NCBI GenBank assembly: GCA_003159795.1 | Contig: PLPK01000054.1 | Span: 1,519-65,518, forward strand | Source: Acidimicrobiaceae bacterium | GTDB taxonomy: Bacteria > Actinomycetota > Acidimicrobiia > Acidimicrobiales > Bog-793 | DNA length: 64,000 nucleotides | Direction of reading: 5' to 3' | Shown here: positions 1-64,000 of the stretch, piece after piece | How the letters are laid out: each line of letters begins with the position of its first letter | How positions within the stretch are numbered: position 1 is the first letter of the stretch | Made by a program: the position numbers and the translations under genes | Notes under the pieces: model-generated | What the model saw: the letters and a program-made list of their open reading frames with translations, nothing else | What the model was told of the DNA's origin: nothing | Databases searched by the model: none

Positions 1-1053
1 CTCGTCGACGCCGACCGGTCACGCGACCTGTGCTTCGGGACCGTGGAGTGCTACCTCACCTGGATTCTGTCCGGCGGTTCCGCACACGTCACCGACGCCA
101 CGAACGCCGCTGTCACGGGGCTCATCCTCGACGACGCCACGGACTGGGACGATCACGTTCTCGACGAACTGCGGATCGGGCGGGCGCTCCTCCCGACACT
201 CGTCGACTCGACCGGCGTCGTCGCCACGGCCTCGGCACTCCCAGGGGAACCCCCCATCGCCGGGCTCGTCGGCGACCAGCAGTCCTCGCTCATCGGGCAG
301 GGCTGCCTGCGACCGGGAGAGGCGAAGGCGACGTTCGGCACCGGCGGGATGCTCGACTGCGTCACCGCGGCCCGCCCCACCTTCAGCGCCCGGGGCGAAC
401 GCGGCACGTTCCCCATCGTCGCCTGGCGTGAGTCCGGCCGCGTCACCTGGGGGATAGAGGCAATCATGCTTTCCGCGGGGTCCTGCATCGAGTGGCTCCG
501 GGCCGGGCTCGGCCTGATCGGTGACGCGGCGGAGTCCGACGAGATCGCCGGCTCAGTCCCCGACGCGGGCGGGGTGATCTTCGTCCCGGCGCTCGGCGGT
601 CTCGGCACACCGGTGTGGGACTTCGGGGCGCGCGGCACCTTCGTTGGCCTCGACGCCTCGACGTCACGCGCCGAGCTCGTCCGGGCGGTCCTCGAGGGCA
701 TCGCCCACCGCGGCGCGGACCTTCTCGAGGCAGCAGAGACCGACGGGGGCGTCAGCGTCGCGACCCTGCAGGTCGACGGGGGCATGACCGCCAACGCGAC
801 CTTCCTCCAGCTCCTCGCCAATGCGCTCCAACGGCCGATCGCGCCCGCCCTCGTCAAGGACGCGACGACGCTCGGCGCGGCCTACCTCGCCGGCACCGCG
901 ACGGGCGTGTGGGCCTCGCTCGAAGAGGCCACGGCGACGGCACGGCACGGACCGGTGGTCGAGCCGGCCCGCCGACTCGACCGCCAACGCTGGCTCGACG
1001 CGCGTTCCCGCGCCTTGCGCACGGTGCCGGCGATGTCGGCGATCTCGTTCTGA
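1..1053 (+). CDS. glpK: glycerol kinase, C-terminal ~350 aa (5' end lies outside the window)
   Basis: The reading frame is open back to position 1. FGGY-kinase/GlpK motifs are present: 'GDQQSSLIGQGC', 'FGTGGML', 'VDGGMTAN'. Confidence 0.85.
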   Translation, partial: LVDADRSRDLCFGTVECYLTWILSGGSAHVTDATNAAVTGLILDDATDWDDHVLDELRIGRALLPTLVDSTGVVATASALPGEPPIAGLVGDQQSSLIGQGCLRPGEAKATFGTGGMLDCVTAARPTFSARGERGTFPIVAWRESGRVTWGIEAIMLSAGSCIEWLRAGLGLIGDAAESDEIAGSVPDAGGVIFVPALGGLGTPVWDFGARGTFVGLDASTSRAELVRAVLEGIAHRGADLLEAAETDGGVSVATLQVDGGMTANATFLQLLANALQRPIAPALVKDATTLGAAYLAGTATGVWASLEEATATARHGPVVEPARRLDRQRWLDARSRALRTVPAMSAISF

Positions 1054-1062
1054 GCCGGCAGC

Positions 1063-2259
1063 TCAGCGAAGCTCGACCGCCAGCGCTTCGGCGAGTGTCG
1101 CGCGCCGCTCCAGCAGCACCCTGAATCCCATCAACTGACGGGGGCTGTTGAATCCGACGACGGCGCACAGCAGGCCGGCACGGCCGAAGCACGCGACAAA
1201 GCACCGCGCCGCGGGCGAACCCGCCACCACGCGCACGTCGTCGGTTCCCTCAGGGATGCCGATCGACTGGATCTTCACGTCGAACTGGTCGGACCAGAAG
1301 TACGGCACCGCAGCGAAGGCTGCGGCCGCCGCTCCGGCGAGCAGGCTCGCCGCGGCGTGCACGCCCTGTTCCGCGGCGTTCGTCCGGTGTTCGAGCCGCA
1401 CCGTCCCCTCGGCAAGCGCGTGCGGCCAGCGGGCGATGTCGCCGGCGGCGGCGACACCGGGGGCGGCGAGCAGCGTGGGGGCGCACACGACGCCGTCGGC
1501 GAGTTCCAGCCCGGAACCTGCAAGCCAGGCGGTCTCGGGCACCACGCCCACCGCGACGAGCACGACGTCGGCGCCGATGAGCGAGCCGTCGTCGAGACGG
1601 ACGGCCTCCACGTGGTCCCCGCCGACGAGGTCCGCGACACCGACCCTGGTCCGCACGTCGACGCCGTGGTCGGCGTGGACCTCGCCGATCGCCCTGCCGA
1701 TGAGCGGCCCGAGGACCCGGAGGAGCGGCGCGGCCTGCGGTTCGACCACGGTCACCTCGGCACCGAGCCCGCGCGCCGTCGCCGCGACCTCCATCCCGAG
1801 GAAGCCCCCGCCGACAACGACGAGCCGCACGCCGGGACCGAGCAGCGCCCGCAGGCGCTCAGCGTCCTCGAGGTCGCGCAGCGTGATGACCCCAGCCAGC
1901 GCGTTCGCGCCGCGCATCGTGCGCGGCCTGGCGCCCGTCGCGACAACGAGGCCGTCGAAGGACAGCTGGCGCCCGGATTCGAGCACGACCGTCCGGGCGG
2001 ACGGGTCGACGGCCCGCGCCCGCTCGCCGAGCACGAGCTCGAGCTCGAGGGCGGCGAGCTTCTCCGCTGACGTCAGCGCCAGGCGGTCGAGCCCGAGCCG
2101 GCCCGCGAGGAACTCCTTCGAGAGCGGCGGCCGGTCGTAGGGGAGGTGGGTCTCGGCGCCGACAAGCGTGATGGAGCCGTCGAACCCCCCGTGGCGCAGG
2201 CCCTCGCAGGCCCTCAGGCCGGCGAGCGAAGCTCCGACGACGACGACCGAACGGAGCAC
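1063..2259 (-). CDS. FAD-dependent pyridine nucleotide-disulfide oxidoreductase (ferredoxin/rubredoxin reductase-like)
   Basis: Two Rossmann GxGxxG motifs ('VVVVGASLAGLRA', 'LVVVGGGFLGMEVAA'), 'YDRPPLSK', 'AAGDIA'. Convergent with glpK. Confidence 0.75.
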   Translation of the reverse strand: MLRSVVVVGASLAGLRACEGLRHGGFDGSITLVGAETHLPYDRPPLSKEFLAGRLGLDRLALTSAEKLAALELELVLGERARAVDPSARTVVLESGRQLSFDGLVVATGARPRTMRGANALAGVITLRDLEDAERLRALLGPGVRLVVVGGGFLGMEVAATARGLGAEVTVVEPQAAPLLRVLGPLIGRAIGEVHADHGVDVRTRVGVADLVGGDHVEAVRLDDGSLIGADVVLVAVGVVPETAWLAGSGLELADGVVCAPTLLAAPGVAAAGDIARWPHALAEGTVRLEHRTNAAEQGVHAAASLLAGAAAAAFAAVPYFWSDQFDVKIQSIGIPEGTDDVRVVAGSPAARCFVACFGRAGLLCAVVGFNSPRQLMGFRVLLERRATLAEALAVELR

Positions 2260-2285
2260 GTTGCGAGACTACGTGCCGGTGCCGG

Positions 2286-2543
2286 TCAGACCGGCGGCCC
2301 CTCCTCGCCGATCGCGGCCAGCCTCGGCATGAGCGCGTCGACCTTCTCCCGGGTCCCACGGATCCGGCGATCGAGCTCCTCGACGATCTCGATCGCCCGC
2401 CGGAAACGCACCTCGAGCGCGTCGACGTCGACCAGTCCCTCGTCGAGCTCGCGCACGATGGCATCGAGCTCACCCGCCGCGGCCGCGTAGCTGAGCTCGC
2501 CGACCGGTGTCGCGTCCGGCACCTGCTTGTCGTCCTGCGTCAT
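2286..2543 (-). CDS. xseB: exodeoxyribonuclease VII small subunit
   Basis: 85-aa helical protein ('LSYAAAAGELDAIVRELDEG...L'). Its start overlaps the xseA stop by 4 nt. Confidence 0.8.
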   Translation of the reverse strand: MTQDDKQVPDATPVGELSYAAAAGELDAIVRELDEGLVDVDALEVRFRRAIEIVEELDRRIRGTREKVDALMPRLAAIGEEGPPV

Positions 2544-4174
2544 CGTCTGTCCACGTCCGTTCTCGTTCTCGTAAGGGGTGCTTCCCCACCGGCCCTCGTC
2601 GACTCGACGACGGAGAGCGCCTCCCCGTCGACGAAGCGCGTCGTGATCCGTTCCCCCGACGCGAGTACCGCGGCACTGCGCACGAGCCGCCCCGCGGCGT
2701 CAGCCGTCAGGGTCCAGCCCCGCTCGAGCTGGCGCTGCGGGTCGAAGGCCCGCAGCACCTGCTGCCGCCTGGCGAGCTCGTGCTGGTGTGAGGCGAGCGA
2801 ACGGCGCGCCACCGGCCCGAGCAGCGCCACCTGATCCGTCAGCTCGTCGGCCTCGCGCCGCAGCCCCGCCGTGACGACCCTCGTCAGCCCCGACCCGGCC
2901 GTCGCGAGCTCGACCACCCGCCGCTCGAACTGGTGACGGATGGCGCGGCGCAGTCCGGCGGCACCGGCCGCGAGCTGGTAGGCCGCCGCGTCGAGCCGGG
3001 CCCGCGCGAGGCCGGTGAGCGTGCCCGCCTTGCGCCCGATCTCGTCGAGGTACTCGGCCACCCGGGCCACGACGGCCTCGCCGCACTGCGTCGGCGTGAT
3101 CATCGCCCGGTGCGCGACCTCGTCGGCGACTGAACGGTCGCCAGTGTGGCCGATCCCCGTCCACACCGGGAACGGAGCGGCGGCGATGGCGCGGGCGACC
3201 GCCTCGGCGTCGAAGGCGGCGAGGTCACCGCGGGCTCCCCCGCCGCGCACGACGACCGCGAGGTCGATCGGCGCCGACCCGAGCCGCCCGAGGGCGGCCG
3301 CGATCTGCTCGGGCGCCTCGGCACCTTGGACGAGCGTCGGCTCGAAAAAGACCGCGAAGGCGAAACCGGAACGGTCGAGCTGCCCGACGAAGTCCCGCTG
3401 CGCCTCAGAGCCGGGGCTCGTCACGACCCCGATCCGCAGCGGCACGAGGGGCAGTTCGAGACGCTGATTGGCCTGCAGCAGGCCCTCCGCCTCGAGGGCG
3501 TGGAGCAGCTGACGGCGCGCCGCCGCGATCCCGCCGAGCATCGCCTCGACGTCGAGCTCGGTGAGGGTGAAGCGCAGCTTGCTTCCCCCCTCCCAGACCG
3601 AGACGCGGCCCCGCACGCGCACGACGCGGCCGACCTCCAGCGCGATGCCGACTCCGGCCAGCGCCGCCGCGATTCTCGGCCATTCGCGGGCCCAGCAGAC
3701 GACCTCCAGCTGGGCGACACCGGCGCGTTCCGCCCGGTCCGCGGACTCGTCGGCGAGCTCGATGTAGTGATGTCCCCGGCTCTCCTTGAGGCCACGGATC
3801 TCGCCCATGACCCACACGTCATCGGTGAACTCGCGGGCGAGCGCACCCTTCACGCGTTCATAGAACTCGGAGACCGAGAGCGCCCCGTCGACGGGCGCCC
3901 CGCCCGGATCGGCGGCGCTCCCAACCCCGGTGCCTTCTTCGGCGGGCCGGGCCGGGGGGGCGGCCGAGGGGCGGCGCCGCGGTGCCCGATCGGGGGAGCC
4001 CGTCGCGCCACGACGCTCTTCGGCACGCTGGGCTGCGGCGAGCACGTCCTCGATCCGTCGCTTCAGCTCGGCGCCGGCGCCCCCGGCCGGGGACCCGTCG
4101 GGCGCGAAATCGAAGCGCTGCTCCTCGGCCACGCCGTCGGGCACCACGTGATGAAGGCTACCCGTGGGCTCCAC
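2540..4174 (-). CDS. xseA: exodeoxyribonuclease VII large subunit (start uncertain; ~100-aa Pro/Ala/Gly-rich N-terminal extension if the longest ORF is used)
   Basis: OB-fold N-terminal motif 'LSVSEFYERVKGALAREF...VWVMGEIRG', catalytic region 'VVRGGGARGDLAAFD', 'PVWTGIGHTGD'. Confidence 0.85.
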   Translation of the reverse strand: MEPTGSLHHVVPDGVAEEQRFDFAPDGSPAGGAGAELKRRIEDVLAAAQRAEERRGATGSPDRAPRRRPSAAPPARPAEEGTGVGSAADPGGAPVDGALSVSEFYERVKGALAREFTDDVWVMGEIRGLKESRGHHYIELADESADRAERAGVAQLEVVCWAREWPRIAAALAGVGIALEVGRVVRVRGRVSVWEGGSKLRFTLTELDVEAMLGGIAAARRQLLHALEAEGLLQANQRLELPLVPLRIGVVTSPGSEAQRDFVGQLDRSGFAFAVFFEPTLVQGAEAPEQIAAALGRLGSAPIDLAVVVRGGGARGDLAAFDAEAVARAIAAAPFPVWTGIGHTGDRSVADEVAHRAMITPTQCGEAVVARVAEYLDEIGRKAGTLTGLARARLDAAAYQLAAGAAGLRRAIRHQFERRVVELATAGSGLTRVVTAGLRREADELTDQVALLGPVARRSLASHQHELARRQQVLRAFDPQRQLERGWTLTADAAGRLVRSAAVLASGERITTRFVDGEALSVVESTRAGGEAPLTRTRTDVDRR

Positions 4175-4233
4175 CGGCGACGCGGACTGCCGGCTCGTCG
4201 GCGCTCACAGGCTCCAGGTGCGACAATGGCATC

Positions 4234-4586
4234 GGCGGCGAGCCGACCGGGTGGCCGCGGGCAGGGTGCACCACACCTCGTCCGAGGAAGGTCGGGACTC
4301 CGTAGGGCAGGGTGCTGGTTAACGGCCAGTCGGGGTGACCCGAAGGAAAGTGCAACAGAGAGCAGACCGCCGATGGCCGCGAGGCACAGGCAAGGGTGAA
4401 ACGGTGCGGCAAGAGCGCACCAGCGACCGGGGTGACCCGGTCGGCTCGGTAAACCCCACCCGGAGCAAGGCCAAGCGTGGGACGGGCTGCCCGTCCGATG
4501 TCCCCAGGTAGGCCGCATAGATGGATGGCCACCCCCCGGAACGATCGTTCCGGGGACAGAATCCCGCCTACAGGTCGGCTCGCCGC
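4234..4586 (+). ncRNA. rnpB: RNase P RNA, bacterial type A
   Basis: No credible ORF in this interval. Conserved P4 strands are 'CGAGGAAGGTCGGGACTCC' and 'GGGGACAGAATCCCGCCTACAG'. 'GGTAAACCCCACCCGGAGCAAGGCCAAG' is present. P1 pairing is 4237-4248 'GGCGAGCCGACC' with 4573-4584 'GGTCGGCTCGCC'. Confidence 0.85.
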
Positions 4587-4606
4587 AACCTACTCGGGCG
4601 GAGAGA

Positions 4607-4633
4607 TAAAATGGCCCTTGACATGCCATTTTA
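4607..4633 (+). terminator. AT-rich perfect hairpin just 3' of rnpB (possible terminator or recombination/operator site)
   Basis: 9-bp arms 'TAAAATGGC' and 'GCCATTTTA' with a 9-nt loop that contains TTGACA. It is an unusually AT-rich spot in a GC-rich genome. Confidence 0.3.
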
Positions 4634-5108
4634 ACTCGCCGCCATTGACCCATGGTGACCTTCATTTTCCGGTGTGCCGCGTCAGACTCGCGTCAGAACG
4701 AACGATTTGGATTGTTCCGCGACCCGAACCGACCGAGGTCACGTGGGTCCGACGAGCGAAGCGGACGGCCCAGCTCTCGCAGTCGGGCTACCGCAGCCTC
4801 CCGCTCGCGCGGCTGAGTTTTCAACGCAGGCCCGGTGATAGGGGACGTGACAGAGGGTGGCGGCCCTCGCGTTGCTCTGAGACGCGTGCGCCAGCACCGG
4901 ATCCGTCGATCTGTATGCCACCGGGAGGCGCTCGCTTGGCTACAGCAACGTCCCAGGTCGGACAATCTGACGTTCTCGAAAGGCTGTGACAACAGCTGAA
5001 GCCCATCGGCGACCTGCCCCTCCATTCGCTGCGATTGACCGGCTCTTCCAGTAGCGAAGCGGAACAGCCTAAAGACCTTCGTATAATACGCCGCTGAACC
5101 GTGCTTGC

Positions 5109-6196
5109 GTGGGAAGATGGCGCATGACCACGTCATCACGCAGCAGCCCGAGAAGCACCAAGGTCAAACCCGTGCGTCCCCGCCGGGACTTCGCTGGAAT
5201 GGAGGCCCGGCGCATGCGCGCCGCGGACCTCTTCGGCCGGGGCGCCACCCAGGCCGACATCGCCCGCGAGCTCGCTGTCACGCACCAGACGGTGTCGGAC
5301 TGGCACGGCAAGTGGCTGGCCGGTGGGAGGAAGGCGTTGCGCGCCGCGGGGCGGGCCGGACGCCTGCCAAAGGTGGGCGCGGCCGACCTCGCCCGGGTGG
5401 ACCGGGCGCTCCGCCGTGGTCCCAGGGCCAACGGCTACCCGACCGAGCTGTGGACCCTCGCGCGCGTCGCCGAAGTGATCGAGACGACGACCGGGGTCCG
5501 CTATCACCCGGGGCACGTCTGGCGAGTGCTGCGCCAGATGGGCTGGAGCCGGCAGCGTCCGGCACGCCGAGCGACCGAGCGCGACGACAAGGCCATCGAG
5601 GCGTGGGTGAACGAGCGCTGGCCCCGTGTAAAAAATACGCCCGTGCCAGGAAGGCCTGGATCGTCTTCTCCGATGAGAGCGGGTTCAGCCTCCTCCCCTC
5701 GGTGAGGGCGACCTGGGCCCCACGGGGCGAGACCCCGGTCCTCCGCCACCACCTCAGCTGCTGGAAGCGCCTTTCGATGGCGGCGGCGGTGTGCCTCCGT
5801 CCTGACGGGAGCGACGCCGCGCTCGTCTTCGGGATGCGTCCGGGCTCCTATAACGACGAGGCCTTGATGGAGTTCCTCCTTGAGATGCACTGCCACCTCG
5901 GCGGCGACAAGGTCACGCTCATCTGGGACGGGCTCCCCTCGCACCGCAGCCGGGCCATGCGAGGTTTCCTCGCCAGCCAGCGCCGGTGGCTGGTGGTCGA
6001 GCCGCTCCCGCCCTACGCCTATGACCTGAACCCTGTCGAACAGGTGTGGGGCAACCTGAAGGGCGCCGAGCTCGCAAACCTTTGCCCGGACACCATCGAG
6101 GCGGCGGCCGAGACGGTCGACAACGGGCTCTGTCGGATCGGAAGCGACGCCCGACTCTGCTTCGCCTTCCTCCGCCACTGCGGCCTGAAGCTGTGA
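5109..6196 (+). CDS. IS630-family transposase made from two overlapping frames (orfA HTH 5109-5705; orfB DDE in the -1 frame to 6196). The true start is probably the ATG at 5199.
   Basis: N-terminal 'ATQADIARELAVTHQTVSDWHGKW' (HTH). C-terminal 'IVFSDESGFSLLP...TWAPRGETPV', 'LIWDGLPSHRS', 'YAYDLNPVEQVW' (DDE). Joining the frames at the A6 run gives the family-typical 'WPRVKKYARARKAWIVF'. Confidence 0.8.
5630..5635 (+). promoter_or_regulatory. A6 slippery run: candidate -1 ribosomal frameshift or transcriptional-slippage site of the IS630 transposase
   Basis: The sequence is 'GTA AAA AAT' in frame 0. A -1 slip reads 'V K K Y A' and continues into the DDE domain frame. Confidence 0.6.
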
Positions 6197-6376
6197 CCTC
6201 GACCGCGCGCTATTACACGAAGGTCTTTAGGTGGCTGACCGGTCAGTACGACCCAATTTCCAAGGGCGCCCGCTCATCTCGTGGCAGTGGTGCTATCATC
6301 CCTGTTCGCGGTCTCCAGTCAAGCAACAGGCAGCCTACAGACCGTGCAAGGGCCTTCCAACGAAGGGACGGGCCCA

Positions 6377-7345
6377 ATGCGAACACGAACGAGCTGGCTC
6401 CGTGGATCAATGGGGTGGCGTTGGGCGATGGCTCTCGTAGCAGTCGTCCTTCTCGCTCCCGTAGTCCTGCTTACTCTCGGCGTGCAAGAGGCGGGAGCCA
6501 CCCCGTCGAAACCCCCAACTGCCGCGAGCTATTTCATAGCTTCGTACGATAAGAATACCGCGTTTAGCGACGGCAAGGCTCAGGGGAAAGCTGACGCAAG
6601 TTCGGGCTATGACAGTGCTGTTATTCTCGACTTCGGTTGGCAGATCTCCGGGGGTACCGAGACCCCGAACACATACGTTGACTTGACCTATTCTCAAGTC
6701 GAGAACATGGGAATAGCTTTCGCTGAGGGGTACATGGCAGGCGTCGGAAGTGCTGACACGTATGACGCTTTGGAAATCGGTACCGTTAACTATGGTTCGT
6801 TCTTCGCGAGCGATCCTACGGCCCGCGGCAAGACCTGGGGAGATGCCGTCAACACCATCTACACGGACGTGCTCAATGACGGCTATGATCAGGTCATTGT
6901 TGACGGAGGATCCGATCTGGAGCCTGGATATAGCACACAGAATGACACAGAGGATTGGGCCCAAGGATTTGCTGACACAGCGAGCGAACCGTACGCTGAC
7001 TACGGGTCGGCTGATGGCTGCGTGAGGACTCCTGAAGGTTCAGATGGACCGTGCAATAACAATTGGTCCATCTCGGGGGAATACTACCTCGCCTGGGCTG
7101 CAGCTGATGCGATGGCAACTCCACTGATGACCGTATCTGATCAGCAGGATCAGTGGGCGAATATCTCCGATTATGGCAAGCAGAACAGTACTGACGGGAT
7201 GATCTATTGGCTTGGCATCACTGATACGTATCCGTCTGGTTGGGATGCAACCACGGCGTGGAACGATTTCTACTCGGCATTGAGTAACTATGGGGTGGCC
7301 ACGACGCCCTCCTATTCGCTCCAGCTTTCATCCGAGATGGAGTGA
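6377..7345 (+). CDS. exported hypothetical protein (acidic, rich in D/Y/W/G/S/T); no recognisable domain
   Basis: ATG at 6377 preceded by 'GAAGGGA'. Signal peptide 'WAMALVAVVLLAPVVLLTLGVQEAGA'. A/T-ending codons are frequent, unlike the flanking genes. Confidence 0.6.
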   Translation: MRTRTSWLRGSMGWRWAMALVAVVLLAPVVLLTLGVQEAGATPSKPPTAASYFIASYDKNTAFSDGKAQGKADASSGYDSAVILDFGWQISGGTETPNTYVDLTYSQVENMGIAFAEGYMAGVGSADTYDALEIGTVNYGSFFASDPTARGKTWGDAVNTIYTDVLNDGYDQVIVDGGSDLEPGYSTQNDTEDWAQGFADTASEPYADYGSADGCVRTPEGSDGPCNNNWSISGEYYLAWAAADAMATPLMTVSDQQDQWANISDYGKQNSTDGMIYWLGITDTYPSGWDATTAWNDFYSALSNYGVATTPSYSLQLSSEME

Positions 7346-7454
7346 CTCGATGCTGGTCTTGGCCGTTGAGAGGCGACTTCGAAGTGGTGGATCTTAGGTT
7401 ACTTGGGGCGGTTCTCAGCTTCGCTGGGAAAGTTCTCGAGAAGGGTAGGCACGC

Positions 7455-8060
7455 ATGAAGAGTCGTGTCTTTAGCCGAAGAGGCATGGTCGTTGCCATGG
7501 TGCTGGCGGTGATGATCGGGGTTGGCGGGGTATATCTGTCCGGGGTGATCTCGACGACTAGTGCCAAAGGGGATGCCTTCCCCCAGCTCACGTTCCCGCC
7601 TGGCTTTCCGGCGGCCAAGGCTGCCATCTTGCAGGCGCAAGCCGACCGAGAGACAGCCGCTCCCCGGGTGGACAAGGCCACTCTCACCCCGCCAGATGAC
7701 CAACCGGGGTCGCCTCCCACGGGCGGGATCATCGATGCACAGATCGGCCCGTTCCCGGAGGCGGCATTTGCTGTGCAGAACGCGTGGGGAGGCGAGGTCG
7801 GAGGGACCTGGCTGTGGGTGTACGCCGGCCAAGGGGGTGACGAGAATCCCTCGGTTGGTCCCTACGGAGGAGTCGCGCTGATGAGCCAGTCGATGGCCGG
7901 ACTGGTGCCCGGCACCGGCTTCACCTGGCTCGGCTACGTTGTAGTTCCAGGCTTGGACGCTCCGCTAACGATCGTCAGCGTCGACGGGACTTCGATGACC
8001 CTGTCCGACCCTGAAGGACAGACCTACGTGTTTGATCTCGCAAGTCACACGTTCAGTTAG
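7455..8060 (+). CDS. membrane-anchored or secreted hypothetical protein
   Basis: N-terminal 'MKSRVFSRRGMVVAMVLAVMIGVGGVYLSGV' (signal/anchor). Same strand and low-GC codon usage as the upstream gene. Confidence 0.5.
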   Translation: MKSRVFSRRGMVVAMVLAVMIGVGGVYLSGVISTTSAKGDAFPQLTFPPGFPAAKAAILQAQADRETAAPRVDKATLTPPDDQPGSPPTGGIIDAQIGPFPEAAFAVQNAWGGEVGGTWLWVYAGQGGDENPSVGPYGGVALMSQSMAGLVPGTGFTWLGYVVVPGLDAPLTIVSVDGTSMTLSDPEGQTYVFDLASHTFS

Positions 8061-8138
8061 GAGAGTCGCTCCCGGGAATGAGTGCATGAAGTCGTCAGCT
8101 GGTGAGCTTGCTCACCAGCTGCAGCGAGGTTAGCGGCC

Positions 8139-9272
8139 GTGAACCACGGAAGATCTTCTTGCGCCAGCAACCCGAATAAAAGGGCGGCACACGCGGCCCA
8201 CCTTCGGGCCTGTGCTTTGGTCGCTCTAGTGGCAAGTGGCATGGTCTGTGCCCGGTCAGCCGGAACACCGTTGCTGCCCCGGGCTACTTCCGCTCCATGG
8301 CAAACAGCATCGAGTTCGGTGTCTCGCCTCTGGCGCATAACCCTTCCAATCACCACAGCTGACGCCATGGGCATCAACACTCAGAGCCTCTTCGTCGCCT
8401 CAGGTGGAATAGCAAGTCATCAGCCTTTGACGGGGACGCTATTCCGGGTCGATCTCACTTCGGGCCGGGTCGTCGCGCAGGCGGCAACGGTCGGGTTGCC
8501 GTTCGCGGCCGCCGCGAGCAGGACAAAGGTGTGGGTCGGCGGGATCGCTTCTCCTGGAGCGCGTACTACCGGGGCAAACCAGATCGTTCAGGTGGACTCG
8601 CGGACTCTCAAAGTCGAGAAGACCTTCCGCGTCCTCACGCCCCTGGGTATCGCCCGAGATCGCGACGAGACGTTCTTCCTCTCCGGTGGCCCCGATGGGG
8701 CCGACGCGATCGTCATGGGTGTCACCCCGTCAGGGCTGAAGCGGCTTACAAAACTTGCCGTGATGCTGACGATGCAAGGAAGTCCTATCGTCTACTGCGC
8801 CGACCACCTCTACGTGGCAGCGCAGCTCGACATGAAACATGACACGGTATTCGATCTGACGAACAGCGGCCACGAGCGGCGGATGTGGCGCCTTTCCCAA
8901 ACGGGGTACGCGTACCTGGCCTGCGATCTCAGTCGTGTGTTCGCCACCACGACGAGCGGTGAGGTGTTTGAACTCGGAGCTGCTAGCAGGCCAGAGGTCA
9001 TCGGAAGGAGTGCCTCGCCGACCTCCGGGCTTGTCGTCGCGTCTGGGCGCGTTTGGACGATGGGCTACTTGGGCTGGAACCACAAGACCTCCACCGGTAA
9101 GTTTCGGCTCATCGGGTATAAGATTACGGAGTCTGGCGCCCGTGAGCCGCCGTTGGCCTACACGCTCACCAGCCGGTACGGTCCCCCCGCCATACTCGTC
9201 GGGACCGGAAACGAGCTGGTGGTTGGCGTTGGCACCGATTTCACCGCGCTGGTTGTTCGCGAGCACAAGTAA
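8139..9272 (+). CDS. hypothetical exported beta-rich (propeller-like?) protein; start uncertain
   Basis: Long ORF in the low-GC island. Hydrophobic N-terminal segment 'LRACALVALVASGMVCARS'. Repetitive beta-strand-like segments. Confidence 0.45.
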   Translation: MNHGRSSCASNPNKRAAHAAHLRACALVALVASGMVCARSAGTPLLPRATSAPWQTASSSVSRLWRITLPITTADAMGINTQSLFVASGGIASHQPLTGTLFRVDLTSGRVVAQAATVGLPFAAAASRTKVWVGGIASPGARTTGANQIVQVDSRTLKVEKTFRVLTPLGIARDRDETFFLSGGPDGADAIVMGVTPSGLKRLTKLAVMLTMQGSPIVYCADHLYVAAQLDMKHDTVFDLTNSGHERRMWRLSQTGYAYLACDLSRVFATTTSGEVFELGAASRPEVIGRSASPTSGLVVASGRVWTMGYLGWNHKTSTGKFRLIGYKITESGAREPPLAYTLTSRYGPPAILVGTGNELVVGVGTDFTALVVREHK

Positions 9273-9695
9273 CTGCGTGATCGTGAAGTCGCAGGTCTCG
9301 TAGCTGAGCTTCCCCCGTTTTGTCCCTATACCTGTCTGAAAGGCAACGTTCAGCGTCTCATATCCGACAGGTCGGAATCACCGCGAGATACTGCCACCTC
9401 GCGCCAGGCCTCTAACCAGCACAGTTATCGGTTTTCTTCTTGGTCACCCTCCGGTGCCAACAAAATGTCGGCGAGACTTCTTCGCGGGACGTCGTCGATC
9501 ACCGCGGGTACGATTTTCGGAATTGGAGAAACGCCGCGCGTCTGCGTTCGGGGTCTCGGTCGTGTCCTTGTGGCTGAGCCGTGCCGACACGGTCCCGGTT
9601 CATCGGCGACTTCGCCGGTCACCCACCGAGGGGTGTCGACCCGCCTGGCGAAGGTTCAGGCCCGGCCCGCCGGCCAGTTCGGCACGTCCAGTGAC

Positions 9696-11378
9696 TCAGT
9701 AGCAGACGCCGGCCGTGGTGGAGGGATATGCCCACCCGTTGTACTGGAAGTTCGTAGTCGAGAGCGAGGCGTGGTCCTTGGTCAGGCTCCAACCAGCCAC
9801 GGGCGTCCCTTTGGCCCATTGCGTGTACGTCGGGGCCCGCCCGAGTCTGCCGCTCTGCATGACCGTGCTGAGGACGCCCCCGAGCTTGGCCGAACCCTTC
9901 CATTGCCCGGGCGAGAGCACCCAGGTGTGCTCGCCACCGACGACGTCGCCGTTGCTCTCGACGGTGGGCGGCAGGGAGTCGTCGTACACGAAGACCGCGG
10001 GGCCACCTGACGTCGCATTGACCAGCGAGAAGGCCAGTCCGCCGAGCTCACCCCCCGAACCGCTCAGCTCCGCGAGGACTTGGGCGATGCTCGCGGCGTT
10101 GTCGACCATCGTCGCCAGCGCCTTGCCCGCTTCGCTCGACGCTCTGGCGCCCTTGAGGGCCGAGAGCGCCGCAAAGAACCCCTCGTAGCGGACGTTCCCT
10201 GGCGCCTTGACATCCAGCGTCTGGTAGTCCGTGGCGGTCGTCAGCTCGCCGGTCCACGCGTTCGTCGCCACCGCCCGCAGCTCCCATGAGCCGGGGACGG
10301 TGCCGACCGTCAGCGTGAAGTCGTAGGTGCCGTTCTGGTCCGTCGCGACGTCGATCGACCTGCCGCTGGGCGTCGACAACAAGCCGGTCGGCCACACCCT
10401 CACTCCCGAATTGCAGACTGCGACCCGCGGGCCCGTGGTGACTGCGGCCTGATACCCCATGCTCGGCTGTGGCTCCAGGAGGACGTGCGCATCGGGAACG
10501 GCTTTGCCGAACTCGGTCACGGTCAGCGTTCCCCCCACGACCGTCGTGCCGTCGGCGGGCACCGAAGACCGCGTCAGGATCAGCTTCACCTTCATGCCCG
10601 TGTCGAGCGTGAAGTCTGCCCGCGCGTCCCCGCCGTCCGGCAGCGGCACGCTGGCGCTGCCAGGCTTGTACTTGGCGTCACCCGCGCCCTTCGGCACCCC
10701 AGAGGGGACGACCTTGTAGTCGCCAGCCTTCACATCGAACGTGTAGAAGCCGGTGCCGGCCTGCACCGCAGTCGTGCCGCCCGAGGGGCCGGTCACAGTC
10801 ACCGACGCCCCCGGCACACCCTGGTGGTTCTCGTCTTGCACGTAGCCGCTGATCGTGCCGCCCGGCTTTTCCGAGTTCCACAGCAAGAAGATCAAGGGCG
10901 CTTCGTTGTTCTGGCGGTTGATGACGCCCGCCCAACTTGACCCCCGGGGCCCGACCTTCACATCGCAGCTCGTGGTGTTGGCCCCGCAGCCGGAAACCAC
11001 GTCGCCGCCCATGACCGTCCAGTCCAGGTGGTTGTAGACGCAGGCCTGGTCACCGCAGGCCACCGAGGTCGAGGTTTGCAGGGGTGCCGGGCCGACGAGG
11101 TGGAACACGCCCTTCTTGTCGGGGTGCATGAACAGTTCGACCGTGCCGCCTCCGGGGATATTCATGTCCTCCGAGCCGGTGTACCAGTACTTCGGTACTG
11201 GCGGGGGCTTCGGGGTCGTGTCCCGGGGGAAGGGCGCCGCGGCGGCACCTCCCATCACGACTGACGGGACGCTCAGCCCCATCCCGAGAGCGACAGCGAC
11301 GGCCAAAAGGCCGCACCTCCAGCGGGCGCTGGCTCTTGCCGTACTCGATCCGAAAGAACCTCGTCGAGCAGCAATCAT
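9696..11378 (-). CDS. large secreted protein with a carboxypeptidase-regulatory-like (CarboxypepD_reg / Ig-like) domain
   Basis: Signal peptide 'RWRCGLLAVAVALGMGLSVPSVVMGGAAA' after the Met at 11378. 'ISGYVQDENHQGVPGASVTVTGPSGGTTAVQAGTGFYTFDVKAGDYKVV' matches the CarboxypepD_reg pattern. Confidence 0.6.
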   Translation of the reverse strand: MIAARRGSFGSSTARASARWRCGLLAVAVALGMGLSVPSVVMGGAAAAPFPRDTTPKPPPVPKYWYTGSEDMNIPGGGTVELFMHPDKKGVFHLVGPAPLQTSTSVACGDQACVYNHLDWTVMGGDVVSGCGANTTSCDVKVGPRGSSWAGVINRQNNEAPLIFLLWNSEKPGGTISGYVQDENHQGVPGASVTVTGPSGGTTAVQAGTGFYTFDVKAGDYKVVPSGVPKGAGDAKYKPGSASVPLPDGGDARADFTLDTGMKVKLILTRSSVPADGTTVVGGTLTVTEFGKAVPDAHVLLEPQPSMGYQAAVTTGPRVAVCNSGVRVWPTGLLSTPSGRSIDVATDQNGTYDFTLTVGTVPGSWELRAVATNAWTGELTTATDYQTLDVKAPGNVRYEGFFAALSALKGARASSEAGKALATMVDNAASIAQVLAELSGSGGELGGLAFSLVNATSGGPAVFVYDDSLPPTVESNGDVVGGEHTWVLSPGQWKGSAKLGGVLSTVMQSGRLGRAPTYTQWAKGTPVAGWSLTKDHASLSTTNFQYNGWAYPSTTAGVCY

Positions 11379-11695
11379 GGAGGCCTCCCTTACGAAGTGC
11401 CCACGGGGCAACCGGCGACCGCGCAACCGCGGTGATCCAGGAACAGAACCAAGCTACCAACGCTCGCCGAGCCTTGACCAGGACTTTTTCCCTCTGTCAT
11501 GGGGCCCGTTCCACGCTGGCCGAACCTAACATCGGGGGCGAACACATGTCGTCCGAAACCCGTCATCTCAGCTTCGCCTTTGACACCCGAGGGTGCGCTG
11601 ACGACGTCCGGGCAGACGGCGAACCGGGACCGGGCTGGCGGCAACCTCGCGGTCCGCGTCCACCTCTCAGGCAGGGCACAGAGAAGGGAGAGGCC

Positions 11696-12382
11696 GTGAG
11701 ACGACCTCGGAAAACGACGGCTGTGATTGCCGGGTGTGCGGCGGTCTTGCTCGGAACGGGATTGTGGGCTCCTCCCGCGCTCGGCGCGGCGTCGCGGGCG
11801 AGCTCCCCGGCGATCCCGCCCGGTGTGTACTCCGGGACCGTCCGGATGTCAGGCGTGAACAACTGCGTCGCCAAGCGTTGCCTGGAGACTCTCACCGGAA
11901 CCTGGTCTGTCACGGTCAGCGGAGCCGACCAGGTGCGCGGCTCCGAGACCATGGACGACACCATCCCCTTCACCCCGGGGACGGGCTGCTCCGTCTCACC
12001 TCCCTCGTGGACGCTGAGATTCAACGCGGTCCTTGGGAAGCTCGGTGCCACGCAGGTCGGTGCGGGAGCGCCAGGACTCGTCCACGGATCCGAGGTGATC
12101 GTCGCCGTGAACTCCTCGTACAATAAGTGGACAGGCTGGACCGGCTCGCCCGCCGAGTACACGAGGACGTGCGGTTCGCACTCTTCCGCGTGGCCCATCG
12201 ACCAGCAATACGGGTGGCCCAGCGAGGACACCGGCTGGACGTCGGCCTACGCGGCGCGGCTGCCGATCGCGTTGTTCCGGACGAGCGGGCACCCTTACAC
12301 GGTCCCGATCAAGGGCGGCAGTCCGTACCACCCCGACACCTTCGAGCAGGTGTACACGCTGACCTCGATCCACCTCTCCTGA
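11696..12382 (+). CDS. secreted hypothetical protein
   Basis: GTG at 11696 preceded by 'GAGAAGGGAGAGG'. Signal peptide 'KTTAVIAGCAAVLLGTGLWAPPALGAAS'. Divergent from the 9696-11378 gene. Confidence 0.5.
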   Translation: MRRPRKTTAVIAGCAAVLLGTGLWAPPALGAASRASSPAIPPGVYSGTVRMSGVNNCVAKRCLETLTGTWSVTVSGADQVRGSETMDDTIPFTPGTGCSVSPPSWTLRFNAVLGKLGATQVGAGAPGLVHGSEVIVAVNSSYNKWTGWTGSPAEYTRTCGSHSSAWPIDQQYGWPSEDTGWTSAYAARLPIALFRTSGHPYTVPIKGGSPYHPDTFEQVYTLTSIHLS

Positions 12383-12438
12383 GGCCAGCCGTCGTTACCG
12401 CGGCGGCCCTGGGTCCCGCCCCGTCTCATGGGCGGGCC

Positions 12439-13932
12439 TCAGCTGGCTTTTCCGACCCGGCCCGACGCGGGACGAGCGCCTCCGGACGACCTGCGACCGG
12501 GCATGCCACCGGGCAACCTGCCGCGGCCACCGCTCGGCGGTGCGCCGCCGGGAATGCCGCCGGGGCCGCCGCCCCGACCGCCACCGGGCAGTCGGCCGCC
12601 TGGACCGCCGGGGCCGCCGCCCGGGAACCCGCCGACGGGGCCGAGACTGGATGACGCCATCTGCTGGTAGATGTAGCCGCCCGAGGTGACGAGCGCGGCC
12701 ACGATGCCGAGCGCGAACCATCCGGGGATGCGCGTCAGCAGCCACGAGCCGAGCAGCGCCATGAGGCCAAGTGCGGGCACGTAGAAGCGCACGACGTGGA
12801 CGTCCGAGTCGATGCCGCCGGCGCCCATGTTCACCGTCCAGGTGTAGGCCGCGTACAGGCCCCAGATCGCGAGCCAGCCCGCCAGGAGCGACCCCGCGAC
12901 GCAGGCGTCCCGACGGCACAGCGACTGTTCGCCCGTCTCGGCGCGCCGCGCCGTGACGAGCCGGGCGGCGATCCAGATCACCGCGCCGACTGCGACTAGC
13001 GCGAGCGGCATCGTGCGGAGAAGATGCGTCGGCATGTTCTCGAGGTTCGGCACCACCGCCGAGGTGGAGAAGGTGATCTCGCCCGACGAGTACCCCGTCG
13101 CCGTCGCGCCACCGTAGACGAGCGCGTCGAAGACGAGAGCAAGTCCCCCGAAGACAACGACCGACGACAACCACCACGCGACGTTCCGCCAGCGCAGCCG
13201 GGCGGACCGGGCGAAGACGTACACCGCTGCGACGGCGACGGCGAGCTCGACGACGTCCGTGTAGCGGATGAACGTCGCCCCCTCGAGGGCGAGGAAACCC
13301 ATCAGGCCGACTACGGTGCGCCGGCGGGACGACGCCTCCACGGCGAGCAGGGTCCAGAGCAGCGCGCCCGCGCCCGCCGCGATGAGCGAGGCGTCGGTGA
13401 AGGTCGGCATCGTCGCGCGCCAGGCGAAGACCATTGCCGCCCCCGCCGAGCAGTAGAGAACGACCGCGCAGAGCCCGCCCCGGCGGCCCAGCCAGCGCCG
13501 GGCACCGGCGTAGAGCGCGGCGCTCCCGATCGCGCCGTAGAAGAGGGGCGTCACCCGCACGATCCGGAGCCACTGGAACACGACGGCGAAGAACGGGTAT
13601 CCCGGGTTCTTCTCGCTGATCCAGTGTCCGTTGGCGAGGTGGACCCACTGTTGGATGCCGCCGGAGAGGTTCTTGGCCAAGGCGATGTACTGAACATTGG
13701 TGAGCCAGAAGTGGCCCTGGCTCAACGCGATGATCGATGCTCGGTAGGCGTAGTCGTCCGGCTCGAGCATCTTCGCCACCGGGACGAGCGCGCAGAGGGC
13801 GAACACGACGTACACGGCCGCGGCCCCAAGGCCCTCACCGTGCGCGCGGACGATCGACATCACCTGCGAGAAGCGGGGCGGCGAGCCGGCGGGAGCACGA
13901 GATTCGACTACGGGCAGGGCGGATGTGGTCAC
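12439..13932 (-). CDS. polytopic membrane protein, GT-C fold (ArnT/PMT family 39-like) glycosyltransferase candidate with a Gly/Pro/Arg-rich C-terminal tail
   Basis: About 10 or more hydrophobic segments. Acidic first-loop motif 'EPDDYAY', as in GT-C enzymes. Tail 'GGFPGGGPGGPGGRLPGGGRGGGPGGIPGG...'. Confidence 0.5.
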   Translation of the reverse strand: MTTSALPVVESRAPAGSPPRFSQVMSIVRAHGEGLGAAAVYVVFALCALVPVAKMLEPDDYAYRASIIALSQGHFWLTNVQYIALAKNLSGGIQQWVHLANGHWISEKNPGYPFFAVVFQWLRIVRVTPLFYGAIGSAALYAGARRWLGRRGGLCAVVLYCSAGAAMVFAWRATMPTFTDASLIAAGAGALLWTLLAVEASSRRRTVVGLMGFLALEGATFIRYTDVVELAVAVAAVYVFARSARLRWRNVAWWLSSVVVFGGLALVFDALVYGGATATGYSSGEITFSTSAVVPNLENMPTHLLRTMPLALVAVGAVIWIAARLVTARRAETGEQSLCRRDACVAGSLLAGWLAIWGLYAAYTWTVNMGAGGIDSDVHVVRFYVPALGLMALLGSWLLTRIPGWFALGIVAALVTSGGYIYQQMASSSLGPVGGFPGGGPGGPGGRLPGGGRGGGPGGIPGGAPPSGGRGRLPGGMPGRRSSGGARPASGRVGKAS

Positions 13933-14296
13933 GGCGTTAACGGCACCGTCATCATGCTCACAGTCGTATGCCGCGGATCTGAGACCTCGTCGTGAGCCCG
14001 CTGTGACACTGGTACGAAGATTGCGGGCCCGCCGGCGACGACCCCCACAAGCCGACCGACTGCCCTTTCGCGGGACCGAGCGGAAAATAGCAGGTCACAA
14101 ACTCGTCTTGCGCACCATCGGTCCTCCGCCGCCCAACCCGCCACCCCGGCGGCCCCCGACGAACGGCACGGATGCGGCGGCGCACGAGAATCGCCAAGGG
14201 GAACTGGTCGCAGTTCTCGGTGGATGGTGACGTTGTGCCCTGGTGCGCAGCGTGTTCGCGAAGAAAGCTTGCGGCAGCGATCCCGAAAGGACCTCC

Positions 14297-15556
14297 ATGC
14301 CTCTGCAAGTGGCAACACTCGATGCGGTCGAAATCCTCGACTCCCGCGCCCGGCCGACGCTCGCGGTGACCGTGACGCTCGTCGACGGCACGAGCGCCCG
14401 CGCCGGGGTCCCCTCGGGTGCCTCAACGGGATCGCGTGAGGCCCACGAGCTGCGCGACGGAGACCCCAGCCGCTTCTCGGGCCAGGGCGTCCGCACCGCG
14501 GTCGCCAACGTGAAGGGCGAGATCGCCAAGCTGCTCGTCGGGCGATCCTTCGCCGACCTCGCGGAGCTCGACCGAGCGGTCATCGACCTCGACGGGACCG
14601 AGACGAAGTCCCGACTGGGCGCTAACGCCATCGTCGGCGTGTCGATGGCGGTGGCCCGGGCCGGTGCGCAGGCCGCCGGGGAACCCCTCTGGCGTGGGCT
14701 CGGGCCCGAGGGTGTCGCGCCCCGCCTCCCCGTTCCCCACTTCAACGTCGTGAACGGCGGCGTGCACGCGGCGAACAACCTCGACTTCCAGGAGTTCATG
14801 ATCGCGCCCATCGGTGCGCCCACCCTCACCGAGGCGGTGCGCGCCGGCGCCGAGATCTACGCCGCCCTCCGGCGCCTGCTCGCCGACAAGGGGTTCGCGA
14901 CGGGACTTGGCGACGAGGGAGGCTTCGCGCCGGAGATCGACCGGCCCGAGGACGTCCTCGGCGTACTCGTCGCCGCGATCACGGGGGCCGGCTACACGCC
15001 CGGCCGCGAGGGCGTCGCCATTGCCCTCGACCCCGCCGCCAGCGAGTTCTACCGCGACGGCCGCTACCACGTCGCCGGAGAAGCGCTCTCGAGTGACGAG
15101 ATGATCAACCGCTACGAGGGGATCATCACGGACTTCCCCGTCTGGAGTATTGAGGACGGGCTCGCCGAGGGGGACTGGGACGGCTGGGGGCGGTTGACGA
15201 CCCGTCTCGGCGAGCGCGTCCAGATCGTCGGCGACGACCTACTCGTGACGAACCCGACAATTATCGCCGAGGCGATCTCGGCAGGGGCGGCGAACGCGGC
15301 GCTCATCAAGCTCAACCAGATCGGCTCGGTCACCGAGACGCTCGAGGCGATGCGGCTCTGCCGCGAGGCGGGCTGGTCACAGATGGTCTCACACCGTTCG
15401 GGCGAGACCGAGGACAGCTTCATCGCCGACCTCGCCGTCGGCACCGGTTGCGGTCAGATCAAGACCGGCGCGCCCGCCAGGGGCGAGCGCGTCGCCAAGT
15501 ACAACCGGTTGATCGAGATCGAGGCCGGTGAGGCGCTCCCCTACGGACTTGCTTAG
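14297..15556 (+). CDS. eno: enolase (phosphopyruvate hydratase)
   Basis: 'AVEILDSRARPTLAVTVTL', 'GVPSGASTGSREAHELRDGD', 'IKLNQIGSVTET', 'SHRSGETEDSFIADLAV'. Confidence 0.93.
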   Translation: MPLQVATLDAVEILDSRARPTLAVTVTLVDGTSARAGVPSGASTGSREAHELRDGDPSRFSGQGVRTAVANVKGEIAKLLVGRSFADLAELDRAVIDLDGTETKSRLGANAIVGVSMAVARAGAQAAGEPLWRGLGPEGVAPRLPVPHFNVVNGGVHAANNLDFQEFMIAPIGAPTLTEAVRAGAEIYAALRRLLADKGFATGLGDEGGFAPEIDRPEDVLGVLVAAITGAGYTPGREGVAIALDPAASEFYRDGRYHVAGEALSSDEMINRYEGIITDFPVWSIEDGLAEGDWDGWGRLTTRLGERVQIVGDDLLVTNPTIIAEAISAGAANAALIKLNQIGSVTETLEAMRLCREAGWSQMVSHRSGETEDSFIADLAVGTGCGQIKTGAPARGERVAKYNRLIEIEAGEALPYGLA

Positions 15557-15560
15557 CGAC

Positions 15561-16448
15561 GTGTCCCGCTTCCGGACCGCCCGTCTCGACACCGAGGCGG
15601 CCGGCCGCTACGTCCTCAGTCGCCGCACCCCCCTCGGCGGCTACTCCTTCTACCGGACCCCGGAGTGGGGTGTCGAGGAACCGAACGCGCCAGACACCCT
15701 CGCCGCGCTCGAGTGCCTGCGCCTACTCGGCGTCCCGTTCCCCGAGCCCGAGCTGACGGCGGGCTGGCTGCGTGGCTTGCAGGACCAGGAGGGCGGCTAC
15801 CCCACCCTCACGATCGGCTGGGCGGCGCTGCGCGCGCTCACCCTCCTCGGCCGCGCGCCCGACCGCTCCCCCGCAGGGTGGCTGGCGGGGGCGGAGGAGG
15901 CGCTCGCGCGCTCGCACCGGGCCCGCGACTGGCAGGGCACGCTGCGCGGGGCGCTCCACGTCGCCGAGCTGCACCGGCTCGGCGTCGCGACTCCTCTCGA
16001 TGCCGGGCGCAACCCCTTCGCCGAGCTCCTCGACGAGACCCGCGACCCGCACGGGGGCTGGGCGAGACCCGGACCGGACCTCGAGACCACGGCCGTCGCC
16101 GTCTCACTCGCGGGTCCTTCGCGCCTCTCGGCCGAGGTGCGCACCATCACCTCGGAGTTCGTGCGACACTGTGAGAACCGGGTGCTCGGCATGCGGCTCC
16201 AGCCCGACTCCGGCGCGACCTTCGTTGGTGCCCTCTGGGGTGGCCTCGAAATCGCCCAGGCGCTGCAGCTCAAGCCGAGCTACCCCGACGCAGTCGGTGA
16301 TTGTCTGGGCGACCTGCAACGCGCCGACGGCGGGCTTGGGGCGCGGCACTTCGCGATCTCGACGTTGCGGGACACCTGGCGGGGACTCGACGCCGCCCGA
16401 TTGCTCGACCATTTACAGTTCGATCAGCTACAGGAGGACCAAACATGA
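15561..16448 (+). CDS. prenyltransferase/squalene-oxidase-repeat (alpha/alpha-toroid) protein, function unknown
   Basis: Repeated 'GGY..../D.T..AL..L' units ('PLGGYSFY...PDTLAALECLRLLG', 'QDQEGGYPT', 'DPHGGWAR', 'RADGGLGA'). GTG start 5 nt after the eno stop. Its stop overlaps the ppsA ATG (ATGA). Confidence 0.5.
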   Translation: MSRFRTARLDTEAAGRYVLSRRTPLGGYSFYRTPEWGVEEPNAPDTLAALECLRLLGVPFPEPELTAGWLRGLQDQEGGYPTLTIGWAALRALTLLGRAPDRSPAGWLAGAEEALARSHRARDWQGTLRGALHVAELHRLGVATPLDAGRNPFAELLDETRDPHGGWARPGPDLETTAVAVSLAGPSRLSAEVRTITSEFVRHCENRVLGMRLQPDSGATFVGALWGGLEIAQALQLKPSYPDAVGDCLGDLQRADGGLGARHFAISTLRDTWRGLDAARLLDHLQFDQLQEDQT

Positions 16449-18862
16449 CCGGCTTCAAATACGTCCGCTTTTTCGAGGAGATCGGGATTGAGGACGTGCC
16501 CATCGTCGGTGGCAAGAATGCCTCCCTCGGCGAGATGTACCAGAAACTGTCCCACCAGGGCGTCCGCATCCCCAACGGCTTTGCCATCACGGCCGAGGGC
16601 TACCGCCACATGCTGAAGGAAGCCGGGGCGCTCGCGCCGCTCCACGAGGCGATCGACAAGCTCGACCCCGAGGATGTCGCCGACCTCGCGCGCTGCGGCA
16701 AGCGCGCCCGGGAGATCGTCTACGGCGCCGGGCTGCCCAAGGACCTCGCCGACGAGATCATCGCCGCCTACCGCAAGCTCCAGGAGGAGTACGGGGACGA
16801 GGTGAGCCTGGCGGTGCGGTCGTCGGCGACGGCCGAGGACCTGCCGACGGCGAGCTTCGCCGGCCAGCAGGACACCTACCTCAACGTCCACGGGGACGAG
16901 AGCCTCCTCGACGCCTGCCGGCGCTGCTTCGCGAGCCTCTTCACCGACCGCGCCATCCACTACCGCGTTGACCAGGGATTCGACCACTTCGACGTGGCAC
17001 TGTCGATCGGCATCATGAAGATGGTGCGCTCGGACCTCGCCTCGTCGGGCGTCATGTTCTCGCTCGACACCGAGTCCGGCTTCCGGGACGTCGTCTTCGT
17101 CACCGGCGCCTACGGCCTCGGCGAGAACGTCGTCCAGGGCGCCGTCGACCCCGACGAGTACTACGTCTTCAAGACCACCTTCGAGCAAGGCCACCGCGCC
17201 GTGCTGCGCCGCCTCATCGGCGACAAGGCGATCAAGATGATCTTCGTCGAGGGCGAGCAGCGGGTGACGACCCGGAACGTCCCGACTCCCAAGGCCGACC
17301 GCGAGCGGTTCTGCCTGACCGACGAGGACGTCCTCGAGCTTGCCCAGTACGCGATCGCGATCGAGAAGCACTACAACCGGCCGATGGACATGGAATGGGC
17401 CAAGGACGGGCTCGACGGACTCCTCTACCTCGTCCAGGCCCGTCCCGAGACGGTCGCCTCGCAGCGCAAGGCGACGAGCCTCGAGACCTACGTCCTCGAC
17501 GGAACCGGCGAGATCCTCACCACCGGCCGCAGCGTCGGCGAGAAGATCGCCACGGGCAACGCACGCGTCATCGTCGACGTTTCCCACCTGGCGGACTTCA
17601 ACGCCGGCGAGGTGCTGATCACGGACATGACGACCCCGGACTGGGAGCCCGTCATGAAGACCGCCGCCGCGATCGTCACGAACCGAGGTGGGAGGACCTG
17701 CCACGCGGCGATCATCGCCCGCGAGCTCGGCATCCCGGCCATCATCGGCACGGGAGACTGCACCACGGCCGTCCCGCAGGGCACCCTCGTCACCGCGTCG
17801 TGCGCCGAGGGCGACTCCGGGCGCGTCTACAACGGCGAGATCCCGTTCCACGTCGTGCGCACCGAGGTCGAGGGCCTGGAGCGCCCCGAGACCGACATCA
17901 TGATCAACCTCGGCAACCCGGACCTCGCCTTCAAGACGTCGTTCCTGCCGAACGACGGTGTCGGGCTCGCCCGGATGGAGTTCATCATCAGCGAGTCGAT
18001 CAGGGCCCACCCGATGGCGCTTCTCCACCCGGAGAAGATCACGGATCCCGAGGCGGCCGCCACGATCGCCCGGCTCACCCGCGGCTACCCCGACGGCGAG
18101 ACGTTCTTCGTCGAGCGGCTCTCCGAGGGGATCGGCACCATCGCCGCGGCGTTCTGGCCCAAGCCCGTTGTCGTGCGCATGAGCGACTTCAAGACCAACG
18201 AGTACGCGAGTCTCCTCGGCGGCGCCGCCTTCGAGCCCGTCGAGAGCAACCCGATGATCGGCTGGCGCGGGGCATCCCGCTACGCACACCCGGCCTACGT
18301 CGAAGGCTTCGCCCTCGAGTGCAAGGCGATGAAGCGGGTCCGCGAGGACATGGGCCTCACGAACGTCATCCTCATGATCCCCTTCGTCCGCCGGGTGAAG
18401 GAGGCGGAGGCGGTGCTGGCCCAGATGGCCAAGCTCGGACTCTCCCGCGGGGAGAACGGCCTGAAGATCTACGCGATGTGCGAGATCCCGAACAACGTCG
18501 TCCTCGTGGACCAGTTCGCTCCCCTCTTCGACGGCTACTCGATCGGCTCGAACGACCTCACGCAGCTCTGCCTCGGCGTTGACCGTGACAGCGAGATCGT
18601 GGCGTTCGACTACGAAGAGCGCGACGACGGCGTGAAAGAGATGATTCGCCAGGCCGTCGAGGGATGCCACCGCAACAAGATCCACTCCGGCATCTGCGGG
18701 CAGGCACCCTCGGACTACCCGGAGATGGCCGAGTACCTCGTCGAGATCGGCATCGACTCGATGAGCCTCAACCCCGACACGGTGCTGAAGACGACCGAGG
18801 CCGTCCTGGAACTCGAGCGCAAGCTCGGCAAGGCCCCGAGCGGTCACAAGGCCGCCCACTAG
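16445..18862 (+). CDS. ppsA: phosphoenolpyruvate synthase (pyruvate, water dikinase)
   Basis: 'VGGKNASLGEM', 'VRSSATAEDLPTASFAGQQDT', phosphohistidine loop 'TNRGGRTCHAAIIARELGIPA', 'GICGQAPSDYPE'. Confidence 0.9.
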   Translation: MTGFKYVRFFEEIGIEDVPIVGGKNASLGEMYQKLSHQGVRIPNGFAITAEGYRHMLKEAGALAPLHEAIDKLDPEDVADLARCGKRAREIVYGAGLPKDLADEIIAAYRKLQEEYGDEVSLAVRSSATAEDLPTASFAGQQDTYLNVHGDESLLDACRRCFASLFTDRAIHYRVDQGFDHFDVALSIGIMKMVRSDLASSGVMFSLDTESGFRDVVFVTGAYGLGENVVQGAVDPDEYYVFKTTFEQGHRAVLRRLIGDKAIKMIFVEGEQRVTTRNVPTPKADRERFCLTDEDVLELAQYAIAIEKHYNRPMDMEWAKDGLDGLLYLVQARPETVASQRKATSLETYVLDGTGEILTTGRSVGEKIATGNARVIVDVSHLADFNAGEVLITDMTTPDWEPVMKTAAAIVTNRGGRTCHAAIIARELGIPAIIGTGDCTTAVPQGTLVTASCAEGDSGRVYNGEIPFHVVRTEVEGLERPETDIMINLGNPDLAFKTSFLPNDGVGLARMEFIISESIRAHPMALLHPEKITDPEAAATIARLTRGYPDGETFFVERLSEGIGTIAAAFWPKPVVVRMSDFKTNEYASLLGGAAFEPVESNPMIGWRGASRYAHPAYVEGFALECKAMKRVREDMGLTNVILMIPFVRRVKEAEAVLAQMAKLGLSRGENGLKIYAMCEIPNNVVLVDQFAPLFDGYSIGSNDLTQLCLGVDRDSEIVAFDYEERDDGVKEMIRQAVEGCHRNKIHSGICGQAPSDYPEMAEYLVEIGIDSMSLNPDTVLKTTEAVLELERKLGKAPSGHKAAH

Positions 18863-18923
18863 GAGCCACAGCACCCGTCGACCGCGACCGGCCCACAGGG
18901 ACGGAACGGCCGGGAGGCGACTT

Positions 18924-18956
18924 GGAACGGTCCGAGCCTCGTGCTCGGACCGTTCC
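18924..18956 (+). terminator. intrinsic-terminator-like hairpin downstream of ppsA (no U-tract)
   Basis: Perfect 14-bp stem 'GGAACGGTCCGAGC' / 'GCTCGGACCGTTCC' with a 5-nt loop, about 60 nt after the ppsA stop. Confidence 0.5.
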
Positions 18957-19019
18957 GCGTCCCGGGGCCGGTGTCACCGGCGACCTTCCGCCCGGCGAGC
19001 GGTGTGCGAGACTCGCGCC

Positions 19020-19292
19020 ATGTTCTGGTTGGTGATCGAGCTGATCCTCACGGGCCTCGTGGTCGGGGCCCTCGGCCGCCTCGTCGTTCCCGGCCCGAAC
19101 CCGATGGGCATCGGCGCGACAATTCTCGTCGGGCTCGCCGGGACGTTCCTCGGTGGGCTCCTCGGTCGCCTCGTCTTCGGGTGGCGATACGGCTACTCGT
19201 TCGGGCTCGGCCTCCTGCTCGCGGTGGGCTGCACGGCAGTGATCGTCCTCGCCCTGCAGCACCACGGGCGCGACCGCCAGCGCGTGGCCTGA
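19020..19292 (+). CDS. GlsB/YeaQ/YmgE-family (transglycosylase-associated) small membrane protein
   Basis: 'MFWLVIELILTGLVVGALGRLVVPGPNPMGIGATILVGLAGTFLGGLLG' matches the family pattern. Confidence 0.75.
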   Translation: MFWLVIELILTGLVVGALGRLVVPGPNPMGIGATILVGLAGTFLGGLLGRLVFGWRYGYSFGLGLLLAVGCTAVIVLALQHHGRDRQRVA

Positions 19293-19331
19293 CCCGGCGG
19301 GACCGCGGCCGCGGGGCCGAAGCCGGCGTGC

Positions 19332-20084
19332 TCAGGCGACGAGGATCCGCCCGCACTGCGCGCAGTGGACGATCTCGTCCGCCGGCGCGTGCCGGCTGTG
19401 GTCGAGCTCCGAAGCCGAGAGCGCCAGGTGACAGCCGCTACAGCAAGCGTTGACGAGCCGGGCCACCCCGACACCGTCGAGCCGCACCCGGAGTCGCTCG
19501 TACTCGTCCAGCAGTCCCGTCGGCACCTCCGCCGCGAGGTCGGCCCGGCGGATGGCGATCGTCGCGAGCTCGGTGTCGACCGCCGCCTCGGCCGACCCGA
19601 GGGCGGCGCGCAGCGACGCGATCTCACCGGCCAGCACGGCCCGTTCGCCCGCGAGCCGGTTGAGCTCCACCTCCAGCTCCTCGATGGCCTCCATCACGAC
19701 GAGCTGCTCATCGTCGAGCTCGCCGCGGCGGCGCCCGAGCAAGCCCATCTCCATCGCGATCGCCTCCTGGTCACGGAACGAGCCCACCTCGCCGGCGCGC
19801 AGCCGGTCGTCGATCCGGGTTGTCCGGCCCACGAGCTCGTCGACCTCGCCCGCCAGCTCGGCGAGGCGCGCCTCCTGGGCGCGTCGAGCGGCGTCGAGCT
19901 CCGCCGCCCCGGTGGCGTTCTTCTCGAGCCGCGCCTCGAGCCCGGCGAGCACGTTCCGCTCCGGAAGTCGCGCCCGGCGATGACGGAGCTGGTCGGCGGC
20001 CGTGTCGCCGTCCTGCACGGCGACCAGCACCTCGAGCGGAACCGAGGGGGCGGACCCGCCCCCAGTGGAGGTGGCCGTCGTCAT
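19332..20084 (-). CDS. coiled-coil protein with a C-terminal C4 zinc ribbon (DUF164/COG1579-like)
   Basis: Long heptad-like region. C-terminal 'CSGCHLALS...HCAQCGRILV'. The ATG at 20084 overlaps the upstream stop (ATGA). Confidence 0.65.
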   Translation of the reverse strand: MTTATSTGGGSAPSVPLEVLVAVQDGDTAADQLRHRRARLPERNVLAGLEARLEKNATGAAELDAARRAQEARLAELAGEVDELVGRTTRIDDRLRAGEVGSFRDQEAIAMEMGLLGRRRGELDDEQLVVMEAIEELEVELNRLAGERAVLAGEIASLRAALGSAEAAVDTELATIAIRRADLAAEVPTGLLDEYERLRVRLDGVGVARLVNACCSGCHLALSASELDHSRHAPADEIVHCAQCGRILVA

Positions 20085-20845
20085 CGGCGCAGCCGGCGGT
20101 GGGGGGACTCGGCTCGGGCAGCGAGGAGCTCGGTGAGGAGTTCCGAGCTCGCCGCGGCGACCGGGCTGCGCCGCTCGTCGTGGGCCCGCACGACGAGCTC
20201 CCGCCCCGACGCCTCCCCCACCGCGGCGCCCGCTTCGGTGCAGACGAGCATGCCGCCGAGATAGTCCCAGACCCCGAGACCGTCCTGCCCCCACTCGGCG
20301 AAAGCGTCGAGGCTGCCGTCGGCGACGGCACAGAGCTCGAGCGCCGCGGCGCCGAGGCTACGCAGCTGGCGCCAGCCGATGTCCCGGGGCGGATAGCCCG
20401 AGACGCTGACGACGGCGTCGGCGAGCGAGGTGACCTTGGACGGCGCGATCGGGCGCCCGTCGCGGGTCGCGCCTCGGCCCCGCACGGCCTCATAGCAAGA
20501 GAAGCGGGCCTGGTTGACGACGAGCGCGACGTAGGGGCCCACCTCGTCGAGCACGCAGATGCTGGTCGCGTACCAGTGCAGCCCCCGGGAGGCATTCGTC
20601 GAGCCGTCGATCGGGTCGATGACGGCGAGGTACTGGCGGTCCCCCTCGGTCACCCCGCTCTCCTCGCTGAGCACGCCGAGGCCGGCGCCGAGGAGCACCT
20701 CGCAGGCGGCGGCATCGGCGACGAGGTCGATGCGGTACTGACCCGGCCGGTCCCCAGGCAACGACCAGTCGTCTTCGAAGGCGACCACCCGCGCGACGGC
20801 GTAGGCAGCCGCCGACAACGCTGCGAGAATCTCCTCGGCCTGCAC
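20081..20845 (-). CDS. inositol monophosphatase family protein (SuhB/ImpA/HisN-like)
   Basis: 'LSEESG', 'AVIDPIDGSTNA', 'WDYLGGMLVCTEAG' (IMPase metal-binding motifs). Confidence 0.8.
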   Translation of the reverse strand: MQAEEILAALSAAAYAVARVVAFEDDWSLPGDRPGQYRIDLVADAAACEVLLGAGLGVLSEESGVTEGDRQYLAVIDPIDGSTNASRGLHWYATSICVLDEVGPYVALVVNQARFSCYEAVRGRGATRDGRPIAPSKVTSLADAVVSVSGYPPRDIGWRQLRSLGAAALELCAVADGSLDAFAEWGQDGLGVWDYLGGMLVCTEAGAAVGEASGRELVVRAHDERRSPVAAASSELLTELLAARAESPHRRLRR

Positions 20846-20951
20846 CGCGCCCAGGTTACCGGCGGGGAGGACGGCAATCCGAACTCCGGCCGGGCGGGCA
20901 CGTTCGGCGAGCGGCGAGCGCCACGGGCCCGCCGCCTACACTCGCAGATCG

Positions 20952-21512
20952 ATGGCGGTCATCGATGTCGCCGGCTATGTCGCCGAGCTGAAGGACCACG
21001 CGGTCGAGCACGGCTTCCACGTGCACGACGAGCGGCACTTCGTCGAGACCTACTCGCTGCGCCAGTTCTGGGAGGTCGACCTCCACCCCGAGGAGGGCTG
21101 CGGCGGTCCGATCGACCTCCATCTGGCGCTCGAGGTCGACCCGCGCACGCTCCTCGACTTCGAGGACGCCGTCGTGGCGCTGCCCGACGACGCCGATCCG
21201 CCGGACAAGTGGGCCTTCCCGCTGACCTTCACCTGGGGTATCCCACCGCTGCCGCACGGGCCGGACCTGTTGCGGCTCGCGATCGACCTCGCCGGGATCG
21301 GCGGCATCGAGCTCCCCCTCGAGATCTCGGCGACGGACTCCTTCGGTTCGGTGACGGACCCCCCGGTGCGGCGGCTGACCATCGTCGCCCACCGGGACGT
21401 CTCGCTCGCGCGCGTGCTGGCCGGCGAGGAGCTCCTGTGCGACGCCTTCGACCGCACGCTCGCCGTCAGCCGCTTCCTGCTCGAGGCCGCGCCGGCCTGG
21501 CTCGCGTCCTAG
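20952..21512 (+). CDS. hypothetical protein
   Basis: 186-aa ORF with host-like codon usage. No motif recognised. Confidence 0.4.
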   Translation: MAVIDVAGYVAELKDHAVEHGFHVHDERHFVETYSLRQFWEVDLHPEEGCGGPIDLHLALEVDPRTLLDFEDAVVALPDDADPPDKWAFPLTFTWGIPPLPHGPDLLRLAIDLAGIGGIELPLEISATDSFGSVTDPPVRRLTIVAHRDVSLARVLAGEELLCDAFDRTLAVSRFLLEAAPAWLAS

Positions 21513-21542
21513 CCTAGGACCACACCCCGGGCCGAGGTGGTC

Positions 21543-22334
21543 CTAGAACCGCTCCAGCCAACGCGTGTCGTCCCAGAGGCGCACCCCGCCGATGATGCCG
21601 GCCAGGTTGTCGACGACCGTGTACGGCTCCTGCACGGCTCCCCGCAGGTGGCGCGAGTTCCCACCACCGAGGTAGCAGTGGTCGAAGTTCGTGAGCACCC
21701 GGAAGTTCTCGAGCGCGATCATGACGCGGCGACGCCACCTCCTCGGGCCGATCCGCTGGAGCGGAGCCTCGCCGAGCTGCTGGTTGTAGGTCTGGCCGTT
21801 GCGGAACGGCTGGTGGGCGAGCTCCAGGTGCGGCATGAGCACGCCGTCGTAGAAAAGGGCGGTCCCGACCCCGGTCCCGAACGTCACGACGAACTCGAGC
21901 CCGGTGCCCTCGACGACGGCGAGACCCTGCAGGTCGGCGTCGTTGGCGACCCGGGTCGGCTTCCCCAAGGCCGCGGCGAGCGCGGCCGCGAGGTCGAACC
22001 CCGACCAGGCGGCGACGAGGCCCGGGTCGACCCGTGAGCCGAGCCCCCGCTCCGTCACGAACTGCGGCGCCGTGAGCATGCGACCCCGCCGCACGACCCC
22101 GGGGAGCCCGACCGAGACGCGGTCGTGGGCCGGGAGGGGGCGGACGAGCTCGACGAGGGTCGCGATAAACCGCTCGGGTGGCAGCGGGTACGGCGTCGGC
22201 ACGGTCACTCGGTCGGCGACGAGGTGCTCGCCCGTGTCGAGCACCGAGGCCTTCAACCCGGTCCCGCCGGCGTCAATCGCCAGCGTGTACGGCCGGTGCG
22301 GCGTCTCGCCGCCGCCGGTTCCCTCGCGACTCAT
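21543..22334 (-). CDS. ppgK: ROK-family sugar kinase, polyphosphate glucokinase-like
   Basis: 'LAIDAGGTGLKASVLD', 'VANDADLQGLA', 'TFGTGVGTALF', about 260 aa without the Cys-rich ROK zinc motif, as in PPGKs. Confidence 0.7.
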   Translation of the reverse strand: MSREGTGGGETPHRPYTLAIDAGGTGLKASVLDTGEHLVADRVTVPTPYPLPPERFIATLVELVRPLPAHDRVSVGLPGVVRRGRMLTAPQFVTERGLGSRVDPGLVAAWSGFDLAAALAAALGKPTRVANDADLQGLAVVEGTGLEFVVTFGTGVGTALFYDGVLMPHLELAHQPFRNGQTYNQQLGEAPLQRIGPRRWRRRVMIALENFRVLTNFDHCYLGGGNSRHLRGAVQEPYTVVDNLAGIIGGVRLWDDTRWLERF

Positions 22335-23830
22335 CGCAGCAACTCCCTCCCCGCCGCGGGGGCACCCACGGCGCTACCCAGCGCTTCGTACGTCGCGAGC
22401 AGTTCGAGCAGCGTCCGCACGCCGAAGCCCGTGCCACCCTTGCGGACGTAGCCGTTGCTCTCCTCGACCCAGCTCGGCCCGGCGACGTCGAGGTGTGCCC
22501 AGGGCGTCGTGCCGACGAACTCCTGGAGGATGAGCCCGCCGACGAGGGCGGCACCCTCACCGGGGATACCGAGGTTCTTCATGTCGGCCACCTCCGAGTC
22601 GAAGCTCGAGCGGTAGCCGGCGGGCAGCGGCAGGCGCCAGACCGGCTCGCCGGCGCGGGCAGACGCATTCTCCACCGCGACGAGGATCCGGTCGTCGTTG
22701 CCCATCAGTCCGGCGATCCGCCTCCCGAGGGCGCCGACGACGGCAGCGGTCAGCGTCGCGACGTCGACGATCGCGTCGGGCGACTCCTCGGCCGCGAGGC
22801 AGAGGGCGTCTGCCAGCACGAGCCGCCCCTCGCAGTCGGTGTTCAGCACCTCGATCGTCTTGCCGTTGCGGATCCGCACGACGTCGCCGGGCTTGATCGC
22901 CCGCCCGTCGGGCATGTTCTCCGTCATCGGCATGATGCCGACCACGCGCACGCCGACGCCGAGCCGCCGGCAGGCGCCGAGCACGGCGAGCACCGCGGCC
23001 GCCCCGCTCATGTCGTGCTTCATCGTCATCATCGACACGGCGGGCTTCAGCGACAGCCCCCCGGAGTCGAAGGTGATCCCCTTGCCGACGAGGATCACGG
23101 TGGGCGCCGCGGGGTCGTCGGGCCGGTACTCGCCCCGTACGAGACACGACGGCTCCGCCGAGCCCCGTGCGACGCCCGCGAGGCCCCCGAGACCCGCCGT
23201 GGCGATCTCCTCGGCTCCCCAGATCTCGACCGCGAATCCCTGCCGGCCCCCCTCGTCGCGGGCGATCTCGGCGAAGGCGCCCGGCGTGAGCTCACCGGAC
23301 GGCGTGTTCACGAGGTCACGCGCGAACGCCACCGCCCCCGCGGTGACAGCGCCGCGGGCGCACCCCGCGCCGAGCCCGACGCCATCCGGGTCGACGAGCA
23401 CGACGCGGCGCAGGTCAGGCACCTTGGGCTCGCTTTTCAGACGGGTGAACCGATAGGCGCCGAGCAGCACCCCCTCGGTGACGGCGCAGCCGACCCGGGC
23501 CGGATCGAGGGGCCCGCGCGCCACACCGGACACATCCAGGGCGACCGAGTCGCAGTGCTCGGTCGCGGCGGCGAGCGCCGCCCCGAGCCGCCGACACGCC
23601 TCGGCGTCGAGCTCGCCCAGCTTGCCCATCCCGACGACGACCTCGAGCGCGCCGTCGGGGGCGGTGAACGTCGCCGTCCCGCCGAGCGCGCCCGTGCACC
23701 CCTGTTTCGCGAGGAGGGTCGCATCGGCCGGCTCCGACCCGTCCGGCGCGACGGGGCCGGTGAACACCGGCCGCGCCCGTGCCGCGACATCTCCCGGAAC
23801 CGCCGCCGCACCCTCGACTGCCACGGTCAT
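22331..23830 (-). CDS. pepA: leucyl aminopeptidase (M17)
   Basis: 'VGKGITFDSGGLSLKP', 'MKHDMSGAAAV', 'NTDCEGRLVLADAL'. Confidence 0.9.
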   Translation of the reverse strand: MTVAVEGAAAVPGDVAARARPVFTGPVAPDGSEPADATLLAKQGCTGALGGTATFTAPDGALEVVVGMGKLGELDAEACRRLGAALAAATEHCDSVALDVSGVARGPLDPARVGCAVTEGVLLGAYRFTRLKSEPKVPDLRRVVLVDPDGVGLGAGCARGAVTAGAVAFARDLVNTPSGELTPGAFAEIARDEGGRQGFAVEIWGAEEIATAGLGGLAGVARGSAEPSCLVRGEYRPDDPAAPTVILVGKGITFDSGGLSLKPAVSMMTMKHDMSGAAAVLAVLGACRRLGVGVRVVGIMPMTENMPDGRAIKPGDVVRIRNGKTIEVLNTDCEGRLVLADALCLAAEESPDAIVDVATLTAAVVGALGRRIAGLMGNDDRILVAVENASARAGEPVWRLPLPAGYRSSFDSEVADMKNLGIPGEGAALVGGLILQEFVGTTPWAHLDVAGPSWVEESNGYVRKGGTGFGVRTLLELLATYEALGSAVGAPAAGRELLR

Positions 23831-23835
23831 CGCCC

Positions 23836-24366
23836 TCAGTCCTCTTCTTTCTTCTCACGGGCGGGCCGGAGGGCGTCTTCGGCCTCCCGGGCGAGTGCCC
23901 AACACAGATCCGAAAGCCGGTTCACGTAGGCGAGCACCAGGCCCGCCCCGTTCCCCTCTGCCGCCACCAGACGGCGCTCGGCGCGCCGCACGACCGTGCG
24001 CGCCGAATCGAGCGCCGCGGCAAGGCGGTTCTCGCCCGGCAGGGCGAACCCGTCGATCCTGCCGAGTCCCGCCGCGTGGGCATCGATCGTCGCCTCGAGC
24101 GCGGCGACCATCGCCGGCGTGACCGTCTCCTTGGCGCCGCCGGGCGCGGCCACCTCGCCCATCACGGCCCACAGGTCGCGTTCGAGACCGGCGAGGAGGC
24201 CATTGAGGCTACCCCCTCGCGAACACTCGGCGCGGGCGACGCCGAGCGCCGCCTGGGCCTCGTCGAGCGCGCCGAGCGCCTCCACGAGGCCGTGGGACTT
24301 GGCGACCCGGGCGCCGCCACGCAGCGACGTCGTCCCGTCGTCGCCCCGGCGCGTGTAGATCCTCAC
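23836..24366 (-). CDS. PduO-type ATP:cob(I)alamin adenosyltransferase
   Basis: 'VRIYTRRGDDGTTSL', 'EALGALDEAQAALG', 'FALPGENRLAAALDSARTVVRRAER'. The GTG start overlaps the upstream stop (GTGA). The 426-aa ORF in the track is over-extended. Confidence 0.8.
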   Translation of the reverse strand: MRIYTRRGDDGTTSLRGGARVAKSHGLVEALGALDEAQAALGVARAECSRGGSLNGLLAGLERDLWAVMGEVAAPGGAKETVTPAMVAALEATIDAHAAGLGRIDGFALPGENRLAAALDSARTVVRRAERRLVAAEGNGAGLVLAYVNRLSDLCWALAREAEDALRPAREKKEED

Positions 24367-25547
24367 GGGAGCACCCCCAGAAGCGGCACGAGCTCCTCGG
24401 CCGGGGTGAGTGAGCCGTGGCGCGACCGCAGCCGCACCTCCCCCGGGTCGGCGGGGTCGGCGAAGGAGACCGCCCCCCGGGCGACCAGGGCGACGTCGCC
24501 GACGCGCCGGCGGAAGGCGTCGGAGAGCGGCCGGCCGAACCAACCGGCGTCGTCGATCTCCGCGAGGGTGCGCACCCAGGCGACCCCGCCGTAGAGCTCC
24601 CGGGCGGCGGCCGCCACTCGTTCGGCCGCCCCGTCCCGCACGTGGAGCCAGCGGAACCTCCCCTCGCCGGAGAGTCCCGTCACGTCCTCCATGAGGCCAG
24701 GATCGAGGCCGAGCGGCGGCGAGTCCGTCTCGACCTGGCCGTGGTCCGAGGTGACCGCGAGGCCGCACCCAGCCGGCAGGCGGTTGGCGAGGTCCTCGAC
24801 GAGCCGGTCCACCGCGGCGAGCTCGGCTTCGTAGCATTCCCCGAGCCCCTCGGTGTGGGCGACCTTGTCGATCCCGTCGTAGTAGGCGTAGACGAACGGC
24901 GCGCCGCTGGCGAGGGCCCGCTGGACGAAGACGGCTATCGACGAGCTCACCCGCCAGGGGTAGAGGTCCGGGGCCCCGAGGTGCGCCTGTGAGAAGCCCG
25001 AGCCGGCGAAGGCGGCGTGCGAGACGACCGGGACGCGTCGGCCGAGGAACGGCTCGACCGGCTGGAACGCCCGGGGGCGGATCTCGGTACGGGCGTCGCC
25101 CGCGCCGGTCGTCCACCGCAGGACGCTCAGCACCTCACCCCCGACCCGCAGGCGGTAGCCGAGCACGCCGTGGTCCGCCGGCGCCCGCCCGGTCGTGAGC
25201 GACGTGAGGGCGGCGGCCGTCGTCGTCGGCGCCACCGAGGTGATCGTCGTCGACGCGCAGCTCGACATCACCGGGGTGGCCGACCGGTGCTCAGCGAGGC
25301 TGCGAGCGCCGAGGCCGTCGAGGACGAGAAGGACGACCTGCGCGGCACCGGCCAGTGGCGCGGGCAGCCACGCCGGAAGAGCGTCGGCCTCGCGCAGGGC
25401 ATCGAGCCGGAGCAGCGTCGGGACGACCTCCGTCAGACACGCCCCGCCGTAGTCGGGGCGAAGCGGCTCGTCCGGGTCCCCGTGCACATCCCACGTCGCC
25501 GCGCCGCCAGCCGGATAAGCCGACGACCCGTTCACCGGCCAGAGCAT
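24363..25547 (-). CDS. alkaline-phosphatase-superfamily protein (nucleotide pyrophosphatase/phosphodiesterase-like)
   Basis: 'VLLVLDGLGARSL', 'ITSVAPTTTAAALTSLTTG', 'LAVTSDHGQVE' (metal/nucleophile motifs of the AlkP superfamily). Confidence 0.65.
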   Translation of the reverse strand: MLWPVNGSSAYPAGGAATWDVHGDPDEPLRPDYGGACLTEVVPTLLRLDALREADALPAWLPAPLAGAAQVVLLVLDGLGARSLAEHRSATPVMSSCASTTITSVAPTTTAAALTSLTTGRAPADHGVLGYRLRVGGEVLSVLRWTTGAGDARTEIRPRAFQPVEPFLGRRVPVVSHAAFAGSGFSQAHLGAPDLYPWRVSSSIAVFVQRALASGAPFVYAYYDGIDKVAHTEGLGECYEAELAAVDRLVEDLANRLPAGCGLAVTSDHGQVETDSPPLGLDPGLMEDVTGLSGEGRFRWLHVRDGAAERVAAAARELYGGVAWVRTLAEIDDAGWFGRPLSDAFRRRVGDVALVARGAVSFADPADPGEVRLRSRHGSLTPAEELVPLLGVLP

Positions 25548-25582
25548 ACGACGGCCCTCAGATGCGCCGTACCATGGTCCCA

Positions 25583-25880
25583 GTGAGGGTTTCGGCGCGC
25601 GGCGACTACGCCTGCCGGGCACCTGTGTCACTCGCGTTGCGCGGCGTCGGCGGTGGCTACGTGCTCGCCCGGCCGGCCGAGGTGATCACGCTCGGCGCGA
25701 TTGTCTCGGCGGTCGATGGCCCGATCGCCGTCGGCGACTTCGGCCCGCCCCACGAAAACGGCGCGTGCGACCACAAGGGCCAGTGCGTGCTGCTCGACCT
25801 TTGGGCTGACTTTGGGAGCACATGCGTCGCCACCTCGGCTCGTTCCGCCTGAGCGACGTGGTCGCCCGCGCTCCCAACGC
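25583..25880 (+). pseudogene. degraded Rrf2-family transcriptional regulator (internal deletion of the HTH plus a C-terminal frameshift)
   Basis: It starts 'VRVSARGDYACRA' and jumps directly to 'GGGYVLARPAEVITLGAIVSAVDGP'. The family-typical tail 'MRRHLGSFRLSDVV' is in a different frame after ~25815. Confidence 0.5.
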
Positions 25881-26197
25881 GGTCCCGGCGGGCCGCGGCA
25901 CGCGCCTAACCCGGCCCGGACCGCAAACTCTCTGTAGAGGCGGCCTCTCCCGCCCCCTGGCGGGCGTCCGCGACCACCGACCCCGGGTCACGACCTCACC
26001 CGGCGGCCGCGGAAGCACCCGGATCCGCTGGACCGGCCGGCGATGGAATGCAGCCGCCCCCGGTGGTGTTGGACAAGGTGCCGGGCCGTCCTGAAGGACC
26101 GGCAGCCTGAGATCCAGGCGCGAGGAACGGAGACGACGCCATCACCACGACATATGCGGACGAGGCGGTTGAGCACGCCAGTGGGGGCCCCGACCTC

Positions 26198-26926
26198 ATG
26201 CGGCTCTTCCTTGACGACATCGGCCGGTACCCGCTGCTGAGTGCCACCGAGCAGGTCGCGCTGGCCCAGAGGATCGAACGCGGCGACGCCGCGGCGAAGA
26301 ACGAGATGATCGCCGGCAACCTCCGGCTGGTCGTGCACTGGGCCCGCCGGTACCAAGGACGCGGGGTCGACCTCACCGACCTTGTCCAGGAGGGCACCTT
26401 CGGCCTGATGCGGGCCGTGGAGAAGTTCGACTGGAAGCGCGGTTTCAAGTTCTCCACGTACGCCACCTGGTGGATCCGCCAGTCCCTGCAGCGGGCCGTG
26501 CAGGCCAAGGGCAGGGCGATCCGCCTACCCGAGGACGCCGTCGCCGCCGAGAACGCGGCGGAGCGCGCCGGCGTGGGCAACGAACGGCACCTGCCCCGCG
26601 TCGTCGCCAGCCTCGACCAGCCCGTCGCGACCGACGCCAACGCGACGCTGGGCGACCTCATCGCCGCTGACGACACGTCGGTCGCCGACGACGTCGTCGA
26701 GACCATCGCCAGCGAAAGCCTCGAGGAGGCCATCGGGCGCCTGCCCGAGCTCGCGCGCTCGGTCGTCCGGCTCCGCTTCGGCCTCGGCGGTCAACCCCCC
26801 GCCTCGCTCGAGTCAACGGCGCGGGCTCTCGCCATCGGCGTCCGCCGGGTCCGCAGCCTCGAGGCCTCGGCCCTCCGTCTGCTCGCTTCCGAACCCGAGG
26901 TCAGCACCTTCCACACCGCCGCCTGA
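26198..26926 (+). CDS. RNA polymerase sigma-70 family sigma factor
   Basis: Region 2 'NLRLVVHWARRYQGRGVDLTDLVQEGTFGLMRAVEKFDWKRGFKFSTYATWWIRQSLQRA'. Region 4 'LPELARSVVRLRFGLGG...LESTARALAIGVRRVRSLEASALRLL'. Confidence 0.85.
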   Translation: MRLFLDDIGRYPLLSATEQVALAQRIERGDAAAKNEMIAGNLRLVVHWARRYQGRGVDLTDLVQEGTFGLMRAVEKFDWKRGFKFSTYATWWIRQSLQRAVQAKGRAIRLPEDAVAAENAAERAGVGNERHLPRVVASLDQPVATDANATLGDLIAADDTSVADDVVETIASESLEEAIGRLPELARSVVRLRFGLGGQPPASLESTARALAIGVRRVRSLEASALRLLASEPEVSTFHTAA

Positions 26927-26934
26927 CCGGTTGC

Positions 26935-27888
26935 TCAGGTCAGGCGGGCCAGCACTTCCACCAGGTCCGCCGGCAACGGCGCCTCCCACTCGCACGTCTC
27001 ACCTGTCCTGGGGTGGATGAGGCGCAGTTTCCCGGCGTGGAGGAAGGGCCGTTGCAAACCGGTCTCGGCGCGCACCTTCGGGGCCAAGCCTCCCCCGTAG
27101 CGCGAGTCCCCCGCGACCGGGTGGCCGATCGCCGCGAGATGGACCCGGATCTGATGGGTCCGACCCGATTCCAGCGTCACCTCGGCGAGGGTCGCCCCCT
27201 TCGGCTCTGCGTAGCGCGCGAGCACCCGGTAGCGCGTCCGGGCGGCCCGTCCGTCGACGGTCACCACCATGCGCGTCCGGTCCCGCGTCGAACGCCCGAT
27301 GGGCGCGTCGATCGTGCCCTCGTCGGCGACGAGCCTGCCCAGCACGAGTGCTGTGTAGATCCGCCCCATCGTCCGCGCGGACAGCTGGGCCGCCAGCGCC
27401 CGCCAGGCGACGGGGTTCCGCGCCACGACGAGCAGGCCGGAGGTGTCCTTGTCGAGCCGGTGGACGATCCCGGGGCGCCACGGGCTTCCCGCTCCCTCCT
27501 CGGCGGCCTGGACGAGGTCCGGGAACCGCGCGACGAGCCCCGCCGCCAGCGTCCCGGTGCGGTGACCGGCTCCCGGGTGGACGACGACACCGGCCGGCTT
27601 GTCGATGACGATGAGGTCGGCGTCCTCCCAGACCACGGCGAAGGGCACGCTCCCCGGAGGAGCCGGGGACAGTCTGGATTCATCCTCTACCAGCTCGGCG
27701 CCGACCTCGAGACTCTCCCCTGCGGCGACACGCGCGTGGCGCGAGGTCACGGGCCTGCCCGCGAGCCGTACGCCGCCGGCCGCGATGAGCGCGGCGACGA
27801 CGCTGCGCGACCTCCCGGTGACGAGGGCGACCGCCCGGTCGACGCGTTCCCCGTCGAGCGCGGCCGGCACGATCAGCGGCGTCGTCAC
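26935..27888 (-). CDS. rluD: RluA-family 23S rRNA pseudouridine synthase (RluD-like)
   Basis: S4 domain '[11 protein letters not shown]...SRS', catalytic '[15 protein letters not shown]', '[20 protein letters not shown]'. GTGA overlap with the lspA stop. Confidence 0.85.
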
Positions 27889-28394
27889 GCGCCGGCCTCG
27901 TCCTCCTTGGCCTCCGCCAGATGCCACCAGACGCTCGCGACGAGCAGCACCCCCCCGGCCACGATCGAGAAGTCGGCGAGGTTGAACGTCGGCCAGAACC
28001 CGAGATGGATGAAGTCGACCACCGCGCCGTGGTGCCCGCGGAAGATCCGGTCAGCGAGGTTCCCCAACGCCCCACCGAGGATCAGACCGGTCCCGACCGC
28101 GACCGGGTAGCTCGGCGCGGCGTGCGCGAACCAAATAAGGACCACGACGAGCACGGCGCCGATCACGAGGATCGGAACCGTCAGCCCCGAGCCGAGGGAG
28201 AAAGCGACCCCCGAGTTGAACGACAGCGCGAACGACAGCGGTCCGAGGAGGTGGATCGGACCGTTCTGCAGCCGGTGCAGGGCAACCGACTTGGTCGTCT
28301 GGTCCGCGGTGACGACCGCGGCCGCCGTGAGCGCGACGACCCATAGGCGGTGCGACCTGCGTACCCCGGAAACCGGCCGCTCGACGTCGCTCAC
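27885..28394 (-). CDS. lspA: lipoprotein signal peptidase II
   Basis: '[23 protein letters not shown]', '[12 protein letters not shown]'. GTGA overlap with the upstream stop. Confidence 0.85.
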
Positions 28395-29428
28395 CGCCGC
28401 GACAGGCCTCCGCTCTTGCAGGCCATGCACAGGCGCGCATAGGGCAGTGCCTCGAGTCGGGGCTTCGGGATGAGCTCACCACAGCCTTCACACACGCCGT
28501 ACTTGCCGCTCCCGATCTTCGCGAGCGCCGCCTCGATCTCCTCGACCGCCTCGAGCGCCTGGGCCGACAGGGTGAGATCGCGCTCGCGATCGACGGCGAC
28601 CGTCCCGCCCTCACCGGACTCCTCGTCGAACTGGATGTCCCCCGGCTCCATCTCGGCGACGAGCAGGTCCGCCTCCTCTTGCAGCGAATTCGCCTGTTCG
28701 AGGTAGGTCGCCCGCTCCCGCTCGAGCACGTTGCGTTGGTGGTTGAGGAAGCGCTCCTCCGTGTAGCCCTTGCGCGGGGCGCGGACCGGGGCCGGGCGCG
28801 CCGGAGCCGGGCGCGCAACCGCCTCCGCCGGGGCTTTCCCCGGAGCGCGCCGCGCCGTCCGTTCCGCGGTCTGCGCGGTCTTCGTGGCGATCGGGCTGGC
28901 GGCCCGCGCCGGCGAGGTCGACCCGGTGGCAACGGACTTCTTGGCCGGGGCCTTCTTGGCCGGGGCCTTCTTGGCCGGGGCCTTCTTGGCCGGGGCCTTC
29001 TTGGCCGGGGCCTTCGCGGGAACGGCCTTCCTCGCGGGAACCGTCTTCACCGCGCCCTTCTTCGCGGGGACGACCTTCTTCGCGACCGTCTTCGTCGCGG
29101 AGCTGACCTTCTTCGCCGCGGCCCGCTTCGCAACAGGCGCCAGCCCCGTCGCGCTCTTCTGCGTGCCCCGGACCGGACCCGCCACCCGGGAGGCGGCCTT
29201 CGCCGGGGCTGGTCGCGGCGCGCGGCCCGCCACTGCGGGCGGCGAGGGCGCCTTTGGCTCCGGTCGCTCGGGTCGACCTGCGACCTTGCCGATAGCCTTT
29301 CTCGTCTTGGCCACCGCCTTCGTCGCACGCGCGACGATCGAACGCCGCGGCGAGGCGTGCGTCGCGGTCTCCGCGTCGGGTCTTCCCCTGGATCTCGTCA
29401 TCTTGTGGGGCATAGTGGGTTGATACAC
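28391..29428 (-). CDS. TraR/DksA-family C4 zinc-finger protein with a ~200-aa Lys/Ala/Pro-rich histone-H1-like N-terminal region
   Basis: C-terminal '[29 protein letters not shown]' preceded by a coiled coil. N-terminal '[23 protein letters not shown]...'. Confidence 0.75.
28937..29011. repeat. five perfect tandem copies of a 15-bp unit (CTTCTTGGCCGGGGC) inside the DksA-like gene
   Basis: Read directly from the sequence. It encodes (KKAPA)x5 on the minus strand. A sixth, degenerate copy follows. Confidence 0.9.
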
Positions 29429-29487
29429 CTCTCCGAATAAGCGGCCGAGGTTACCCGATCGTCACGTCCACCGTCGTGCGCGCGACG

Positions 29488-29883
29488 TCAGCGATTGGCG
29501 CGTGCATTCCTCGGGCTGCCGGGGCGGGTCTCGGCCTTCGCCACGGCATCGTCAAGCACGCGCCGGACCTGGGTGACCTCGACGCCTCGGACGCGCAGAC
29601 GCTTCGTCCGGCTGCGTTCCCCTCCGACGAGTTCGACCGCCCGCTTCGGGACCCCGAGCAGCTCGGCGACGAGCTCCTCGCAAGCGGCATTGGCGCGACC
29701 GTCGACCGGCGGCGGGGCGACTCGCACATGGAGCGCGTCACCTCTGGTGCCCGTCACGGCAGCTCTGCCTGCACCGGGCTGCACATACAGCCGGAGGATG
29801 ATCGTCGACCCCTCCGCGCCCTTTTTCGCCTTGGATCCCCCACCCGGCGCCTCCTGCTCCATCTCGAACAGGTCCTCTGCCAT
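29488..29883 (-). CDS. DUF167 (YggU/UPF0235) family protein
   Basis: 'LRLYVQPGAGRAAVTG...LHVRVAPPPVDGRANAACEELVAELLGVPKRAVELVGGERSRTKRLRV' matches the DUF167 pattern. Confidence 0.8.
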   Translation of the reverse strand: MAEDLFEMEQEAPGGGSKAKKGAEGSTIILRLYVQPGAGRAAVTGTRGDALHVRVAPPPVDGRANAACEELVAELLGVPKRAVELVGGERSRTKRLRVRGVEVTQVRRVLDDAVAKAETRPGSPRNARANR

Positions 29884-29902
29884 GGGCGCCTACTCTAGGG
29901 CA

Positions 29903-33136
<3,234 letters not shown>

Positions 33137-33556
33137 TCCCCGAAGCGACGGCATTGCCTGTTCAGCTCGTGATTTTCGACGGTCGCCGCGTATTGCCTAG
33201 ATCCATCCAAGGCCGGGGTGACAGGGCCTCGAGGCCGTACAGCTCGTAGAGCTGCCGATGGATCTGGTCCTTCCGTCCCAGAACCTGCTCTAGTCGAGCG
33301 GGGGGCGGGGAGTTTCACGAGCCGCCTGCCGCCTGGTCCGCCACCACTCCGCGCAGGCGAGCTTCGAGACGGGCAACCACCGGGTTCACGGTCGCGCGGC
33401 CGATGTAGGCGCCGACAGGCCGCCACATCCTCGCGACACCAAACCCGAGCACCAGGCAGGACAGACGCGCTCGCCAGACGCGTGTTTGAAAAACCCACCC
33501 CGCCGGCGGGCCCAGCCGCTCCCGGCGAGAGCCAGGAAACTACTCCTAGAACTCCC

Positions 33557-34486
33557 TCAGGCCGTCCAACCGCCGTCACGGCCGCCCGGTCGGTTCGGGG
33601 TCGCCCGCATCGAACGCCTGCCGCTGCCCGGTGAGGCGTCGAGATCGGCGCCGCGGGCCCAGCGCTGCCACAGCACCTCGTCCGGGTCGTCGCTCTCCGC
33701 CGAGTCCACCGCGTGCAGGTTTCGCCCGTCAGACGGCCGGGGAGGGTCGTCACGGCCGCCGTCGTCATCGGTCAGCCCGAGCTGTGCGGCGAGGCTCTGG
33801 CGGTGAGGGCGCTCCTCGGCCGCTGGCCGGAAGACGGCCGGCGCCTCGCCGGTCTCCTCGTCGTCATCCACGCCGTCTCCGGCTTCGTCGACGGGAGGCG
33901 GGGGTTCGGGTGCCGTCGGCATCGCGACCGTGTCGTCGGCGGGCTCGTCGCCGAGCTCGACGGAGCGGACGAGGGGCTCGCGGTCGATACTCAGCATGCT
34001 GCCGAGGCTCGCGAGCGCGGCGGAGAGCGCCGCCGAGATCCTTCCCCGTTCGGCGAGGGCGAACCGGCCGAGCTCCTCGATCTCCTTCTCGAGCTGGACG
34101 CGGCGCGCCTCGAGGTCAATGATTCGCTGGCGGGCGTCCCGCTCGGCGTCCGAACGGACGCGGCCGGCCTCCTCGCGGGTCGTGGCGGTCAGCGCCGCGG
34201 CCTCCTCGCGCGCGTCCTCCAGCAGGGTCGCGGCCTCCTCGCGGGCTTCGCGTACGGCGAGGTCGGCAGTTCTCTGCGCCAGCACGAGCGTGCGGCGCAG
34301 GCTCTCGTCGTCAAGTTCCGGGCCCTCGTTGCGCTCCGGCTTCTCCCGGATCGCGCCCAGCTGGGCCTTGAGGCCGTCGATCGAGACGGCGACCCTCTCC
34401 AGAAACTCGTCGACCTCGTCGGTGTCGTACCCGCGCAATCGCGTGACGAACTCCACGTCGCGCAGGACTTGTCCGGATATTTCCAT
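33557..34486 (-). CDS. divIVA: DivIVA-domain cell-division/polar-growth protein (Wag31-like) with a long acidic/Pro-rich C-terminus
   Basis: N-terminal 'VLRDVEFVTRLRGYDTDEVDEFLERV' followed by coiled coil. Located downstream of sepF-yggT. Confidence 0.8.
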   Translation of the reverse strand: MEISGQVLRDVEFVTRLRGYDTDEVDEFLERVAVSIDGLKAQLGAIREKPERNEGPELDDESLRRTLVLAQRTADLAVREAREEAATLLEDAREEAAALTATTREEAGRVRSDAERDARQRIIDLEARRVQLEKEIEELGRFALAERGRISAALSAALASLGSMLSIDREPLVRSVELGDEPADDTVAMPTAPEPPPPVDEAGDGVDDDEETGEAPAVFRPAAEERPHRQSLAAQLGLTDDDGGRDDPPRPSDGRNLHAVDSAESDDPDEVLWQRWARGADLDASPGSGRRSMRATPNRPGGRDGGWTA

Positions 34487-34551
34487 GCCAGCATGGTACG
34501 CGGCCAATAACCGCAGCTGGTGGATACCGCGGCCCGCCTGGTCGCGGGGCC

Positions 34552-34815
34552 TCAGCGCCGCGCCAGCACCGAGACGAGGATCTCCAGCCCGACGAGGACG
34601 ACGAGCGGGGACAGGTCGATCGCCCCGCCGCCGACGCGCAGCGGCGGCACCACACGCCGGATCGGCGCGAGGACCGGGTCCGTGAACCTGCCCAGTGCCC
34701 GCTCGAAGCGCCCCATCCCCGACCACGGGTCCGTCGGGAACCAGGTGAGGATGATGCGGACGAATAGCACCACGATGTAGAGCTGGATCAGGTCGACGAC
34801 AATGCGGAGAATCAC
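34552..34815 (-). CDS. yggT: YggT-family membrane protein
   Basis: 87 aa: 'LIQLYIVVLFVRIILTWF...FTDPVLAPIRRVVPP...IDLSPLVVL'. Confidence 0.8.
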   Translation of the reverse strand: MILRIVVDLIQLYIVVLFVRIILTWFPTDPWSGMGRFERALGRFTDPVLAPIRRVVPPLRVGGGAIDLSPLVVLVGLEILVSVLARR

Positions 34816-34852
34816 GGGCGCGCCCCGACCTTGCCCACGCCCGCCGGCGGGC

Positions 34853-35383
34853 CTAGGACCGGTAGAGGCCGCGTTGCTGCAGGTGCAGCCGCTCCTCGGG
34901 TGTGACCTCGACGTTGGAGGGGGCGAGCAGGAAGACCTGGTCGGCGACCTTCTCCATCTGGCCGTCGAGCGCGTAGGTCAGCCCGGAGCAGAAGTCGATC
35001 ATGCGCCGCGACAGATCGCGCTCGCTCATCTGCAGATTCACGATCACCGGGCTGCCCTGCTTCACGAGATCACCGATCTCCTGGGCGTCGCGAAAGTGCA
35101 CCGGCGCGACGACGTGGACCTTGCTGGCAGCGAAGGTCCCGGGGGCGAGCGGCCGGACAGCGGCGGGCGCCGCGCCCCCGCGGCGCACGTCGGCGGCGCC
35201 GAGCGGACGGACCGTCGCCGTGGGACCGCGGCCCTCGCCCTCGTCGCCTGATGAGTCGGGGTAGACCGCCCTGTCCGTCAGCGAGAGCGGCGCGCCGGTC
35301 GATGCGCCCTCGGAGTAGAACTCCTCCTCGTCGATGTCCCGCAGGCCGAGGTAGGCGAGTGCTCTGTTCATGAACGACGACAT
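34853..35383 (-). CDS. sepF: cell division protein SepF
   Basis: 'MSSFMNRALAYLGL', C-terminal 'FRDAQEIGDLVKQGSPVIVNLQMSERDLSRRMIDFCSGLTYAL.G'. Confidence 0.88.
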   Translation of the reverse strand: MSSFMNRALAYLGLRDIDEEEFYSEGASTGAPLSLTDRAVYPDSSGDEGEGRGPTATVRPLGAADVRRGGAAPAAVRPLAPGTFAASKVHVVAPVHFRDAQEIGDLVKQGSPVIVNLQMSERDLSRRMIDFCSGLTYALDGQMEKVADQVFLLAPSNVEVTPEERLHLQQRGLYRS

Positions 35384-35404
35384 CGGTCTCCTTCTCAGCC
35401 GAGC

Positions 35405-36115
35405 CTATTCTGGCATCGCACCTCGCGCGGCACGTGGACCGAACAGCGCCCGGCCGACTCGGACCATCGTCGAGCCCTCCGCCACGGCGATCTCGAAGTC
35501 GTCGCTCATCCCCATCGACGCCTCGGCAAGGCCGAGCTCCGCCACGAGACTAGAGACCGCGGCGAAGCAACGCCGCGCGCCGTTGCCGTCGCCCGGCGCG
35601 GCCACGGTCATCAGCCCCCGCACGTCGAGGCCCAGCGCGACGAGCCCCTCGACGAGCCGGCCCGCCCCGTCGGGCGCGACGCCCCCGCGCCCCGCAAGGC
35701 CGGTCGTGTCGACCTCGACGAGCACGGCGGCGCCCGGCGCGTGGCGGGCGAGCGCGACCCCCTCGGCGAGGCGGTCCACCGTCTCGTACAGGCCGACGTA
35801 GGGCGCGAGCCTCGCCACGCTGCGGCGCTGGATACCACCGATGAGGTGCCAGCACACGTTGACGTCGCGCCCCGCGGCCCTGAGCCCGGCCGCCTTGGCG
35901 ACGAGCTCATCGGCGTAGTTCTCGCCGAGATCGGTGCAGCCCGCCGCCAGCGCCGCCTCGGCGGCTCCCGGCGCGAGCCCCTTGGTGACGGCGACGATCC
36001 GCACCCTTTCGGTGTCGCCCCCGGCGGCCGCAATCCGCTGGCGCAGCTCGGCGAGGCGCGCGCCGACATCGCCGAAGCCGGCCCCGCCGGGGCCCGTCAC
36101 CGCGACTCCAGCCAC
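35405..36115 (-). CDS. yggS: YggS/YlmE-family pyridoxal-phosphate homeostasis protein
   Basis: 'IVAVTKG', 'WHLIGGIQRRS', 'ASMGMSDDFEIAVAEGSTMVRVGRALFG'. Confidence 0.85.
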   Translation of the reverse strand: MAGVAVTGPGGAGFGDVGARLAELRQRIAAAGGDTERVRIVAVTKGLAPGAAEAALAAGCTDLGENYADELVAKAAGLRAAGRDVNVCWHLIGGIQRRSVARLAPYVGLYETVDRLAEGVALARHAPGAAVLVEVDTTGLAGRGGVAPDGAGRLVEGLVALGLDVRGLMTVAAPGDGNGARRCFAAVSSLVAELGLAEASMGMSDDFEIAVAEGSTMVRVGRALFGPRAARGAMPE

Positions 36116-36651
36116 ACGCCGAGCAGGTGGCGGCCCGTGTCACGCCGCCCGCGGTAGCTGAAGTACGCCCCCGAGCACGCCGTGCACTCCCCCACCTCGC
36201 CGACGAGATCGACTCCGGCGGTGGCGAGCCGGCCCCGCACGGCGGCGGGCAGGTCGAGGCCGGGCGATCCGTCGGCCGCGGTCGCGGCCACGCCGGCGCC
36301 GAGCCGCCCGCAGAGCGCGGCGAGCTCGGCCGTGCCGAACGGGTAGCACTCGGCGTGGATGCACGCCGAGACGACCGCCTCGATTGCCGACGCCCCCCGC
36401 TGGCGCATCGCCGCCGCCACCTCCTCGACCACCCCGGCGGCGAGTCCCCGCCAGCCGGCGTGGGCGACACCGATCACGCCCTCCGGGCTGGCGAGCCCCA
36501 CCAGCGCGCAGTCGGCGCCGAGCACGCCGAGCGCCGTCGCCGGCGAGGTCGTGACGATGGCGTCCGCCTCCACGGGCTCGACCACCGCCCCGTCGACCAC
36601 GAGCACGCGGGCCCCGTGCACCTGGCGGACAAAGGTCCACGGCAGGGCCAC
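36097..36651 (-). CDS. pgeF: PgeF/YfiH (laccase-domain, peptidoglycan editing factor) family protein. The annotated GTG start probably truncates the N-terminus.
   Basis: 'QVHGARVLVVDG', 'DAIVT', 'GADCALVG', 'VAHAGWRG', 'SACIHAECY'. Homologous N-terminal sequence continues upstream to the ftsZ stop without an ATG/GTG/TTG. Confidence 0.75.
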   Translation of the reverse strand: MALPWTFVRQVHGARVLVVDGAVVEPVEADAIVTTSPATALGVLGADCALVGLASPEGVIGVAHAGWRGLAAGVVEEVAAAMRQRGASAIEAVVSACIHAECYPFGTAELAALCGRLGAGVAATAADGSPGLDLPAAVRGRLATAGVDLVGEVGECTACSGAYFSYRGRRDTGRHLLGVWLESR

Positions 36652-36780
36652 GAGCGCCGCCGCGACCGGGTCACCGGGGCTGCCGCCCAGGCGCGCCGGG
36701 CGGGCGTCACCGTCGGCTGCCGAGGTCGTCGCGACGACGGCGTTCCCGGTCAGGTCGTGGCGTGTCGGCGAATCGGCCCC

Positions 36781-37899
36781 TCAGCGCAGGAACGACGGGA
36801 CATCGAACTCGTCGTCACCGAGGTCAAGGTCGTCGTCGACGGCGAATGCCTGCGTCGGGCGGTAGCCCTCCGGCGGGCTCGGGTACTGGGCACCGTAGGG
36901 CGAGCTCTCCTCCGCCTCGCGCCCCGCCGGGGTGAAGCTGGATTCGTCGAAGGTGTCGAAGCCTGCGGCGATGACCGTCACGCGCACGGCATCCCCGAGC
37001 TCGTCGTCGATGACGCTGCCGAAGATGATGTTCGCGTCCGGGTGGGCGATGGCATGGATCGCCTCGGCCGCCTCGTTCACCTCGAAAAGCCCAAGATTGC
37101 TCCCACCGGCGATGTTGAGCACGATGCCCCGTGCGCCGTCGATCGAGGCCGACGAGAGCAGCGGGCTCGTGATCGCGTGGTGCGCGGCGGTGAGCGCCCG
37201 CCCCTCGCCCGACGCGATGCCGACGCCCATGATCGCCGAGCCGGCGTCGTGCATGATCGTGCGCACGTCGGCGAAGTCGGTGTTGATGAGCCCCGGCATG
37301 TTGATGAGATCGGTGATGCCCTTCACACCCTGCAACAGGATGTTGTCGGCCATCTTGAAGGCTTCCACCATCGTCGTGTTGGGGTCGGCGAGCGTCAGCA
37401 AGCGCTCGTTCGGGATGACGATCAACGTGTCGACCTGCTCGCGCAACCGCTCGATCCCCTTCTCCGCCTGCATCGCCCGCCGACGACCCTCGAAGGCGAA
37501 CGGCTTCGTCACGATCGCCACGGTCAGCGCGCCGAGGTCGCGCGCCACCTCGGCGATGACGGGTGCCCCGCCGGTGCCGGTGCCGCCCCCTTCCCCGGCG
37601 GCGATGAACACCATGTCGGCGCCCTTCAGGGCCTCGGCGATCTCCTCGGTGTGGTCGAGCGCGGCCGCGCGTCCGACCTCCGGGTCGCTACCGGCACCGA
37701 GCCCGCGCGTCAGCTGGCGGCCGATGTCGAGCTTGAGGTCCGCCTCACTCAACAAAAGCGCCTGCGCGTCCGTGTTCACGGCGACGAACTCGACTCCGCG
37801 CAGCTCCGAGTCGATCATGCGGTTCACGGCGTTGACACCGCCGCCGCCGATCCCGATCACCTTGATGACGGCGATGAAACTCTGAGCTGCCTCGGACAT
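36781..37899 (-). CDS. ftsZ: cell division GTPase FtsZ
   Basis: '[17 protein letters not shown]', 'NTDAQAL', 'GAGSDPEVG', '[14 protein letters not shown]'. ATG at 37899. Confidence 0.95.
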
Positions 37900-38116
37900 C
37901 TGTGACGCTGCCTTCCTGCCGCGAACCACGCCAGCGTCGGGGGCTACGCCCCCGACGGCGACCCAGAGGTCCCGAGCCCCGCCTTGTGTGGTCCCCCGAA
38001 CATCTCCCTGGCGACCATGCGCCGTCAGCGCCCCCATTTGACCACCTGCGGACAGGACCCCGGTCTCCGGAGCGTCTCAGGCTCGCGTGAGCCAGGCCGA
38101 CCATAGGACCGGCACC

Positions 38117-38926
38117 TCATGGGGTCAAGACCGGATCAGACGGCGCGCGCAGGTCAATTGTGGCAATACCTTGCAGTGAAACCTCGGAAAGCACCGTCGC
38201 GAGCGCGACCATCTTGTCGGCGAGATCGCTGTCCGGTCCGAGGATCACCCGCGCCGCCCCGCGCAGCACGGCGACGACCCCGAGGCCCGGCTCTATCTTC
38301 AGCGCCGCGACCCGGGCGACCAGACTTGCGGGCACCGCCACCGCGGTGGCCAGCAGCGCCGCCGCACCCCGCTCCCTCCCGCCCGGCGCGGGCGGCGGGG
38401 CCAGCCCCGCGATGGAGACGAGGCCCGCGACGTGCCCCGGCACGTCGGCGAGAACCCGCCCGGTAACGTCGAGGAGCGCATCACCACCGGAATCGCGTCG
38501 CACGACCGCCACGGCGTGGCGTTCCGTCACGACGACGCGCGCGCTCGACGGGAACGACACGCTGACCGACGCCGTCTTCACCCACGGCAACCGCTCGATG
38601 GCATGGGCGTCGGCGAGGGTGTTGACATCGATGAGCGGCGGGTCGCCGCCGAGGCCACCCGCCGCGAGGATCTCGGCTGCCGAGGTGTGCTCCTCCCCGC
38701 TGACAGTCACGTGACGCGCCGAGACGAGCGGCGAATGCGCTATTGCGAACAGCCCGGCAGCGAGCGCCACGACGACGAGGACGGCGATGAGTCCTTTCAG
38801 GCGCCTCCGGCTCGCCTGGCGGGCGACCCCGACACGACGCTCGGTGATCCGCGGGTCGATGTCCCGGTGGCGCGTGCCGTCGGGCCGCCGGGCCGGCGCG
38901 GCCGCCGGCCGTGCCCGGGCCGTCAC
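38117..38926 (-). CDS. ftsQ: cell division protein FtsQ (POTRA domain)
   Basis: Single TM segment 'LIAVLVVVALAAGLFAIA', then 'VSARHVTVSGEEHTSAAEIL...IERLPWVKTASVSVSFP'. The GTG at 38926 overlaps the murB stop. Confidence 0.75.
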   Translation of the reverse strand: MTARARPAAAPARRPDGTRHRDIDPRITERRVGVARQASRRRLKGLIAVLVVVALAAGLFAIAHSPLVSARHVTVSGEEHTSAAEILAAGGLGGDPPLIDVNTLADAHAIERLPWVKTASVSVSFPSSARVVVTERHAVAVVRRDSGGDALLDVTGRVLADVPGHVAGLVSIAGLAPPPAPGGRERGAAALLATAVAVPASLVARVAALKIEPGLGVVAVLRGAARVILGPDSDLADKMVALATVLSEVSLQGIATIDLRAPSDPVLTP

Positions 38927-39861
38927 AGGGCGAACCCCACGAGGCAGATCTCGGGCTCGAGCTCGACGCCGCACCGTTCGGCGACGAGCCGCCGCACCTC
39001 GCAGATGAGGCTGTAGACGTCGTCGGCCGAGGCGCCCGGATCCGCCTGGATGAAGTTGGCGTGCGCCGTCGAGACCCGCGCGCCGCCGAGCCGCAGGTCC
39101 TTCAGGCCCGCCAGCTCGATCAGCCGCCCCGCCGAATCCCCCGGCGGGTTCTGGAAGACCGAACCGGCGTTGCGCCCCCCCGGCTGGTTCTGCCGGCGCC
39201 AGGCGACGATTCCCGCGATCGTCGCGGCCGACTCGCCCCGGTCGCCCGAATCGAGGGCGAAGCATGCCGAGACGACGACTTCGTCGGCCCGCACGCCGGA
39301 GTGGCGGTAGGAAAAGGCGAGATCGTGCCGCCCGACCGTCCGGTCCGACCCCGTCCGCAGGTCCACGAGCCGGGCCGAGACAAGACGGTCGGCGGTTTGG
39401 GAGCCGTGGCCGCCGGCGTTCATCCGGACGGCCCCGCCGACCGAACCGGGGATCCCAACCGCCCACTCCATGCCGGCGAGTCCTGCCTCGGCCGTCGCCC
39501 GGGCGAGCGCCGGGTAGGCGACCGCCCCGCCGGCGGCGACGACGCGCTCCTCGCCGACCCGGCAGCTGGCGAAGCTCTGACCGAGCACGACACAGAGCCC
39601 CGGGAACCCCGCCTCGGCGACGAGCAAGTTCGATCCCCGCCCGAGAACGAGCACCTCGATCCCGCTCGCGGTGACAGCCGCCACCACGGCCGCCAGGTCG
39701 TCCTCGTCGTCGACGACCGTCAGCAGCGCCGAGGGGCCGCCGAGCCGGTAGGTCGTGCGCGCGCCGAGGGGCGCGCCGCGCCGCGCCCGGTCGCCGAGGC
39801 GCGCCGCGGCGGCCTCGACGGCTGGATCGCCGCTGGCGGGCCGGTCGGGCAGGGGCACCAC
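38923..39861 (-). CDS. murB: UDP-N-acetylenolpyruvoylglucosamine reductase
   Basis: 'TTYRLGGPSALL', 'VLVLGRGSNLLV', 'GIPGSVGGAVRMNAGGHG', 'AGSVFQNP'. Confidence 0.88.
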   Translation of the reverse strand: MVPLPDRPASGDPAVEAAAARLGDRARRGAPLGARTTYRLGGPSALLTVVDDEDDLAAVVAAVTASGIEVLVLGRGSNLLVAEAGFPGLCVVLGQSFASCRVGEERVVAAGGAVAYPALARATAEAGLAGMEWAVGIPGSVGGAVRMNAGGHGSQTADRLVSARLVDLRTGSDRTVGRHDLAFSYRHSGVRADEVVVSACFALDSGDRGESAATIAGIVAWRRQNQPGGRNAGSVFQNPPGDSAGRLIELAGLKDLRLGGARVSTAHANFIQADPGASADDVYSLICEVRRLVAERCGVELEPEICLVGFAL

Positions 39862-39868
39862 GGCCCTC

Positions 39869-41233
39869 CTAGCCCGCCTTCCCGGCGAGGAGGTCGCCGG
39901 CGAGGCTCGTCAGGTCGCCCGCGCCGAGCGTGAGACAGCAGTCCCCGGCACGCAGCGTCCCGCGGAGGTGCCCGACGAGCTCGGCGCGCCGGGGAACGTA
40001 GGAGACGGTGGCCCCGGGATGAGCGGCGAGCACGGCGTCGGCGACGAGCCGCCCGGAGACCCCTGGCCGGGCCGCCTCGCCGGCCCCGTAGATGTCGGTG
40101 ACGTAGAGCTCGTCGGCGTCGACAAAGGCGTCGGCGAAATCGGCCGCCAGCGCCGCGATCCGCGAGTAGCGGTGCGGCTGGAAGACGCAGACGATTCGGC
40201 GCCAACCGCCCCGCCTCGCCGTGGCAAGCGCCGCCGCGACCTCGCTCGGCAGGTGGGCGTAGTCGTCGACGAGCGTCGCCCCCTGCGCCTCCCCACGGAA
40301 CTCGAACCGGCGCGCGACTCCGCCGAAGCGCGCGAGCGCCCGACGCACGGCGTCGGTGTCCACGCCCACGGCGGCGGCCGCCGCCGCGGCCCCCGCGGCG
40401 TTCAAGACGTTGTGCCGTCCCGGCACCGGCAGCGAGAGCGCGCCCGACCCTCCCCCGCCGCTCAGCACGAAGCTCACGTCCGAGCGTCCGCCGGCGAACT
40501 CGCTGATCCGCCAGGACGAGCCTGGGGCGAACCCGTAAGTCGTGGCGCCGGGCGGCGCGAGCCCGGCCACGAGTGGGTCGTCGCCGTACACCACAGCGCG
40601 CGGGGCGGCGGCGAGGAAGAGCCGGAACGCCTCCGTCAGGTTCTCGAACGACCCGTAGTGGTCGAGGTGGTCCGGCTCGACGCTCGTCACGACGGCGATC
40701 TCCGCCCCCAGCTCGAGGAACGTCCCGTCACTCTCGTCGGCCTCGATGACGAGCCACTCGCCCTCGTCCCACACCGCCCCGGAGCCGATCTCGTTGATCT
40801 CCCCGCCGATGATGAACGACGGCGACAGGCCCGCCTCGACGAGGATGAGGGCGAGCATCGAGCTCGTCGTCGTCTTGCCGTGGGTCCCGGACACCGCCAC
40901 CGTGCGCTTCAACCGGCTGATCGCGCTCAGCAGCTCGGCGCGGCGGTGCACCGTGATCAGGCGCTTTTTCGCCGCCACAACCTCGACGTTCGTCGCCGCC
41001 ACCGCGCTCGAGATCGCCAGGAACTCGGCGGCGCCGATGTTCGCCGGGTCGTGCCCGATCGCGATCCGGACGCCCAGCGCCCGCAACCGGTCCAGCGCCA
41101 CACCGTCTTTCAGATCGCTGCCACTCACCTCGTGTCCCATCGCGACGAGCACCGTGCCGATCGCGCTCATCCCCGCGCCACCGACGCCGACGATGTGCAC
41201 CCGCCGGGGACGGGAAAGATCCGGCTCGCTCAC
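39869..41233 (-). CDS. murC: UDP-N-acetylmuramate--L-alanine ligase
   Basis: 'HIVGVGGAGMSAIG', 'VSGTHGKTTTSSM', 'VIEADESDGTF', 'DDYAHLPSE'. Confidence 0.9.
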   Translation of the reverse strand: MSEPDLSRPRRVHIVGVGGAGMSAIGTVLVAMGHEVSGSDLKDGVALDRLRALGVRIAIGHDPANIGAAEFLAISSAVAATNVEVVAAKKRLITVHRRAELLSAISRLKRTVAVSGTHGKTTTSSMLALILVEAGLSPSFIIGGEINEIGSGAVWDEGEWLVIEADESDGTFLELGAEIAVVTSVEPDHLDHYGSFENLTEAFRLFLAAAPRAVVYGDDPLVAGLAPPGATTYGFAPGSSWRISEFAGGRSDVSFVLSGGGGSGALSLPVPGRHNVLNAAGAAAAAAAVGVDTDAVRRALARFGGVARRFEFRGEAQGATLVDDYAHLPSEVAAALATARRGGWRRIVCVFQPHRYSRIAALAADFADAFVDADELYVTDIYGAGEAARPGVSGRLVADAVLAAHPGATVSYVPRRAELVGHLRGTLRAGDCCLTLGAGDLTSLAGDLLAGKAG

Positions 41234-42417
41234 TGGCCCTCCTCGGGTCCGGCGCCACCCCGGGCGGGGGCGCCCTTCTTCGTCCACCTACCGGCCGCGA
41301 CCTCAACGACCAGCGAGGCCACGGCCCTGGCCGCGTCGCGCCGCCCCACGCGGCGCGCGGCCTCACCCATCGCGCCGAGGCGGGCCGGGTCGTCGAGCAG
41401 CGCGGTGACCTCTTGGAACACGCGCTCTGCCGTCGCTTCGTCGTCGGCGAGGAGCACCGCCGCGCCCGCCTCACACAGCCAGGCGGCGTTCTTCGCCTGG
41501 TGGTCCGACGGCGCCCCGGGGAGCGGCACGAGGATGCTCGGCGTGCCGATCACCGCCAGCTCGGCGACCGTCGAGGCCCCGGCGCGCCCGACGACGATGT
41601 CGGCGGCGGCGAAGAGCTCAGCCAGACGGTCCTCATAGGCGACGATCCGGTACTCGAACCCCGGACGGTCGGTGAGCCCCGCCGCTGCGGCGGCAGCGGT
41701 CACCTCGGCGAGCGAGCGCCGCCCGCAGACGTGGTAGACGACGGCGTCGCCCCGCGCGCGCATCAGCCCGGCGAGCCCGATCGCCGCGTCGTTCAGGCGA
41801 CGAGCACCCAACGAACCCCCGACGACGCCCACGAGCGGGCCCTCGACGGCGATCCCGAGTGCGGCGCGTGAGCGCGCCCGCCCGGGCGCGGTCCGGTCGA
41901 CTGCCAGCACCTCCGGTCGGACCGGGGCTCCGGTGACGACCGCCCGCGGGAGCGCCGTTCCGGGGAAGGCGACCGCGCAGGCGGTGGCGAAGCGCCCGAT
42001 CATCCGGTTCGCCGCGCCCGGGACCGAGTCGACGTTGACGACGACGACCGGCACCCGCCACACCACCGCGGCGAGCGAGCAGGCCACCGCCCCGAAACCA
42101 CCGACGGCGACGACCACCCGGGGCCGCCGGCGACCGAGCTGAACAAGCGAGGCGGCAAACGCGGCCACGATCCCGGCGAGCGCCGCCAGGTTGCGCAGGC
42201 TCGGGCGCCGCACGATGCCACGTCCGGGCAACGCCGTCAGTGAGAAGCCGGCCTCCGGCACGAGGCGCCGCTCAATGCCCCGGCGCGCCCCCACGAAATG
42301 AATCGCCGCCGGTGCCACCCCCGCGGCGACGAGCGCGCGGGCGAGCGCGATTGCCGGCAGGACATGACCCGCGGTCCCGCCCCCGGTGATCACCACCTTG
42401 GCTCGGGCCGTCGTCAC
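41230..42417 (-). CDS. murG: undecaprenyldiphospho-muramoylpentapeptide beta-N-acetylglucosaminyltransferase
   Basis: 'VVITGGGTAGHVLPAIALA', 'VGGSLGARRLN', 'GASTVAELAVIGTPSILVPLPGA..DHQ..NA'. Confidence 0.9.
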   Translation of the reverse strand: MTTARAKVVITGGGTAGHVLPAIALARALVAAGVAPAAIHFVGARRGIERRLVPEAGFSLTALPGRGIVRRPSLRNLAALAGIVAAFAASLVQLGRRRPRVVVAVGGFGAVACSLAAVVWRVPVVVVNVDSVPGAANRMIGRFATACAVAFPGTALPRAVVTGAPVRPEVLAVDRTAPGRARSRAALGIAVEGPLVGVVGGSLGARRLNDAAIGLAGLMRARGDAVVYHVCGRRSLAEVTAAAAAAGLTDRPGFEYRIVAYEDRLAELFAAADIVVGRAGASTVAELAVIGTPSILVPLPGAPSDHQAKNAAWLCEAGAAVLLADDEATAERVFQEVTALLDDPARLGAMGEAARRVGRRDAARAVASLVVEVAAGRWTKKGAPARGGAGPEEGQ

Positions 42418-43733
42418 CGCCCCGACGGCACCCGCCGCCTGGCGCGCCGCTCGTCGGCGATCGCAAGTGTCTTCGCCCCGGGCTGGCGGGCGATGCGGAC
42501 GACCAACCCCATCGCGGCGAGAAGCACGATGAGCGAGGAGCCCCCCGCGGAGACGAACGGCAGCGGGATGCCCGTCTCCGGCAGGGCGCCGATGACTCCG
42601 CCGATGTTGATGAACGCCTGGACGACGATCCAGGTCGTGACGCCGATCACGACGAGCGAGGCGAAGCGGTCCTCGGTGCGTCTGGCGATCCGGAAGCCGA
42701 GCCAGCCGATCGCGCAGAACCCGCACAGCACGCCCACCGCCCCGACGATGCCGAAGTTGTTGCCGATGATCGCGAAGATGAAGTCGGAGTTCGCGTGCGG
42801 CAGGTAGCCCCACGCCGCCGGCGAGCCCCCGATGCCGGTCCCGAACCAGTGCCCGGAACCGAGAGTGAGAAGGGACTGGGCGACCTGGTACCCGGTCGTT
42901 GAGGCGTGGGCCGACGGGTTCAGGAACGCCTCGATCCGGGCCCTGCCGTACGACACGTGGTAGAGGAGCCCGGCGGCCACAACGGCGAACAGTCCCCCGA
43001 TCCCGAGGACCCTGCGCAGCGGCACGCCCGCCGCGAAGAGGAGCACCGCCCCGATCGCGACGATGACCGCTGTCGTGCCGAAGTCGGGCTGCACGACGAC
43101 GAGGATCGCGAGCACGCCCAGCACGATGAGCACGGGGCGCACGACCTCCGCCTGCGCACCCCCGCGGCCGAGGCGCCGCGCCAGCAGGTCGGCGATGAAC
43201 ACGATCGCGGCGAGCTTCGCGAACTCCGACGGCTGCAGGCGCAGCGGCCCGAGGTCGATCCAGCGGGAGGATCCGGCCCGCACGGTGCCGATGCCCCGCA
43301 CGAACACCGCGACGAGCGCGAGGACCGTGCAGAGCAGGAACGGAACCGCGGCCCGCCGCCACAGCCGCAGCGGCAGGCGCCTCGCCACGACGAACCCGGC
43401 CGCGCCGAGGCCCATCCACAACCCCTGGTGGGCGAAGGCCGACCAGGCCGAGCCGTCGTCCGCGATCGACTCGGCCGACGACGAAAGCACCATCACGAGA
43501 CCGAGGACGCAGAACCCGACGACGAGGGCGGTGAGCGCCGTCGCGTCGCGCCGCGCGACCAAGATCGCCGGCCGCGGGTGCGGGCGTGCGGGCGCCAAGG
43601 TCGCCTGGGTCGCCTCGACACCGTTACGGGGCGCGGCGGCCGTGCCCCCGACGAGGCGCAGCCGGGTGGCCCCGGGGTGCTCGCGCCCCGCCGGCCGGGG
43701 AGCCGCGCGCCGCTCGATGACGCCCGTCGTCAT
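42414..43733 (-). CDS. ftsW: SEDS-family peptidoglycan glycosyltransferase FtsW
   Basis: About 10 TM segments: 'LQPSEFAKL', 'QPDFGT', 'HANSDFIFAIIG', 'PLPFVSAGGSSL'. Confidence 0.9.
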   Translation of the reverse strand: MTTGVIERRAAPRPAGREHPGATRLRLVGGTAAAPRNGVEATQATLAPARPHPRPAILVARRDATALTALVVGFCVLGLVMVLSSSAESIADDGSAWSAFAHQGLWMGLGAAGFVVARRLPLRLWRRAAVPFLLCTVLALVAVFVRGIGTVRAGSSRWIDLGPLRLQPSEFAKLAAIVFIADLLARRLGRGGAQAEVVRPVLIVLGVLAILVVVQPDFGTTAVIVAIGAVLLFAAGVPLRRVLGIGGLFAVVAAGLLYHVSYGRARIEAFLNPSAHASTTGYQVAQSLLTLGSGHWFGTGIGGSPAAWGYLPHANSDFIFAIIGNNFGIVGAVGVLCGFCAIGWLGFRIARRTEDRFASLVVIGVTTWIVVQAFINIGGVIGALPETGIPLPFVSAGGSSLIVLLAAMGLVVRIARQPGAKTLAIADERRARRRVPSGR

Positions 43734-43735
43734 GG

Positions 43736-45118
43736 TCAGGCCCCCACCCGGGGGGCGACGGCCCGGGCCGCCAGCCCGCGCGCGGCGGCCGTGAAGTCGT
43801 CGCCGCGAGCCTCGTACGACTCGTACGAGTCGAAAGAGGCGCAGGCGGGCGACAGCAGCACCGAGTCACCGGGTCGCGCCAGCCCCGCCGCGGCCGAGAC
43901 CGCCTCGCCCATCGAACCGGCAATCGCGACCTCGTAGTCGTGGGCGAACACCGCCGCGACGTCGGCTGCCGCCTCGCCGATCGCGACGACACCGCGCACT
44001 CGTAGCCCCGGGGTCCCCTCGACGGCGCGCCGCACCTCCGACAGGTCGAGCCCCTTGTTGCGGCCGCCGAGGATGAGCACCACCGACGCGAAGCCCTGCA
44101 CCGCGGCTGCCACGGCCGCGGGCGTGGTCGCCTTCGAGTCGTCGTAGTACTCCACCCCGTCGACCGTCGCGACGTGGGTCAGGCGGTGCGCCGGCGGGGC
44201 CGTCACCCGCAACGCCTGGCGGCACCCGTCGGGCGAAGCGCCCGCCTCGAGGGCGGTCGCCAGCGCCGCCAGGGCGTTCAGGCGGTCATGGGGCAGGTCC
44301 CGCACCAGATCACCGCTCGTGGCGAGCAGCGTCCCGTCGGGGGCGACGAGGCGCGTGCCCTCGAGCCGGTAGCCGTCGCCGGTCGAGCCGAACGTGACGA
44401 CGCGCGCCCTCGACCGCCTCGCCGCGGCGAGGACGACGGCATCGTCGATGTTCGCCAGCGCGACGTCGGTGTCATCCTGGTTCGCCCAGATCCGGGCCTT
44501 GGCGGCCACGTAGTCGTCGAACGACCGGTGCCAGTCGAGATGGTTCTCGGCGACGTTCAGCCAGGCCGCGACGCGGGGACGGAACGACGAGCTCAGCGCG
44601 AGCTGGAACGACGAGACCTCTGCCACCGCCACGGCGGCCTCCCCGGCAGTCACGGTCGCGATCAACGGCCGGCCGATGTTGCCCGAGGCCTCGGCCCGCA
44701 CCCCCGACCCGACAAGCATCGCCGTCACGAGGTCCGTCACCGTCGTCTTGCCATTCGTCCCCGTCACCGCCACGATCGGGATGGGCGAGATCCGCCAGGC
44801 GAGCTCGATCTCCGAGACGAGCCGGTCGGCGCGGGCGAGCGCGAACACCGGATGGCGCGGCGGAACGCCGGGCGAGACGACGACGAGCTCGCAGCGCCCC
44901 ACCGTGGCGGCGAGTTCGTCCGCGTCCGGCGCCGTGACGAGCTCGACGCCGAGCTCGCGCGCGGCCGCACGCCGTGCCGGGATCGGCGCATCCTCGACCG
45001 CCACGACCTCGACGCCCATCGCCCCCAGCACCCGTGCCACCGCCTGCCCGGTGACGGCGAAGCCGATCACCGCCACAGGCCCCGTGACGGTCGTCCCGGC
45101 CGGCCGGAGCCCGTTCAC
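43736..45118 (-). CDS. murD: UDP-N-acetylmuramoylalanine--D-glutamate ligase
   Basis: 'VAVIGFAVTGQAVARVL', 'VTGTNGKTTVTDL', 'EVSSFQL', 'DDSKATTPAA'. Confidence 0.9.
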   Translation of the reverse strand: MNGLRPAGTTVTGPVAVIGFAVTGQAVARVLGAMGVEVVAVEDAPIPARRAAARELGVELVTAPDADELAATVGRCELVVVSPGVPPRHPVFALARADRLVSEIELAWRISPIPIVAVTGTNGKTTVTDLVTAMLVGSGVRAEASGNIGRPLIATVTAGEAAVAVAEVSSFQLALSSSFRPRVAAWLNVAENHLDWHRSFDDYVAAKARIWANQDDTDVALANIDDAVVLAAARRSRARVVTFGSTGDGYRLEGTRLVAPDGTLLATSGDLVRDLPHDRLNALAALATALEAGASPDGCRQALRVTAPPAHRLTHVATVDGVEYYDDSKATTPAAVAAAVQGFASVVLILGGRNKGLDLSEVRRAVEGTPGLRVRGVVAIGEAAADVAAVFAHDYEVAIAGSMGEAVSAAAGLARPGDSVLLSPACASFDSYESYEARGDDFTAAARGLAARAVAPRVGA

Positions 45119-46149
45119 TACAGCGCCCGCACGCCGAGGAAGTCGGCGTAGAAGATGCCGAGCCCGATCGCCGTGCACAGGGCCGAGAAGATCCAGAACC
45201 GCACGATCACGGTCGTCTCGGGCCAACCGGCGAGCTCGAAGTGGTGGTGGATGGGCGCCATCCGGAACACCCGGGTGTGGAAGACGCGGAAGCTGATCAC
45301 CTGGATGATGACCGAGAGTGTGACGACGACGAACAGGCCGCCGAGGACGGGCAGGAGCAGCTGCACGTTCATCTCGAGCGCGAGACAGGCGAGCGCGGTC
45401 CCGATCGCCAGCGATCCCGTGTCCCCCATGAAGATGCGCGCCGGGGCCGCGTTCCACCAGAGGAACCCGACGCAAGCGCCGGCCATCGCGATCGCGGCGA
45501 GCGCGAGGTCGAGTGCCGCGTGCACGTGGTAGATCTGCACGTGGCGGTACTGCCAGTAGCCGATGAGTGTGAGCCCGGCGAAGGTAAAGGCGGACGCGCC
45601 CGCGGCAAGCCCATCGAGACCGTCGGTCAGGTTCACGGCGTTCGCCCCCGCCGTCACGATGAAAGTCGCCCAGACCAACCACAGCGCCGTGCCGAGGACG
45701 ACCCCCGGCACGCTCGCGCGCGTGAACGAGATCACCGTGTCGGCGCGGGCGAAGTGCTGCACGGCGAGCGCAAAGCCGACGCCGACGAGCAGCTGCAGGA
45801 TGATCTTGCCGCGCTTGTTCAGCCCGAGACTGCGCTGGCGCCGCACCTTCAGCCAGTCGTCGGTGAAGCCGATCGCCCCGGCGGCGACGAGCGCGAGCAT
45901 GACGAATCCGCCTGCCCAGGTGAACCGCGCGCTGTCGTCGAGGTGCCCGAGGAGGTACCCGGCGGTCGCGGCGACGATGATCGCGAGCCCGCCCATCGTC
46001 GGGGTACCTTCTTTCACGATGTGAATCGCAGGGCCGTCCGGCCTGATCTGCTGGCCGATGCGACGGTTGGCTAGCGATCGCAGCAGGATCGGGGTCCCGA
46101 AGCCCGAAATGAGCAGGGCCACGGTGCCGGCCATGAAGATCGGGATCAT
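45118..46149 (-). CDS. mraY: phospho-N-acetylmuramoyl-pentapeptide transferase
   Basis: 'KEGTPTMGG', 'GFTDDWLKV', 'NAVNLTDGLDGLA', 'MGDTGSLAIG', 'APIHHHFE'. Confidence 0.93.
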   Translation of the reverse strand: MIPIFMAGTVALLISGFGTPILLRSLANRRIGQQIRPDGPAIHIVKEGTPTMGGLAIIVAATAGYLLGHLDDSARFTWAGGFVMLALVAAGAIGFTDDWLKVRRQRSLGLNKRGKIILQLLVGVGFALAVQHFARADTVISFTRASVPGVVLGTALWLVWATFIVTAGANAVNLTDGLDGLAAGASAFTFAGLTLIGYWQYRHVQIYHVHAALDLALAAIAMAGACVGFLWWNAAPARIFMGDTGSLAIGTALACLALEMNVQLLLPVLGGLFVVVTLSVIIQVISFRVFHTRVFRMAPIHHHFELAGWPETTVIVRFWIFSALCTAIGLGIFYADFLGVRAL

Positions 46150-47669
46150 CAGGCCGCCCCTGGGGCCCGCGGACTGCCGTCTCCTGCCGAGTGTCGGCCG
46201 TGTCGCTCAACCCACTCCAGCTCGGCGCGCACGACCTCCCGGTCGTTGAAGTGCAGGGTCACGTCGGCGAACTGCTGCGTCGTCTCGTGGCCCTTGCCCG
46301 CCACGACCACGACGTCACCGGGCCGGGCCGCGCGCAGCGCCCCGGCGATCGCCGTCCGGCGGTTCGGCTCGACGACGAGCCTGGCGGGTCCGGACATCCC
46401 GGCGCGGATCTCCTCGATGACTGCGATCGGATCCTCGCTGCGCGGATTGTCGGTCGTCAGCACGACGACGTCGGCGAGGCGCGAGGCGACCGCGCCCATC
46501 ACGGGCCGCTTGCCCCGATCCCGATCCCCGCCGCAGCCGAACACGACGATGACGCCCGGCTTGTGGGACATGTCCGCCCCGGCGCGCTCGGCGCGCACCG
46601 TGGTGAGCACCTTCTCGAGGCCGGCAGGGGTGTGGGCATAGTCGACGATCGCGATAACCCCGCCCGCGCCCTCGATGGCCTCGAACCGGCCGGGAACCCC
46701 CCCCACCTGCCCGAGTCCCTCGACGATGGCGTCCGGTTCGACACCGAGGGCCCGGGCCGCGCTCGCCGCGGCGAGCGCGTTCGAGACGTTGAACCCGCCG
46801 CCGAGGTGGAGCTGCACCAACCGCTTGCCCAGCCGGAAGCTGCTCTCGGTCAGGCCCAACTGGAGATCACGCACGTCGTCAAGTGAGAACGAGACCGTCG
46901 GGATCTCGGCGCGGTCGAGGAGACGCCGGCCGAACTCGTCGTCGCGGTTGACGACGGCGAAACGGGCCCGCTCCGAAGTGAACAGCCTCGCTTTGGCCGA
47001 GAAGTACGCCTCGAGTGTCTCGTGGTAATCGAGGTGATCCCGCGAGAGGTTCGTGAAGACCGCCACGTCGAACCGGATCCCGTCGACCCGGTGCTGCACG
47101 AGGGCGTGTGAGCTCACCTCCATGACGCTTGCGGCCATGCCGGCGCCCCGCATCTCCGCCAGAGACTGCTGCAGATGGGGCGACTCGGGCGTCGTGCGCG
47201 CCCCGTCGAGCGTCCCGATCACCCCGGTCGGCCAGCCGGCCCGCTCGAGAATCGACCGCAGGAGGTACATCGTCGTCGTCTTGCCGTTCGTGCCGGTGAT
47301 CCCGACGGTGTGGAGGGCGGACGCGGGGTCGCCGTAGAACGCGCAGGCGGCCCGCGCCATCGCGATCCGCGCCGTGCCGGGCGGCACCAGGAGCTGGAGG
47401 GCGTCGCCGACCTCGACGCCGAGCGTGTGCTCGCAGATGAACGCCACGGCACCCGCCGCCTGCGCGAGGCCGGCGAAGTCGTGCCCGTCGCGCCGGCTGC
47501 CCGGGAGACAGCAAAAGAGCGACCCCGGGATCACCTCGCGGTCGTCGAACACGACGCCGCTGAGCGCCATCCCCGGACGGTCGCCCAGCTCGACGAGCGG
47601 CGCGACCCGATCGATGATCCGCGCGACCACGAGGTCGGCATCCACGCCCTGCATCGCCGGGCTCGTCAC
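46149..47669 (-). CDS. murE: UDP-N-acetylmuramoyl-L-alanyl-D-glutamate--2,6-diaminopimelate ligase
   Basis: 'VGITGTNGKTTTMYLL', 'EVSSHAL', 'VDYAHTPAGLEKVL', 'FGCGGDRDRGKRPVMG', 'TTDNPRSEDP' (DNPR = meso-DAP type). Confidence 0.88.
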   Translation of the reverse strand: MTSPAMQGVDADLVVARIIDRVAPLVELGDRPGMALSGVVFDDREVIPGSLFCCLPGSRRDGHDFAGLAQAAGAVAFICEHTLGVEVGDALQLLVPPGTARIAMARAACAFYGDPASALHTVGITGTNGKTTTMYLLRSILERAGWPTGVIGTLDGARTTPESPHLQQSLAEMRGAGMAASVMEVSSHALVQHRVDGIRFDVAVFTNLSRDHLDYHETLEAYFSAKARLFTSERARFAVVNRDDEFGRRLLDRAEIPTVSFSLDDVRDLQLGLTESSFRLGKRLVQLHLGGGFNVSNALAAASAARALGVEPDAIVEGLGQVGGVPGRFEAIEGAGGVIAIVDYAHTPAGLEKVLTTVRAERAGADMSHKPGVIVVFGCGGDRDRGKRPVMGAVASRLADVVVLTTDNPRSEDPIAVIEEIRAGMSGPARLVVEPNRRTAIAGALRAARPGDVVVVAGKGHETTQQFADVTLHFNDREVVRAELEWVERHGRHSAGDGSPRAPGAA

Positions 47670-49417
47670 CGCTTCGGGGTGGAGCTCACGTTCGCGACGA
47701 GCGTTGCCCCGGACGAGGGCGGGATGTCGAAGCGGCGGAGTGCATACCGCATGAACTGAGAGAAGACGGGGGCGGACACGAGTCCACCGTAGATCGGTGT
47801 CGGATGGTTCAGTACGACGATCCCCGAGAGTTGCGGGTGCTTTGCCGGCACGAATCCGACGAACGTCGCGTTCCAGTCGCCGGCGACGTAGCCGCGCCCG
47901 GCCGTCTCGGGGACCTGCGCGGTGCCCGTCTTGCCGGCGACGGTGTACCCGGGGATGTTTGCCAGCACGGCCGTTCCATCCTGGACGACCCCCTCCAGCA
48001 TCGGCACCAACGCGGCGGCCGTCGCCGCCGGCACCTTCCGCACGCCGGCTGCCGGCGGAAACACCCGCTCCGCCCCATCGGCGCCCACCGTGTCGGCGAC
48101 AAGATGCGGTGTGACGGACACGCCGCCGTTGGCGATCGTGTTGTAGGCGTCGAGCACCTGGAGCGGCGTCACCGCGACGCCGGTGCCGATCGGCACCGAC
48201 GCCGCCGCAGAACCGAACCACGTCGCGGGCGAGCCGACGATCCCCGCAGACTCCCCCGGCCAGCCGAGGCTGGTCGGGTGGCCGAAGCCGAGGGCCGACA
48301 GCCCCGCGTCGAGCCGGGCGAGCCCGAGGCGTTGTGCGATCTCGATCGTGCCGACGTTCGAGGACACCGCGAGGATCTGGGCCACCGTGAGTTGCTCGGT
48401 CGGGTGGATCTCGGCGTCGGCGAAGCGGTAGCCGCCGACCTCGATCGAGTCTGGGACGGTGAACACCGTCGAGGGCGTGATCAGCCCGGCCCGCAAGGCG
48501 GCCATCACCGTGACGAGCTTCATCACGGAGCCGGGCTGGTAGACGGCCGTCGCGGCGAGGTTCGTCGCCGCCGGTTCGACGCGCCCGCTCACCCCGACGA
48601 CGAGGTCCACCATCGCGAGGATCGCCCCGCTGTGGACGTCCATCACGATGGCGACGCCGGATCTGGCGTGCGTGGTGAGTATCTGGGCGGCGAGGTCCTT
48701 TGCCACCTCCACCTGCAGCGGCTCGTCGATCGTAAGGACGATCCCGGTGCCCGGTCTGGCCGCGAGCACGTGCGTCGGCTTGCCGGGCAGCGCGTACCGC
48801 CCCGGAGCGAGCGCGACCGTCTCGCGGCCGGCTCTCCCGGCGAGCAGGCTGTTGCCCGCCTCCTCGATCCCCTCGTAGCCCACCCCGGCGGTGTTCACCA
48901 CGCCGAGCAGGGGTTGGAAGACGCCGCCGCCCGTGGAGACGCGCACGCTTTCGGCGACGAAGGCAAGACCCGCGAAGTCACGCTTCTCGATCCGGGCCAC
49001 GGTGGCGTCGCCCAGGCCGCGGGCGAGGACGACGTGCCCGTTCCGCTCGCCTAGTTCGGCCGCCAGTCGGGCCGTGGGCACGCCGAGCAGGGGCCCGAGC
49101 CTCCTCGCCTCGGAGGCGGGTGCCCTGATCTGGAGGTCGTCGGCGAGCAGCGTGGCACGCGGGACCGAGACGGCGAGGACGTCGCCGGTGCTGTCGTAGA
49201 TCGTGCCCCGCGTCGCGGGCAGCTCAACCGTCCGTTCGACCTCGTTTCTCGCGCCGGCGGTGTAGCGGGCGGCATCGACGACCTGGACGACACTGAGGCG
49301 GATCGCGAGACCGACCGCCGCGAGCGACATCAGCACCGTGAGGACACGCAGGCGAGCCCGGCGGATCGGCGCCGTCGGCACACGACGGTCGACGCCCCGC
49401 CGCACCCGCCTCGTCAC
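47666..49417 (-). CDS. ftsI: class B penicillin-binding protein / peptidoglycan D,D-transpeptidase FtsI
   Basis: N-terminal TM segment, 'YQPGSVMKLVT' (SxxK), 'VSSNVG' (SxN), 'GKTGTAQ' (KTG). Confidence 0.88.
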   Translation of the reverse strand: MTRRVRRGVDRRVPTAPIRRARLRVLTVLMSLAAVGLAIRLSVVQVVDAARYTAGARNEVERTVELPATRGTIYDSTGDVLAVSVPRATLLADDLQIRAPASEARRLGPLLGVPTARLAAELGERNGHVVLARGLGDATVARIEKRDFAGLAFVAESVRVSTGGGVFQPLLGVVNTAGVGYEGIEEAGNSLLAGRAGRETVALAPGRYALPGKPTHVLAARPGTGIVLTIDEPLQVEVAKDLAAQILTTHARSGVAIVMDVHSGAILAMVDLVVGVSGRVEPAATNLAATAVYQPGSVMKLVTVMAALRAGLITPSTVFTVPDSIEVGGYRFADAEIHPTEQLTVAQILAVSSNVGTIEIAQRLGLARLDAGLSALGFGHPTSLGWPGESAGIVGSPATWFGSAAASVPIGTGVAVTPLQVLDAYNTIANGGVSVTPHLVADTVGADGAERVFPPAAGVRKVPAATAAALVPMLEGVVQDGTAVLANIPGYTVAGKTGTAQVPETAGRGYVAGDWNATFVGFVPAKHPQLSGIVVLNHPTPIYGGLVSAPVFSQFMRYALRRFDIPPSSGATLVANVSSTPKR

Positions 49418-49854
49418 GTCGCGACCCTCGGCGCCGAGGCCGAAGTGGAGCGGTCGGGATTGACGGGAACGAGGTAGATCACGTTCTTCGGCACGACCAT
49501 GCCGAGCTGGCGCTCGGCGACGCGCAGGATGCGCGACGGCGAGGCGAGCTGCGCCCGTGTGAGCTGCAGGTTCTGGTCCCTGGCGACCGCGGTGGCGAGC
49601 CCCCGATCGAGCCGGTCGAGGCGGACCTGCTGCGCGGCGACGAAGGCCTGCCCGGCCGCGACGACAAGGAGCGAGATGGCGACGACGGTTGCCGCCAGGA
49701 CGACGACCAGTTGCGCCCGGCGGCGCAGGCGGCGCCGTGCGAGCTCGGCTCGGCCGAGGACCGTCAGGCCGACCCGGTTGGCGTCGTGCGCCCCGACGAC
49801 GGGTTGCGCGTCGGGAGCCGACGCGACGAGCCGGGCGGCGCTGACCGGCGCCAT
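49414..49854 (-). CDS. ftsL: FtsL-like bitopic cell-division protein
   Basis: Position between rsmH and ftsI. Single TM segment 'LVVVLAATVVAISLLVVAAG' followed by a coiled coil. Overlapping start and stop on both sides. Confidence 0.55.
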   Translation of the reverse strand: MAPVSAARLVASAPDAQPVVGAHDANRVGLTVLGRAELARRRLRRRAQLVVVLAATVVAISLLVVAAGQAFVAAQQVRLDRLDRGLATAVARDQNLQLTRAQLASPSRILRVAERQLGMVVPKNVIYLVPVNPDRSTSASAPRVAT

Positions 49855-50825
49855 CACTGCACCGTCCCCGTGTCGTCGCCTGCCAGGCGCTCGACGCTCC
49901 GCAGTCGCGCGGCCGCGGCACGTGGATTGCGCGCGACCTCGTCCGCCGACGGGCGGCGCGCGCCCCGGGTGACCAGCCGCGCGACCGGTCGCGCCCCACA
50001 GACGCAGGGAAGGCGCGGTGGGCACGTGCAGCCCCCGCTCGACCAGGTGCGGAAGCGTTCCTTCACGAGGCGGTCCTCGCCGGAGTGGTAGGCGAGGGTG
50101 ACGATGCGGCCCCCGGCGCAAAGGGTGGCGAAGGCCTGGTCGAGGGCGACGGGAAGCAGGTCGAGCTCCTCGTTGACCGCGACCCGCAGCGCCTGGAAAA
50201 CGCGGCTCGCGGGATTCCCCCGACGCCGCGCCCCCGGCGGTACGGCCCCCGCGACCAGGTTCGCGAGGGCGCTCGTCGTGTCGACCGGGCGCGCGCGGAC
50301 GATCGCGCGGGCAATGCGATGGGCGAAGCGCTCCTCACCGTGCGCCGCGAACAGACGCGCGAGCGCGTCGGCGTCGAGGGTGTTCACGAGGTCCTGCGCG
50401 GTCAACGCGAGCTCGCGGTCCATGCGCATGTCGAGCGGCGCGGTGACCCGGTACGAGAACCCGCGGGCCGGGTCGTCCAGCTGATGCGAGCTCACCCCCA
50501 GGTCGAAAAGGACCGCCGACACCCCGCCCACTGCCTCGACACCCTCGGGGAAGGCGGCCGCGAGCACCTCGCCGAGCGCGTCGAACCGGGCGTGGTGCAC
50601 CCGGGCGCGGGCACCGAACCCGGCGAGCCGGATGGTCGCCTCGGCGACGGCGTCGCGGTCACGGTCGATGCCCACGAGGACCAGGTCGGGACGACTAGCG
50701 AGAATGGCCGCGGCATGTCCGGCGCCGCCGAGCGTCGCGTCGACGATGACGCCGGCCGGTACCGGGGCGAGGAGATCGACGACCTCGTCGACCATGACCG
50801 GCGTGTGGAACATCCCCTGGCTCAT
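49854..50825 (-). CDS. rsmH: 16S rRNA (cytosine1402-N4)-methyltransferase
   Basis: 'HTPVMVDEVV', 'DATLGGAGHA', 'FDLGVSSHQLD', 'LAYHSGEDRLVK'. Confidence 0.9.
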   Translation of the reverse strand: MSQGMFHTPVMVDEVVDLLAPVPAGVIVDATLGGAGHAAAILASRPDLVLVGIDRDRDAVAEATIRLAGFGARARVHHARFDALGEVLAAAFPEGVEAVGGVSAVLFDLGVSSHQLDDPARGFSYRVTAPLDMRMDRELALTAQDLVNTLDADALARLFAAHGEERFAHRIARAIVRARPVDTTSALANLVAGAVPPGARRRGNPASRVFQALRVAVNEELDLLPVALDQAFATLCAGGRIVTLAYHSGEDRLVKERFRTWSSGGCTCPPRLPCVCGARPVARLVTRGARRPSADEVARNPRAAAARLRSVERLAGDDTGTVQ

Positions 50826-51034
50826 CCGCAGCCCCCCAACCTCTGGCCGGGCGAAGGTCGCCCTGCAGAACGGATGGAGATTGGCGGAGAGGGGTTGATG
50901 CTGGCCATCCTTGGCCACAGCCGGGAGGCTGCGGATGGGCCAGGGGACGTTGTTCGATACAGGGCCGACGTGGTACGGAGGCGTGCGCACCCCACGACGA
51001 GGTTGCAGGTGCACACGGTCGGTCACCGACACGA

Positions 51035-51457
51035 TCACGCGCCGGTCGCGAGACCCGCGCCGCCGGGCGCGAGCTCCTTGGCGTTCCACTTCTCCGGGGA
51101 CCACAACTCGACGTGATCGATGACCCCGACGATCAGGACCTCGCGTACGAGACCCGCGTGGTCCCGCAGGTCCGGGGCGACGAGGATCCGGCCCTGGGCG
51201 TCGATCGCCATCTCGTCGATGGCCGAGGACCACTCGCGCACCTGGTTGCGCGACCAGGCGTCGACGGCGGACTTCTCCCGGAGTTCGATCTCGGGCTGGA
51301 AGGTCTCCGGCGTCCAGATCGCGACACAGTTCTCGAGATGTGGGGTCAGGAAGCAGTAGTTGCCGAGACGGTTGCGAATGCGTGCGGGGAGGATCAGCCG
51401 ACCCTTAGAGTCGAGAGAGTGCTCGTCCCTTCCAAAGAAGCTGCTCTCGGGGCCCAA
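51035..51457 (-). CDS. mraZ: transcriptional regulator MraZ
   Basis: 'FFGRDEHSLDSKGRLILPARIR' and a second 'IDAQGRILVAPDLR' repeat. TTG start preceded by 'GAAGGAAGGA'. Confidence 0.88.
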   Translation of the reverse strand: MGPESSFFGRDEHSLDSKGRLILPARIRNRLGNYCFLTPHLENCVAIWTPETFQPEIELREKSAVDAWSRNQVREWSSAIDEMAIDAQGRILVAPDLRDHAGLVREVLIVGVIDHVELWSPEKWNAKELAPGGAGLATGA

Positions 51458-51520
51458 CGTGGCTGTCCTTCCTTCTGATCACCACGGGTCGCCGTTGGGG
51501 TGACACCGCTCCTCTGCCCT

Positions 51521-51565
51521 CCACTTCGCGCCACTCTATGTGTATATCCCCCCACCGTCAACCAC
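51521..51565 (-). promoter_or_regulatory. candidate MraZ operator / dcw promoter region: four GTGG boxes spaced 10, 21 and 10 bp apart, flanking an AT-rich patch
   Basis: On the minus strand GTGG occurs at 51565-51562, 51555-51552, 51534-51531 and 51524-51521. 'GATATACACATAGAGT' lies between them, 65-110 nt upstream of mraZ. Confidence 0.35.
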
Positions 51566-51682
51566 ACTCCGTTCGCTCACCCTCCTGGCCTGCCCTGACG
51601 CGGGGGCCTCTCCCACCCAGGCCGCCGTCCTGGGGCCCGCCGATTCCCCTTCAGTTGCGTCGTTGGGGCGCGAGAAGGCCCC

Positions 51683-52687
51683 ATGAGAAGAAGAACCGCC
51701 GCGACGCCCGCCGGGAGCCGGCCGCGGGAGCACAGTGGCGCGAGGTGGGAGCCCGGGGCGGGTGACCGACGTCGCCGTCTCGTCGCCGCGCCACCCCGGC
51801 GGCGGGCCGGCGTGATCCTCCCGGCGACGCTGCTCGCGCTGGCGTGCGTTAGCCCTGCCGCCTCCGGCAGGTGGCAAGCGCCCGACAGCGCGCCGATCAA
51901 GCCGGTGAGGATCATCCCGGCTCCCAGGGCCCTCGTCGACGGGACCGCGCCCCTGCCCGGCGGCGTCATCTGGGTCCTCTACGGGAACCGGTCGGCGATG
52001 CGGCTCGGCCGCGTCGAGCTCTCGACGGGCGCGACGCGGCACTCCGTCGCGGTGAGCCGCACGGCGACGTGCATCGCCGGGTCGTCACGGGGCGTCATCG
52101 CCCTCGGGCTCGCGCGGCCGACGACCGGTGCAGTCGAGTTCCTCGATGCGACGACGGGTCGGCGGGTCGGCTCGGCCGCGGTCAAGGGCCCCGTGCGGGC
52201 GCTCGCTTTCGGCTACGGAGGCGAGACGCTCTACGTCCTGAACGGCACGGCGGCGTCGATGGCGGTCACGCGCATCAACACCTCGTCATTCCACGTCGCT
52301 CGGGCGGAGCGCGTGCCCCACGACTCCATCGGGATCGTCCCCGACCGGTCCGAGACAGCCGTCTGGACCCTGCAGCGGTCGGGTGCGCTCGAGGAGACGT
52401 CGCTCACCTCGGGCGAGACGCTCGCCGCCTTGTCCACGGGGAACCCGGGTGTCGCGGTCGCCGCCTCGCCCGACGGCGACCGCATCTACGTCCTGAAACG
52501 GACGGCCACCACGATGAACGTTTCGATCATCACGTCCGCGACCGAGGATGTCGCGCGTTTGGTCCCCGTCGCCCTCGACTCCGTCTCGCTCGCACTCTCG
52601 CCAGACGGCCGCACCCTCTACGACTTCGTCGGGACACCCCGCTACGGCAACATCCAGGAGATCGCCCTGGCAAGGGGCGGCGGCTGA
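51683..52687 (+). CDS. exported YVTN/YncE-like beta-propeller repeat protein (start uncertain)
   Basis: Hydrophobic leader 'VILPATLLALACVSPAAS'. Repeats such as 'GETLYVLNGTAASMAV', 'SPDGDRIYVLKRTATTMNV', 'SPDGRTLYDF'. Confidence 0.55.
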   Translation: MRRRTAATPAGSRPREHSGARWEPGAGDRRRRLVAAPPRRRAGVILPATLLALACVSPAASGRWQAPDSAPIKPVRIIPAPRALVDGTAPLPGGVIWVLYGNRSAMRLGRVELSTGATRHSVAVSRTATCIAGSSRGVIALGLARPTTGAVEFLDATTGRRVGSAAVKGPVRALAFGYGGETLYVLNGTAASMAVTRINTSSFHVARAERVPHDSIGIVPDRSETAVWTLQRSGALEETSLTSGETLAALSTGNPGVAVAASPDGDRIYVLKRTATTMNVSIITSATEDVARLVPVALDSVSLALSPDGRTLYDFVGTPRYGNIQEIALARGGG

Positions 52688-52822
52688 CGCGGTGACGCGG
52701 GCCACGCCGGTCCCCGGGCGGGGACGCGTGACCTCACCGGGGAAGGGCCGAGAACCGCGCCGTCCCGCACCGGCGGGTCGCTCATCCCGCCCCCGCCGAT
52801 GCCGTGACGGTAGCGCTGAAGG

Positions 52823-54295
52823 TCAGTCCACCCCCACCAGGGTCTTCACCGCCGCGATGATGGCCCGCAGGCCGGCCTGCGCGTCGGCGAAGAACATGCC
52901 CGTCTTCGGGTCGGTGTAGAGCTCGTTGTCGATGCCGGCGTAGCCGTAGCCCATCGATCGCTTGATGACAATGATGCTCTTCGCCTTGTCGACGTCGAGG
53001 ATCGGCATGCCCGAGACGGCGTTGCCGGGCCGGCGGGCGGCCGGATTCGTCACGTCGTTCGCCCCGATCACCAGGGCGACATCGGCGCGCGGGAACTCCG
53101 GGTTGATCTCCTCCATCGTCTTCAGTTCCTCATAGGGAACCTCGGCCTCGGCGAGCAGGACGTTCATGTGGCCCGGCATCCGGCCAGCAACCGGGTGGAT
53201 GGCATAGGACACCTCGACCCCGCGCTTTTCCAACAGGTCCGCCAGCTCCTTCACCGAGTGCTGGGCGTGGGCGGCGGCAAGCCCGTAGCCCGGGACGATG
53301 ATCACCTTCTGCGCGTAGGCGAGCTGGATCGCGACGTCGTCCGCCCCGACCGAGCGCACCTGGCCAGTGGCGCCGGCGCCGATCACGCTCGCCGTGTCGC
53401 CCGTGCCGAACCCGCCGGCGACGATGTTGAGGATCGAGCGGTTCATCGCGTCGGCCATCAGCTTCGTGAGAATGCTGCCGGAGGCGCCGACGAGCGCGCC
53501 GGCGATGATCAGCCCGAGGCTGTTGATGACGAACCCCGCCATCGCGACCGCCGTCCCCGTGAAGGCGTTCAACAACGAGATCACGACGGGCATGTCCGCG
53601 CCGCCGATCGGCATGACCATGATCACGCCCATGACGAGGGCGGCGATGGCGATCCCGATCAGCGTGATGTCGCTGTTCGCCCCGGACAGGATGTACCCGG
53701 TTCCGGCGCACAGGGCGAGAGCCAGCACGAGGTTGATGAAGCGGCCACCGGGGATGACAATCGGGTTCGACGGGATGAAGCCCTGCAGCTTGCCCGCCGC
53801 CACGATCGAGCCCGAGAGCGTCACGGCGCCGATCACGACGTCGAGGACGCTCGTCACCGAGATCCTCGCCGCGATGGTCGGCGCGCCGGCGATCCCGGCG
53901 AGGCGCACGAAGTCGGCGATCGCGACGAGCGCCGCCGCGCCGCCGCCGACGGCGTTGAACAGGCTCACGAGTTGCGGCATCGCCGTCATCTCGACCGAGC
54001 GCGCGAGGTACAGCCCGATGCCGGAGCCGAGGACGCCGCCCACGGCCAGCATGAGCCAACCGGTCGTCGTGATCGTCCCGTCATGGGCGATGAGGGCGAG
54101 GGTCGCCGCGACGGCAACGGCCATGCCGACCGCCGACAGCCGGTTCCCGTGGTTCGCCGTCGGCGGCGCGTTCATCAGGTGGAGGCCGATGACGAAGCAC
54201 GTCGCGGCCAGCAGCAGGATCAGCGTGATGCCGTCCTCGAAGGCGTACGACGGGGAGACGAAGTGGAACATGATAGAAGCGGTGACGGCGCCCAT
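52823..54295 (-). CDS. pntB: NAD(P) transhydrogenase subunit beta
   Basis: Nine or more TM segments, then dIII 'VIIVPGYGLAAAHAQ', 'YAIHPVAGRMPGHMNVLLAEA', 'VIGANDVTNPAA'. Confidence 0.92.
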   Translation of the reverse strand: MGAVTASIMFHFVSPSYAFEDGITLILLLAATCFVIGLHLMNAPPTANHGNRLSAVGMAVAVAATLALIAHDGTITTTGWLMLAVGGVLGSGIGLYLARSVEMTAMPQLVSLFNAVGGGAAALVAIADFVRLAGIAGAPTIAARISVTSVLDVVIGAVTLSGSIVAAGKLQGFIPSNPIVIPGGRFINLVLALALCAGTGYILSGANSDITLIGIAIAALVMGVIMVMPIGGADMPVVISLLNAFTGTAVAMAGFVINSLGLIIAGALVGASGSILTKLMADAMNRSILNIVAGGFGTGDTASVIGAGATGQVRSVGADDVAIQLAYAQKVIIVPGYGLAAAHAQHSVKELADLLEKRGVEVSYAIHPVAGRMPGHMNVLLAEAEVPYEELKTMEEINPEFPRADVALVIGANDVTNPAARRPGNAVSGMPILDVDKAKSIIVIKRSMGYGYAGIDNELYTDPKTGMFFADAQAGLRAIIAAVKTLVGVD

Positions 54296-54621
54296 CAGGA
54301 GTTACCCCCCTGCTCGGTCGCTTCCTTCGCGGCCGGGGCCGGACGACGCTGGAACATCTGGAGCATCCGGTCGGTGACCGCGTAGCCGCCGACGACGTTC
54401 ATGCCCGCGAACACCGCCGCGATGAAGGCGAGCACGTAGCCGACCGTGTTGTGCGCCGTCGAGGCGATGAGGAAGGCGCCCACGATCACGACCCCGTGGA
54501 TGGAGTTCGCGGCCGACATCAACGGCGTGTGGAGCGTCTGGGGGACCTTGGAGATCACCTCGAACCCCACAAGAAGACTGAGCACGAAGATCGTGACATC
54601 AGTGATGAGACTCGTATCCAT
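54295..54621 (-). CDS. pntAB: NAD(P) transhydrogenase subunit alpha part 2 (membrane)
   Basis: 108-aa protein with three TM segments: 'FVLSLLVGFEVISKVPQTLHTPLMSAANSIHG'. ATGA overlap with pntB. Confidence 0.85.
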   Translation of the reverse strand: MDTSLITDVTIFVLSLLVGFEVISKVPQTLHTPLMSAANSIHGVVIVGAFLIASTAHNTVGYVLAFIAAVFAGMNVVGGYAVTDRMLQMFQRRPAPAAKEATEQGGNS

Positions 54622-54625
54622 CGAC

Positions 54626-55864
54626 TCAGGCTCCGTTCGCTAGTGGTTTGCCGGTGCCCGACCCCGCCAGTTCCGCCGTCGCGGGGTTGACCACCTTTCC
54701 TGCGTGGGTGATGACCACACCGGCCTGGATCTCGTCGGTGAGGTCGATTGCCACCTTCCCGTCGGAGACGAGGTGAGCGACAAGTGCACAGATGTTGTGC
54801 GAGTACGCCGTCGACGCCGCGCCCGCCATCGTCGAGGGAAGGCTCCCGGCCCCAATGATCGTCACCCCGTGCTCCGTGACGACCGTGTCGTCGTGACGGG
54901 ACCCCTCGACGTTGCCGCCGAGCTCGCTCGCCGCCATGTCGACGATCACCGACCCGGCGCGCATCGCCCGCACGGCCTCCACCGTGACGAGCAACGGCGG
55001 GCGCCGCCCGGGGACCTGCGCCGTCGTGATGACGACGTCGTGCTGGGCGATGTGCCCGTTCAGTTCCTCCTGCTGCGCCTTGGTCTCCTCGGCGGTGAGG
55101 GCCCGGGCGTAGCCGCCCTCGCCGACCGCCTCGCCGACCGACTTCAGCTCGACGAAGCGACCACCGAGCGACTCGACCTGCTCCTTCGCTTCGGGACGCA
55201 CGTCGTAGCCCCGGACGATGGCGCCGAGCCGGTGGCAGGTCGCGATCGCCTGGAGCCCGGCCACCCCGGCGCCGAGCACGAGCACCTCGGCGGGACGGGC
55301 GGTCCCGGCCGCCGTCATGAGGAGCGGGAAGTAGCGCCCGTAGGCGCCCGCTGCCACGAGGGCGGCCTTGTAGCCGGCGATGTTCGCCTGCGAGCTCAGC
55401 GCGTCCATCGACTGCGCGCGGCTGAGGGTGCGCGGCAGGTTGTCGAGGCTCACGGCGGTGACGCCGCGCCCCGCGAGCAGGCCCGCGAACCCGGGGTCGA
55501 CGAGCGGGGCCAGCAGGCCGATGACGACCTGGCCCGGCCGCAGCTTCTTCACGTCGGCGGCCGAGGGCCGGCCGACGTAGAGGACGACGTCGGATTCCGC
55601 CAGGCACTTGGCCCGGGCGACGACGGTAGCCCCCGCCTGGACGTAGGCGTCATCGAAGAACCACGCTTGCCGGCCCGCGTTCTTCTCGACGAAGACCGCA
55701 TAGCCCGCCCCGTGGAGCTTGCCTACGTCGTCGGGGACGAGTGCGACCCGCTGCTCACCGTCGGCCCCTTCGCGCACGACGGCCACCGAAGGCTCGGTGG
55801 CCTCCGTGGGACCCTTCTCCGGCACCTGTGGCGCCGCGGACGGTTCCGCCCGATCAGCCATCAT
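54626..55864 (-). CDS. pntAA: NAD(P) transhydrogenase subunit alpha part 1 (dI, alanine-dehydrogenase-like)
   Basis: 'RVALVPD', 'LSRAQSMDALSSQANIAGY', 'VLVLGAGVAGLQAIA', 'VITTAQVPGRRPP'. Confidence 0.88.
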   Translation of the reverse strand: MMADRAEPSAAPQVPEKGPTEATEPSVAVVREGADGEQRVALVPDDVGKLHGAGYAVFVEKNAGRQAWFFDDAYVQAGATVVARAKCLAESDVVLYVGRPSAADVKKLRPGQVVIGLLAPLVDPGFAGLLAGRGVTAVSLDNLPRTLSRAQSMDALSSQANIAGYKAALVAAGAYGRYFPLLMTAAGTARPAEVLVLGAGVAGLQAIATCHRLGAIVRGYDVRPEAKEQVESLGGRFVELKSVGEAVGEGGYARALTAEETKAQQEELNGHIAQHDVVITTAQVPGRRPPLLVTVEAVRAMRAGSVIVDMAASELGGNVEGSRHDDTVVTEHGVTIIGAGSLPSTMAGAASTAYSHNICALVAHLVSDGKVAIDLTDEIQAGVVITHAGKVVNPATAELAGSGTGKPLANGA

Positions 55865-55987
55865 CTCCCTCCTTGGGTGGCCCGAGTCACCGCGGCACCC
55901 ATCAGTCGGGCCGCCGGCGCACCCGGCGCCGCCGACCCCCGTCTAATCGATCCAGAGCAGCCGGTCGCGCCGCAGCCGATACGTGGT

Positions 55988-57616
55988 TCAGATCAGCTCC
56001 GGCACCATGACGATCGCGCCGCAGGGGCATTCGGCGACACAGATGCCGCAGCCCTTGCAGTAGTCGTAGTCGAACACGTACCGCTCGCCGGGCCCGAGCT
56101 TAGACACCGCGTTGTCGGGGCAGACCCCATAGCAGTTGTCGCACTCGAAACAGTTGCCGCACGACAGGCAGCGACGCGCCTCGAAGAGCGCGTTTGGTTC
56201 GTCGAGCCCGCCCACGACCTCCTCGAACCCGGTCTGACGTCGCTGCGCCTCGAGCTCGGGCTGGACCGTACGGCCGGCATCCGCGTAGTACCACGTGTTC
56301 AGCGTCTCGATCGAGGCGAGCTCGTGACGGGGCGGCGGCCCCCCCGTTTCGCCCCGAAGCCAACGGTCGATGTTGCGGGCGGCGCGCTTGCCGTGCCCGA
56401 CGGCAACGGTGACGGTGCGCTCGGCTGGGACCATGTCGCCCCCGGCGAAGACGCCGGAGTGGCCAGTCATCATCTGGGCGTCGACCACCACGAGGCCGTC
56501 GCGCACCTCGACGCCCTCGAGGGCCGCGAGCGGCGCGAGATCGGCGTCCTGGCCGAGGGCGAGGATCACGCAGTCGGCGTCGAGGTTGGTGAACTCACCG
56601 GTCGGCTGCGGGAAGCCGGCGGAATCGAGCTCCATCTTCTCGACGAGGACCTTGTCCTTTTCCACTCGCGAGATCGTCGACATCCAGCGCACGGTCACAC
56701 CCTCGGCGAGCGCCTCCTCGACTAGGTCGGCGTGGGCGGGCATCTTCCGGCGGTTGCGCCGGTAGACGATCACGGCGTCGGTCGCGCCGAGTCGCTTGGC
56801 GCTGCGGGCTGCGTCCATCGCCGTGTCGCCGCCGCCGTAGACGACGACGCGGCGGCCGATCGCCACCGGCTCCGCCGCCTCGGTGCCCGCCAGAAAGGCG
56901 AGCGCGTCCAGCAGGCGGGCCGAGTCGGCGGCTGGGACCTGCACGCGGTGCGACAGCTGCGCGCCAAGAACGAGGTACGCCGCGTCGAAGGCGCCCTCCG
57001 CCATCGCCGAGGCGATGTCGGCCACGCCCGCGTCGCAGCGGATCTCGACCCCGAGGTCCTCGATCGCCGAGATCTCGGCGTCGATCACCTCGCGGGGCAG
57101 CCGGTACTTCGGGATGCCGTAGCGCAGCATCCCGCCTGGCCTGGGCGCCGCCTCGCGCACGACGACCTCGTGCCCGGCCCGCGCGAGGTGGTAGGCGGCG
57201 GAGAGGCCCGACGGGCCGGACCCGACGACGAGCACCCGCCGTCCCGTCGCGGGGGCGCGCTCGGGCAGCCGCCAGCCGTGCGCGATCGCCGCGTCGCCGA
57301 GAAACCGCTCGACGGCGCGGATGCCGACGGCCTCGTCGACCTTGCCCCGGTTGCAGGCGGCCTCGCAGGGGTGGAAGCAGACCCGCCCACAGATCGCGGG
57401 CAGCGGGTTGTCCTCGACGAGCCCGCGCCACGCCGCCTCGTAGGCCCCGGCCTCGGCGTGGTACAGCCAGCGCTGGATGTTCTCGCCAGCCGGGCAGGCG
57501 TCGTTGCACGGCGGCATACGGTCGACGTAGATGGGCCTCTCGACCCGCCACGACCCGGTTCGGTTGTCCCGGCTCGACCCAGCGTCGAGCGTGATCGCGA
57601 ACGGGTGCTCGCTCAC
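55988..57616 (-). CDS. fusion protein: PorD-like N-terminus, GltD/NfnB/SudA-like NAD(P)H:FAD oxidoreductase and a C-terminal 2x[4Fe-4S] ferredoxin. It is the last gene of the OFOR operon.
   Basis: 'NRTGSWRVERPIYV' (PorD-like), 'CNDACPAGENIQ', 'CFHPCEAACNRG' (GltD Fe-S), 'VLVVGSGPSGLSAAYHLARAGH', 'GGMLRYGIPKYRLP', C-terminal 'CLSCGNCFECDNC...CPDNA...CKGCGICVAECPCGAI'. GTGA overlap with the beta subunit. Confidence 0.75.
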   Translation of the reverse strand: MSEHPFAITLDAGSSRDNRTGSWRVERPIYVDRMPPCNDACPAGENIQRWLYHAEAGAYEAAWRGLVEDNPLPAICGRVCFHPCEAACNRGKVDEAVGIRAVERFLGDAAIAHGWRLPERAPATGRRVLVVGSGPSGLSAAYHLARAGHEVVVREAAPRPGGMLRYGIPKYRLPREVIDAEISAIEDLGVEIRCDAGVADIASAMAEGAFDAAYLVLGAQLSHRVQVPAADSARLLDALAFLAGTEAAEPVAIGRRVVVYGGGDTAMDAARSAKRLGATDAVIVYRRNRRKMPAHADLVEEALAEGVTVRWMSTISRVEKDKVLVEKMELDSAGFPQPTGEFTNLDADCVILALGQDADLAPLAALEGVEVRDGLVVVDAQMMTGHSGVFAGGDMVPAERTVTVAVGHGKRAARNIDRWLRGETGGPPPRHELASIETLNTWYYADAGRTVQPELEAQRRQTGFEEVVGGLDEPNALFEARRCLSCGNCFECDNCYGVCPDNAVSKLGPGERYVFDYDYCKGCGICVAECPCGAIVMVPELI

Positions 57617-58626
57617 CTCGACCCCTTTCCGGCCCGCTCGCCCAACAGGTCGAAACGCCCGATGTTGCGGTCGGCGATCGCCTGAATGCGGGCGATGTCG
57701 TCGGTCCGCGGCGGGTCCGCGAAGAGGTGGGCGAAACGCCGTTGGGGACGCAGGTACGCCTCGACGGGCTCGCGGTGCCGGATCGGCGTCGCCGAGAGGA
57801 TCTCCCCGTGGGCCGCCTCGAAGAGGGGGAAGAGGCCCGTCTCGCAGGCGAGGCGGGCGAGGCGGATCGTGTCCCGGGACGCCGCACCCCAGCCAAGCGG
57901 GCACGGCACGAGGACGTGCAGGTAGCGCGCGCCGTGCAGCTCCATCGCCCTGCCGACCTTGGCCTCGAGGTCGTGGAGGTAGGCGACAGAGGCGGTCGCG
58001 ACGTACGGGATCTCGTGCGCCACGGCGAGGGCCGGGAGGTTCTTGCCCTGGCCGAAGGCGTTGCCGGGCTCGCGGCCCCGGGCCTCGGTGGTCGCGGTGC
58101 GCGCCGCGGCGGGCGTCGAGGCGGAGCGCTGCACCCCAGTGTTCATGTAGGCCTGGTTGTCGTAGCAGACGAACAGGACGTCGTCGTTGCGCTCGAACAT
58201 GCCCGAGAGGCAGCCGAAACCGATGTCGACCGTTCCCCCGTCCCCTGCCTGGGCGATGACCCGGGTGGCCGTGTCGCCGCGCACCTTCAGCGCCGCGGCG
58301 ACGCCGGTGGCGACGGCGGCGGTGTTGCCGAACAGCGAGTGCATCCAGGCGACCTGCCACGCGGTCTCGGGATACGGCGTCGAGAAGACCTCCAGGCACC
58401 CCGTGGCGTTGACGACGATCAGCTGCCGGTCGGTCGCGGCCATCGCCGCGTCGAGGACAAAGCGGGCGCCGAGCGCCTCGCCGCACCCCTGGCAGGCCCG
58501 GTGGCCCGAGGTGAGCGCGTTCGGGCGGAGGCGGTCGGACTGCACCGTGCGCAGGTGTGGGTCGACGAGGCGGTTGCCGACCGCGAAGCTGCCCACTTGG
58601 CAATAGCTCGACGTCTGCTCGGTCAC
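57613..58626 (-). CDS. 2-oxoacid:ferredoxin oxidoreductase beta subunit (TPP-binding)
   Basis: 'GHRACQGCGEALG', 'GDGGTVDIGFGCLSGMFERNDDVLFVCYDNQAYMNTGVQRS'. Confidence 0.85.
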   Translation of the reverse strand: MTEQTSSYCQVGSFAVGNRLVDPHLRTVQSDRLRPNALTSGHRACQGCGEALGARFVLDAAMAATDRQLIVVNATGCLEVFSTPYPETAWQVAWMHSLFGNTAAVATGVAAALKVRGDTATRVIAQAGDGGTVDIGFGCLSGMFERNDDVLFVCYDNQAYMNTGVQRSASTPAAARTATTEARGREPGNAFGQGKNLPALAVAHEIPYVATASVAYLHDLEAKVGRAMELHGARYLHVLVPCPLGWGAASRDTIRLARLACETGLFPLFEAAHGEILSATPIRHREPVEAYLRPQRRFAHLFADPPRTDDIARIQAIADRNIGRFDLLGERAGKGSR

Positions 58627-58636
58627 GGCGGGCTCC

Positions 58637-59899
58637 CTAGACGATCCGCGCCGCGTTCTCGCGGACGTCGCGCGGCACCCGCGCGGTGCTCGGTGCCCTG
58701 CGGGGGTCCTCCGCCATTCGGGCGAGCTCCCGGTCGACGACGACCCGGTCGAGATCGAGGAAGCTCATCGCGCCGAGCTCACCCCGGATCGCCTCGCCGA
58801 GGACCCGTCGCAGAGACGCCTCGGGGATCGACCGGCCGCCGAGGCCGGCGACGACCGTGTAGGTCTTCGTGCCGCGGTCCGAGACAAGCGCGTCGACCTG
58901 GGCGCCGAGGACCCCCCGACCGCCGACGGCGAAGGCCTTCTCGATGACGACGACGCGGTGCGCCCCCTCGAGCGCCTGGCCGAGCGCCTGCTCGGGGAAC
59001 GGCCGGAAGGTCGTCACAGCTACGACGCCGATCTTCAGGCCCTCCTCGCGCATCTGGTCGACGACGTCTTTCACGGTGCCCACGACCGATCCGAGCGCGA
59101 CGACGATCGTCTCGGCGTCCTCGCTCCGGTAGGCCGAGACGAGCCCGCCACTCGGACGCCCCACGACGCGCTCGAACTCGGCCGCGAGCTCCGGGATGCA
59201 GACGAGTGCCTCGAGCAGACGCGCGTGGGCGAGGTAGCGGACCTCGGTGAAGGCCTCCGGCCCGACCATCGCGCCGATCGAGACCGGTGCGGCCGGATCG
59301 AGGACCTGTTGCGGCGCGAACGGGCGCAGGTAGCGGTCGACCTGCTCCTGGGTCGGGATCTCGACCCGTTCCACCGAGTGGGTGAGGATGAAGCCGTCCA
59401 TGCAGACCATCACCGGCACGCTGAGCCTCTCGGCGAGCCGGAAGGCCTGGATGTGCAGGTCGACGGCGTGCTGATTCGTCTCGGCGAAGAGCTGGATCCA
59501 CCCTGAGTCGCGCAGCGCCATCGCGTCCGAATGGTCGTTCCCGATGTTGATCGGCGCGCCCACGGCCCGGTTCGCCACCGTCATCACGATCGGCAGTCCG
59601 AGACCGGAGGCGTTAAAGACGGCCTCCGCCATGTCGAGCAGTCCCGGGCCCGACGTCGCCGTGTAGGCCCGGGCCCCGGTCGCGGCGGCGCCGATCGAGA
59701 CCGACATCGCGGCGAACTCCGACTCGACGTTGATGAACTCACAGGGCTTCAGCCGCCCCGACTTCACGAGCGAACCGACGCCCTCGATGATGTGCGTCTG
59801 CGGGGAGATCGGGTAGGCACTAACGACCCGTGGACGGCACAGCGCGACCGCCTCGGCGACGGCCCGCGACCCCTCAATCTGGCGGAGCACCGACGGCAC
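58637..59899 (-). CDS. 2-oxoacid:ferredoxin oxidoreductase alpha subunit
   Basis: 'GSRAVAEAVALCRPRVVSAYPISPQT', 'ESEFAAMSVSIGAAATGARAYTATSGPGL'. Confidence 0.85.
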   Translation of the reverse strand: MPSVLRQIEGSRAVAEAVALCRPRVVSAYPISPQTHIIEGVGSLVKSGRLKPCEFINVESEFAAMSVSIGAAATGARAYTATSGPGLLDMAEAVFNASGLGLPIVMTVANRAVGAPINIGNDHSDAMALRDSGWIQLFAETNQHAVDLHIQAFRLAERLSVPVMVCMDGFILTHSVERVEIPTQEQVDRYLRPFAPQQVLDPAAPVSIGAMVGPEAFTEVRYLAHARLLEALVCIPELAAEFERVVGRPSGGLVSAYRSEDAETIVVALGSVVGTVKDVVDQMREEGLKIGVVAVTTFRPFPEQALGQALEGAHRVVVIEKAFAVGGRGVLGAQVDALVSDRGTKTYTVVAGLGGRSIPEASLRRVLGEAIRGELGAMSFLDLDRVVVDRELARMAEDPRRAPSTARVPRDVRENAARIV

Positions 59900-60485
59900 T
59901 CCTCTCGCGGGTCGCCCATGTCCCCACCATCCCGCGGGTCAGGTTGAACGCCTCGGTCGCGGCGGCAACATTCCCCTCACGCATCGCCCCTGAGAAGCGG
60001 TCCTCGATCGCGGTGACGACAGCCGCGAGCGAGACCGCCCCGGTGAGCGCGGCGAAACCACCAAGCAGCACGGTGTTCGGCAGCGGCCGGCCGAGGTGCT
60101 GCAGGGCGATCTCCGTCGCCCGCAGCCCCAGCACGTGGTTCTCGGGCAGTTCGGCCACGAATCCCGCGACGCCGATCGCCACGAGGGTCTTCGTCGTGTT
60201 GACGAGCACCCAGCCATGGGACCTGAGGCCGGCGAACAACCCCGCCTGACGGAGCAGCGTCGCGTCCTGGATCACGAGCGCGTCGGGTTCGTCGATCGGC
60301 GAACGCGTCCGGATCTCCCTCTCGCTGATGCGGCAGAACGAGACGACCGGGGCACCGGTCCTCTCGGAGCCGAAGCTCGGGAAGGCCTGGGCGTGACGAC
60401 CGTCGTTGAACGCCGCCACGGCGAGCAGCTCCGCCGCCGTGACCACGCCCTGTCCGCCCCGCCCATGGATCCGAACCTGGAACAT
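59874..60485 (-). CDS. 2-oxoacid:ferredoxin oxidoreductase gamma subunit
   Basis: 'MFQVRIHGRGGQGVVTAAELLAVAAF..G.HAQAFPSFGSERTGAPVVSFCRIS'. Confidence 0.85.
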   Translation of the reverse strand: MFQVRIHGRGGQGVVTAAELLAVAAFNDGRHAQAFPSFGSERTGAPVVSFCRISEREIRTRSPIDEPDALVIQDATLLRQAGLFAGLRSHGWVLVNTTKTLVAIGVAGFVAELPENHVLGLRATEIALQHLGRPLPNTVLLGGFAALTGAVSLAAVVTAIEDRFSGAMREGNVAAATEAFNLTRGMVGTWATRERSAVGAPPD

Positions 60486-60691
60486 CGGCAGCCTCGCTGT
60501 CCGTCCACCGGACGCTTCGCCCGAGCACCATTCCATGGCCTGGTCACTCGCTTCCCCCTGATGGTCGCGTCGGACCGCCTTGCCCTCCAGGGTCGATGGT
60601 CACAAGCCCCCCGGTCTTTGGCCCACAAACTGCTTTGCAAATGGGTCGACCGGCCCTTCCACCCGGCGAGGCGGCGCCCTAACGTGTCGGC

Positions 60692-61843
60692 GTGCCTTCC
60701 CCCGACGCTGTCGTCATCGATGCGAACGGGGTCGACTCGCTCATCACGTCGCTTCGGGCCCAGGGCTTCCGTGTCATGGGCCCGGTTGTCGCCAACGGTG
60801 CCATCGTCCATCGCGAGATCCGAGCTGCCAAGCAGCTCCCGGTCGGCTGGCACGACGAGCAGGAGCCGGGTTCGTACCGGCTGAGCCACGGCGACGACGG
60901 TGAGATGTTCGGATGGGCGGTCGGACCCGAGTCGTTTAAGCAGTCCGTTTTCCCCTCCCGGTCGGTGCTCTGGCGGGCCCGACGCGACGGCCAGGACTTG
61001 GCCGTCGAAGCCACCGGCGACGACGTCGCGCCCGAGGCCTTCTTCGGGGCCCGTCCCTGCGAGGTCGCGGCGCTGAAGGTCCTCGGCGGGGTGCTCGCCG
61101 GGGCGGCGAGCCCCGATCCCGTGTTCACGCGCCGGCGCGAGACCGCCTTCGTCGTCACCGTCGAGTGCGGCCGGCCGGCGGCGACGTGCTTTTGCACCTC
61201 GATGGGGAGCGGCCCCGGGGCGGCAGCGGACTTCGACCTCGCGCTGACGGAGCTCGCGGGTCCCTCGGGGCGCTTCCTCGTGCGGGTGGGCTCCGAGCGA
61301 GGCGCGGCCGTGCTCGCGGGCGTCGCCTCCCGACCCGCCACAGCCGAAGACCACCGGGCCCGTGACGAGGTCCTCGGCCACGCGGTGGCGGCGATCAGCC
61401 GAACACTCGACGCCGAGGCGGCGCCGGGACTGCTCGCCCGCAACCTCGAGCACCCCCGCTGGGACGACGTCGCCGGGCGTTGCCTCGCCTGCGGGAACTG
61501 CACGCTCGTATGCCCGACCTGTTTCTGCGCCGCCGTCGAGGAGACGACGGACCTTGCCGGCACGGTCGAGGAGACCCGGCGCTGGGACACCTGCTTCGAC
61601 CTCGCCCACTCCTACCTCCACGGCGGCTCGGTGCGGGTGTCCACGCGATCCCGGTACCGCCAGTGGATGACGCACAAGCTTTCGACCTGGGTCGACCAGT
61701 TCGGGAACTCGGGCTGCGTGGGCTGTGGGCGCTGCATCACGTGGTGTCCGGCGGGCATCGACATCACCGAGGAGTGCGCGGCGATCGCGGCAAGCGACGG
61801 CGCGGTCAAGACGAGCGAACCCACCGCGGTTCGGGACAGGTAG
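60692..61843 (+). CDS. Fe-S subunit, AsrA/HydB-like (beta subunit of a group-3b-type NiFe hydrogenase)
   Basis: 'CLACGNCTLVCPTCFC', 'CVGCGRCITWCPAGIDI'. First gene of a B-(cNMP)-G-D-A ordered operon. Confidence 0.7.
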   Translation: MPSPDAVVIDANGVDSLITSLRAQGFRVMGPVVANGAIVHREIRAAKQLPVGWHDEQEPGSYRLSHGDDGEMFGWAVGPESFKQSVFPSRSVLWRARRDGQDLAVEATGDDVAPEAFFGARPCEVAALKVLGGVLAGAASPDPVFTRRRETAFVVTVECGRPAATCFCTSMGSGPGAAADFDLALTELAGPSGRFLVRVGSERGAAVLAGVASRPATAEDHRARDEVLGHAVAAISRTLDAEAAPGLLARNLEHPRWDDVAGRCLACGNCTLVCPTCFCAAVEETTDLAGTVEETRRWDTCFDLAHSYLHGGSVRVSTRSRYRQWMTHKLSTWVDQFGNSGCVGCGRCITWCPAGIDITEECAAIAASDGAVKTSEPTAVRDR

Positions 61844-61848
61844 GCGTC

Positions 61849-62316
61849 ATGGAAGAGATGAGCGAACTCATCGCCAAGAACTCGTTGTTCGCCGGTCTGC
61901 CGGACTCGACGATCCAGCTCGCCGTCGGCTGCGCGCAGAACGTCACCTTCGAGCCGGGCGCGCGCATCCTCGTCGAAGGCGAACCGGCCGACACGCTGTA
62001 CTTGCTGCGCCGCGGGCGGGTCGCCCTGCAGGTGCAGCGCCCCTCGGGCAAGCCGCTCATCATCGAGACCATCGGCCCGAACAGCGTCCTCGGCTGGTCC
62101 TGGCTCGTGCCGCCCTACCGCTGGCAGTTCGACGGCGTGGCGATCGACCCGGTCGGCGCCATCGCGATCGACGGCACGTGCCTGCGGGCCAAGGCCGACG
62201 CCGATGCCGTCTTCGGCTACGAGCTGCTGCGGCGCATCAGCGGCGTGCTGCTGAGCCGCCTGCAGTCGACCCGCGTCCGGCTCCTCGACCTGTACGGGCA
62301 CAGCCTTGATGACTGA
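61849..62316 (+). CDS. stand-alone cyclic-nucleotide-binding-domain protein (no HTH or other output domain)
   Basis: 'LFAGLPDSTIQLAVGCAQNVTFEPGARILVEGEPADTLYLLRRGRVALQV...IETIGPNSVLGWSWL' is the CAP/cNMP beta-barrel followed by the C-helix. It ends at 155 aa, 5 nt after the upstream stop, and overlaps the next gene by 8 nt. Confidence 0.75.
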   Translation: MEEMSELIAKNSLFAGLPDSTIQLAVGCAQNVTFEPGARILVEGEPADTLYLLRRGRVALQVQRPSGKPLIIETIGPNSVLGWSWLVPPYRWQFDGVAIDPVGAIAIDGTCLRAKADADAVFGYELLRRISGVLLSRLQSTRVRLLDLYGHSLDD

Positions 62317-63154
62317 GACGGAGCACGTGTCGCCGGGGCCTTTCGTGCCCTCCCGCTACCGGGTCGTCGACCGCAAGACTGAGAACTCGGACATCACCAC
62401 GCTGTGGCTCGAGCCGGTCGACCGTCCGATCGCGCCGTTCAAGGCGGGGCAGTTCAACATGCTGACCGCCTTCGGGGTCGGCGAGGTCGCCATCTCGATC
62501 AGCTCGGCGCCGGGCGCGCCGGGCGCGATCGAGCACACGGTGCGCGACGTCGGTGCCGTGAGCCACGCGCTCGCGTCGTCCCAGATCGGCGACGTCGTCG
62601 GTCTGCGTGGCCCGTTCGGCACGGACTGGGGTCTCGAGAGCCTCACTGGCTGCAACGTCGTCGTCGTCGTCGGCGGCATCGGCCTCGCACCGCTGCGCGG
62701 CGCGATGCGCTACCTCGCCGAGAACCCCGCGCCCGACCGCAAGGTCGTGCTGCGCGTCGGCGCCCGCCTGCCGGACCAGATCGTCTTCCCAGAAGAGATG
62801 GAACGCTGGCGGGAGATGGGCGTCGACGTCGAGGTGACCGTCGACGTCGCCGACGCCGCCTGGACGGGGCATGTCGGTGTCGTGACCCAGATCCTCACCG
62901 AGCTGCCCTTCGACGGTGCCGGTGCGGTCGCGCTCGTCTGCGGGCCCGAGATCATGATGCGCTTCAGCGCGCGTTCGCTCATCGACCTCGGCGTCTCCCC
63001 CGAGAACATCCGGGTCTCGCTCGAGCGCAACATGCAGTGCGGGATCGCACTCTGCGGGCACTGCCAGCTCGGACCGTTTCTTTTGTGCCGGGACGGGCCC
63101 GTCGTGCCCTACGCGCCGCTCGCGGCGGAACTGATCACGGAGATCGAGAGATGA
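62309..63154 (+). CDS. FAD/NAD(P)-binding plus [2Fe-2S] oxidoreductase, AsrB/HydG-like (hydrogenase gamma subunit)
   Basis: 'FKAGQFNML' (FAD barrel), '[13 protein letters not shown]' (NAD), C-terminal '[24 protein letters not shown]'. Confidence 0.75.
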
Positions 63155-63924
63155 CGATGCGACCGACCCTCGCCGTTTGGAAGTTCGCCTCCTGTGACGG
63201 CTGCCAGCTCGGCATCCTCGACCTCGAGGACGAACTGCTCAGCCTCGTGGGGGCCGTCCAGATCGCGAGCTTCACCGAGATGACGAGCGCCGTCATCGAC
63301 GGACCCTACGACGTCTCGCTCGTCGAGGGCTCGATCACGACCCCCGACGACGCCGACCGGATCCTCGCCGTGCGCGAGGCCTCCGGCCTCCTCGTCACCA
63401 TCGGCGCTTGCGCGACGGCGGGCGGCATCCAGGCGCTCCGCAACTACGCCGACGTCGGCGAGTACACCTCGACCGTCTACGCCCACCCCGAGTACATCAC
63501 GACCCTGGCCGAGTCCAGCCCGATCTCGTCATACGTCAAGGTCGACTTCGAGCTGCGCGGCTGCCCGATCAACCGCTACCAGATCGTCGAGGTCGTCACG
63601 GCACTGCTCGCGGGCCGTCGCCCGGTCATCCCGGGTTACAGCGTTTGCGAGGAGTGCAAGATGGCCGGCAACCTCTGCGTCCTCGTCGCCCACGGGACTG
63701 CGTGCCTCGGGCCCGTGACGCGGGCGGGCTGCGGGGCCCTCTGCCCCGCCGTCAACCGCGGCTGCTACGGCTGCTTCGGGCCGGCGGACACGACGAACAC
63801 CGCCTCGCTCGCGAGACGGCTCACCGAGCTCGGTACGTCCGAACGGGGGATCTCGCGGCTGTTTCGGACGTTCAACTCCGCCGCAACCGAGTTCTCAAAG
63901 GAGAGTCTCGAGCATGACGCCTAG
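63151..63924 (+). CDS. NiFe-hydrogenase small (delta, NuoB-like 20-kDa) subunit
   Basis: '[14 protein letters not shown]', '[14 protein letters not shown]', 'RGCPIN', '[30 protein letters not shown]...GCYGCFGP'. ATGA overlap with the upstream gene. Confidence 0.8.
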
Positions 63925-64000
63925 CGGAGACAGCGCCAACCGCGCGATCGACGTCCACGGGCTCGCCCGTGTCGAAGGGGAGGGGTCGCTGCACGTCGCG
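63914..64000 (+). CDS. NiFe-hydrogenase large (alpha) subunit, N-terminal 29 aa only (continues past the window end)
   Basis: '[29 protein letters not shown]': the 'L.RVEGEG' start is typical of group 3 large subunits. Position is after the small subunit. Confidence 0.6.

Follow-up and report, generated by a model that had tools for sequence, protein, structure and literature searches.

The operon at positions 55988-60485 of the window (the whole 64 kb stretch of DNA analysed) raises the question of how a 2-oxoacid oxidoreductase without a separate delta subunit is completed, and to which acceptor its electrons pass. It consists of four genes on the minus strand, porG, porA, porB and a gene for a 542-aa protein; order and coordinates of all four open reading frames are as given in the initial annotation. 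Judged by its sequence, the 542-aa product of the last gene is a PorD delta subunit into which a module of the NfnB/GltD type (Fe-S, FAD, NAD(P)H) has been inserted.

59874-60485, minus strand: porG, gamma subunit, 203 aa (Pfam POR PF01558, E 3e-37)
58637-59899, minus strand: porA, alpha subunit, 420 aa (Pfam POR_N, E 6e-66, and PFOR_II)
57613-58626, minus strand: porB, beta subunit, 337 aa, TPP and one [4Fe-4S] cluster (Pfam TPP_enzyme_C)
55988-57616, minus strand: delta::NfnB-like fusion gene, 542 aa (NCBIfam NF009410 end to end)
57518-57616, minus strand: residues 1-33, N-terminal arm of PorD (NRTGSWRVERPIYV; PorD_Arch match)
56156-57517, minus strand: residues 34-487, circularly permuted NfnB/GltD-type module (Fer4_20 and structure alignments)
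55988-56155, minus strand: residues 488-542 and stop, PorD-type 2x[4Fe-4S] ferredoxin domain (PorD_Arch, 9bt4_G)

The start of porG at 60485 is supported by a profile alignment that begins at residue 1 of MFQVRIHG, and the protein scores 189 bits on TIGR02175 (PorC_KorC, NCBIfam; cut-off 81). The start of porA is GTG 59899 or GTG 59890, the latter being more likely, with an AGGAG box. The 3' end of porG (59874) overlaps porA by 17-26 nt, and this leaves no room between the two genes for porD, whose absence there had already been remarked. The gap between porA and porB is 10 nt. The GTG start of the fusion gene lies inside '...GGTCGAGGTGAGC...' and overlaps the porB stop codon (TGA) in the sequence GTGA.

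Both ends of the 542-aa protein are PorD-like, in agreement with the delta-like start and the C-terminal 2x[4Fe-4S] ferredoxin domain initially described. Residues 7-32 match PorD_Arch positions 6-31 (E 8e-5) when the first 57 residues are scanned alone, and T20, G21 and W23 of this arm are at least 90% conserved in 32 diverse homologs. At the C-terminus, residues 483-540 match PorD_Arch and TIGR02179 (PorD_KorD, NCBIfam), and PDB 9bt4_G (PFOR delta) aligns with residues 488-540. The two cluster motifs are C489-x2-C492-x2-C495-x3-C499-P and C520-x2-C523-x2-C526-x3-C530-P, and all eight cysteines are invariant in both alignments (A1 and A2). Residues 1-33 were also spliced onto residues 482-542 and compared with PorD profiles and structures. 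The excised sequence matched PorD_Arch positions 6-84 of 85 (87 bits), TIGR02179 (81 bits, cut-off 60), residues 3-83 of 85 of the Methanosarcina PFOR delta subunit 9bt4_G (E 5e-18) and residues 228-311 of oxalate oxidoreductase delta 5c4i_B. The Pfam and NCBIfam domain scores of the operon and of the PorD ends are far beyond chance.

The domain search proposed in the initial annotation matched Fer4_20 (residues 35-114, E 1e-20), Pyr_redox_2 (127-409, E 2e-29) and Fer4_7 (488-534) in Pfam, and the predicted GltD/NfnB-type Fe-S, FAD and NAD(P)H middle was thereby recovered, in permuted form. In order, the module contains C37-x3-C41-P, C80/C84/C88, the FAD and NAD(P)H Rossmann folds (127-409, with GGGDTAMD...VYRRNRRKMPA), a linker and 'EARRC483LSC486G'. 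The last element stands at the end of the module here and is N-terminal in canonical GltD and NfnB; the C-terminal region of the fusion matches TIGR01318 positions 4-51. Native alignments to stand-alone NfnB and GltD reach residues ~35-425 only, and the ends rebuild a complete PorD. With residues 432-487 placed ahead of 34-431, Fer4_20 coverage extended from 30-112 (73.6 bits) to 2-112 of 113 (96.6 bits), Thermotoga maritima NfnB (4ylf_B) was matched over 8-463 of 468 residues (245 bits, 219 in native order), and GltD (2vdc_G) over 3-449 of 456. Since re-permutation restores the full-length NfnB/GltD match, the inserted module is a circular permutant. Its termini lie inside its own first cysteine motif, and it therefore fits between the PorD arm and the first PorD cluster motif. 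The AlphaFold model of the fusion protein cannot be relied on at residues 1-40 and 428-542, where pLDDT is below 50.

Fifteen cysteines are invariant in two alignments that include homologs down to ~35% identity; they fit four [4Fe-4S] clusters with one non-Cys ligand, and NfnB likewise has one non-Cys cluster ligand. Y285, R286, R287 and R289 of 'VYRRNRRKMPA', after the second Rossmann motif, are invariant in the close clade, and this stretch is like the motif that marks NADPH specificity in GltD and NfnB. NCBIfam NF009410 (PRK12771, "NAD(P)-binding protein") covers the protein end to end with 738 bits (cut-off 516), residues 6-540 aligning with profile positions 19-565 of 566. The fusion architecture is widespread and already catalogued as a sequence model, under the NCBI name just given or, often, as 'glutamate synthase beta subunit-like oxidoreductase' (JGI). 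No biochemical study of the fusion family was found in the literature searched.

A survey of related loci, suggested at the outset, found the order porG-porA-porB-fusion in every one of the 78 loci that have upstream DNA; these come from Actinomycetota, Alpha-, Beta- and Gammaproteobacteria and Bryobacteraceae. In distant members (36-44% identity; L081, L082, L083, L085, L086, L091 and L100) the fusion gene lies between porG and porA, the canonical porD slot; contigs L101 and L104 read porG-fusion and then end. Two natural proteins (P0160 and P0174) join a POR-gamma domain to the fusion in one polypeptide, and a third (P0189) carries POR_N, TPP_enzyme_C, Fer4_20, Pyr_redox_2 and Fer4. These Rosetta-stone proteins, the invariant operon and the porD-slot placement support one complex. 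A separate porD, which would have spoken against the fused delta subunit, was sought in six frames across the 64 kb window with the motif Cx2Cx2-8Cx3CP. Four motifs were found, two in the fusion protein and two in a neighbouring hydrogenase beta-like gene, and no separate porD-like ORF; nor did 80 other genomes show another PorD-like ORF within ~7 kb of the fusion homolog.

The operon is flanked by genes for a proton-translocating NAD(P) transhydrogenase and, divergently, by a sulfhydrogenase-like [NiFe]-hydrogenase cluster.

54626-55864, minus strand: pntAA (NCBIfam transhydrogenase models)
54295-54621, minus strand: pntAB (NCBIfam transhydrogenase models)
52823-54295, minus strand: pntB (NCBIfam transhydrogenase models)
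60692-64000, plus strand: sulfhydrogenase-like [NiFe]-hydrogenase cluster, divergent from the por operon
60692-61843, plus strand: hydrogenase beta Fe-S subunit
61849-62316, plus strand: cNMP-binding protein (cNMP_binding)
62306-63154, plus strand: hydrogenase gamma FAD/NAD subunit
63151-63924, plus strand: hydrogenase delta small subunit
cut by the window end at 64000, plus strand: hydrogenase large subunit, start only

The pnt genes (52823-55864) match PRK09424 (386 bits, cut-off 383) and PRK09444. pntAA lies 123 nt downstream of the fusion gene on the same strand, with no terminator consensus between them, and of the 80 related loci only one (L037) has the same arrangement. The hydrogenase cluster is read as group-3b-type; its matches to ShyB/HydB, ShyC/HydG/AsrB and ShyD/HydD are all below the NCBIfam equivalog cut-offs. 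Some or all of these hydrogenase genes are also found close to the por-fusion operon in L021, L030, L041, L055, L058, L063, L076 and L080.

The reading favoured, with moderate confidence, is that the products of the four genes form one complex, a 2-oxoacid oxidoreductase of the pyruvate type that has an NADPH-flavoprotein module inserted into its delta subunit and would catalyze a ferredoxin-independent 2-oxoacid:NADP+ reaction. After TPP-dependent decarboxylation of the 2-oxoacid in the active site of alpha and beta, electrons would pass to the beta-subunit [4Fe-4S] cluster, then to the two PorD-type clusters (C489-C499 and C520-C530), to the two NfnB/GltD-type clusters (C483, C486, C37 and C41; C80, C84, C88 and one non-Cys ligand), and, linear transfer being assumed, through FAD to NADP+, the predicted acceptor in preference to NAD+. 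The net reaction would be 2-oxoacid + CoA + NADP+ to acyl-CoA + CO2 + NADPH, without soluble ferredoxin. The pyruvate/acetyl-CoA couple lies at about -500 mV and NADP+/NADPH at -320 mV, and for this reason the oxidative direction is predicted. As to the direct wiring to NAD(P)+ claimed by the initial annotation, the single complex is supported by anatomy and operon conservation, and the NAD(P)+ step, which probably dispenses with free ferredoxin, is one that we infer.

Free ferredoxin or flavodoxin could still reach the PorD-type clusters, making dual acceptor use possible. A dual-acceptor or ferredoxin-dependent enzyme, in which the PorD-type clusters are exposed and the NfnB-like module serves as a built-in ferredoxin:NADP+ reductase, an overflow valve that would split electrons between ferredoxin and NADP+ by need, is consistent with the complete and strongly conserved PorD domain and with ferredoxin-consuming pathways in many hosts (Azospirillum, Magnetovibrio, Rhodocyclaceae); the Azoarcus 2-oxoglutarate:NADP+ enzyme reportedly gives electrons to both acceptors. 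It is nevertheless unlikely, as delta is the exit wire in solved four-subunit PFOR and oxalate oxidoreductase and no conserved ferredoxin gene was found in 80 loci. Moreover, every member keeps a second two-cluster wire and FAD covalently on delta, so that NAD(P)+ is the obvious acceptor at the end of the chain. In NfnAB the NfnB FAD is a bifurcating flavin, and the module is homologous to bifurcating NfnB and to the NfnB-like modules of complexes 8oh5_C, 9bov_A and 9n5u_A. A bifurcating, confurcating or reverse (pyruvate-synthase) enzyme would split NADPH electrons at this FAD, the low-potential electron driving reductive carboxylation of acyl-CoA and the other going to some high-potential acceptor. 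Autotrophs or microaerophiles do occur among the hosts (Gallionella, Sulfurisoma, Magnetovibrio), but heterotrophs of the Actinomycetota and Proteobacteria make up most of them. In the related GltD this module simply moves electrons from NADPH to a cluster, and the 80 loci show neither an NfnA-like partner nor another high-potential branch conserved beside the operon; a bifurcating, confurcating or reverse enzyme is quite improbable. Least credible, and hardly to be entertained, is that the 542-aa protein is a mere neighbour, an independent, co-transcribed Fe-S flavoenzyme that uses NAD(P)H (for example a ferredoxin:NADP+ reductase acting by itself, or a glutamate-synthase-like subunit), with the oxidoreductase delta coming from elsewhere or absent. 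The generic database names would suit it, but the ends rebuild a full PorD including an arm specific to oxidoreductase delta subunits, the gene occupies the porD slot of distant operons, natural proteins join it to gamma and to alpha plus beta, and the 80 loci yielded no porD.

With the same architecture, the substrate might be 2-oxoisovalerate or another branched-chain 2-oxoacid, 2-oxobutyrate, glyoxylate/oxalate or an aromatic 2-oxoacid instead of pyruvate; this is the less probable case, yet one of some weight. PorA, PorB and PorC are the best NCBIfam models for the three catalytic subunits, but the pyruvate-synthase equivalog cut-offs are all missed (alpha, PorA_Arch, 431 bits of 550; beta, PorB NF008819, 323 of 405; gamma, 195 of 270), and the beta model of 3-methyl-2-oxobutanoate dehydrogenase (VOR) gives 285 bits for the beta subunit. 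A solved VOR structure is absent among the structure matches of alpha and beta, which leaves room for the other substrates. The nearest solved structure is a bona fide PFOR by a wide margin: porA scores 350 bits against the alpha subunit of Methanosarcina acetivorans PFOR (9bt4_B) and 207 against oxalate oxidoreductase, porB 294 (9bt4_C) and 208, and in porB the cysteines of the cluster (CxxC, GC, PC) fall in the same alignment columns as in this PFOR. The 'YPISPQT' motif is more like that of the POR/VOR type than that of oxalate oxidoreductase, whose motif contains Arg. Pyruvate is thus the predicted substrate.

Compared with PorABCD of M. acetivorans (PDB 9bt4), the operon encodes closely homologous alpha, beta and gamma subunits, beta keeps its cluster cysteines, and the fusion retains the N-terminal arm of delta together with its two cluster motifs. 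In PorABCD, however, delta is a free 85-aa protein, the order is G-D-A-B and the acceptor is ferredoxin, whereas here delta is interrupted by ~450 aa with FAD, NAD(P)H and two [4Fe-4S] clusters, the order is G-A-B-delta' in the clade of the window operon, and the predicted acceptor is NADP+. NfnB, GltD and SudA (4ylf_B, 5jca_L, 2vdc_G) share the Fer4_20, FAD and NAD(P)H module (160-219 bits), and NfnB a like cysteine set, with seven invariant Cys in the fusion module, but here the module is permuted ('RCLxC' moved to the C-terminal end), embedded in PorD and without an NfnA or GltB partner. The large subunits 8oh5_C, 9bov_A and 9n5u_A and PRK12814 have the same permuted order.

The fusion design put forward in the initial annotation was borne out, but it is less unprecedented than implied, NAD(P)-linked members of the family being already known. 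PadEFGHI of Azoarcus evansii has an additional flavoprotein subunit, its delta PadF (78-position model) is a separate protein, and its substrate is aromatic. The NCBIfam 'NADH-dependent phenylglyoxylate dehydrogenase' alpha, beta, gamma and delta models detect the window proteins weakly and far below the equivalog cut-offs (259/700, 190/700, 149/300 and 38/150). The 2-oxoglutarate:NADP+ oxidoreductase (KGOR) of the same species is said to have three subunits (63, 62 and 37 kDa) and to be built around a two-subunit core of the KorAB type. A probable sequence counterpart is found at L051 and L161, where a ~600-aa GltD-like protein with a C-terminal ferredoxin domain and no PorD arm (29% identity to the fusion) is encoded ahead of a Pyr_redox_2 protein, KorA and KorB. 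PadEFGHI is a pyridine-nucleotide-reducing phenylglyoxylate:NAD+ oxidoreductase of the family (Hirsch et al. 1998, cited in PMC5109826), and KGOR is NADP+-reducing (Ebenau-Jehle et al. 2003, cited in PMC10134865) with an extra FAD/Fe-S subunit, which PMC10134865 groups with NsoC among GltD/NfnB-like proteins.

No flavodoxin or FNR domains were detected by Pfam in the operon proteins. In the pyruvate:NADP+ oxidoreductase (PNO) of Euglena and of Cryptosporidium, a single-chain PFOR carries a fused FMN/FAD domain of the cytochrome-P450-reductase type. Its net reaction is the one predicted for the window complex, and both designs join an NADP+ reductase to a PFOR, but here it is an NfnB/GltD-type module with Fe-S clusters, inserted into delta. 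In its predicted structural design, the complex differs from the NAD(P)-linked enzymes of the 2-oxoacid oxidoreductase family already described.

The window that holds the operon has a G+C content of about 70%, and the genes of the 2-oxoacid oxidoreductase were located from the ORF list as follows.

59874-60485, reverse strand, porG, gamma subunit
58637-59899, reverse strand, porA, alpha subunit; the start is 59899 or, more likely, GTG 59890, which has an AGGAG box 8 nt ahead of it
57613-58626, reverse strand, porB, beta subunit
55988-57616, reverse strand, fusion gene, inside a longer ORF; the real start is GTG 57616

The gene positions, the gamma-alpha overlap and the GTGA overlap between the fusion start and the porB stop (...GGG TCG AGG TGA GCG...), all listed in the initial annotation, were confirmed from the sequence and the ORF list. 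The longer ORF (55988-58603, 871 aa) was rejected as the real gene because its upstream portion shows no homology and does not share the frame of porB. Since porG and porA overlap, there is no delta gene between gamma and alpha, and the canonical small delta subunit (about 80-105 aa, 2x[4Fe-4S]) is absent at the operon. A six-frame scan for ferredoxin-type cysteine motifs found no stand-alone porD in the 64 kb window, as the initial annotation had claimed for the operon; the motifs present lie in the 542-aa protein (two) and in the adjoining hydrogenase beta-like gene (two). A scan of 52500-61000 for sigma-70 promoters and intrinsic terminators found none and is uninformative at about 70% G+C.

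The catalytic subunits matched their Pfam families, alpha with POR_N (E 6e-66) and PFOR_II (E 3e-27), beta with TPP_enzyme_C (E 5e-18) and gamma with POR (PF01558, E 3e-37); gamma also scored 189 bits against TIGR02175 (cut-off 81). The CxxC, GC and PC cysteines of beta line up with 9bt4_C of the Methanosarcina acetivorans pyruvate:ferredoxin oxidoreductase (PFOR), and the four cysteines for the proximal [4Fe-4S] cluster are present.

A domain search of the 542-aa protein against Pfam, as proposed in the initial annotation, gave the following matches, with Pyr_redox also detected.

residues 35-114, Fer4_20
residues 127-409, Pyr_redox_2
residues 488-534, dicluster ferredoxin domain

The C-terminal 2x[4Fe-4S] domain was thus recovered, and the PorD models of NCBIfam (TIGR02179, NF040684) match residues 483-540. 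The whole protein belongs to NF009410 (PRK12771, 'NAD(P)-binding protein'), scoring 738 bits (cut-off 516), with residues 6-540 aligned to profile positions 19-565 of 566. At the other end, the first 57 residues on their own match PorD_Arch positions 6-31 (E 8e-5), which bears out the PorD-like N-terminal segment noted from the sequence. In the native protein the PorD arm and the two CxxCxxCxxxCP motifs are not contiguous, so that no PorD unit of about 80 aa is formed. Residues 34-481 were therefore removed in silico and residues 1-33 joined to 482-542. The resulting construct of 94 aa matched PorD_Arch in one stretch (87 bits, profile 6-84 of 85) and TIGR02179 PorD_KorD above its cut-off (81 versus 60 bits, positions 4-77 of 78), and aligned to the delta subunit of the Methanosarcina PFOR (9bt4_G, residues 3-83 of 85, E 5e-18) and to the delta part of oxalate oxidoreductase (5c4i_B, 228-311). 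The 542-aa protein is thus an interrupted PorD, broken between its N-terminal arm (TGSWR) and the first cluster motif.

The interrupting module, described in the initial annotation as GltD/SudA/NfnB-like, is of that type by its Fer4_20 and Pyr_redox_2 domains, with matches of 160-219 bits to PDB entries of NfnB, GltD and SudA. It differs from canonical NfnB and GltD in its order, as their RCxxCx4CxxxCP element is N-terminal whereas here an 'RCLSC' element stands at residues 482-486. The native Fer4_20 match begins only at profile position 30 (73.6 bits), and residues from about 445 to 493 match the GltD N-terminus (TIGR01318 positions 4-51). When residues 432-487 were moved ahead of 34-431, the Fer4_20 match rose from 73.6 to 96.6 bits and extended over positions 2-112 of 113, and the construct aligned near full length to Thermotoga maritima NfnB (4ylf_B, 8-463 of 468), Pyrococcus furiosus NfnI-L and Azospirillum GltD. 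The gain on re-permutation shows that the inserted module is a circular permutant of NfnB/GltD. The first cysteine motif is split between its two ends: C37xxxC41P opens the module and RC483xxC486 closes it, directly followed by the PorD motif C489-x2-C492-x2-C495-x3-C499-P. PRK12814 and the large subunits 8oh5_C, 9bov_A and 9n5u_A have the same permuted order, so the permutation is older than the delta fusion.

Two alignments, of 32 and 22 homologs and reaching down to about 35% identity, contain 15 invariant cysteines (C37, C41, C80, C84, C88, C483, C486, C489, C492, C495, C499, C520, C523, C526 and C530). These would fit four [4Fe-4S] clusters, two of PorD type and two of NfnB type with one non-cysteine ligand, as in the structure of NfnB. 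After the second Rossmann motif stands 'VYRRNRRKMPA', invariant in the close clade, which resembles the signature that marks GltD and NfnB as NADPH-specific. An extra cysteine, C532, directly follows the last cluster motif ('ECPCGAI'; 55991-56023 of the window, residues 531-541); at least 90% of the close-clade proteins keep it, and most distant members have arginine in its place ('ECPRGA'). An AlphaFold2 model built from an alignment of 39 close homologs only (mean pLDDT 61.7; residues 1-40 and 428-542 below 50) is uninformative on the PorD part and the cluster geometry.

The NF009410-type family has thousands of members. A word-indexed protein search gave at least 8,000 hits, of which the top 120 were all about 541 aa long and at least 65% identical; among the matches listed, the named nearest relatives are Acidimicrobiales. 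In a library of clusters at 50% identity, some 70 of the top 150 representatives span almost the full query, with 36-47% identity. Scanning the species genomes of GTDB gave at least 80 full-length close-clade loci (58-67% identity). Hosts of the 80 loci include Actinomycetota (Solirubrobacterales, Acidimicrobiia, a Streptomyces, Gleimia, Varibaculum, with Actinomycetaceae also among the close-clade hosts), Betaproteobacteria (Gallionella, Rhodocyclaceae, Sulfurisoma, Aquabacterium, Rubrivivax, Sutterella), Alphaproteobacteria (Azospirillum, Magnetovibrio, and a Pelagibacteraceae genome assembled from a metagenome), Gammaproteobacteria (Lysobacterales) and Acidobacteriota (Bryobacteraceae).

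The initial annotation had proposed a survey of how often the fusion follows porGAB; porG-porA-porB were found upstream on the same strand in each of the 78 loci that include upstream DNA, their products 55-74% identical to the window subunits. These three genes are the only conserved neighbours of the fusion across the 80 loci, none of which contains a second PorD-like ORF. Distant members (36-44% identity) were collected by a metagenome scan with distant homologs as seeds. On seven contigs (L081, L082, L083, L085, L086, L091, L100) the order is porG-fusion-porA-porB, the fusion occupying the canonical porD slot; L101 and L104 carry porG-fusion and then the contig end, and L092 has the order G-A-B-fusion. 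The parts are also joined naturally in single chains. In P0160 and P0174 (about 755 aa) a POR gamma domain precedes the delta::NfnB fusion; P0189 (1131 aa) combines alpha POR_N, beta TPP_enzyme_C, Fer4_20, Pyr_redox_2 and Fer4; and in P0201, P0222, P0229 and P0253 (about 850-1130 aa) the match starts at query residue 32 or so. Operon conservation, the use of the porD slot, the lack of any other PorD and the natural fusions together make it very likely that the fusion protein is physically part of the oxidoreductase complex. One further contig, L118 (3198-7605), encodes porG, a small stand-alone porD, porA, porB and last a GltD-like protein that ends in a ferredoxin domain and lacks the PorD arm. 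This layout resembles that of the Pad enzyme (PadEFGHI) and is plausible as an unfused evolutionary intermediate.

The best NCBIfam models for the catalytic subunits are PorA, PorB and PorC (NF040682, NF008819, NF040683), all below the pyruvate synthase equivalog cut-offs (alpha 431 versus 550, beta 323 versus 405, gamma 195 versus 270 bits), so that pyruvate is a best guess only for the substrate. Among solved structures, alpha and beta are nearest to those of the Methanosarcina PFOR (350 and 294 bits), with oxalate oxidoreductase at about 207 bits. Electrons from TPP radical chemistry at the alpha/beta site would pass to the beta [4Fe-4S] cluster, through the two PorD clusters and the two NfnB-type clusters to FAD, and on to NADP+. 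The pyruvate/acetyl-CoA and NADP+/NADPH couples lie about 180 mV apart, and with this gap the reaction would run oxidatively and be essentially irreversible. The parts list and its conservation are direct observations. The initial annotation had read them as wiring 2-oxoacid oxidation to NAD(P)+ reduction within one complex, and this interpretation is supported by all tests that could be run, ferredoxin-free NADP+ reduction still being a prediction from sequence. It is very improbable that the delta-embedded NfnB-type FAD is instead a bifurcating or confurcating flavin that couples NADPH to the very low-potential TPP chemistry. Such an enzyme would be an NADPH-driven pyruvate synthase, or would split pyruvate electrons with conservation of energy in place of dissipating some 180 mV; it would found a new class of flavin-based electron-bifurcating enzymes on a 2-oxoacid oxidoreductase base, and many aerobic and microaerophilic bacteria of soil and water would carry it.

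The predicted NADP+-reducing complex was compared with known systems. It shares the catalytic chassis of four-subunit PFOR but lacks the separate delta subunit, PFOR's defining part. The 542-aa protein falls short of the NfnB/GltD equivalogs (gltA TIGR01316, 274 versus 472 bits; TIGR01318, 233 versus 483), and no NfnA/SudB or GltB partner gene was found alongside, only porG, porA and porB being conserved in the 80 loci. Eukaryotic pyruvate:NADP+ oxidoreductase (PNO) performs the net reaction predicted here by way of a CPR-like domain; it is a single-chain PFOR with a flavodoxin/FNR (CPR-like) domain, whereas the window enzyme has separate subunits, and Pfam found no Flavodoxin_1, FAD_binding_1 or NAD_binding_1 in the operon proteins. 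Phenylglyoxylate:NAD+ oxidoreductase PadEFGHI has a separate delta subunit, unlike the fused delta of the window; PMC5109826 cites Hirsch 1998 for this enzyme. NCBIfam has models for this NADH-dependent phenylglyoxylate dehydrogenase, and the window proteins miss its equivalog cut-offs (alpha 259/700, beta 190/700, gamma 149/300, delta 38/150).

The Azoarcus 2-oxoglutarate:NADP+ oxidoreductase (Ebenau-Jehle 2003, as cited in PMC10134865) is placed in that paper with NsoC among the GltD/NfnB-like proteins. It seems to have a KorAB core, in contrast to porGAB. A different oxidoreductase cluster was found at L051 (10955-15585) and L161 (6001-11664), also at L029 and L070, and is widespread in Proteobacteria, including Rhodocyclaceae. 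Its GltD-like subunit (about 600 aa) has Fer4_20, FAD/NAD(P)H and C-terminal 2x[4Fe-4S] domains without the PorD arm, is 29% identical to the window fusion, and is followed by a Pyr_redox_2 protein of 350-372 aa, KorA (gamma-alpha fused, about 595 aa) and KorB. This cluster is a candidate counterpart of the Azoarcus enzyme. Because the subunit sizes of the Azoarcus enzyme would fit this cluster, that enzyme is unlikely to hold the same fusion as the window. A 2026 bioRxiv 'KGOR' paper was set aside, as it concerns an ordinary ferredoxin-dependent enzyme of Thauera. The full-text literature searched contained no paper on the delta::NfnB fusion and no biochemical description of it. As PadEFGHI, the Azoarcus enzyme and PNO precede it, the principle of an NAD(P)-linked oxidoreductase is already known; the fusion is catalogued by sequence (NF009410) and is not conceptually unprecedented.

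Other features of the window are the following.

52823-55864, reverse strand, pntAA/pntAB/pntB, proton-translocating NAD(P) transhydrogenase of three genes, 123 nt beyond the end of the fusion gene
60692-64000, forward strand, sulfhydrogenase-like [NiFe]-hydrogenase cluster (beta, gamma, delta, start of the large subunit), divergent from the operon
61849-62316, forward strand, cyclic-nucleotide-binding (cNMP) protein gene, between hydrogenase beta and gamma
4239-4586, forward strand, bacterial class A RNase P RNA (Rfam RF00010, 240 bits, full length)
5105-6196, DDE_3-family transposase gene, within 5105-10010

RF00010 is the sole Rfam hit, and no tRNA genes were found in the window. The stretch after the transposase gene, to 10010, has a G+C content of 0.60-0.63 versus about 0.72 elsewhere; none of its ORFs (6281-7345, 7455-8060, 8139-9272, 9465-10010) matches a Pfam family, and 5105-10010 is probably a mobile or foreign insertion. 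The pnt genes have a strong RBS, with no terminator consensus between them and the fusion gene. They were rejected as members of the conserved system because they adjoin the por-fusion operon in only one of the 80 related loci (L037, where they are divergent). The hydrogenase, whose large subunit is cut off by the window end, is read as group-3b-type. Eight further Actinomycetota loci (L021, L030, L041, L055, L058, L063, L076, L080) have part or all of this set, usually with the cNMP gene, close to their por-fusion operon. Operon, hydrogenase and Pnt together suggest an NADPH-centred disposal of pyruvate electrons under hypoxia.

The fusion system is widespread and bears on annotation. If the prediction is true, many genes named 'pyruvate ferredoxin oxidoreductase' and 'NAD(P)-binding protein' would encode a conversion of pyruvate to acetyl-CoA that yields NADPH and needs no ferredoxin, and metabolic models of the hosts would have to be revised as to redox balance, the supply of NADPH and the response to hypoxia. 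A circularly permuted flavoprotein inside a small ferredoxin-like subunit is a clear natural example of domain insertion rewiring electron transfer, and the fusion could be a template for engineered NADPH-linked 2-oxoacid oxidoreductases.

Follow-up and report, generated by a model that had tools for sequence, protein, structure and literature searches.

The window analysed here, a stretch of 64,000 nucleotides from an Acidimicrobiaceae bacterium, ends in a [NiFe] hydrogenase operon in which a gene coding for a 155-residue protein of cyclic-nucleotide-binding (CNB, or cNMP) fold lies between the β and γ subunit genes. On balance, the evidence leans towards this protein being a non-catalytic accessory subunit of the bacterial group 3b (sulfhydrogenase/Hyh-type) [NiFe] hydrogenase. 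It is a widespread and uncharacterised HoxI-like analogue from a lineage other than that of HoxI, and its likely role is that of a regulatory subunit which, like HoxI in its own enzyme, acts on the hydrogenase and has so far been overlooked.

All the genes of the operon are carried by the + strand. The hyhB/hydB-like gene of the β subunit (383 residues, Fer4_22), which provides the diaphorase module with its Fe-S protein, extends from 60692 to 61843 and ends with a TAG stop codon (61841-61843). After a gap of 5 nt, the ATG at 61849 opens the gene of the stand-alone CNB-fold protein (61849-62316, TGA stop at 62314-62316). The hyhG/hydG-like gene of the γ subunit, a FAD, NAD(P)H and 2Fe-2S protein of 281 residues recognised by both Pfam and NCBIfam, runs from 62309 to 63154, its ATG at 62309 creating an 8-nt overlap with the CNB-fold ORF. 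The γ stop codon and the start codon of the small (δ) subunit gene (63151-63924; 257 residues, Oxidored_q6) are merged in an ATGA overlap at 63151-63154. The [NiFe] large (α) subunit gene, of which the first 29 codons (63914-64000) are in the window and which continues past its end, starts with an ATG at 63914 and overlaps the small subunit stop (63922-63924). The coordinates and junctions given by the first-pass annotation are exact to the base. This layout shows that the CNB-fold protein is co-translated with both diaphorase module genes, β and γ, and no terminator-like site was found within the hydrogenase operon. Upstream, a divergent intergenic region of 155 nt (60537-60691) separates the β gene from an OFOR γ gene on the minus strand; the operon promoter is presumably located in this region, which contains the palindrome TTTGCAAA at 60634-60641. 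A scan of the upstream region for the sigma-70 consensus gave no match, a result that is uninformative for an actinobacterium of 70% G+C.

The gene order had been read at first as that of a group 3b (hydBGDA/Hyh-type) operon, and the Pfam, NCBIfam and PDB matches are in agreement with this reading. The diaphorase module is composed of an AsrA-like Fe-S β subunit and an AsrB-like FAD/NAD(P)/2Fe-2S γ subunit, and is accompanied by a NuoB-like small subunit. The β subunit matched Pfam Fer4_22 (104.7 bits), the NCBIfam models ShyB (136.7 bits) and HydB (129.1 bits) and, in the PDB, the β chain of sulfhydrogenase 1 (9nez_B, E 4.6e-34). The γ subunit combines the NAD_binding_1, DHODB_Fe-S_bind and FAD_binding_6 Pfam domains and scored 178.8, 138.2 and 137.6 bits with the NCBIfam models AsrB, ShyC and HydG, respectively; for δ, the scores were 165 bits with ShyD and 162 bits with HydD. 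The full large subunit (435 residues) was read from a public contig (L002:10066-11373) that is 100% identical to the window between 61700 and 64000 (2301 nt). Its NCBIfam scores were 246 (ShyA) and 228 (HydA) versus 140 (VhuA) and 139 bits (FrhA), all of them below the archaeal equivalog cut-offs. The best PDB match was the α chain of P. furiosus SHI (9nez_D, 211 bits), with 203 bits for that of T. kodakarensis, whereas MvhA and HoxH (5xf9), which belong to other groups, reached 162 and 135 bits; the large subunit is therefore nearest to the 3b references, as had been anticipated. Both Cys motifs ligating the Ni-Fe site are intact (RICGIC and DPCISCAAH), the C-terminal one is followed by a cleavable extension (DPCISCAAH-FLDVSIDRS), and a HycI-type protease gene is found downstream. 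From its sequence, the enzyme is predicted to be an NAD(P)-linked hydrogenase of the group 3b type, for which H2:NAD(P)+ oxidoreductase activity would be expected.

In 77 of the 80 GTDB genome loci retrieved via the CNB-fold protein, its gene lies between β and γ. The carriers belong to Actinomycetota, Burkholderiales, Acidobacteriota, Verrucomicrobiota, Bacteroidota/Ignavibacteria, Zixibacteria, Chloroflexota, Dormibacteria, Nitrospinota, Chromatiaceae, Armatimonadota and Binatia, and across these 80 loci the arrangement spans at least ten phyla. Burkholderia thailandensis, Rhodococcus and Frankia casuarinae (Francci3_4499) are tractable carriers of the gene. When metagenome loci were retrieved via the small subunit, the gene was directly upstream of γ in 54 of the 56 informative ones (~96%). 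The commonest distances from the β stop to the CNB-fold start were -4 (23 loci) and -14 (12 loci), and those from the CNB-fold stop to the γ start were -17 (16 loci), -4 (13 loci) and -8 (7 loci). The arrangement noticed in the window is thus strongly conserved and its tight coupling is family-wide, overlap of the gene with those on either side being the rule. The median identity to the window sequence is 48% for the CNB-fold protein, on a par with β (49.8%) and γ (49.3%), as expected for genes evolving at one rate. The gene is absent in the close relatives Streptomyces NBC_01340 (L089), L127 and L153, where β and γ are spaced by 90-125 nt, and, judging by locus tags, in the MSMEG_3931-3927 cluster of M. 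smegmatis (PMC2799521). No indel or extension in β or γ was found to mark operons with or without the gene, and no conserved regulator gene adjoins the operons examined.

The sole Pfam domain of the 155-residue protein is PF00027 (43.6 bits for a gathering threshold of 27.5). Its AF2 model (pLDDT 90.1, pTM 0.82) consists of the eight-stranded β-roll followed by a long C-helix that characterise the cyclic-nucleotide-binding fold, and Foldseek gave a probability of 1.00 to many CNB domains, the sensor domains of GlxR and Mtb CRP and the structure 3mdp being the top matches. The long C-terminal helix (residues 120-150 by DSSP on the AF2 model; 62206-62298, + strand) is the counterpart of the dimerisation C-helix of CRP, ends with a conserved RLLDLYG motif and contains the conserved residues R137, L138, R142, L145, D147 and Y149. 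No HTH was found by Pfam in the protein, which stops 5 residues past the C-helix, and the description initially given, a CAP-type β-barrel with a C-helix and no output domain, is borne out. At E<=1e-3, 2867 database proteins match the 155-residue protein, the best 120 of them being 143-173 residues long and 53-92% identical; with so many homologues of conserved length, the ORF is not a chance one. A frameshifted half of a CRP/FNR regulator was considered and ruled out: the length of about 155 residues is that of the family, and the γ gene follows directly, its start codon falling within the last codons of the ORF. Free tandem forms of 300-350 residues also exist. Paralogues at 35-58% identity were found away from hydrogenases, so that the CNB fold is not committed to these enzymes; those of Streptomyces adjoin CBS-domain and universal stress protein genes or belong to stress-type clusters that also encode a GAF sensor kinase and a response regulator, and the copy in L013 is an orphan.

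In sequences collected from JGI, ENA, NCBI and Logan, the CNB-fold domain was also found covalently joined to γ. A clade of cNMP-γ fusions (463-470 residues) comprises ten clusters at 90% identity, with up to 30 member sequences in one cluster and a longest contig of 846 kb. A separate cNMP-cNMP-γ protein of 613 residues is present on 12 contigs, and both types are located in otherwise intact β-[fusion]-δ-α-protease-HypC operons. These two separate architectures speak for a physical association of the protein with the diaphorase module, and strengthen the initial idea of a stoichiometric partner of the enzyme rather than a transcription factor. The double-domain fusion and the free tandem forms fit with a dimer as the working unit. 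In the AF2 model of a natural cNMP-γ fusion the domains are confident, but since the linker (164-181) has a pLDDT <50 and the pTM is only 0.62, no interface between the CNB-fold domain and γ is claimed.

The closest functional parallel is HoxI (PHG093), which belongs to the group 3d soluble NAD+-reducing [NiFe] hydrogenase of Cupriavidus necator (Ralstonia eutropha) H16. The hoxI gene is located on pHG1 at 84835-85338 (L008:14836-15339) and codes for 167 residues. HoxI is a homodimer of cNMP fold bound to the diaphorase module, where it provides an NADPH activation site (PMC3702609, PMC3189943), and catalysis proceeds without it. Both HoxI and the window protein are small stand-alone cNMP folds devoid of output domain, encoded in operons of cytosolic NAD(P)-linked [NiFe] hydrogenases, and both lack the canonical cassette Arg (HoxI motif GELGFIDQTPHSLSVRA). 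However, HoxI keeps the Gly-Glu pair where the window family has Gly-Trp, hoxI follows the protease gene hoxW whereas the window gene stands between the diaphorase genes, and the partners of HoxI are HoxFU, of Complex-I type, instead of AsrA/AsrB-type β and γ subunits. Orthology was rejected, hhalign aligning the two with 10% identity (probability 95.6); the family HMM gave 219 bits for the window protein, 69 bits for Mtb CRP and 40 bits for HoxI, and a tblastn search of plasmids with the window protein did not recover the pHG1 hoxI at E<=1e-3. Since HoxI is no orthologue of these proteins, the analogy is a functional one only.

The four-subunit 3b enzymes, P. furiosus sulfhydrogenase I (9nez/9nf0), that of T. 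kodakarensis (5yxy) and M. smegmatis Hyd3/Hyh, share β, γ, δ, α and the protease gene with the window operon and give the best sequence matches to each of its four subunits, but they have no fifth gene between β and γ (PMC2799521, PMC13332983). The closest solved folds are the sensor domains of M. tuberculosis CRP Rv3676 (3d0s, 3i54) and C. glutamicum GlxR (3r6s, 4byy), which superpose on the window protein with TM values of 0.76-0.78 at 27-29% identity and align without gap from the N-terminus through the C-helix; in contrast to the window protein, both have a HTH at the C-terminus and keep the cAMP cassette (G-E ... R-T) intact. The structural genomics entry 3mdp (Gmet_1532, Geobacter metallireducens), a stand-alone "putative cyclic nucleotide-binding protein" of 142 residues, agrees with the window protein in size and fold (rmsd 1.7 Å, TM 0.92 on the 3mdp length) and matches the family profile over its full length (E 5e-25). 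Its related motif GVSSLIKPYHYTSSARA is also without Glu and Arg, but the identity is 26% only and the Trp signature is missing; no paper on 3mdp/Gmet_1532 was found. The gene itself has been noted in 3b clusters of Frankia, where it was labelled "small transcriptional regulator" (PMC11879354), of a Methylocystis-type methanotroph (PMC12319191) and of Rhodococcus equi (PMC13332983). The opinion that no such subunit had been characterised was overstated, given HoxI and these three papers, but it stands for the 3b gene, which is uncharacterised.

The canonical nucleotide contacts are lost in the family. The equivalent of the phosphate-binding cassette (residues 82-98; 62092-62142, + strand), located by HMMER alignment to Mtb CRP, is degenerate and reads G-W-S-W-L-V-P-P-Y-R-W-Q-F-D-G-V-A, the family signature being GWSWLxPPYRWxFD. 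In this ungapped alignment, W83 replaces the Glu that contacts the ribose 2'-OH, W92 the Arg that contacts the cyclic phosphate and Q93 the Thr. Among 248 relatives, position 83 is W in 219, L in 14, V in 11 and Glu in none, and at position 92 W is again found in 219, with Arg in no more than 4; the next residue, Ser or Thr in receptors, is Gln or His. G82, W85 and P89 are nearly invariant, and the rest of the β-roll, together with the lid/C-helix region, shows the conservation seen in ligand-responsive relatives. Direct gating of the hydrogenase by cAMP or cGMP bound to the subunit, as the first-pass annotation had proposed, could be defended from the PF00027 match above threshold, from the cAMP-binding domains of GlxR and Mtb CRP as nearest folds, and from R91, an Arg right beside the canonical one that 191 of the 248 relatives share. 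In many of the others R91 nevertheless gives way to Q, K, V, T, Y, L or E, the Gly-Glu plus Arg-(Ser/Thr) cassette of cAMP/cGMP receptors of the CAP, PKA-R, PKG or CNG/HCN type is absent, which the annotation itself had listed as a ground for refutation, and with W83 and W92 in place of Glu and Arg this gating is now very improbable. As Trp replaces both universal cNMP contacts, the ligand should be other than cAMP or cGMP.

The loss of all cNMP contacts in favour of an invariant aromatic/proline motif is also compatible with a ligand-free structural adaptor, in which Trp fills or replaces the pocket and the domain only stabilises or oligomerises the diaphorase module; the CNBHD domains of KCNH channels, which reportedly hold an "intrinsic ligand" in their pocket, offer a parallel, and the γ fusions fit as well. 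This explanation is rather doubtful given the conserved β-roll and lid/C-helix, the fact that some close relatives do without the gene, which speaks against a core structural need, and HoxI, the only characterised analogue, which confers a ligand response. A role in trans on transcription, the protein acting as a headless CRP/FNR sensor that controls hyh by C-helix heterodimerisation with a full-length factor or with another regulator, is unlikely: an autoregulator is rarely inserted between overlapping structural genes across >10 phyla, HTH and conserved neighbouring regulator gene are both lacking in the operons examined, and a free partner associated with DNA would hardly be expected to become covalently fused to γ, in one case as a double domain. 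It draws on the CRP-family sensor domains, dimerisation helix included, as closest solved relatives, on the Frankia annotation (PMC11879354) and on the stress-type clusters, with their sensor kinase and response regulator, in which Streptomyces paralogues occur. The operon also holds maturation genes (protease, HypC) and some lineages dispense with the gene, as expected for a factor that assembles or matures the β/γ Fe-S/flavin module without remaining in the finished enzyme. The stable in-frame γ fusions make such a factor quite improbable, the two architectures implying that the domain stays on the mature subunit in those lineages. We know of no Fe-S or flavin assembly factor with a CNB fold.

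As an accessory subunit, the protein would dock on the diaphorase module, most likely on γ (HyhG), as a C-helix-mediated dimer in the manner of HoxI2 on HoxFU in the group 3d soluble hydrogenase. It would be dispensable for catalysis and, on sensing a small molecule, would tune how the enzyme is activated or in which direction it runs. By analogy with HoxI, a pyridine nucleotide might be the best single guess for the ligand, and the Trp-rich GWSWLxPPYRWxFD motif could form either a ligand-binding site or a docking surface. More tentatively, the usual four-subunit view of bacterial 3b enzymes (HyhBGSL) could be incomplete, and most of them could possess a fifth, dimeric sensor subunit. Its remodelled, Trp-rich pocket would bind a metabolite other than a cyclic nucleotide, such as NAD(P)H or another redox reporter, and would thereby turn the enzyme allosterically from H2 evolution to H2 uptake and back, or from an inactive to an active form.

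Few hydrogenases are as widespread in the bacteria of soil, peat and sediment as the group 3b enzymes, which are invoked for redox balancing and for fermentative H2 production under hypoxia. If the protein is a bound sensor subunit, biochemistry and structures obtained with the four-subunit models (P. furiosus SHI, M. smegmatis Hyd3) miss a regulatory layer that about 96% of the sampled operons of related bacteria would have. HoxI would then no longer stand alone, a cNMP fold having been recruited a second time, independently, on the diaphorase side of a soluble hydrogenase. Should the switching be true, fermentative H2 production in aerobes would be under post-translational control.

The hydrogenase operon was re-read on the plus strand, and the genes, their starts and stops, the 5-nt gap and the 8-nt overlap described in the first-pass annotation were all exact. 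The beta gene (60692-61843, 383 aa, stop TAG; Pfam Fer4_22) is separated by 5 nt from the extra gene (61849-62316, 155 codons, ATG at 61849, TGA at 62314-62316), whose product matches PF00027 alone with a score of 43.6 bits for a Pfam threshold of 27.5. This gene overlaps by 8 nt the gamma gene (62309-63154, ATG at 62309; NAD_binding_1, DHODB_Fe-S_bind and FAD_binding_6), the stop of which overlaps the ATG at 63151 of the delta gene coding for the small subunit (63151-63924, 257 aa; Oxidored_q6). The alpha gene coding for the large subunit starts at the ATG 63914, with 29 codons inside the window. The remainder of the operon was obtained from a public contig (L002) which is 100% identical to window positions 61700-64000 and encodes a 435-aa large subunit, a HycI-type protease, HypC, an EamA-family protein and a DUF6390 protein. 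The same proteins are found in the NCBI MAG GCA_003162835.1, and the relatives are named Acidimicrobiales. A scan of positions 60300-62500 for promoter and terminator consensus gave no match; for this organism such a result says nothing about promoters, and it is consistent with a single transcription unit.

The top NCBIfam ranks were ShyB/HydB for beta, ShyC/HydG with AsrB for gamma and ShyD/HydD for delta, all below the archaeal equivalog cut-offs. The large subunit scored 246 bits with ShyA and 228 with HydA, against 140 with VhuA and 139 with FrhA, and its nearest solved structures are the sulfhydrogenase alpha chains of P. furiosus and T. kodakarensis, before MvhA and HoxH. Its RICGIC and DPCISCAAH motifs are intact. 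On these sequence grounds the operon was filed as group-3b type.

A redox cluster lies divergently from the operon on the minus strand (53849-60536). It comprises the PntB/PntA transhydrogenase genes (53849-55864), a gene for a 542-aa Fer4_20 and Pyr_redox_2 protein of the GltD/NfnB/SudA type (55988-57616), and the beta (57613-58626), alpha (58637-59899) and gamma (59874-60536) subunit genes of a 2-oxoacid:ferredoxin oxidoreductase. Together with the NAD(P)-linked hydrogenase, it looks like a module balancing ferredoxin, NADPH and H2. The 155-nt intergenic region between the oxidoreductase and hydrogenase genes contains at 60634-60641 a perfect 8-nt palindrome, TTTGCAAA, which is a candidate operator. 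At the other end of the operon, a DUF6390 gene is located 3' of HypC in three different Acidimicrobiales-type contigs (L002:12087-13843, just past the window end; L001:10209-12075; L091:9807-10628), with a gene for an EamA-family membrane protein before it in two of these loci. The DUF6390 gene could thus far be regarded as a candidate for another conserved accessory gene.

Judged from its sequence and relatives, the extra ORF is a real and complete gene. At E<=1e-3 it matched 2867 database proteins, the best 120 of which share 53-92% identity with it, measure 143-173 aa and carry PF00027 only. When 1.84 billion cluster representatives were searched exhaustively, 5150 matched (1728 below 1e-10), mostly of about 155 aa, with a minority of tandem forms of 2, 3 or 5 repeats. 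The chain ends five residues past the C-helix, gamma starts inside the last codons of the gene, and the protein neither contains a detectable helix-turn-helix nor has space for one. A frameshifted CRP/FNR regulator could therefore be excluded, the family length of about 155 aa being conserved and gamma lying immediately downstream.

The arrangement is widely conserved. A scan built from 9 sequences and run on one genome per GTDB species gave at least 600 pattern matches, at least 508 of which were confirmed as relatives, and the order beta-cNMP-gamma-delta-alpha-protease was found in 77 of the 80 best loci. The beta-cNMP-gamma loci belong to Actinomycetota, Burkholderiales, Acidobacteriota, Verrucomicrobiota, Bacteroidota/Ignavibacteria, Zixibacteria, Chloroflexota, Dormibacteria, Nitrospinota, Chromatiaceae, Armatimonadota and Binatia. 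When the survey was carried out from the hydrogenase side, by scanning metagenomes with the small subunit as anchor, 56 loci had sufficient upstream sequence; the cNMP gene immediately precedes gamma in 54, and in the other two (L127 and L153) beta adjoins gamma. The collected loci (L009-L175) include roughly 130 operons. Of 15 annotated plasmid records that encode a 3b large subunit, 12 have the gene in place; Burkholderia savannae and Rhodococcus qingshengii were inspected directly. Some close relatives lack it: in Streptomyces NBC_01340 beta and gamma are spaced by 125 nt without a cNMP gene, which is present in Streptomyces BHT-5-2, and M. smegmatis Hyd3 (MSMEG_3931-3927), judged by locus tags, has none (PMC2799521). 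Junctions are tight across syntenic loci, the commonest distances being -4 (23 loci) and -14 (12 loci) from beta stop to cNMP start, and -17 (16), -4 (13) and -8 (7) from cNMP stop to gamma start. Median identity to the window proteins is 48% for the cNMP protein, 49.8% for beta, 49.3% for gamma, 64.5% for delta and 57.1% for alpha; the identity correlations ("mirror tree") of the cNMP protein with beta (0.54), gamma (0.45) and delta (0.16) are too weak to serve as evidence.

Paralogues also occur outside hydrogenase operons. In Streptomyces, three of them (35-40% identical; L006:7001-8198, L089:21767-22914 on the minus strand and L090:24651-27099) each precede a CBS-domain protein (CBS and BON in L089) and have universal stress proteins on their flanks. 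The first is also close to a GAF sensor kinase and a response regulator, and its surroundings resemble a dormancy or hypoxia cluster. A close paralogue sharing 56-58% identity is present in two Acidimicrobiaceae MAGs (L013:3899-6462 and L018), where hydrogenase genes are missing for 6 kb around it. The neighbours of the L013 copy, an rve_3 integrase/transposase and a UbiA prenyltransferase, suggest that it was relocated.

The AlphaFold2 model of the cNMP protein, built with 48 homologues, is confident (pLDDT 90.1, pTM 0.82) and predicts a beta-roll of eight strands between short N-terminal helices and a C-helix of 30 residues. Its Foldseek neighbours include two regulator sensor domains, those of GlxR from C. 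glutamicum and of CRP from M. tuberculosis (TM 0.76-0.78, 27-29% identity). Another is 3mdp (rmsd 1.7 A), a Geobacter protein of 142 aa that stands alone and was solved by structural genomics; no literature was found on it under PDB 3mdp or Gmet_1532. In the cassette of CAP and PKA, a Glu holds the ribose 2'-OH and an Arg-Ser/Thr pair holds the cyclic phosphate. The HMMER alignment to M. tuberculosis CRP, ungapped from residue 3 to 105, pairs G82 with the Gly, W83 with the Glu, W92 with the Arg and Q93 with the Thr. Among 248 family members, the Glu-equivalent position 83 is W in 219, L in 14, V in 11 and never E, and the Arg-equivalent position 92 is W in 219 and R in only 4; the neighbouring R91 column holds R in 191 and otherwise Q, K, V, T, Y, L or E. 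The members share the signature GWSWLxPPYRWxFD, in which G82, W85 and P89 hardly vary. Gating of the hydrogenase by cAMP or cGMP, as proposed in the first-pass annotation, agrees with the fold but not with the cassette, whose contacts are lost both in the alignment and in the family columns; such a loss had been named in that annotation itself as grounds for rejecting its proposal. From its sequence the protein would not be a cyclic-nucleotide receptor, which leaves a different ligand, or none as in a ligand-free adaptor.

The strongest new evidence for a partnership with the enzyme came from natural fusions. In L035 and L039, Acidimicrobiales MAGs that differ from each other, cNMP and gamma are joined in frame in a single gene of 467 codons. 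A database search with its product revealed a clade of such fusions, which form ten clusters at 90% identity (lengths of 463-470 aa, identities of 74-100%), with up to 30 member sequences in one cluster, a longest contig of 846 kb and four independent sources. A separate 613-aa cNMP-cNMP-gamma protein was found on 12 contigs in the same search. Both architectures stand between beta and delta in otherwise normal operons, which argues that the domain works in contact with gamma. Tandem arrays of 2, 3 and 5 cNMP domains per chain (300-840 aa) were also found among the library proteins (P0121, P0127, P0122-P0126). The double-domain fusion and the free tandem forms argue for a domain pair as the probable working unit, as in CRP and HoxI2. 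In the AlphaFold2 model of a natural cNMP-gamma fusion (P0273, pTM 0.62), the domains are confident, the linker is disordered (pLDDT <50) and the orientation is not fixed, and a comparison of 3 operons without the gene and 15 with it revealed no systematic docking-site indel in beta or gamma tracking its presence. Since neither result fixes an interface, binding to the enzyme is something that we infer.

Other candidate fusions were left out: P0295 and P0346, in which the C-helix region is garbled, look like frameshift artefacts, and P0296, P0252 and L033 (the last perhaps a beta-cNMP fusion) are isolated or incomplete examples. In P0260, an Arm-type DNA-binding domain precedes two cNMP copies.

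A precedent is found in group 3d. Secondary sources give the composition HoxFUYHI2 for the NAD+-reducing soluble hydrogenase of Cupriavidus necator, HoxI being a small cNMP-fold protein, which is lost from the enzyme at high salt and alkaline pH. The pHG1 hoxI sequence (L008:14836-15339) was compared with the window family: the fold is common to both, but identity is 10% (hhalign), and on the family HMM HoxI reaches 40 bits, less than M. tuberculosis CRP (69) and the window protein (219). These scores rule out orthology, so in our reading the protein would be HoxI-like in its working yet outside the HoxI family, and the recruitment of the fold looks independent. In a Terriglobia MAG (L076:558-6459), a family member (46% identical) lies directly 3' of the protease gene, the position of hoxI relative to hoxW in C. 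necator, in a different cytosolic hydrogenase cluster with a HoxU-like Fe-S protein, MvhD/FlpD, a small subunit and a large subunit 28% identical to that of the window. The extra gene had been noticed in three papers, one on Frankia (PMC11879354), one on methanotrophs that names the 3b-cluster gene HoxI (PMC12319191) and one on Rhodococcus equi that lists it (PMC13332983); the literature search found no biochemical work on it.

We thus favor a stable, probably dimeric association of the cNMP protein with the diaphorase module, in which its role would be regulatory and not catalytic. By analogy with HoxI, the ligand might speculatively be a pyridine nucleotide, and the Trp motif might, equally speculatively, be the ligand site instead of a docking surface. 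A ligand-free adaptor, an assembly factor or a transcriptional modulator acting in trans would be further alternatives; the fold is that of CRP sensor domains, the output domain is missing, and the gamma fusions point to the enzyme itself. Of the earlier proposal, the likely enzyme partner is retained on account of these fusions, the cyclic-nucleotide receptor is abandoned and, given HoxI, such a subunit is not unprecedented. The extra gene is of moderate interest because reference 3b enzymes lack it and testing is easy; it represents a widespread, uncharacterised HoxI-like variant in group 3b.
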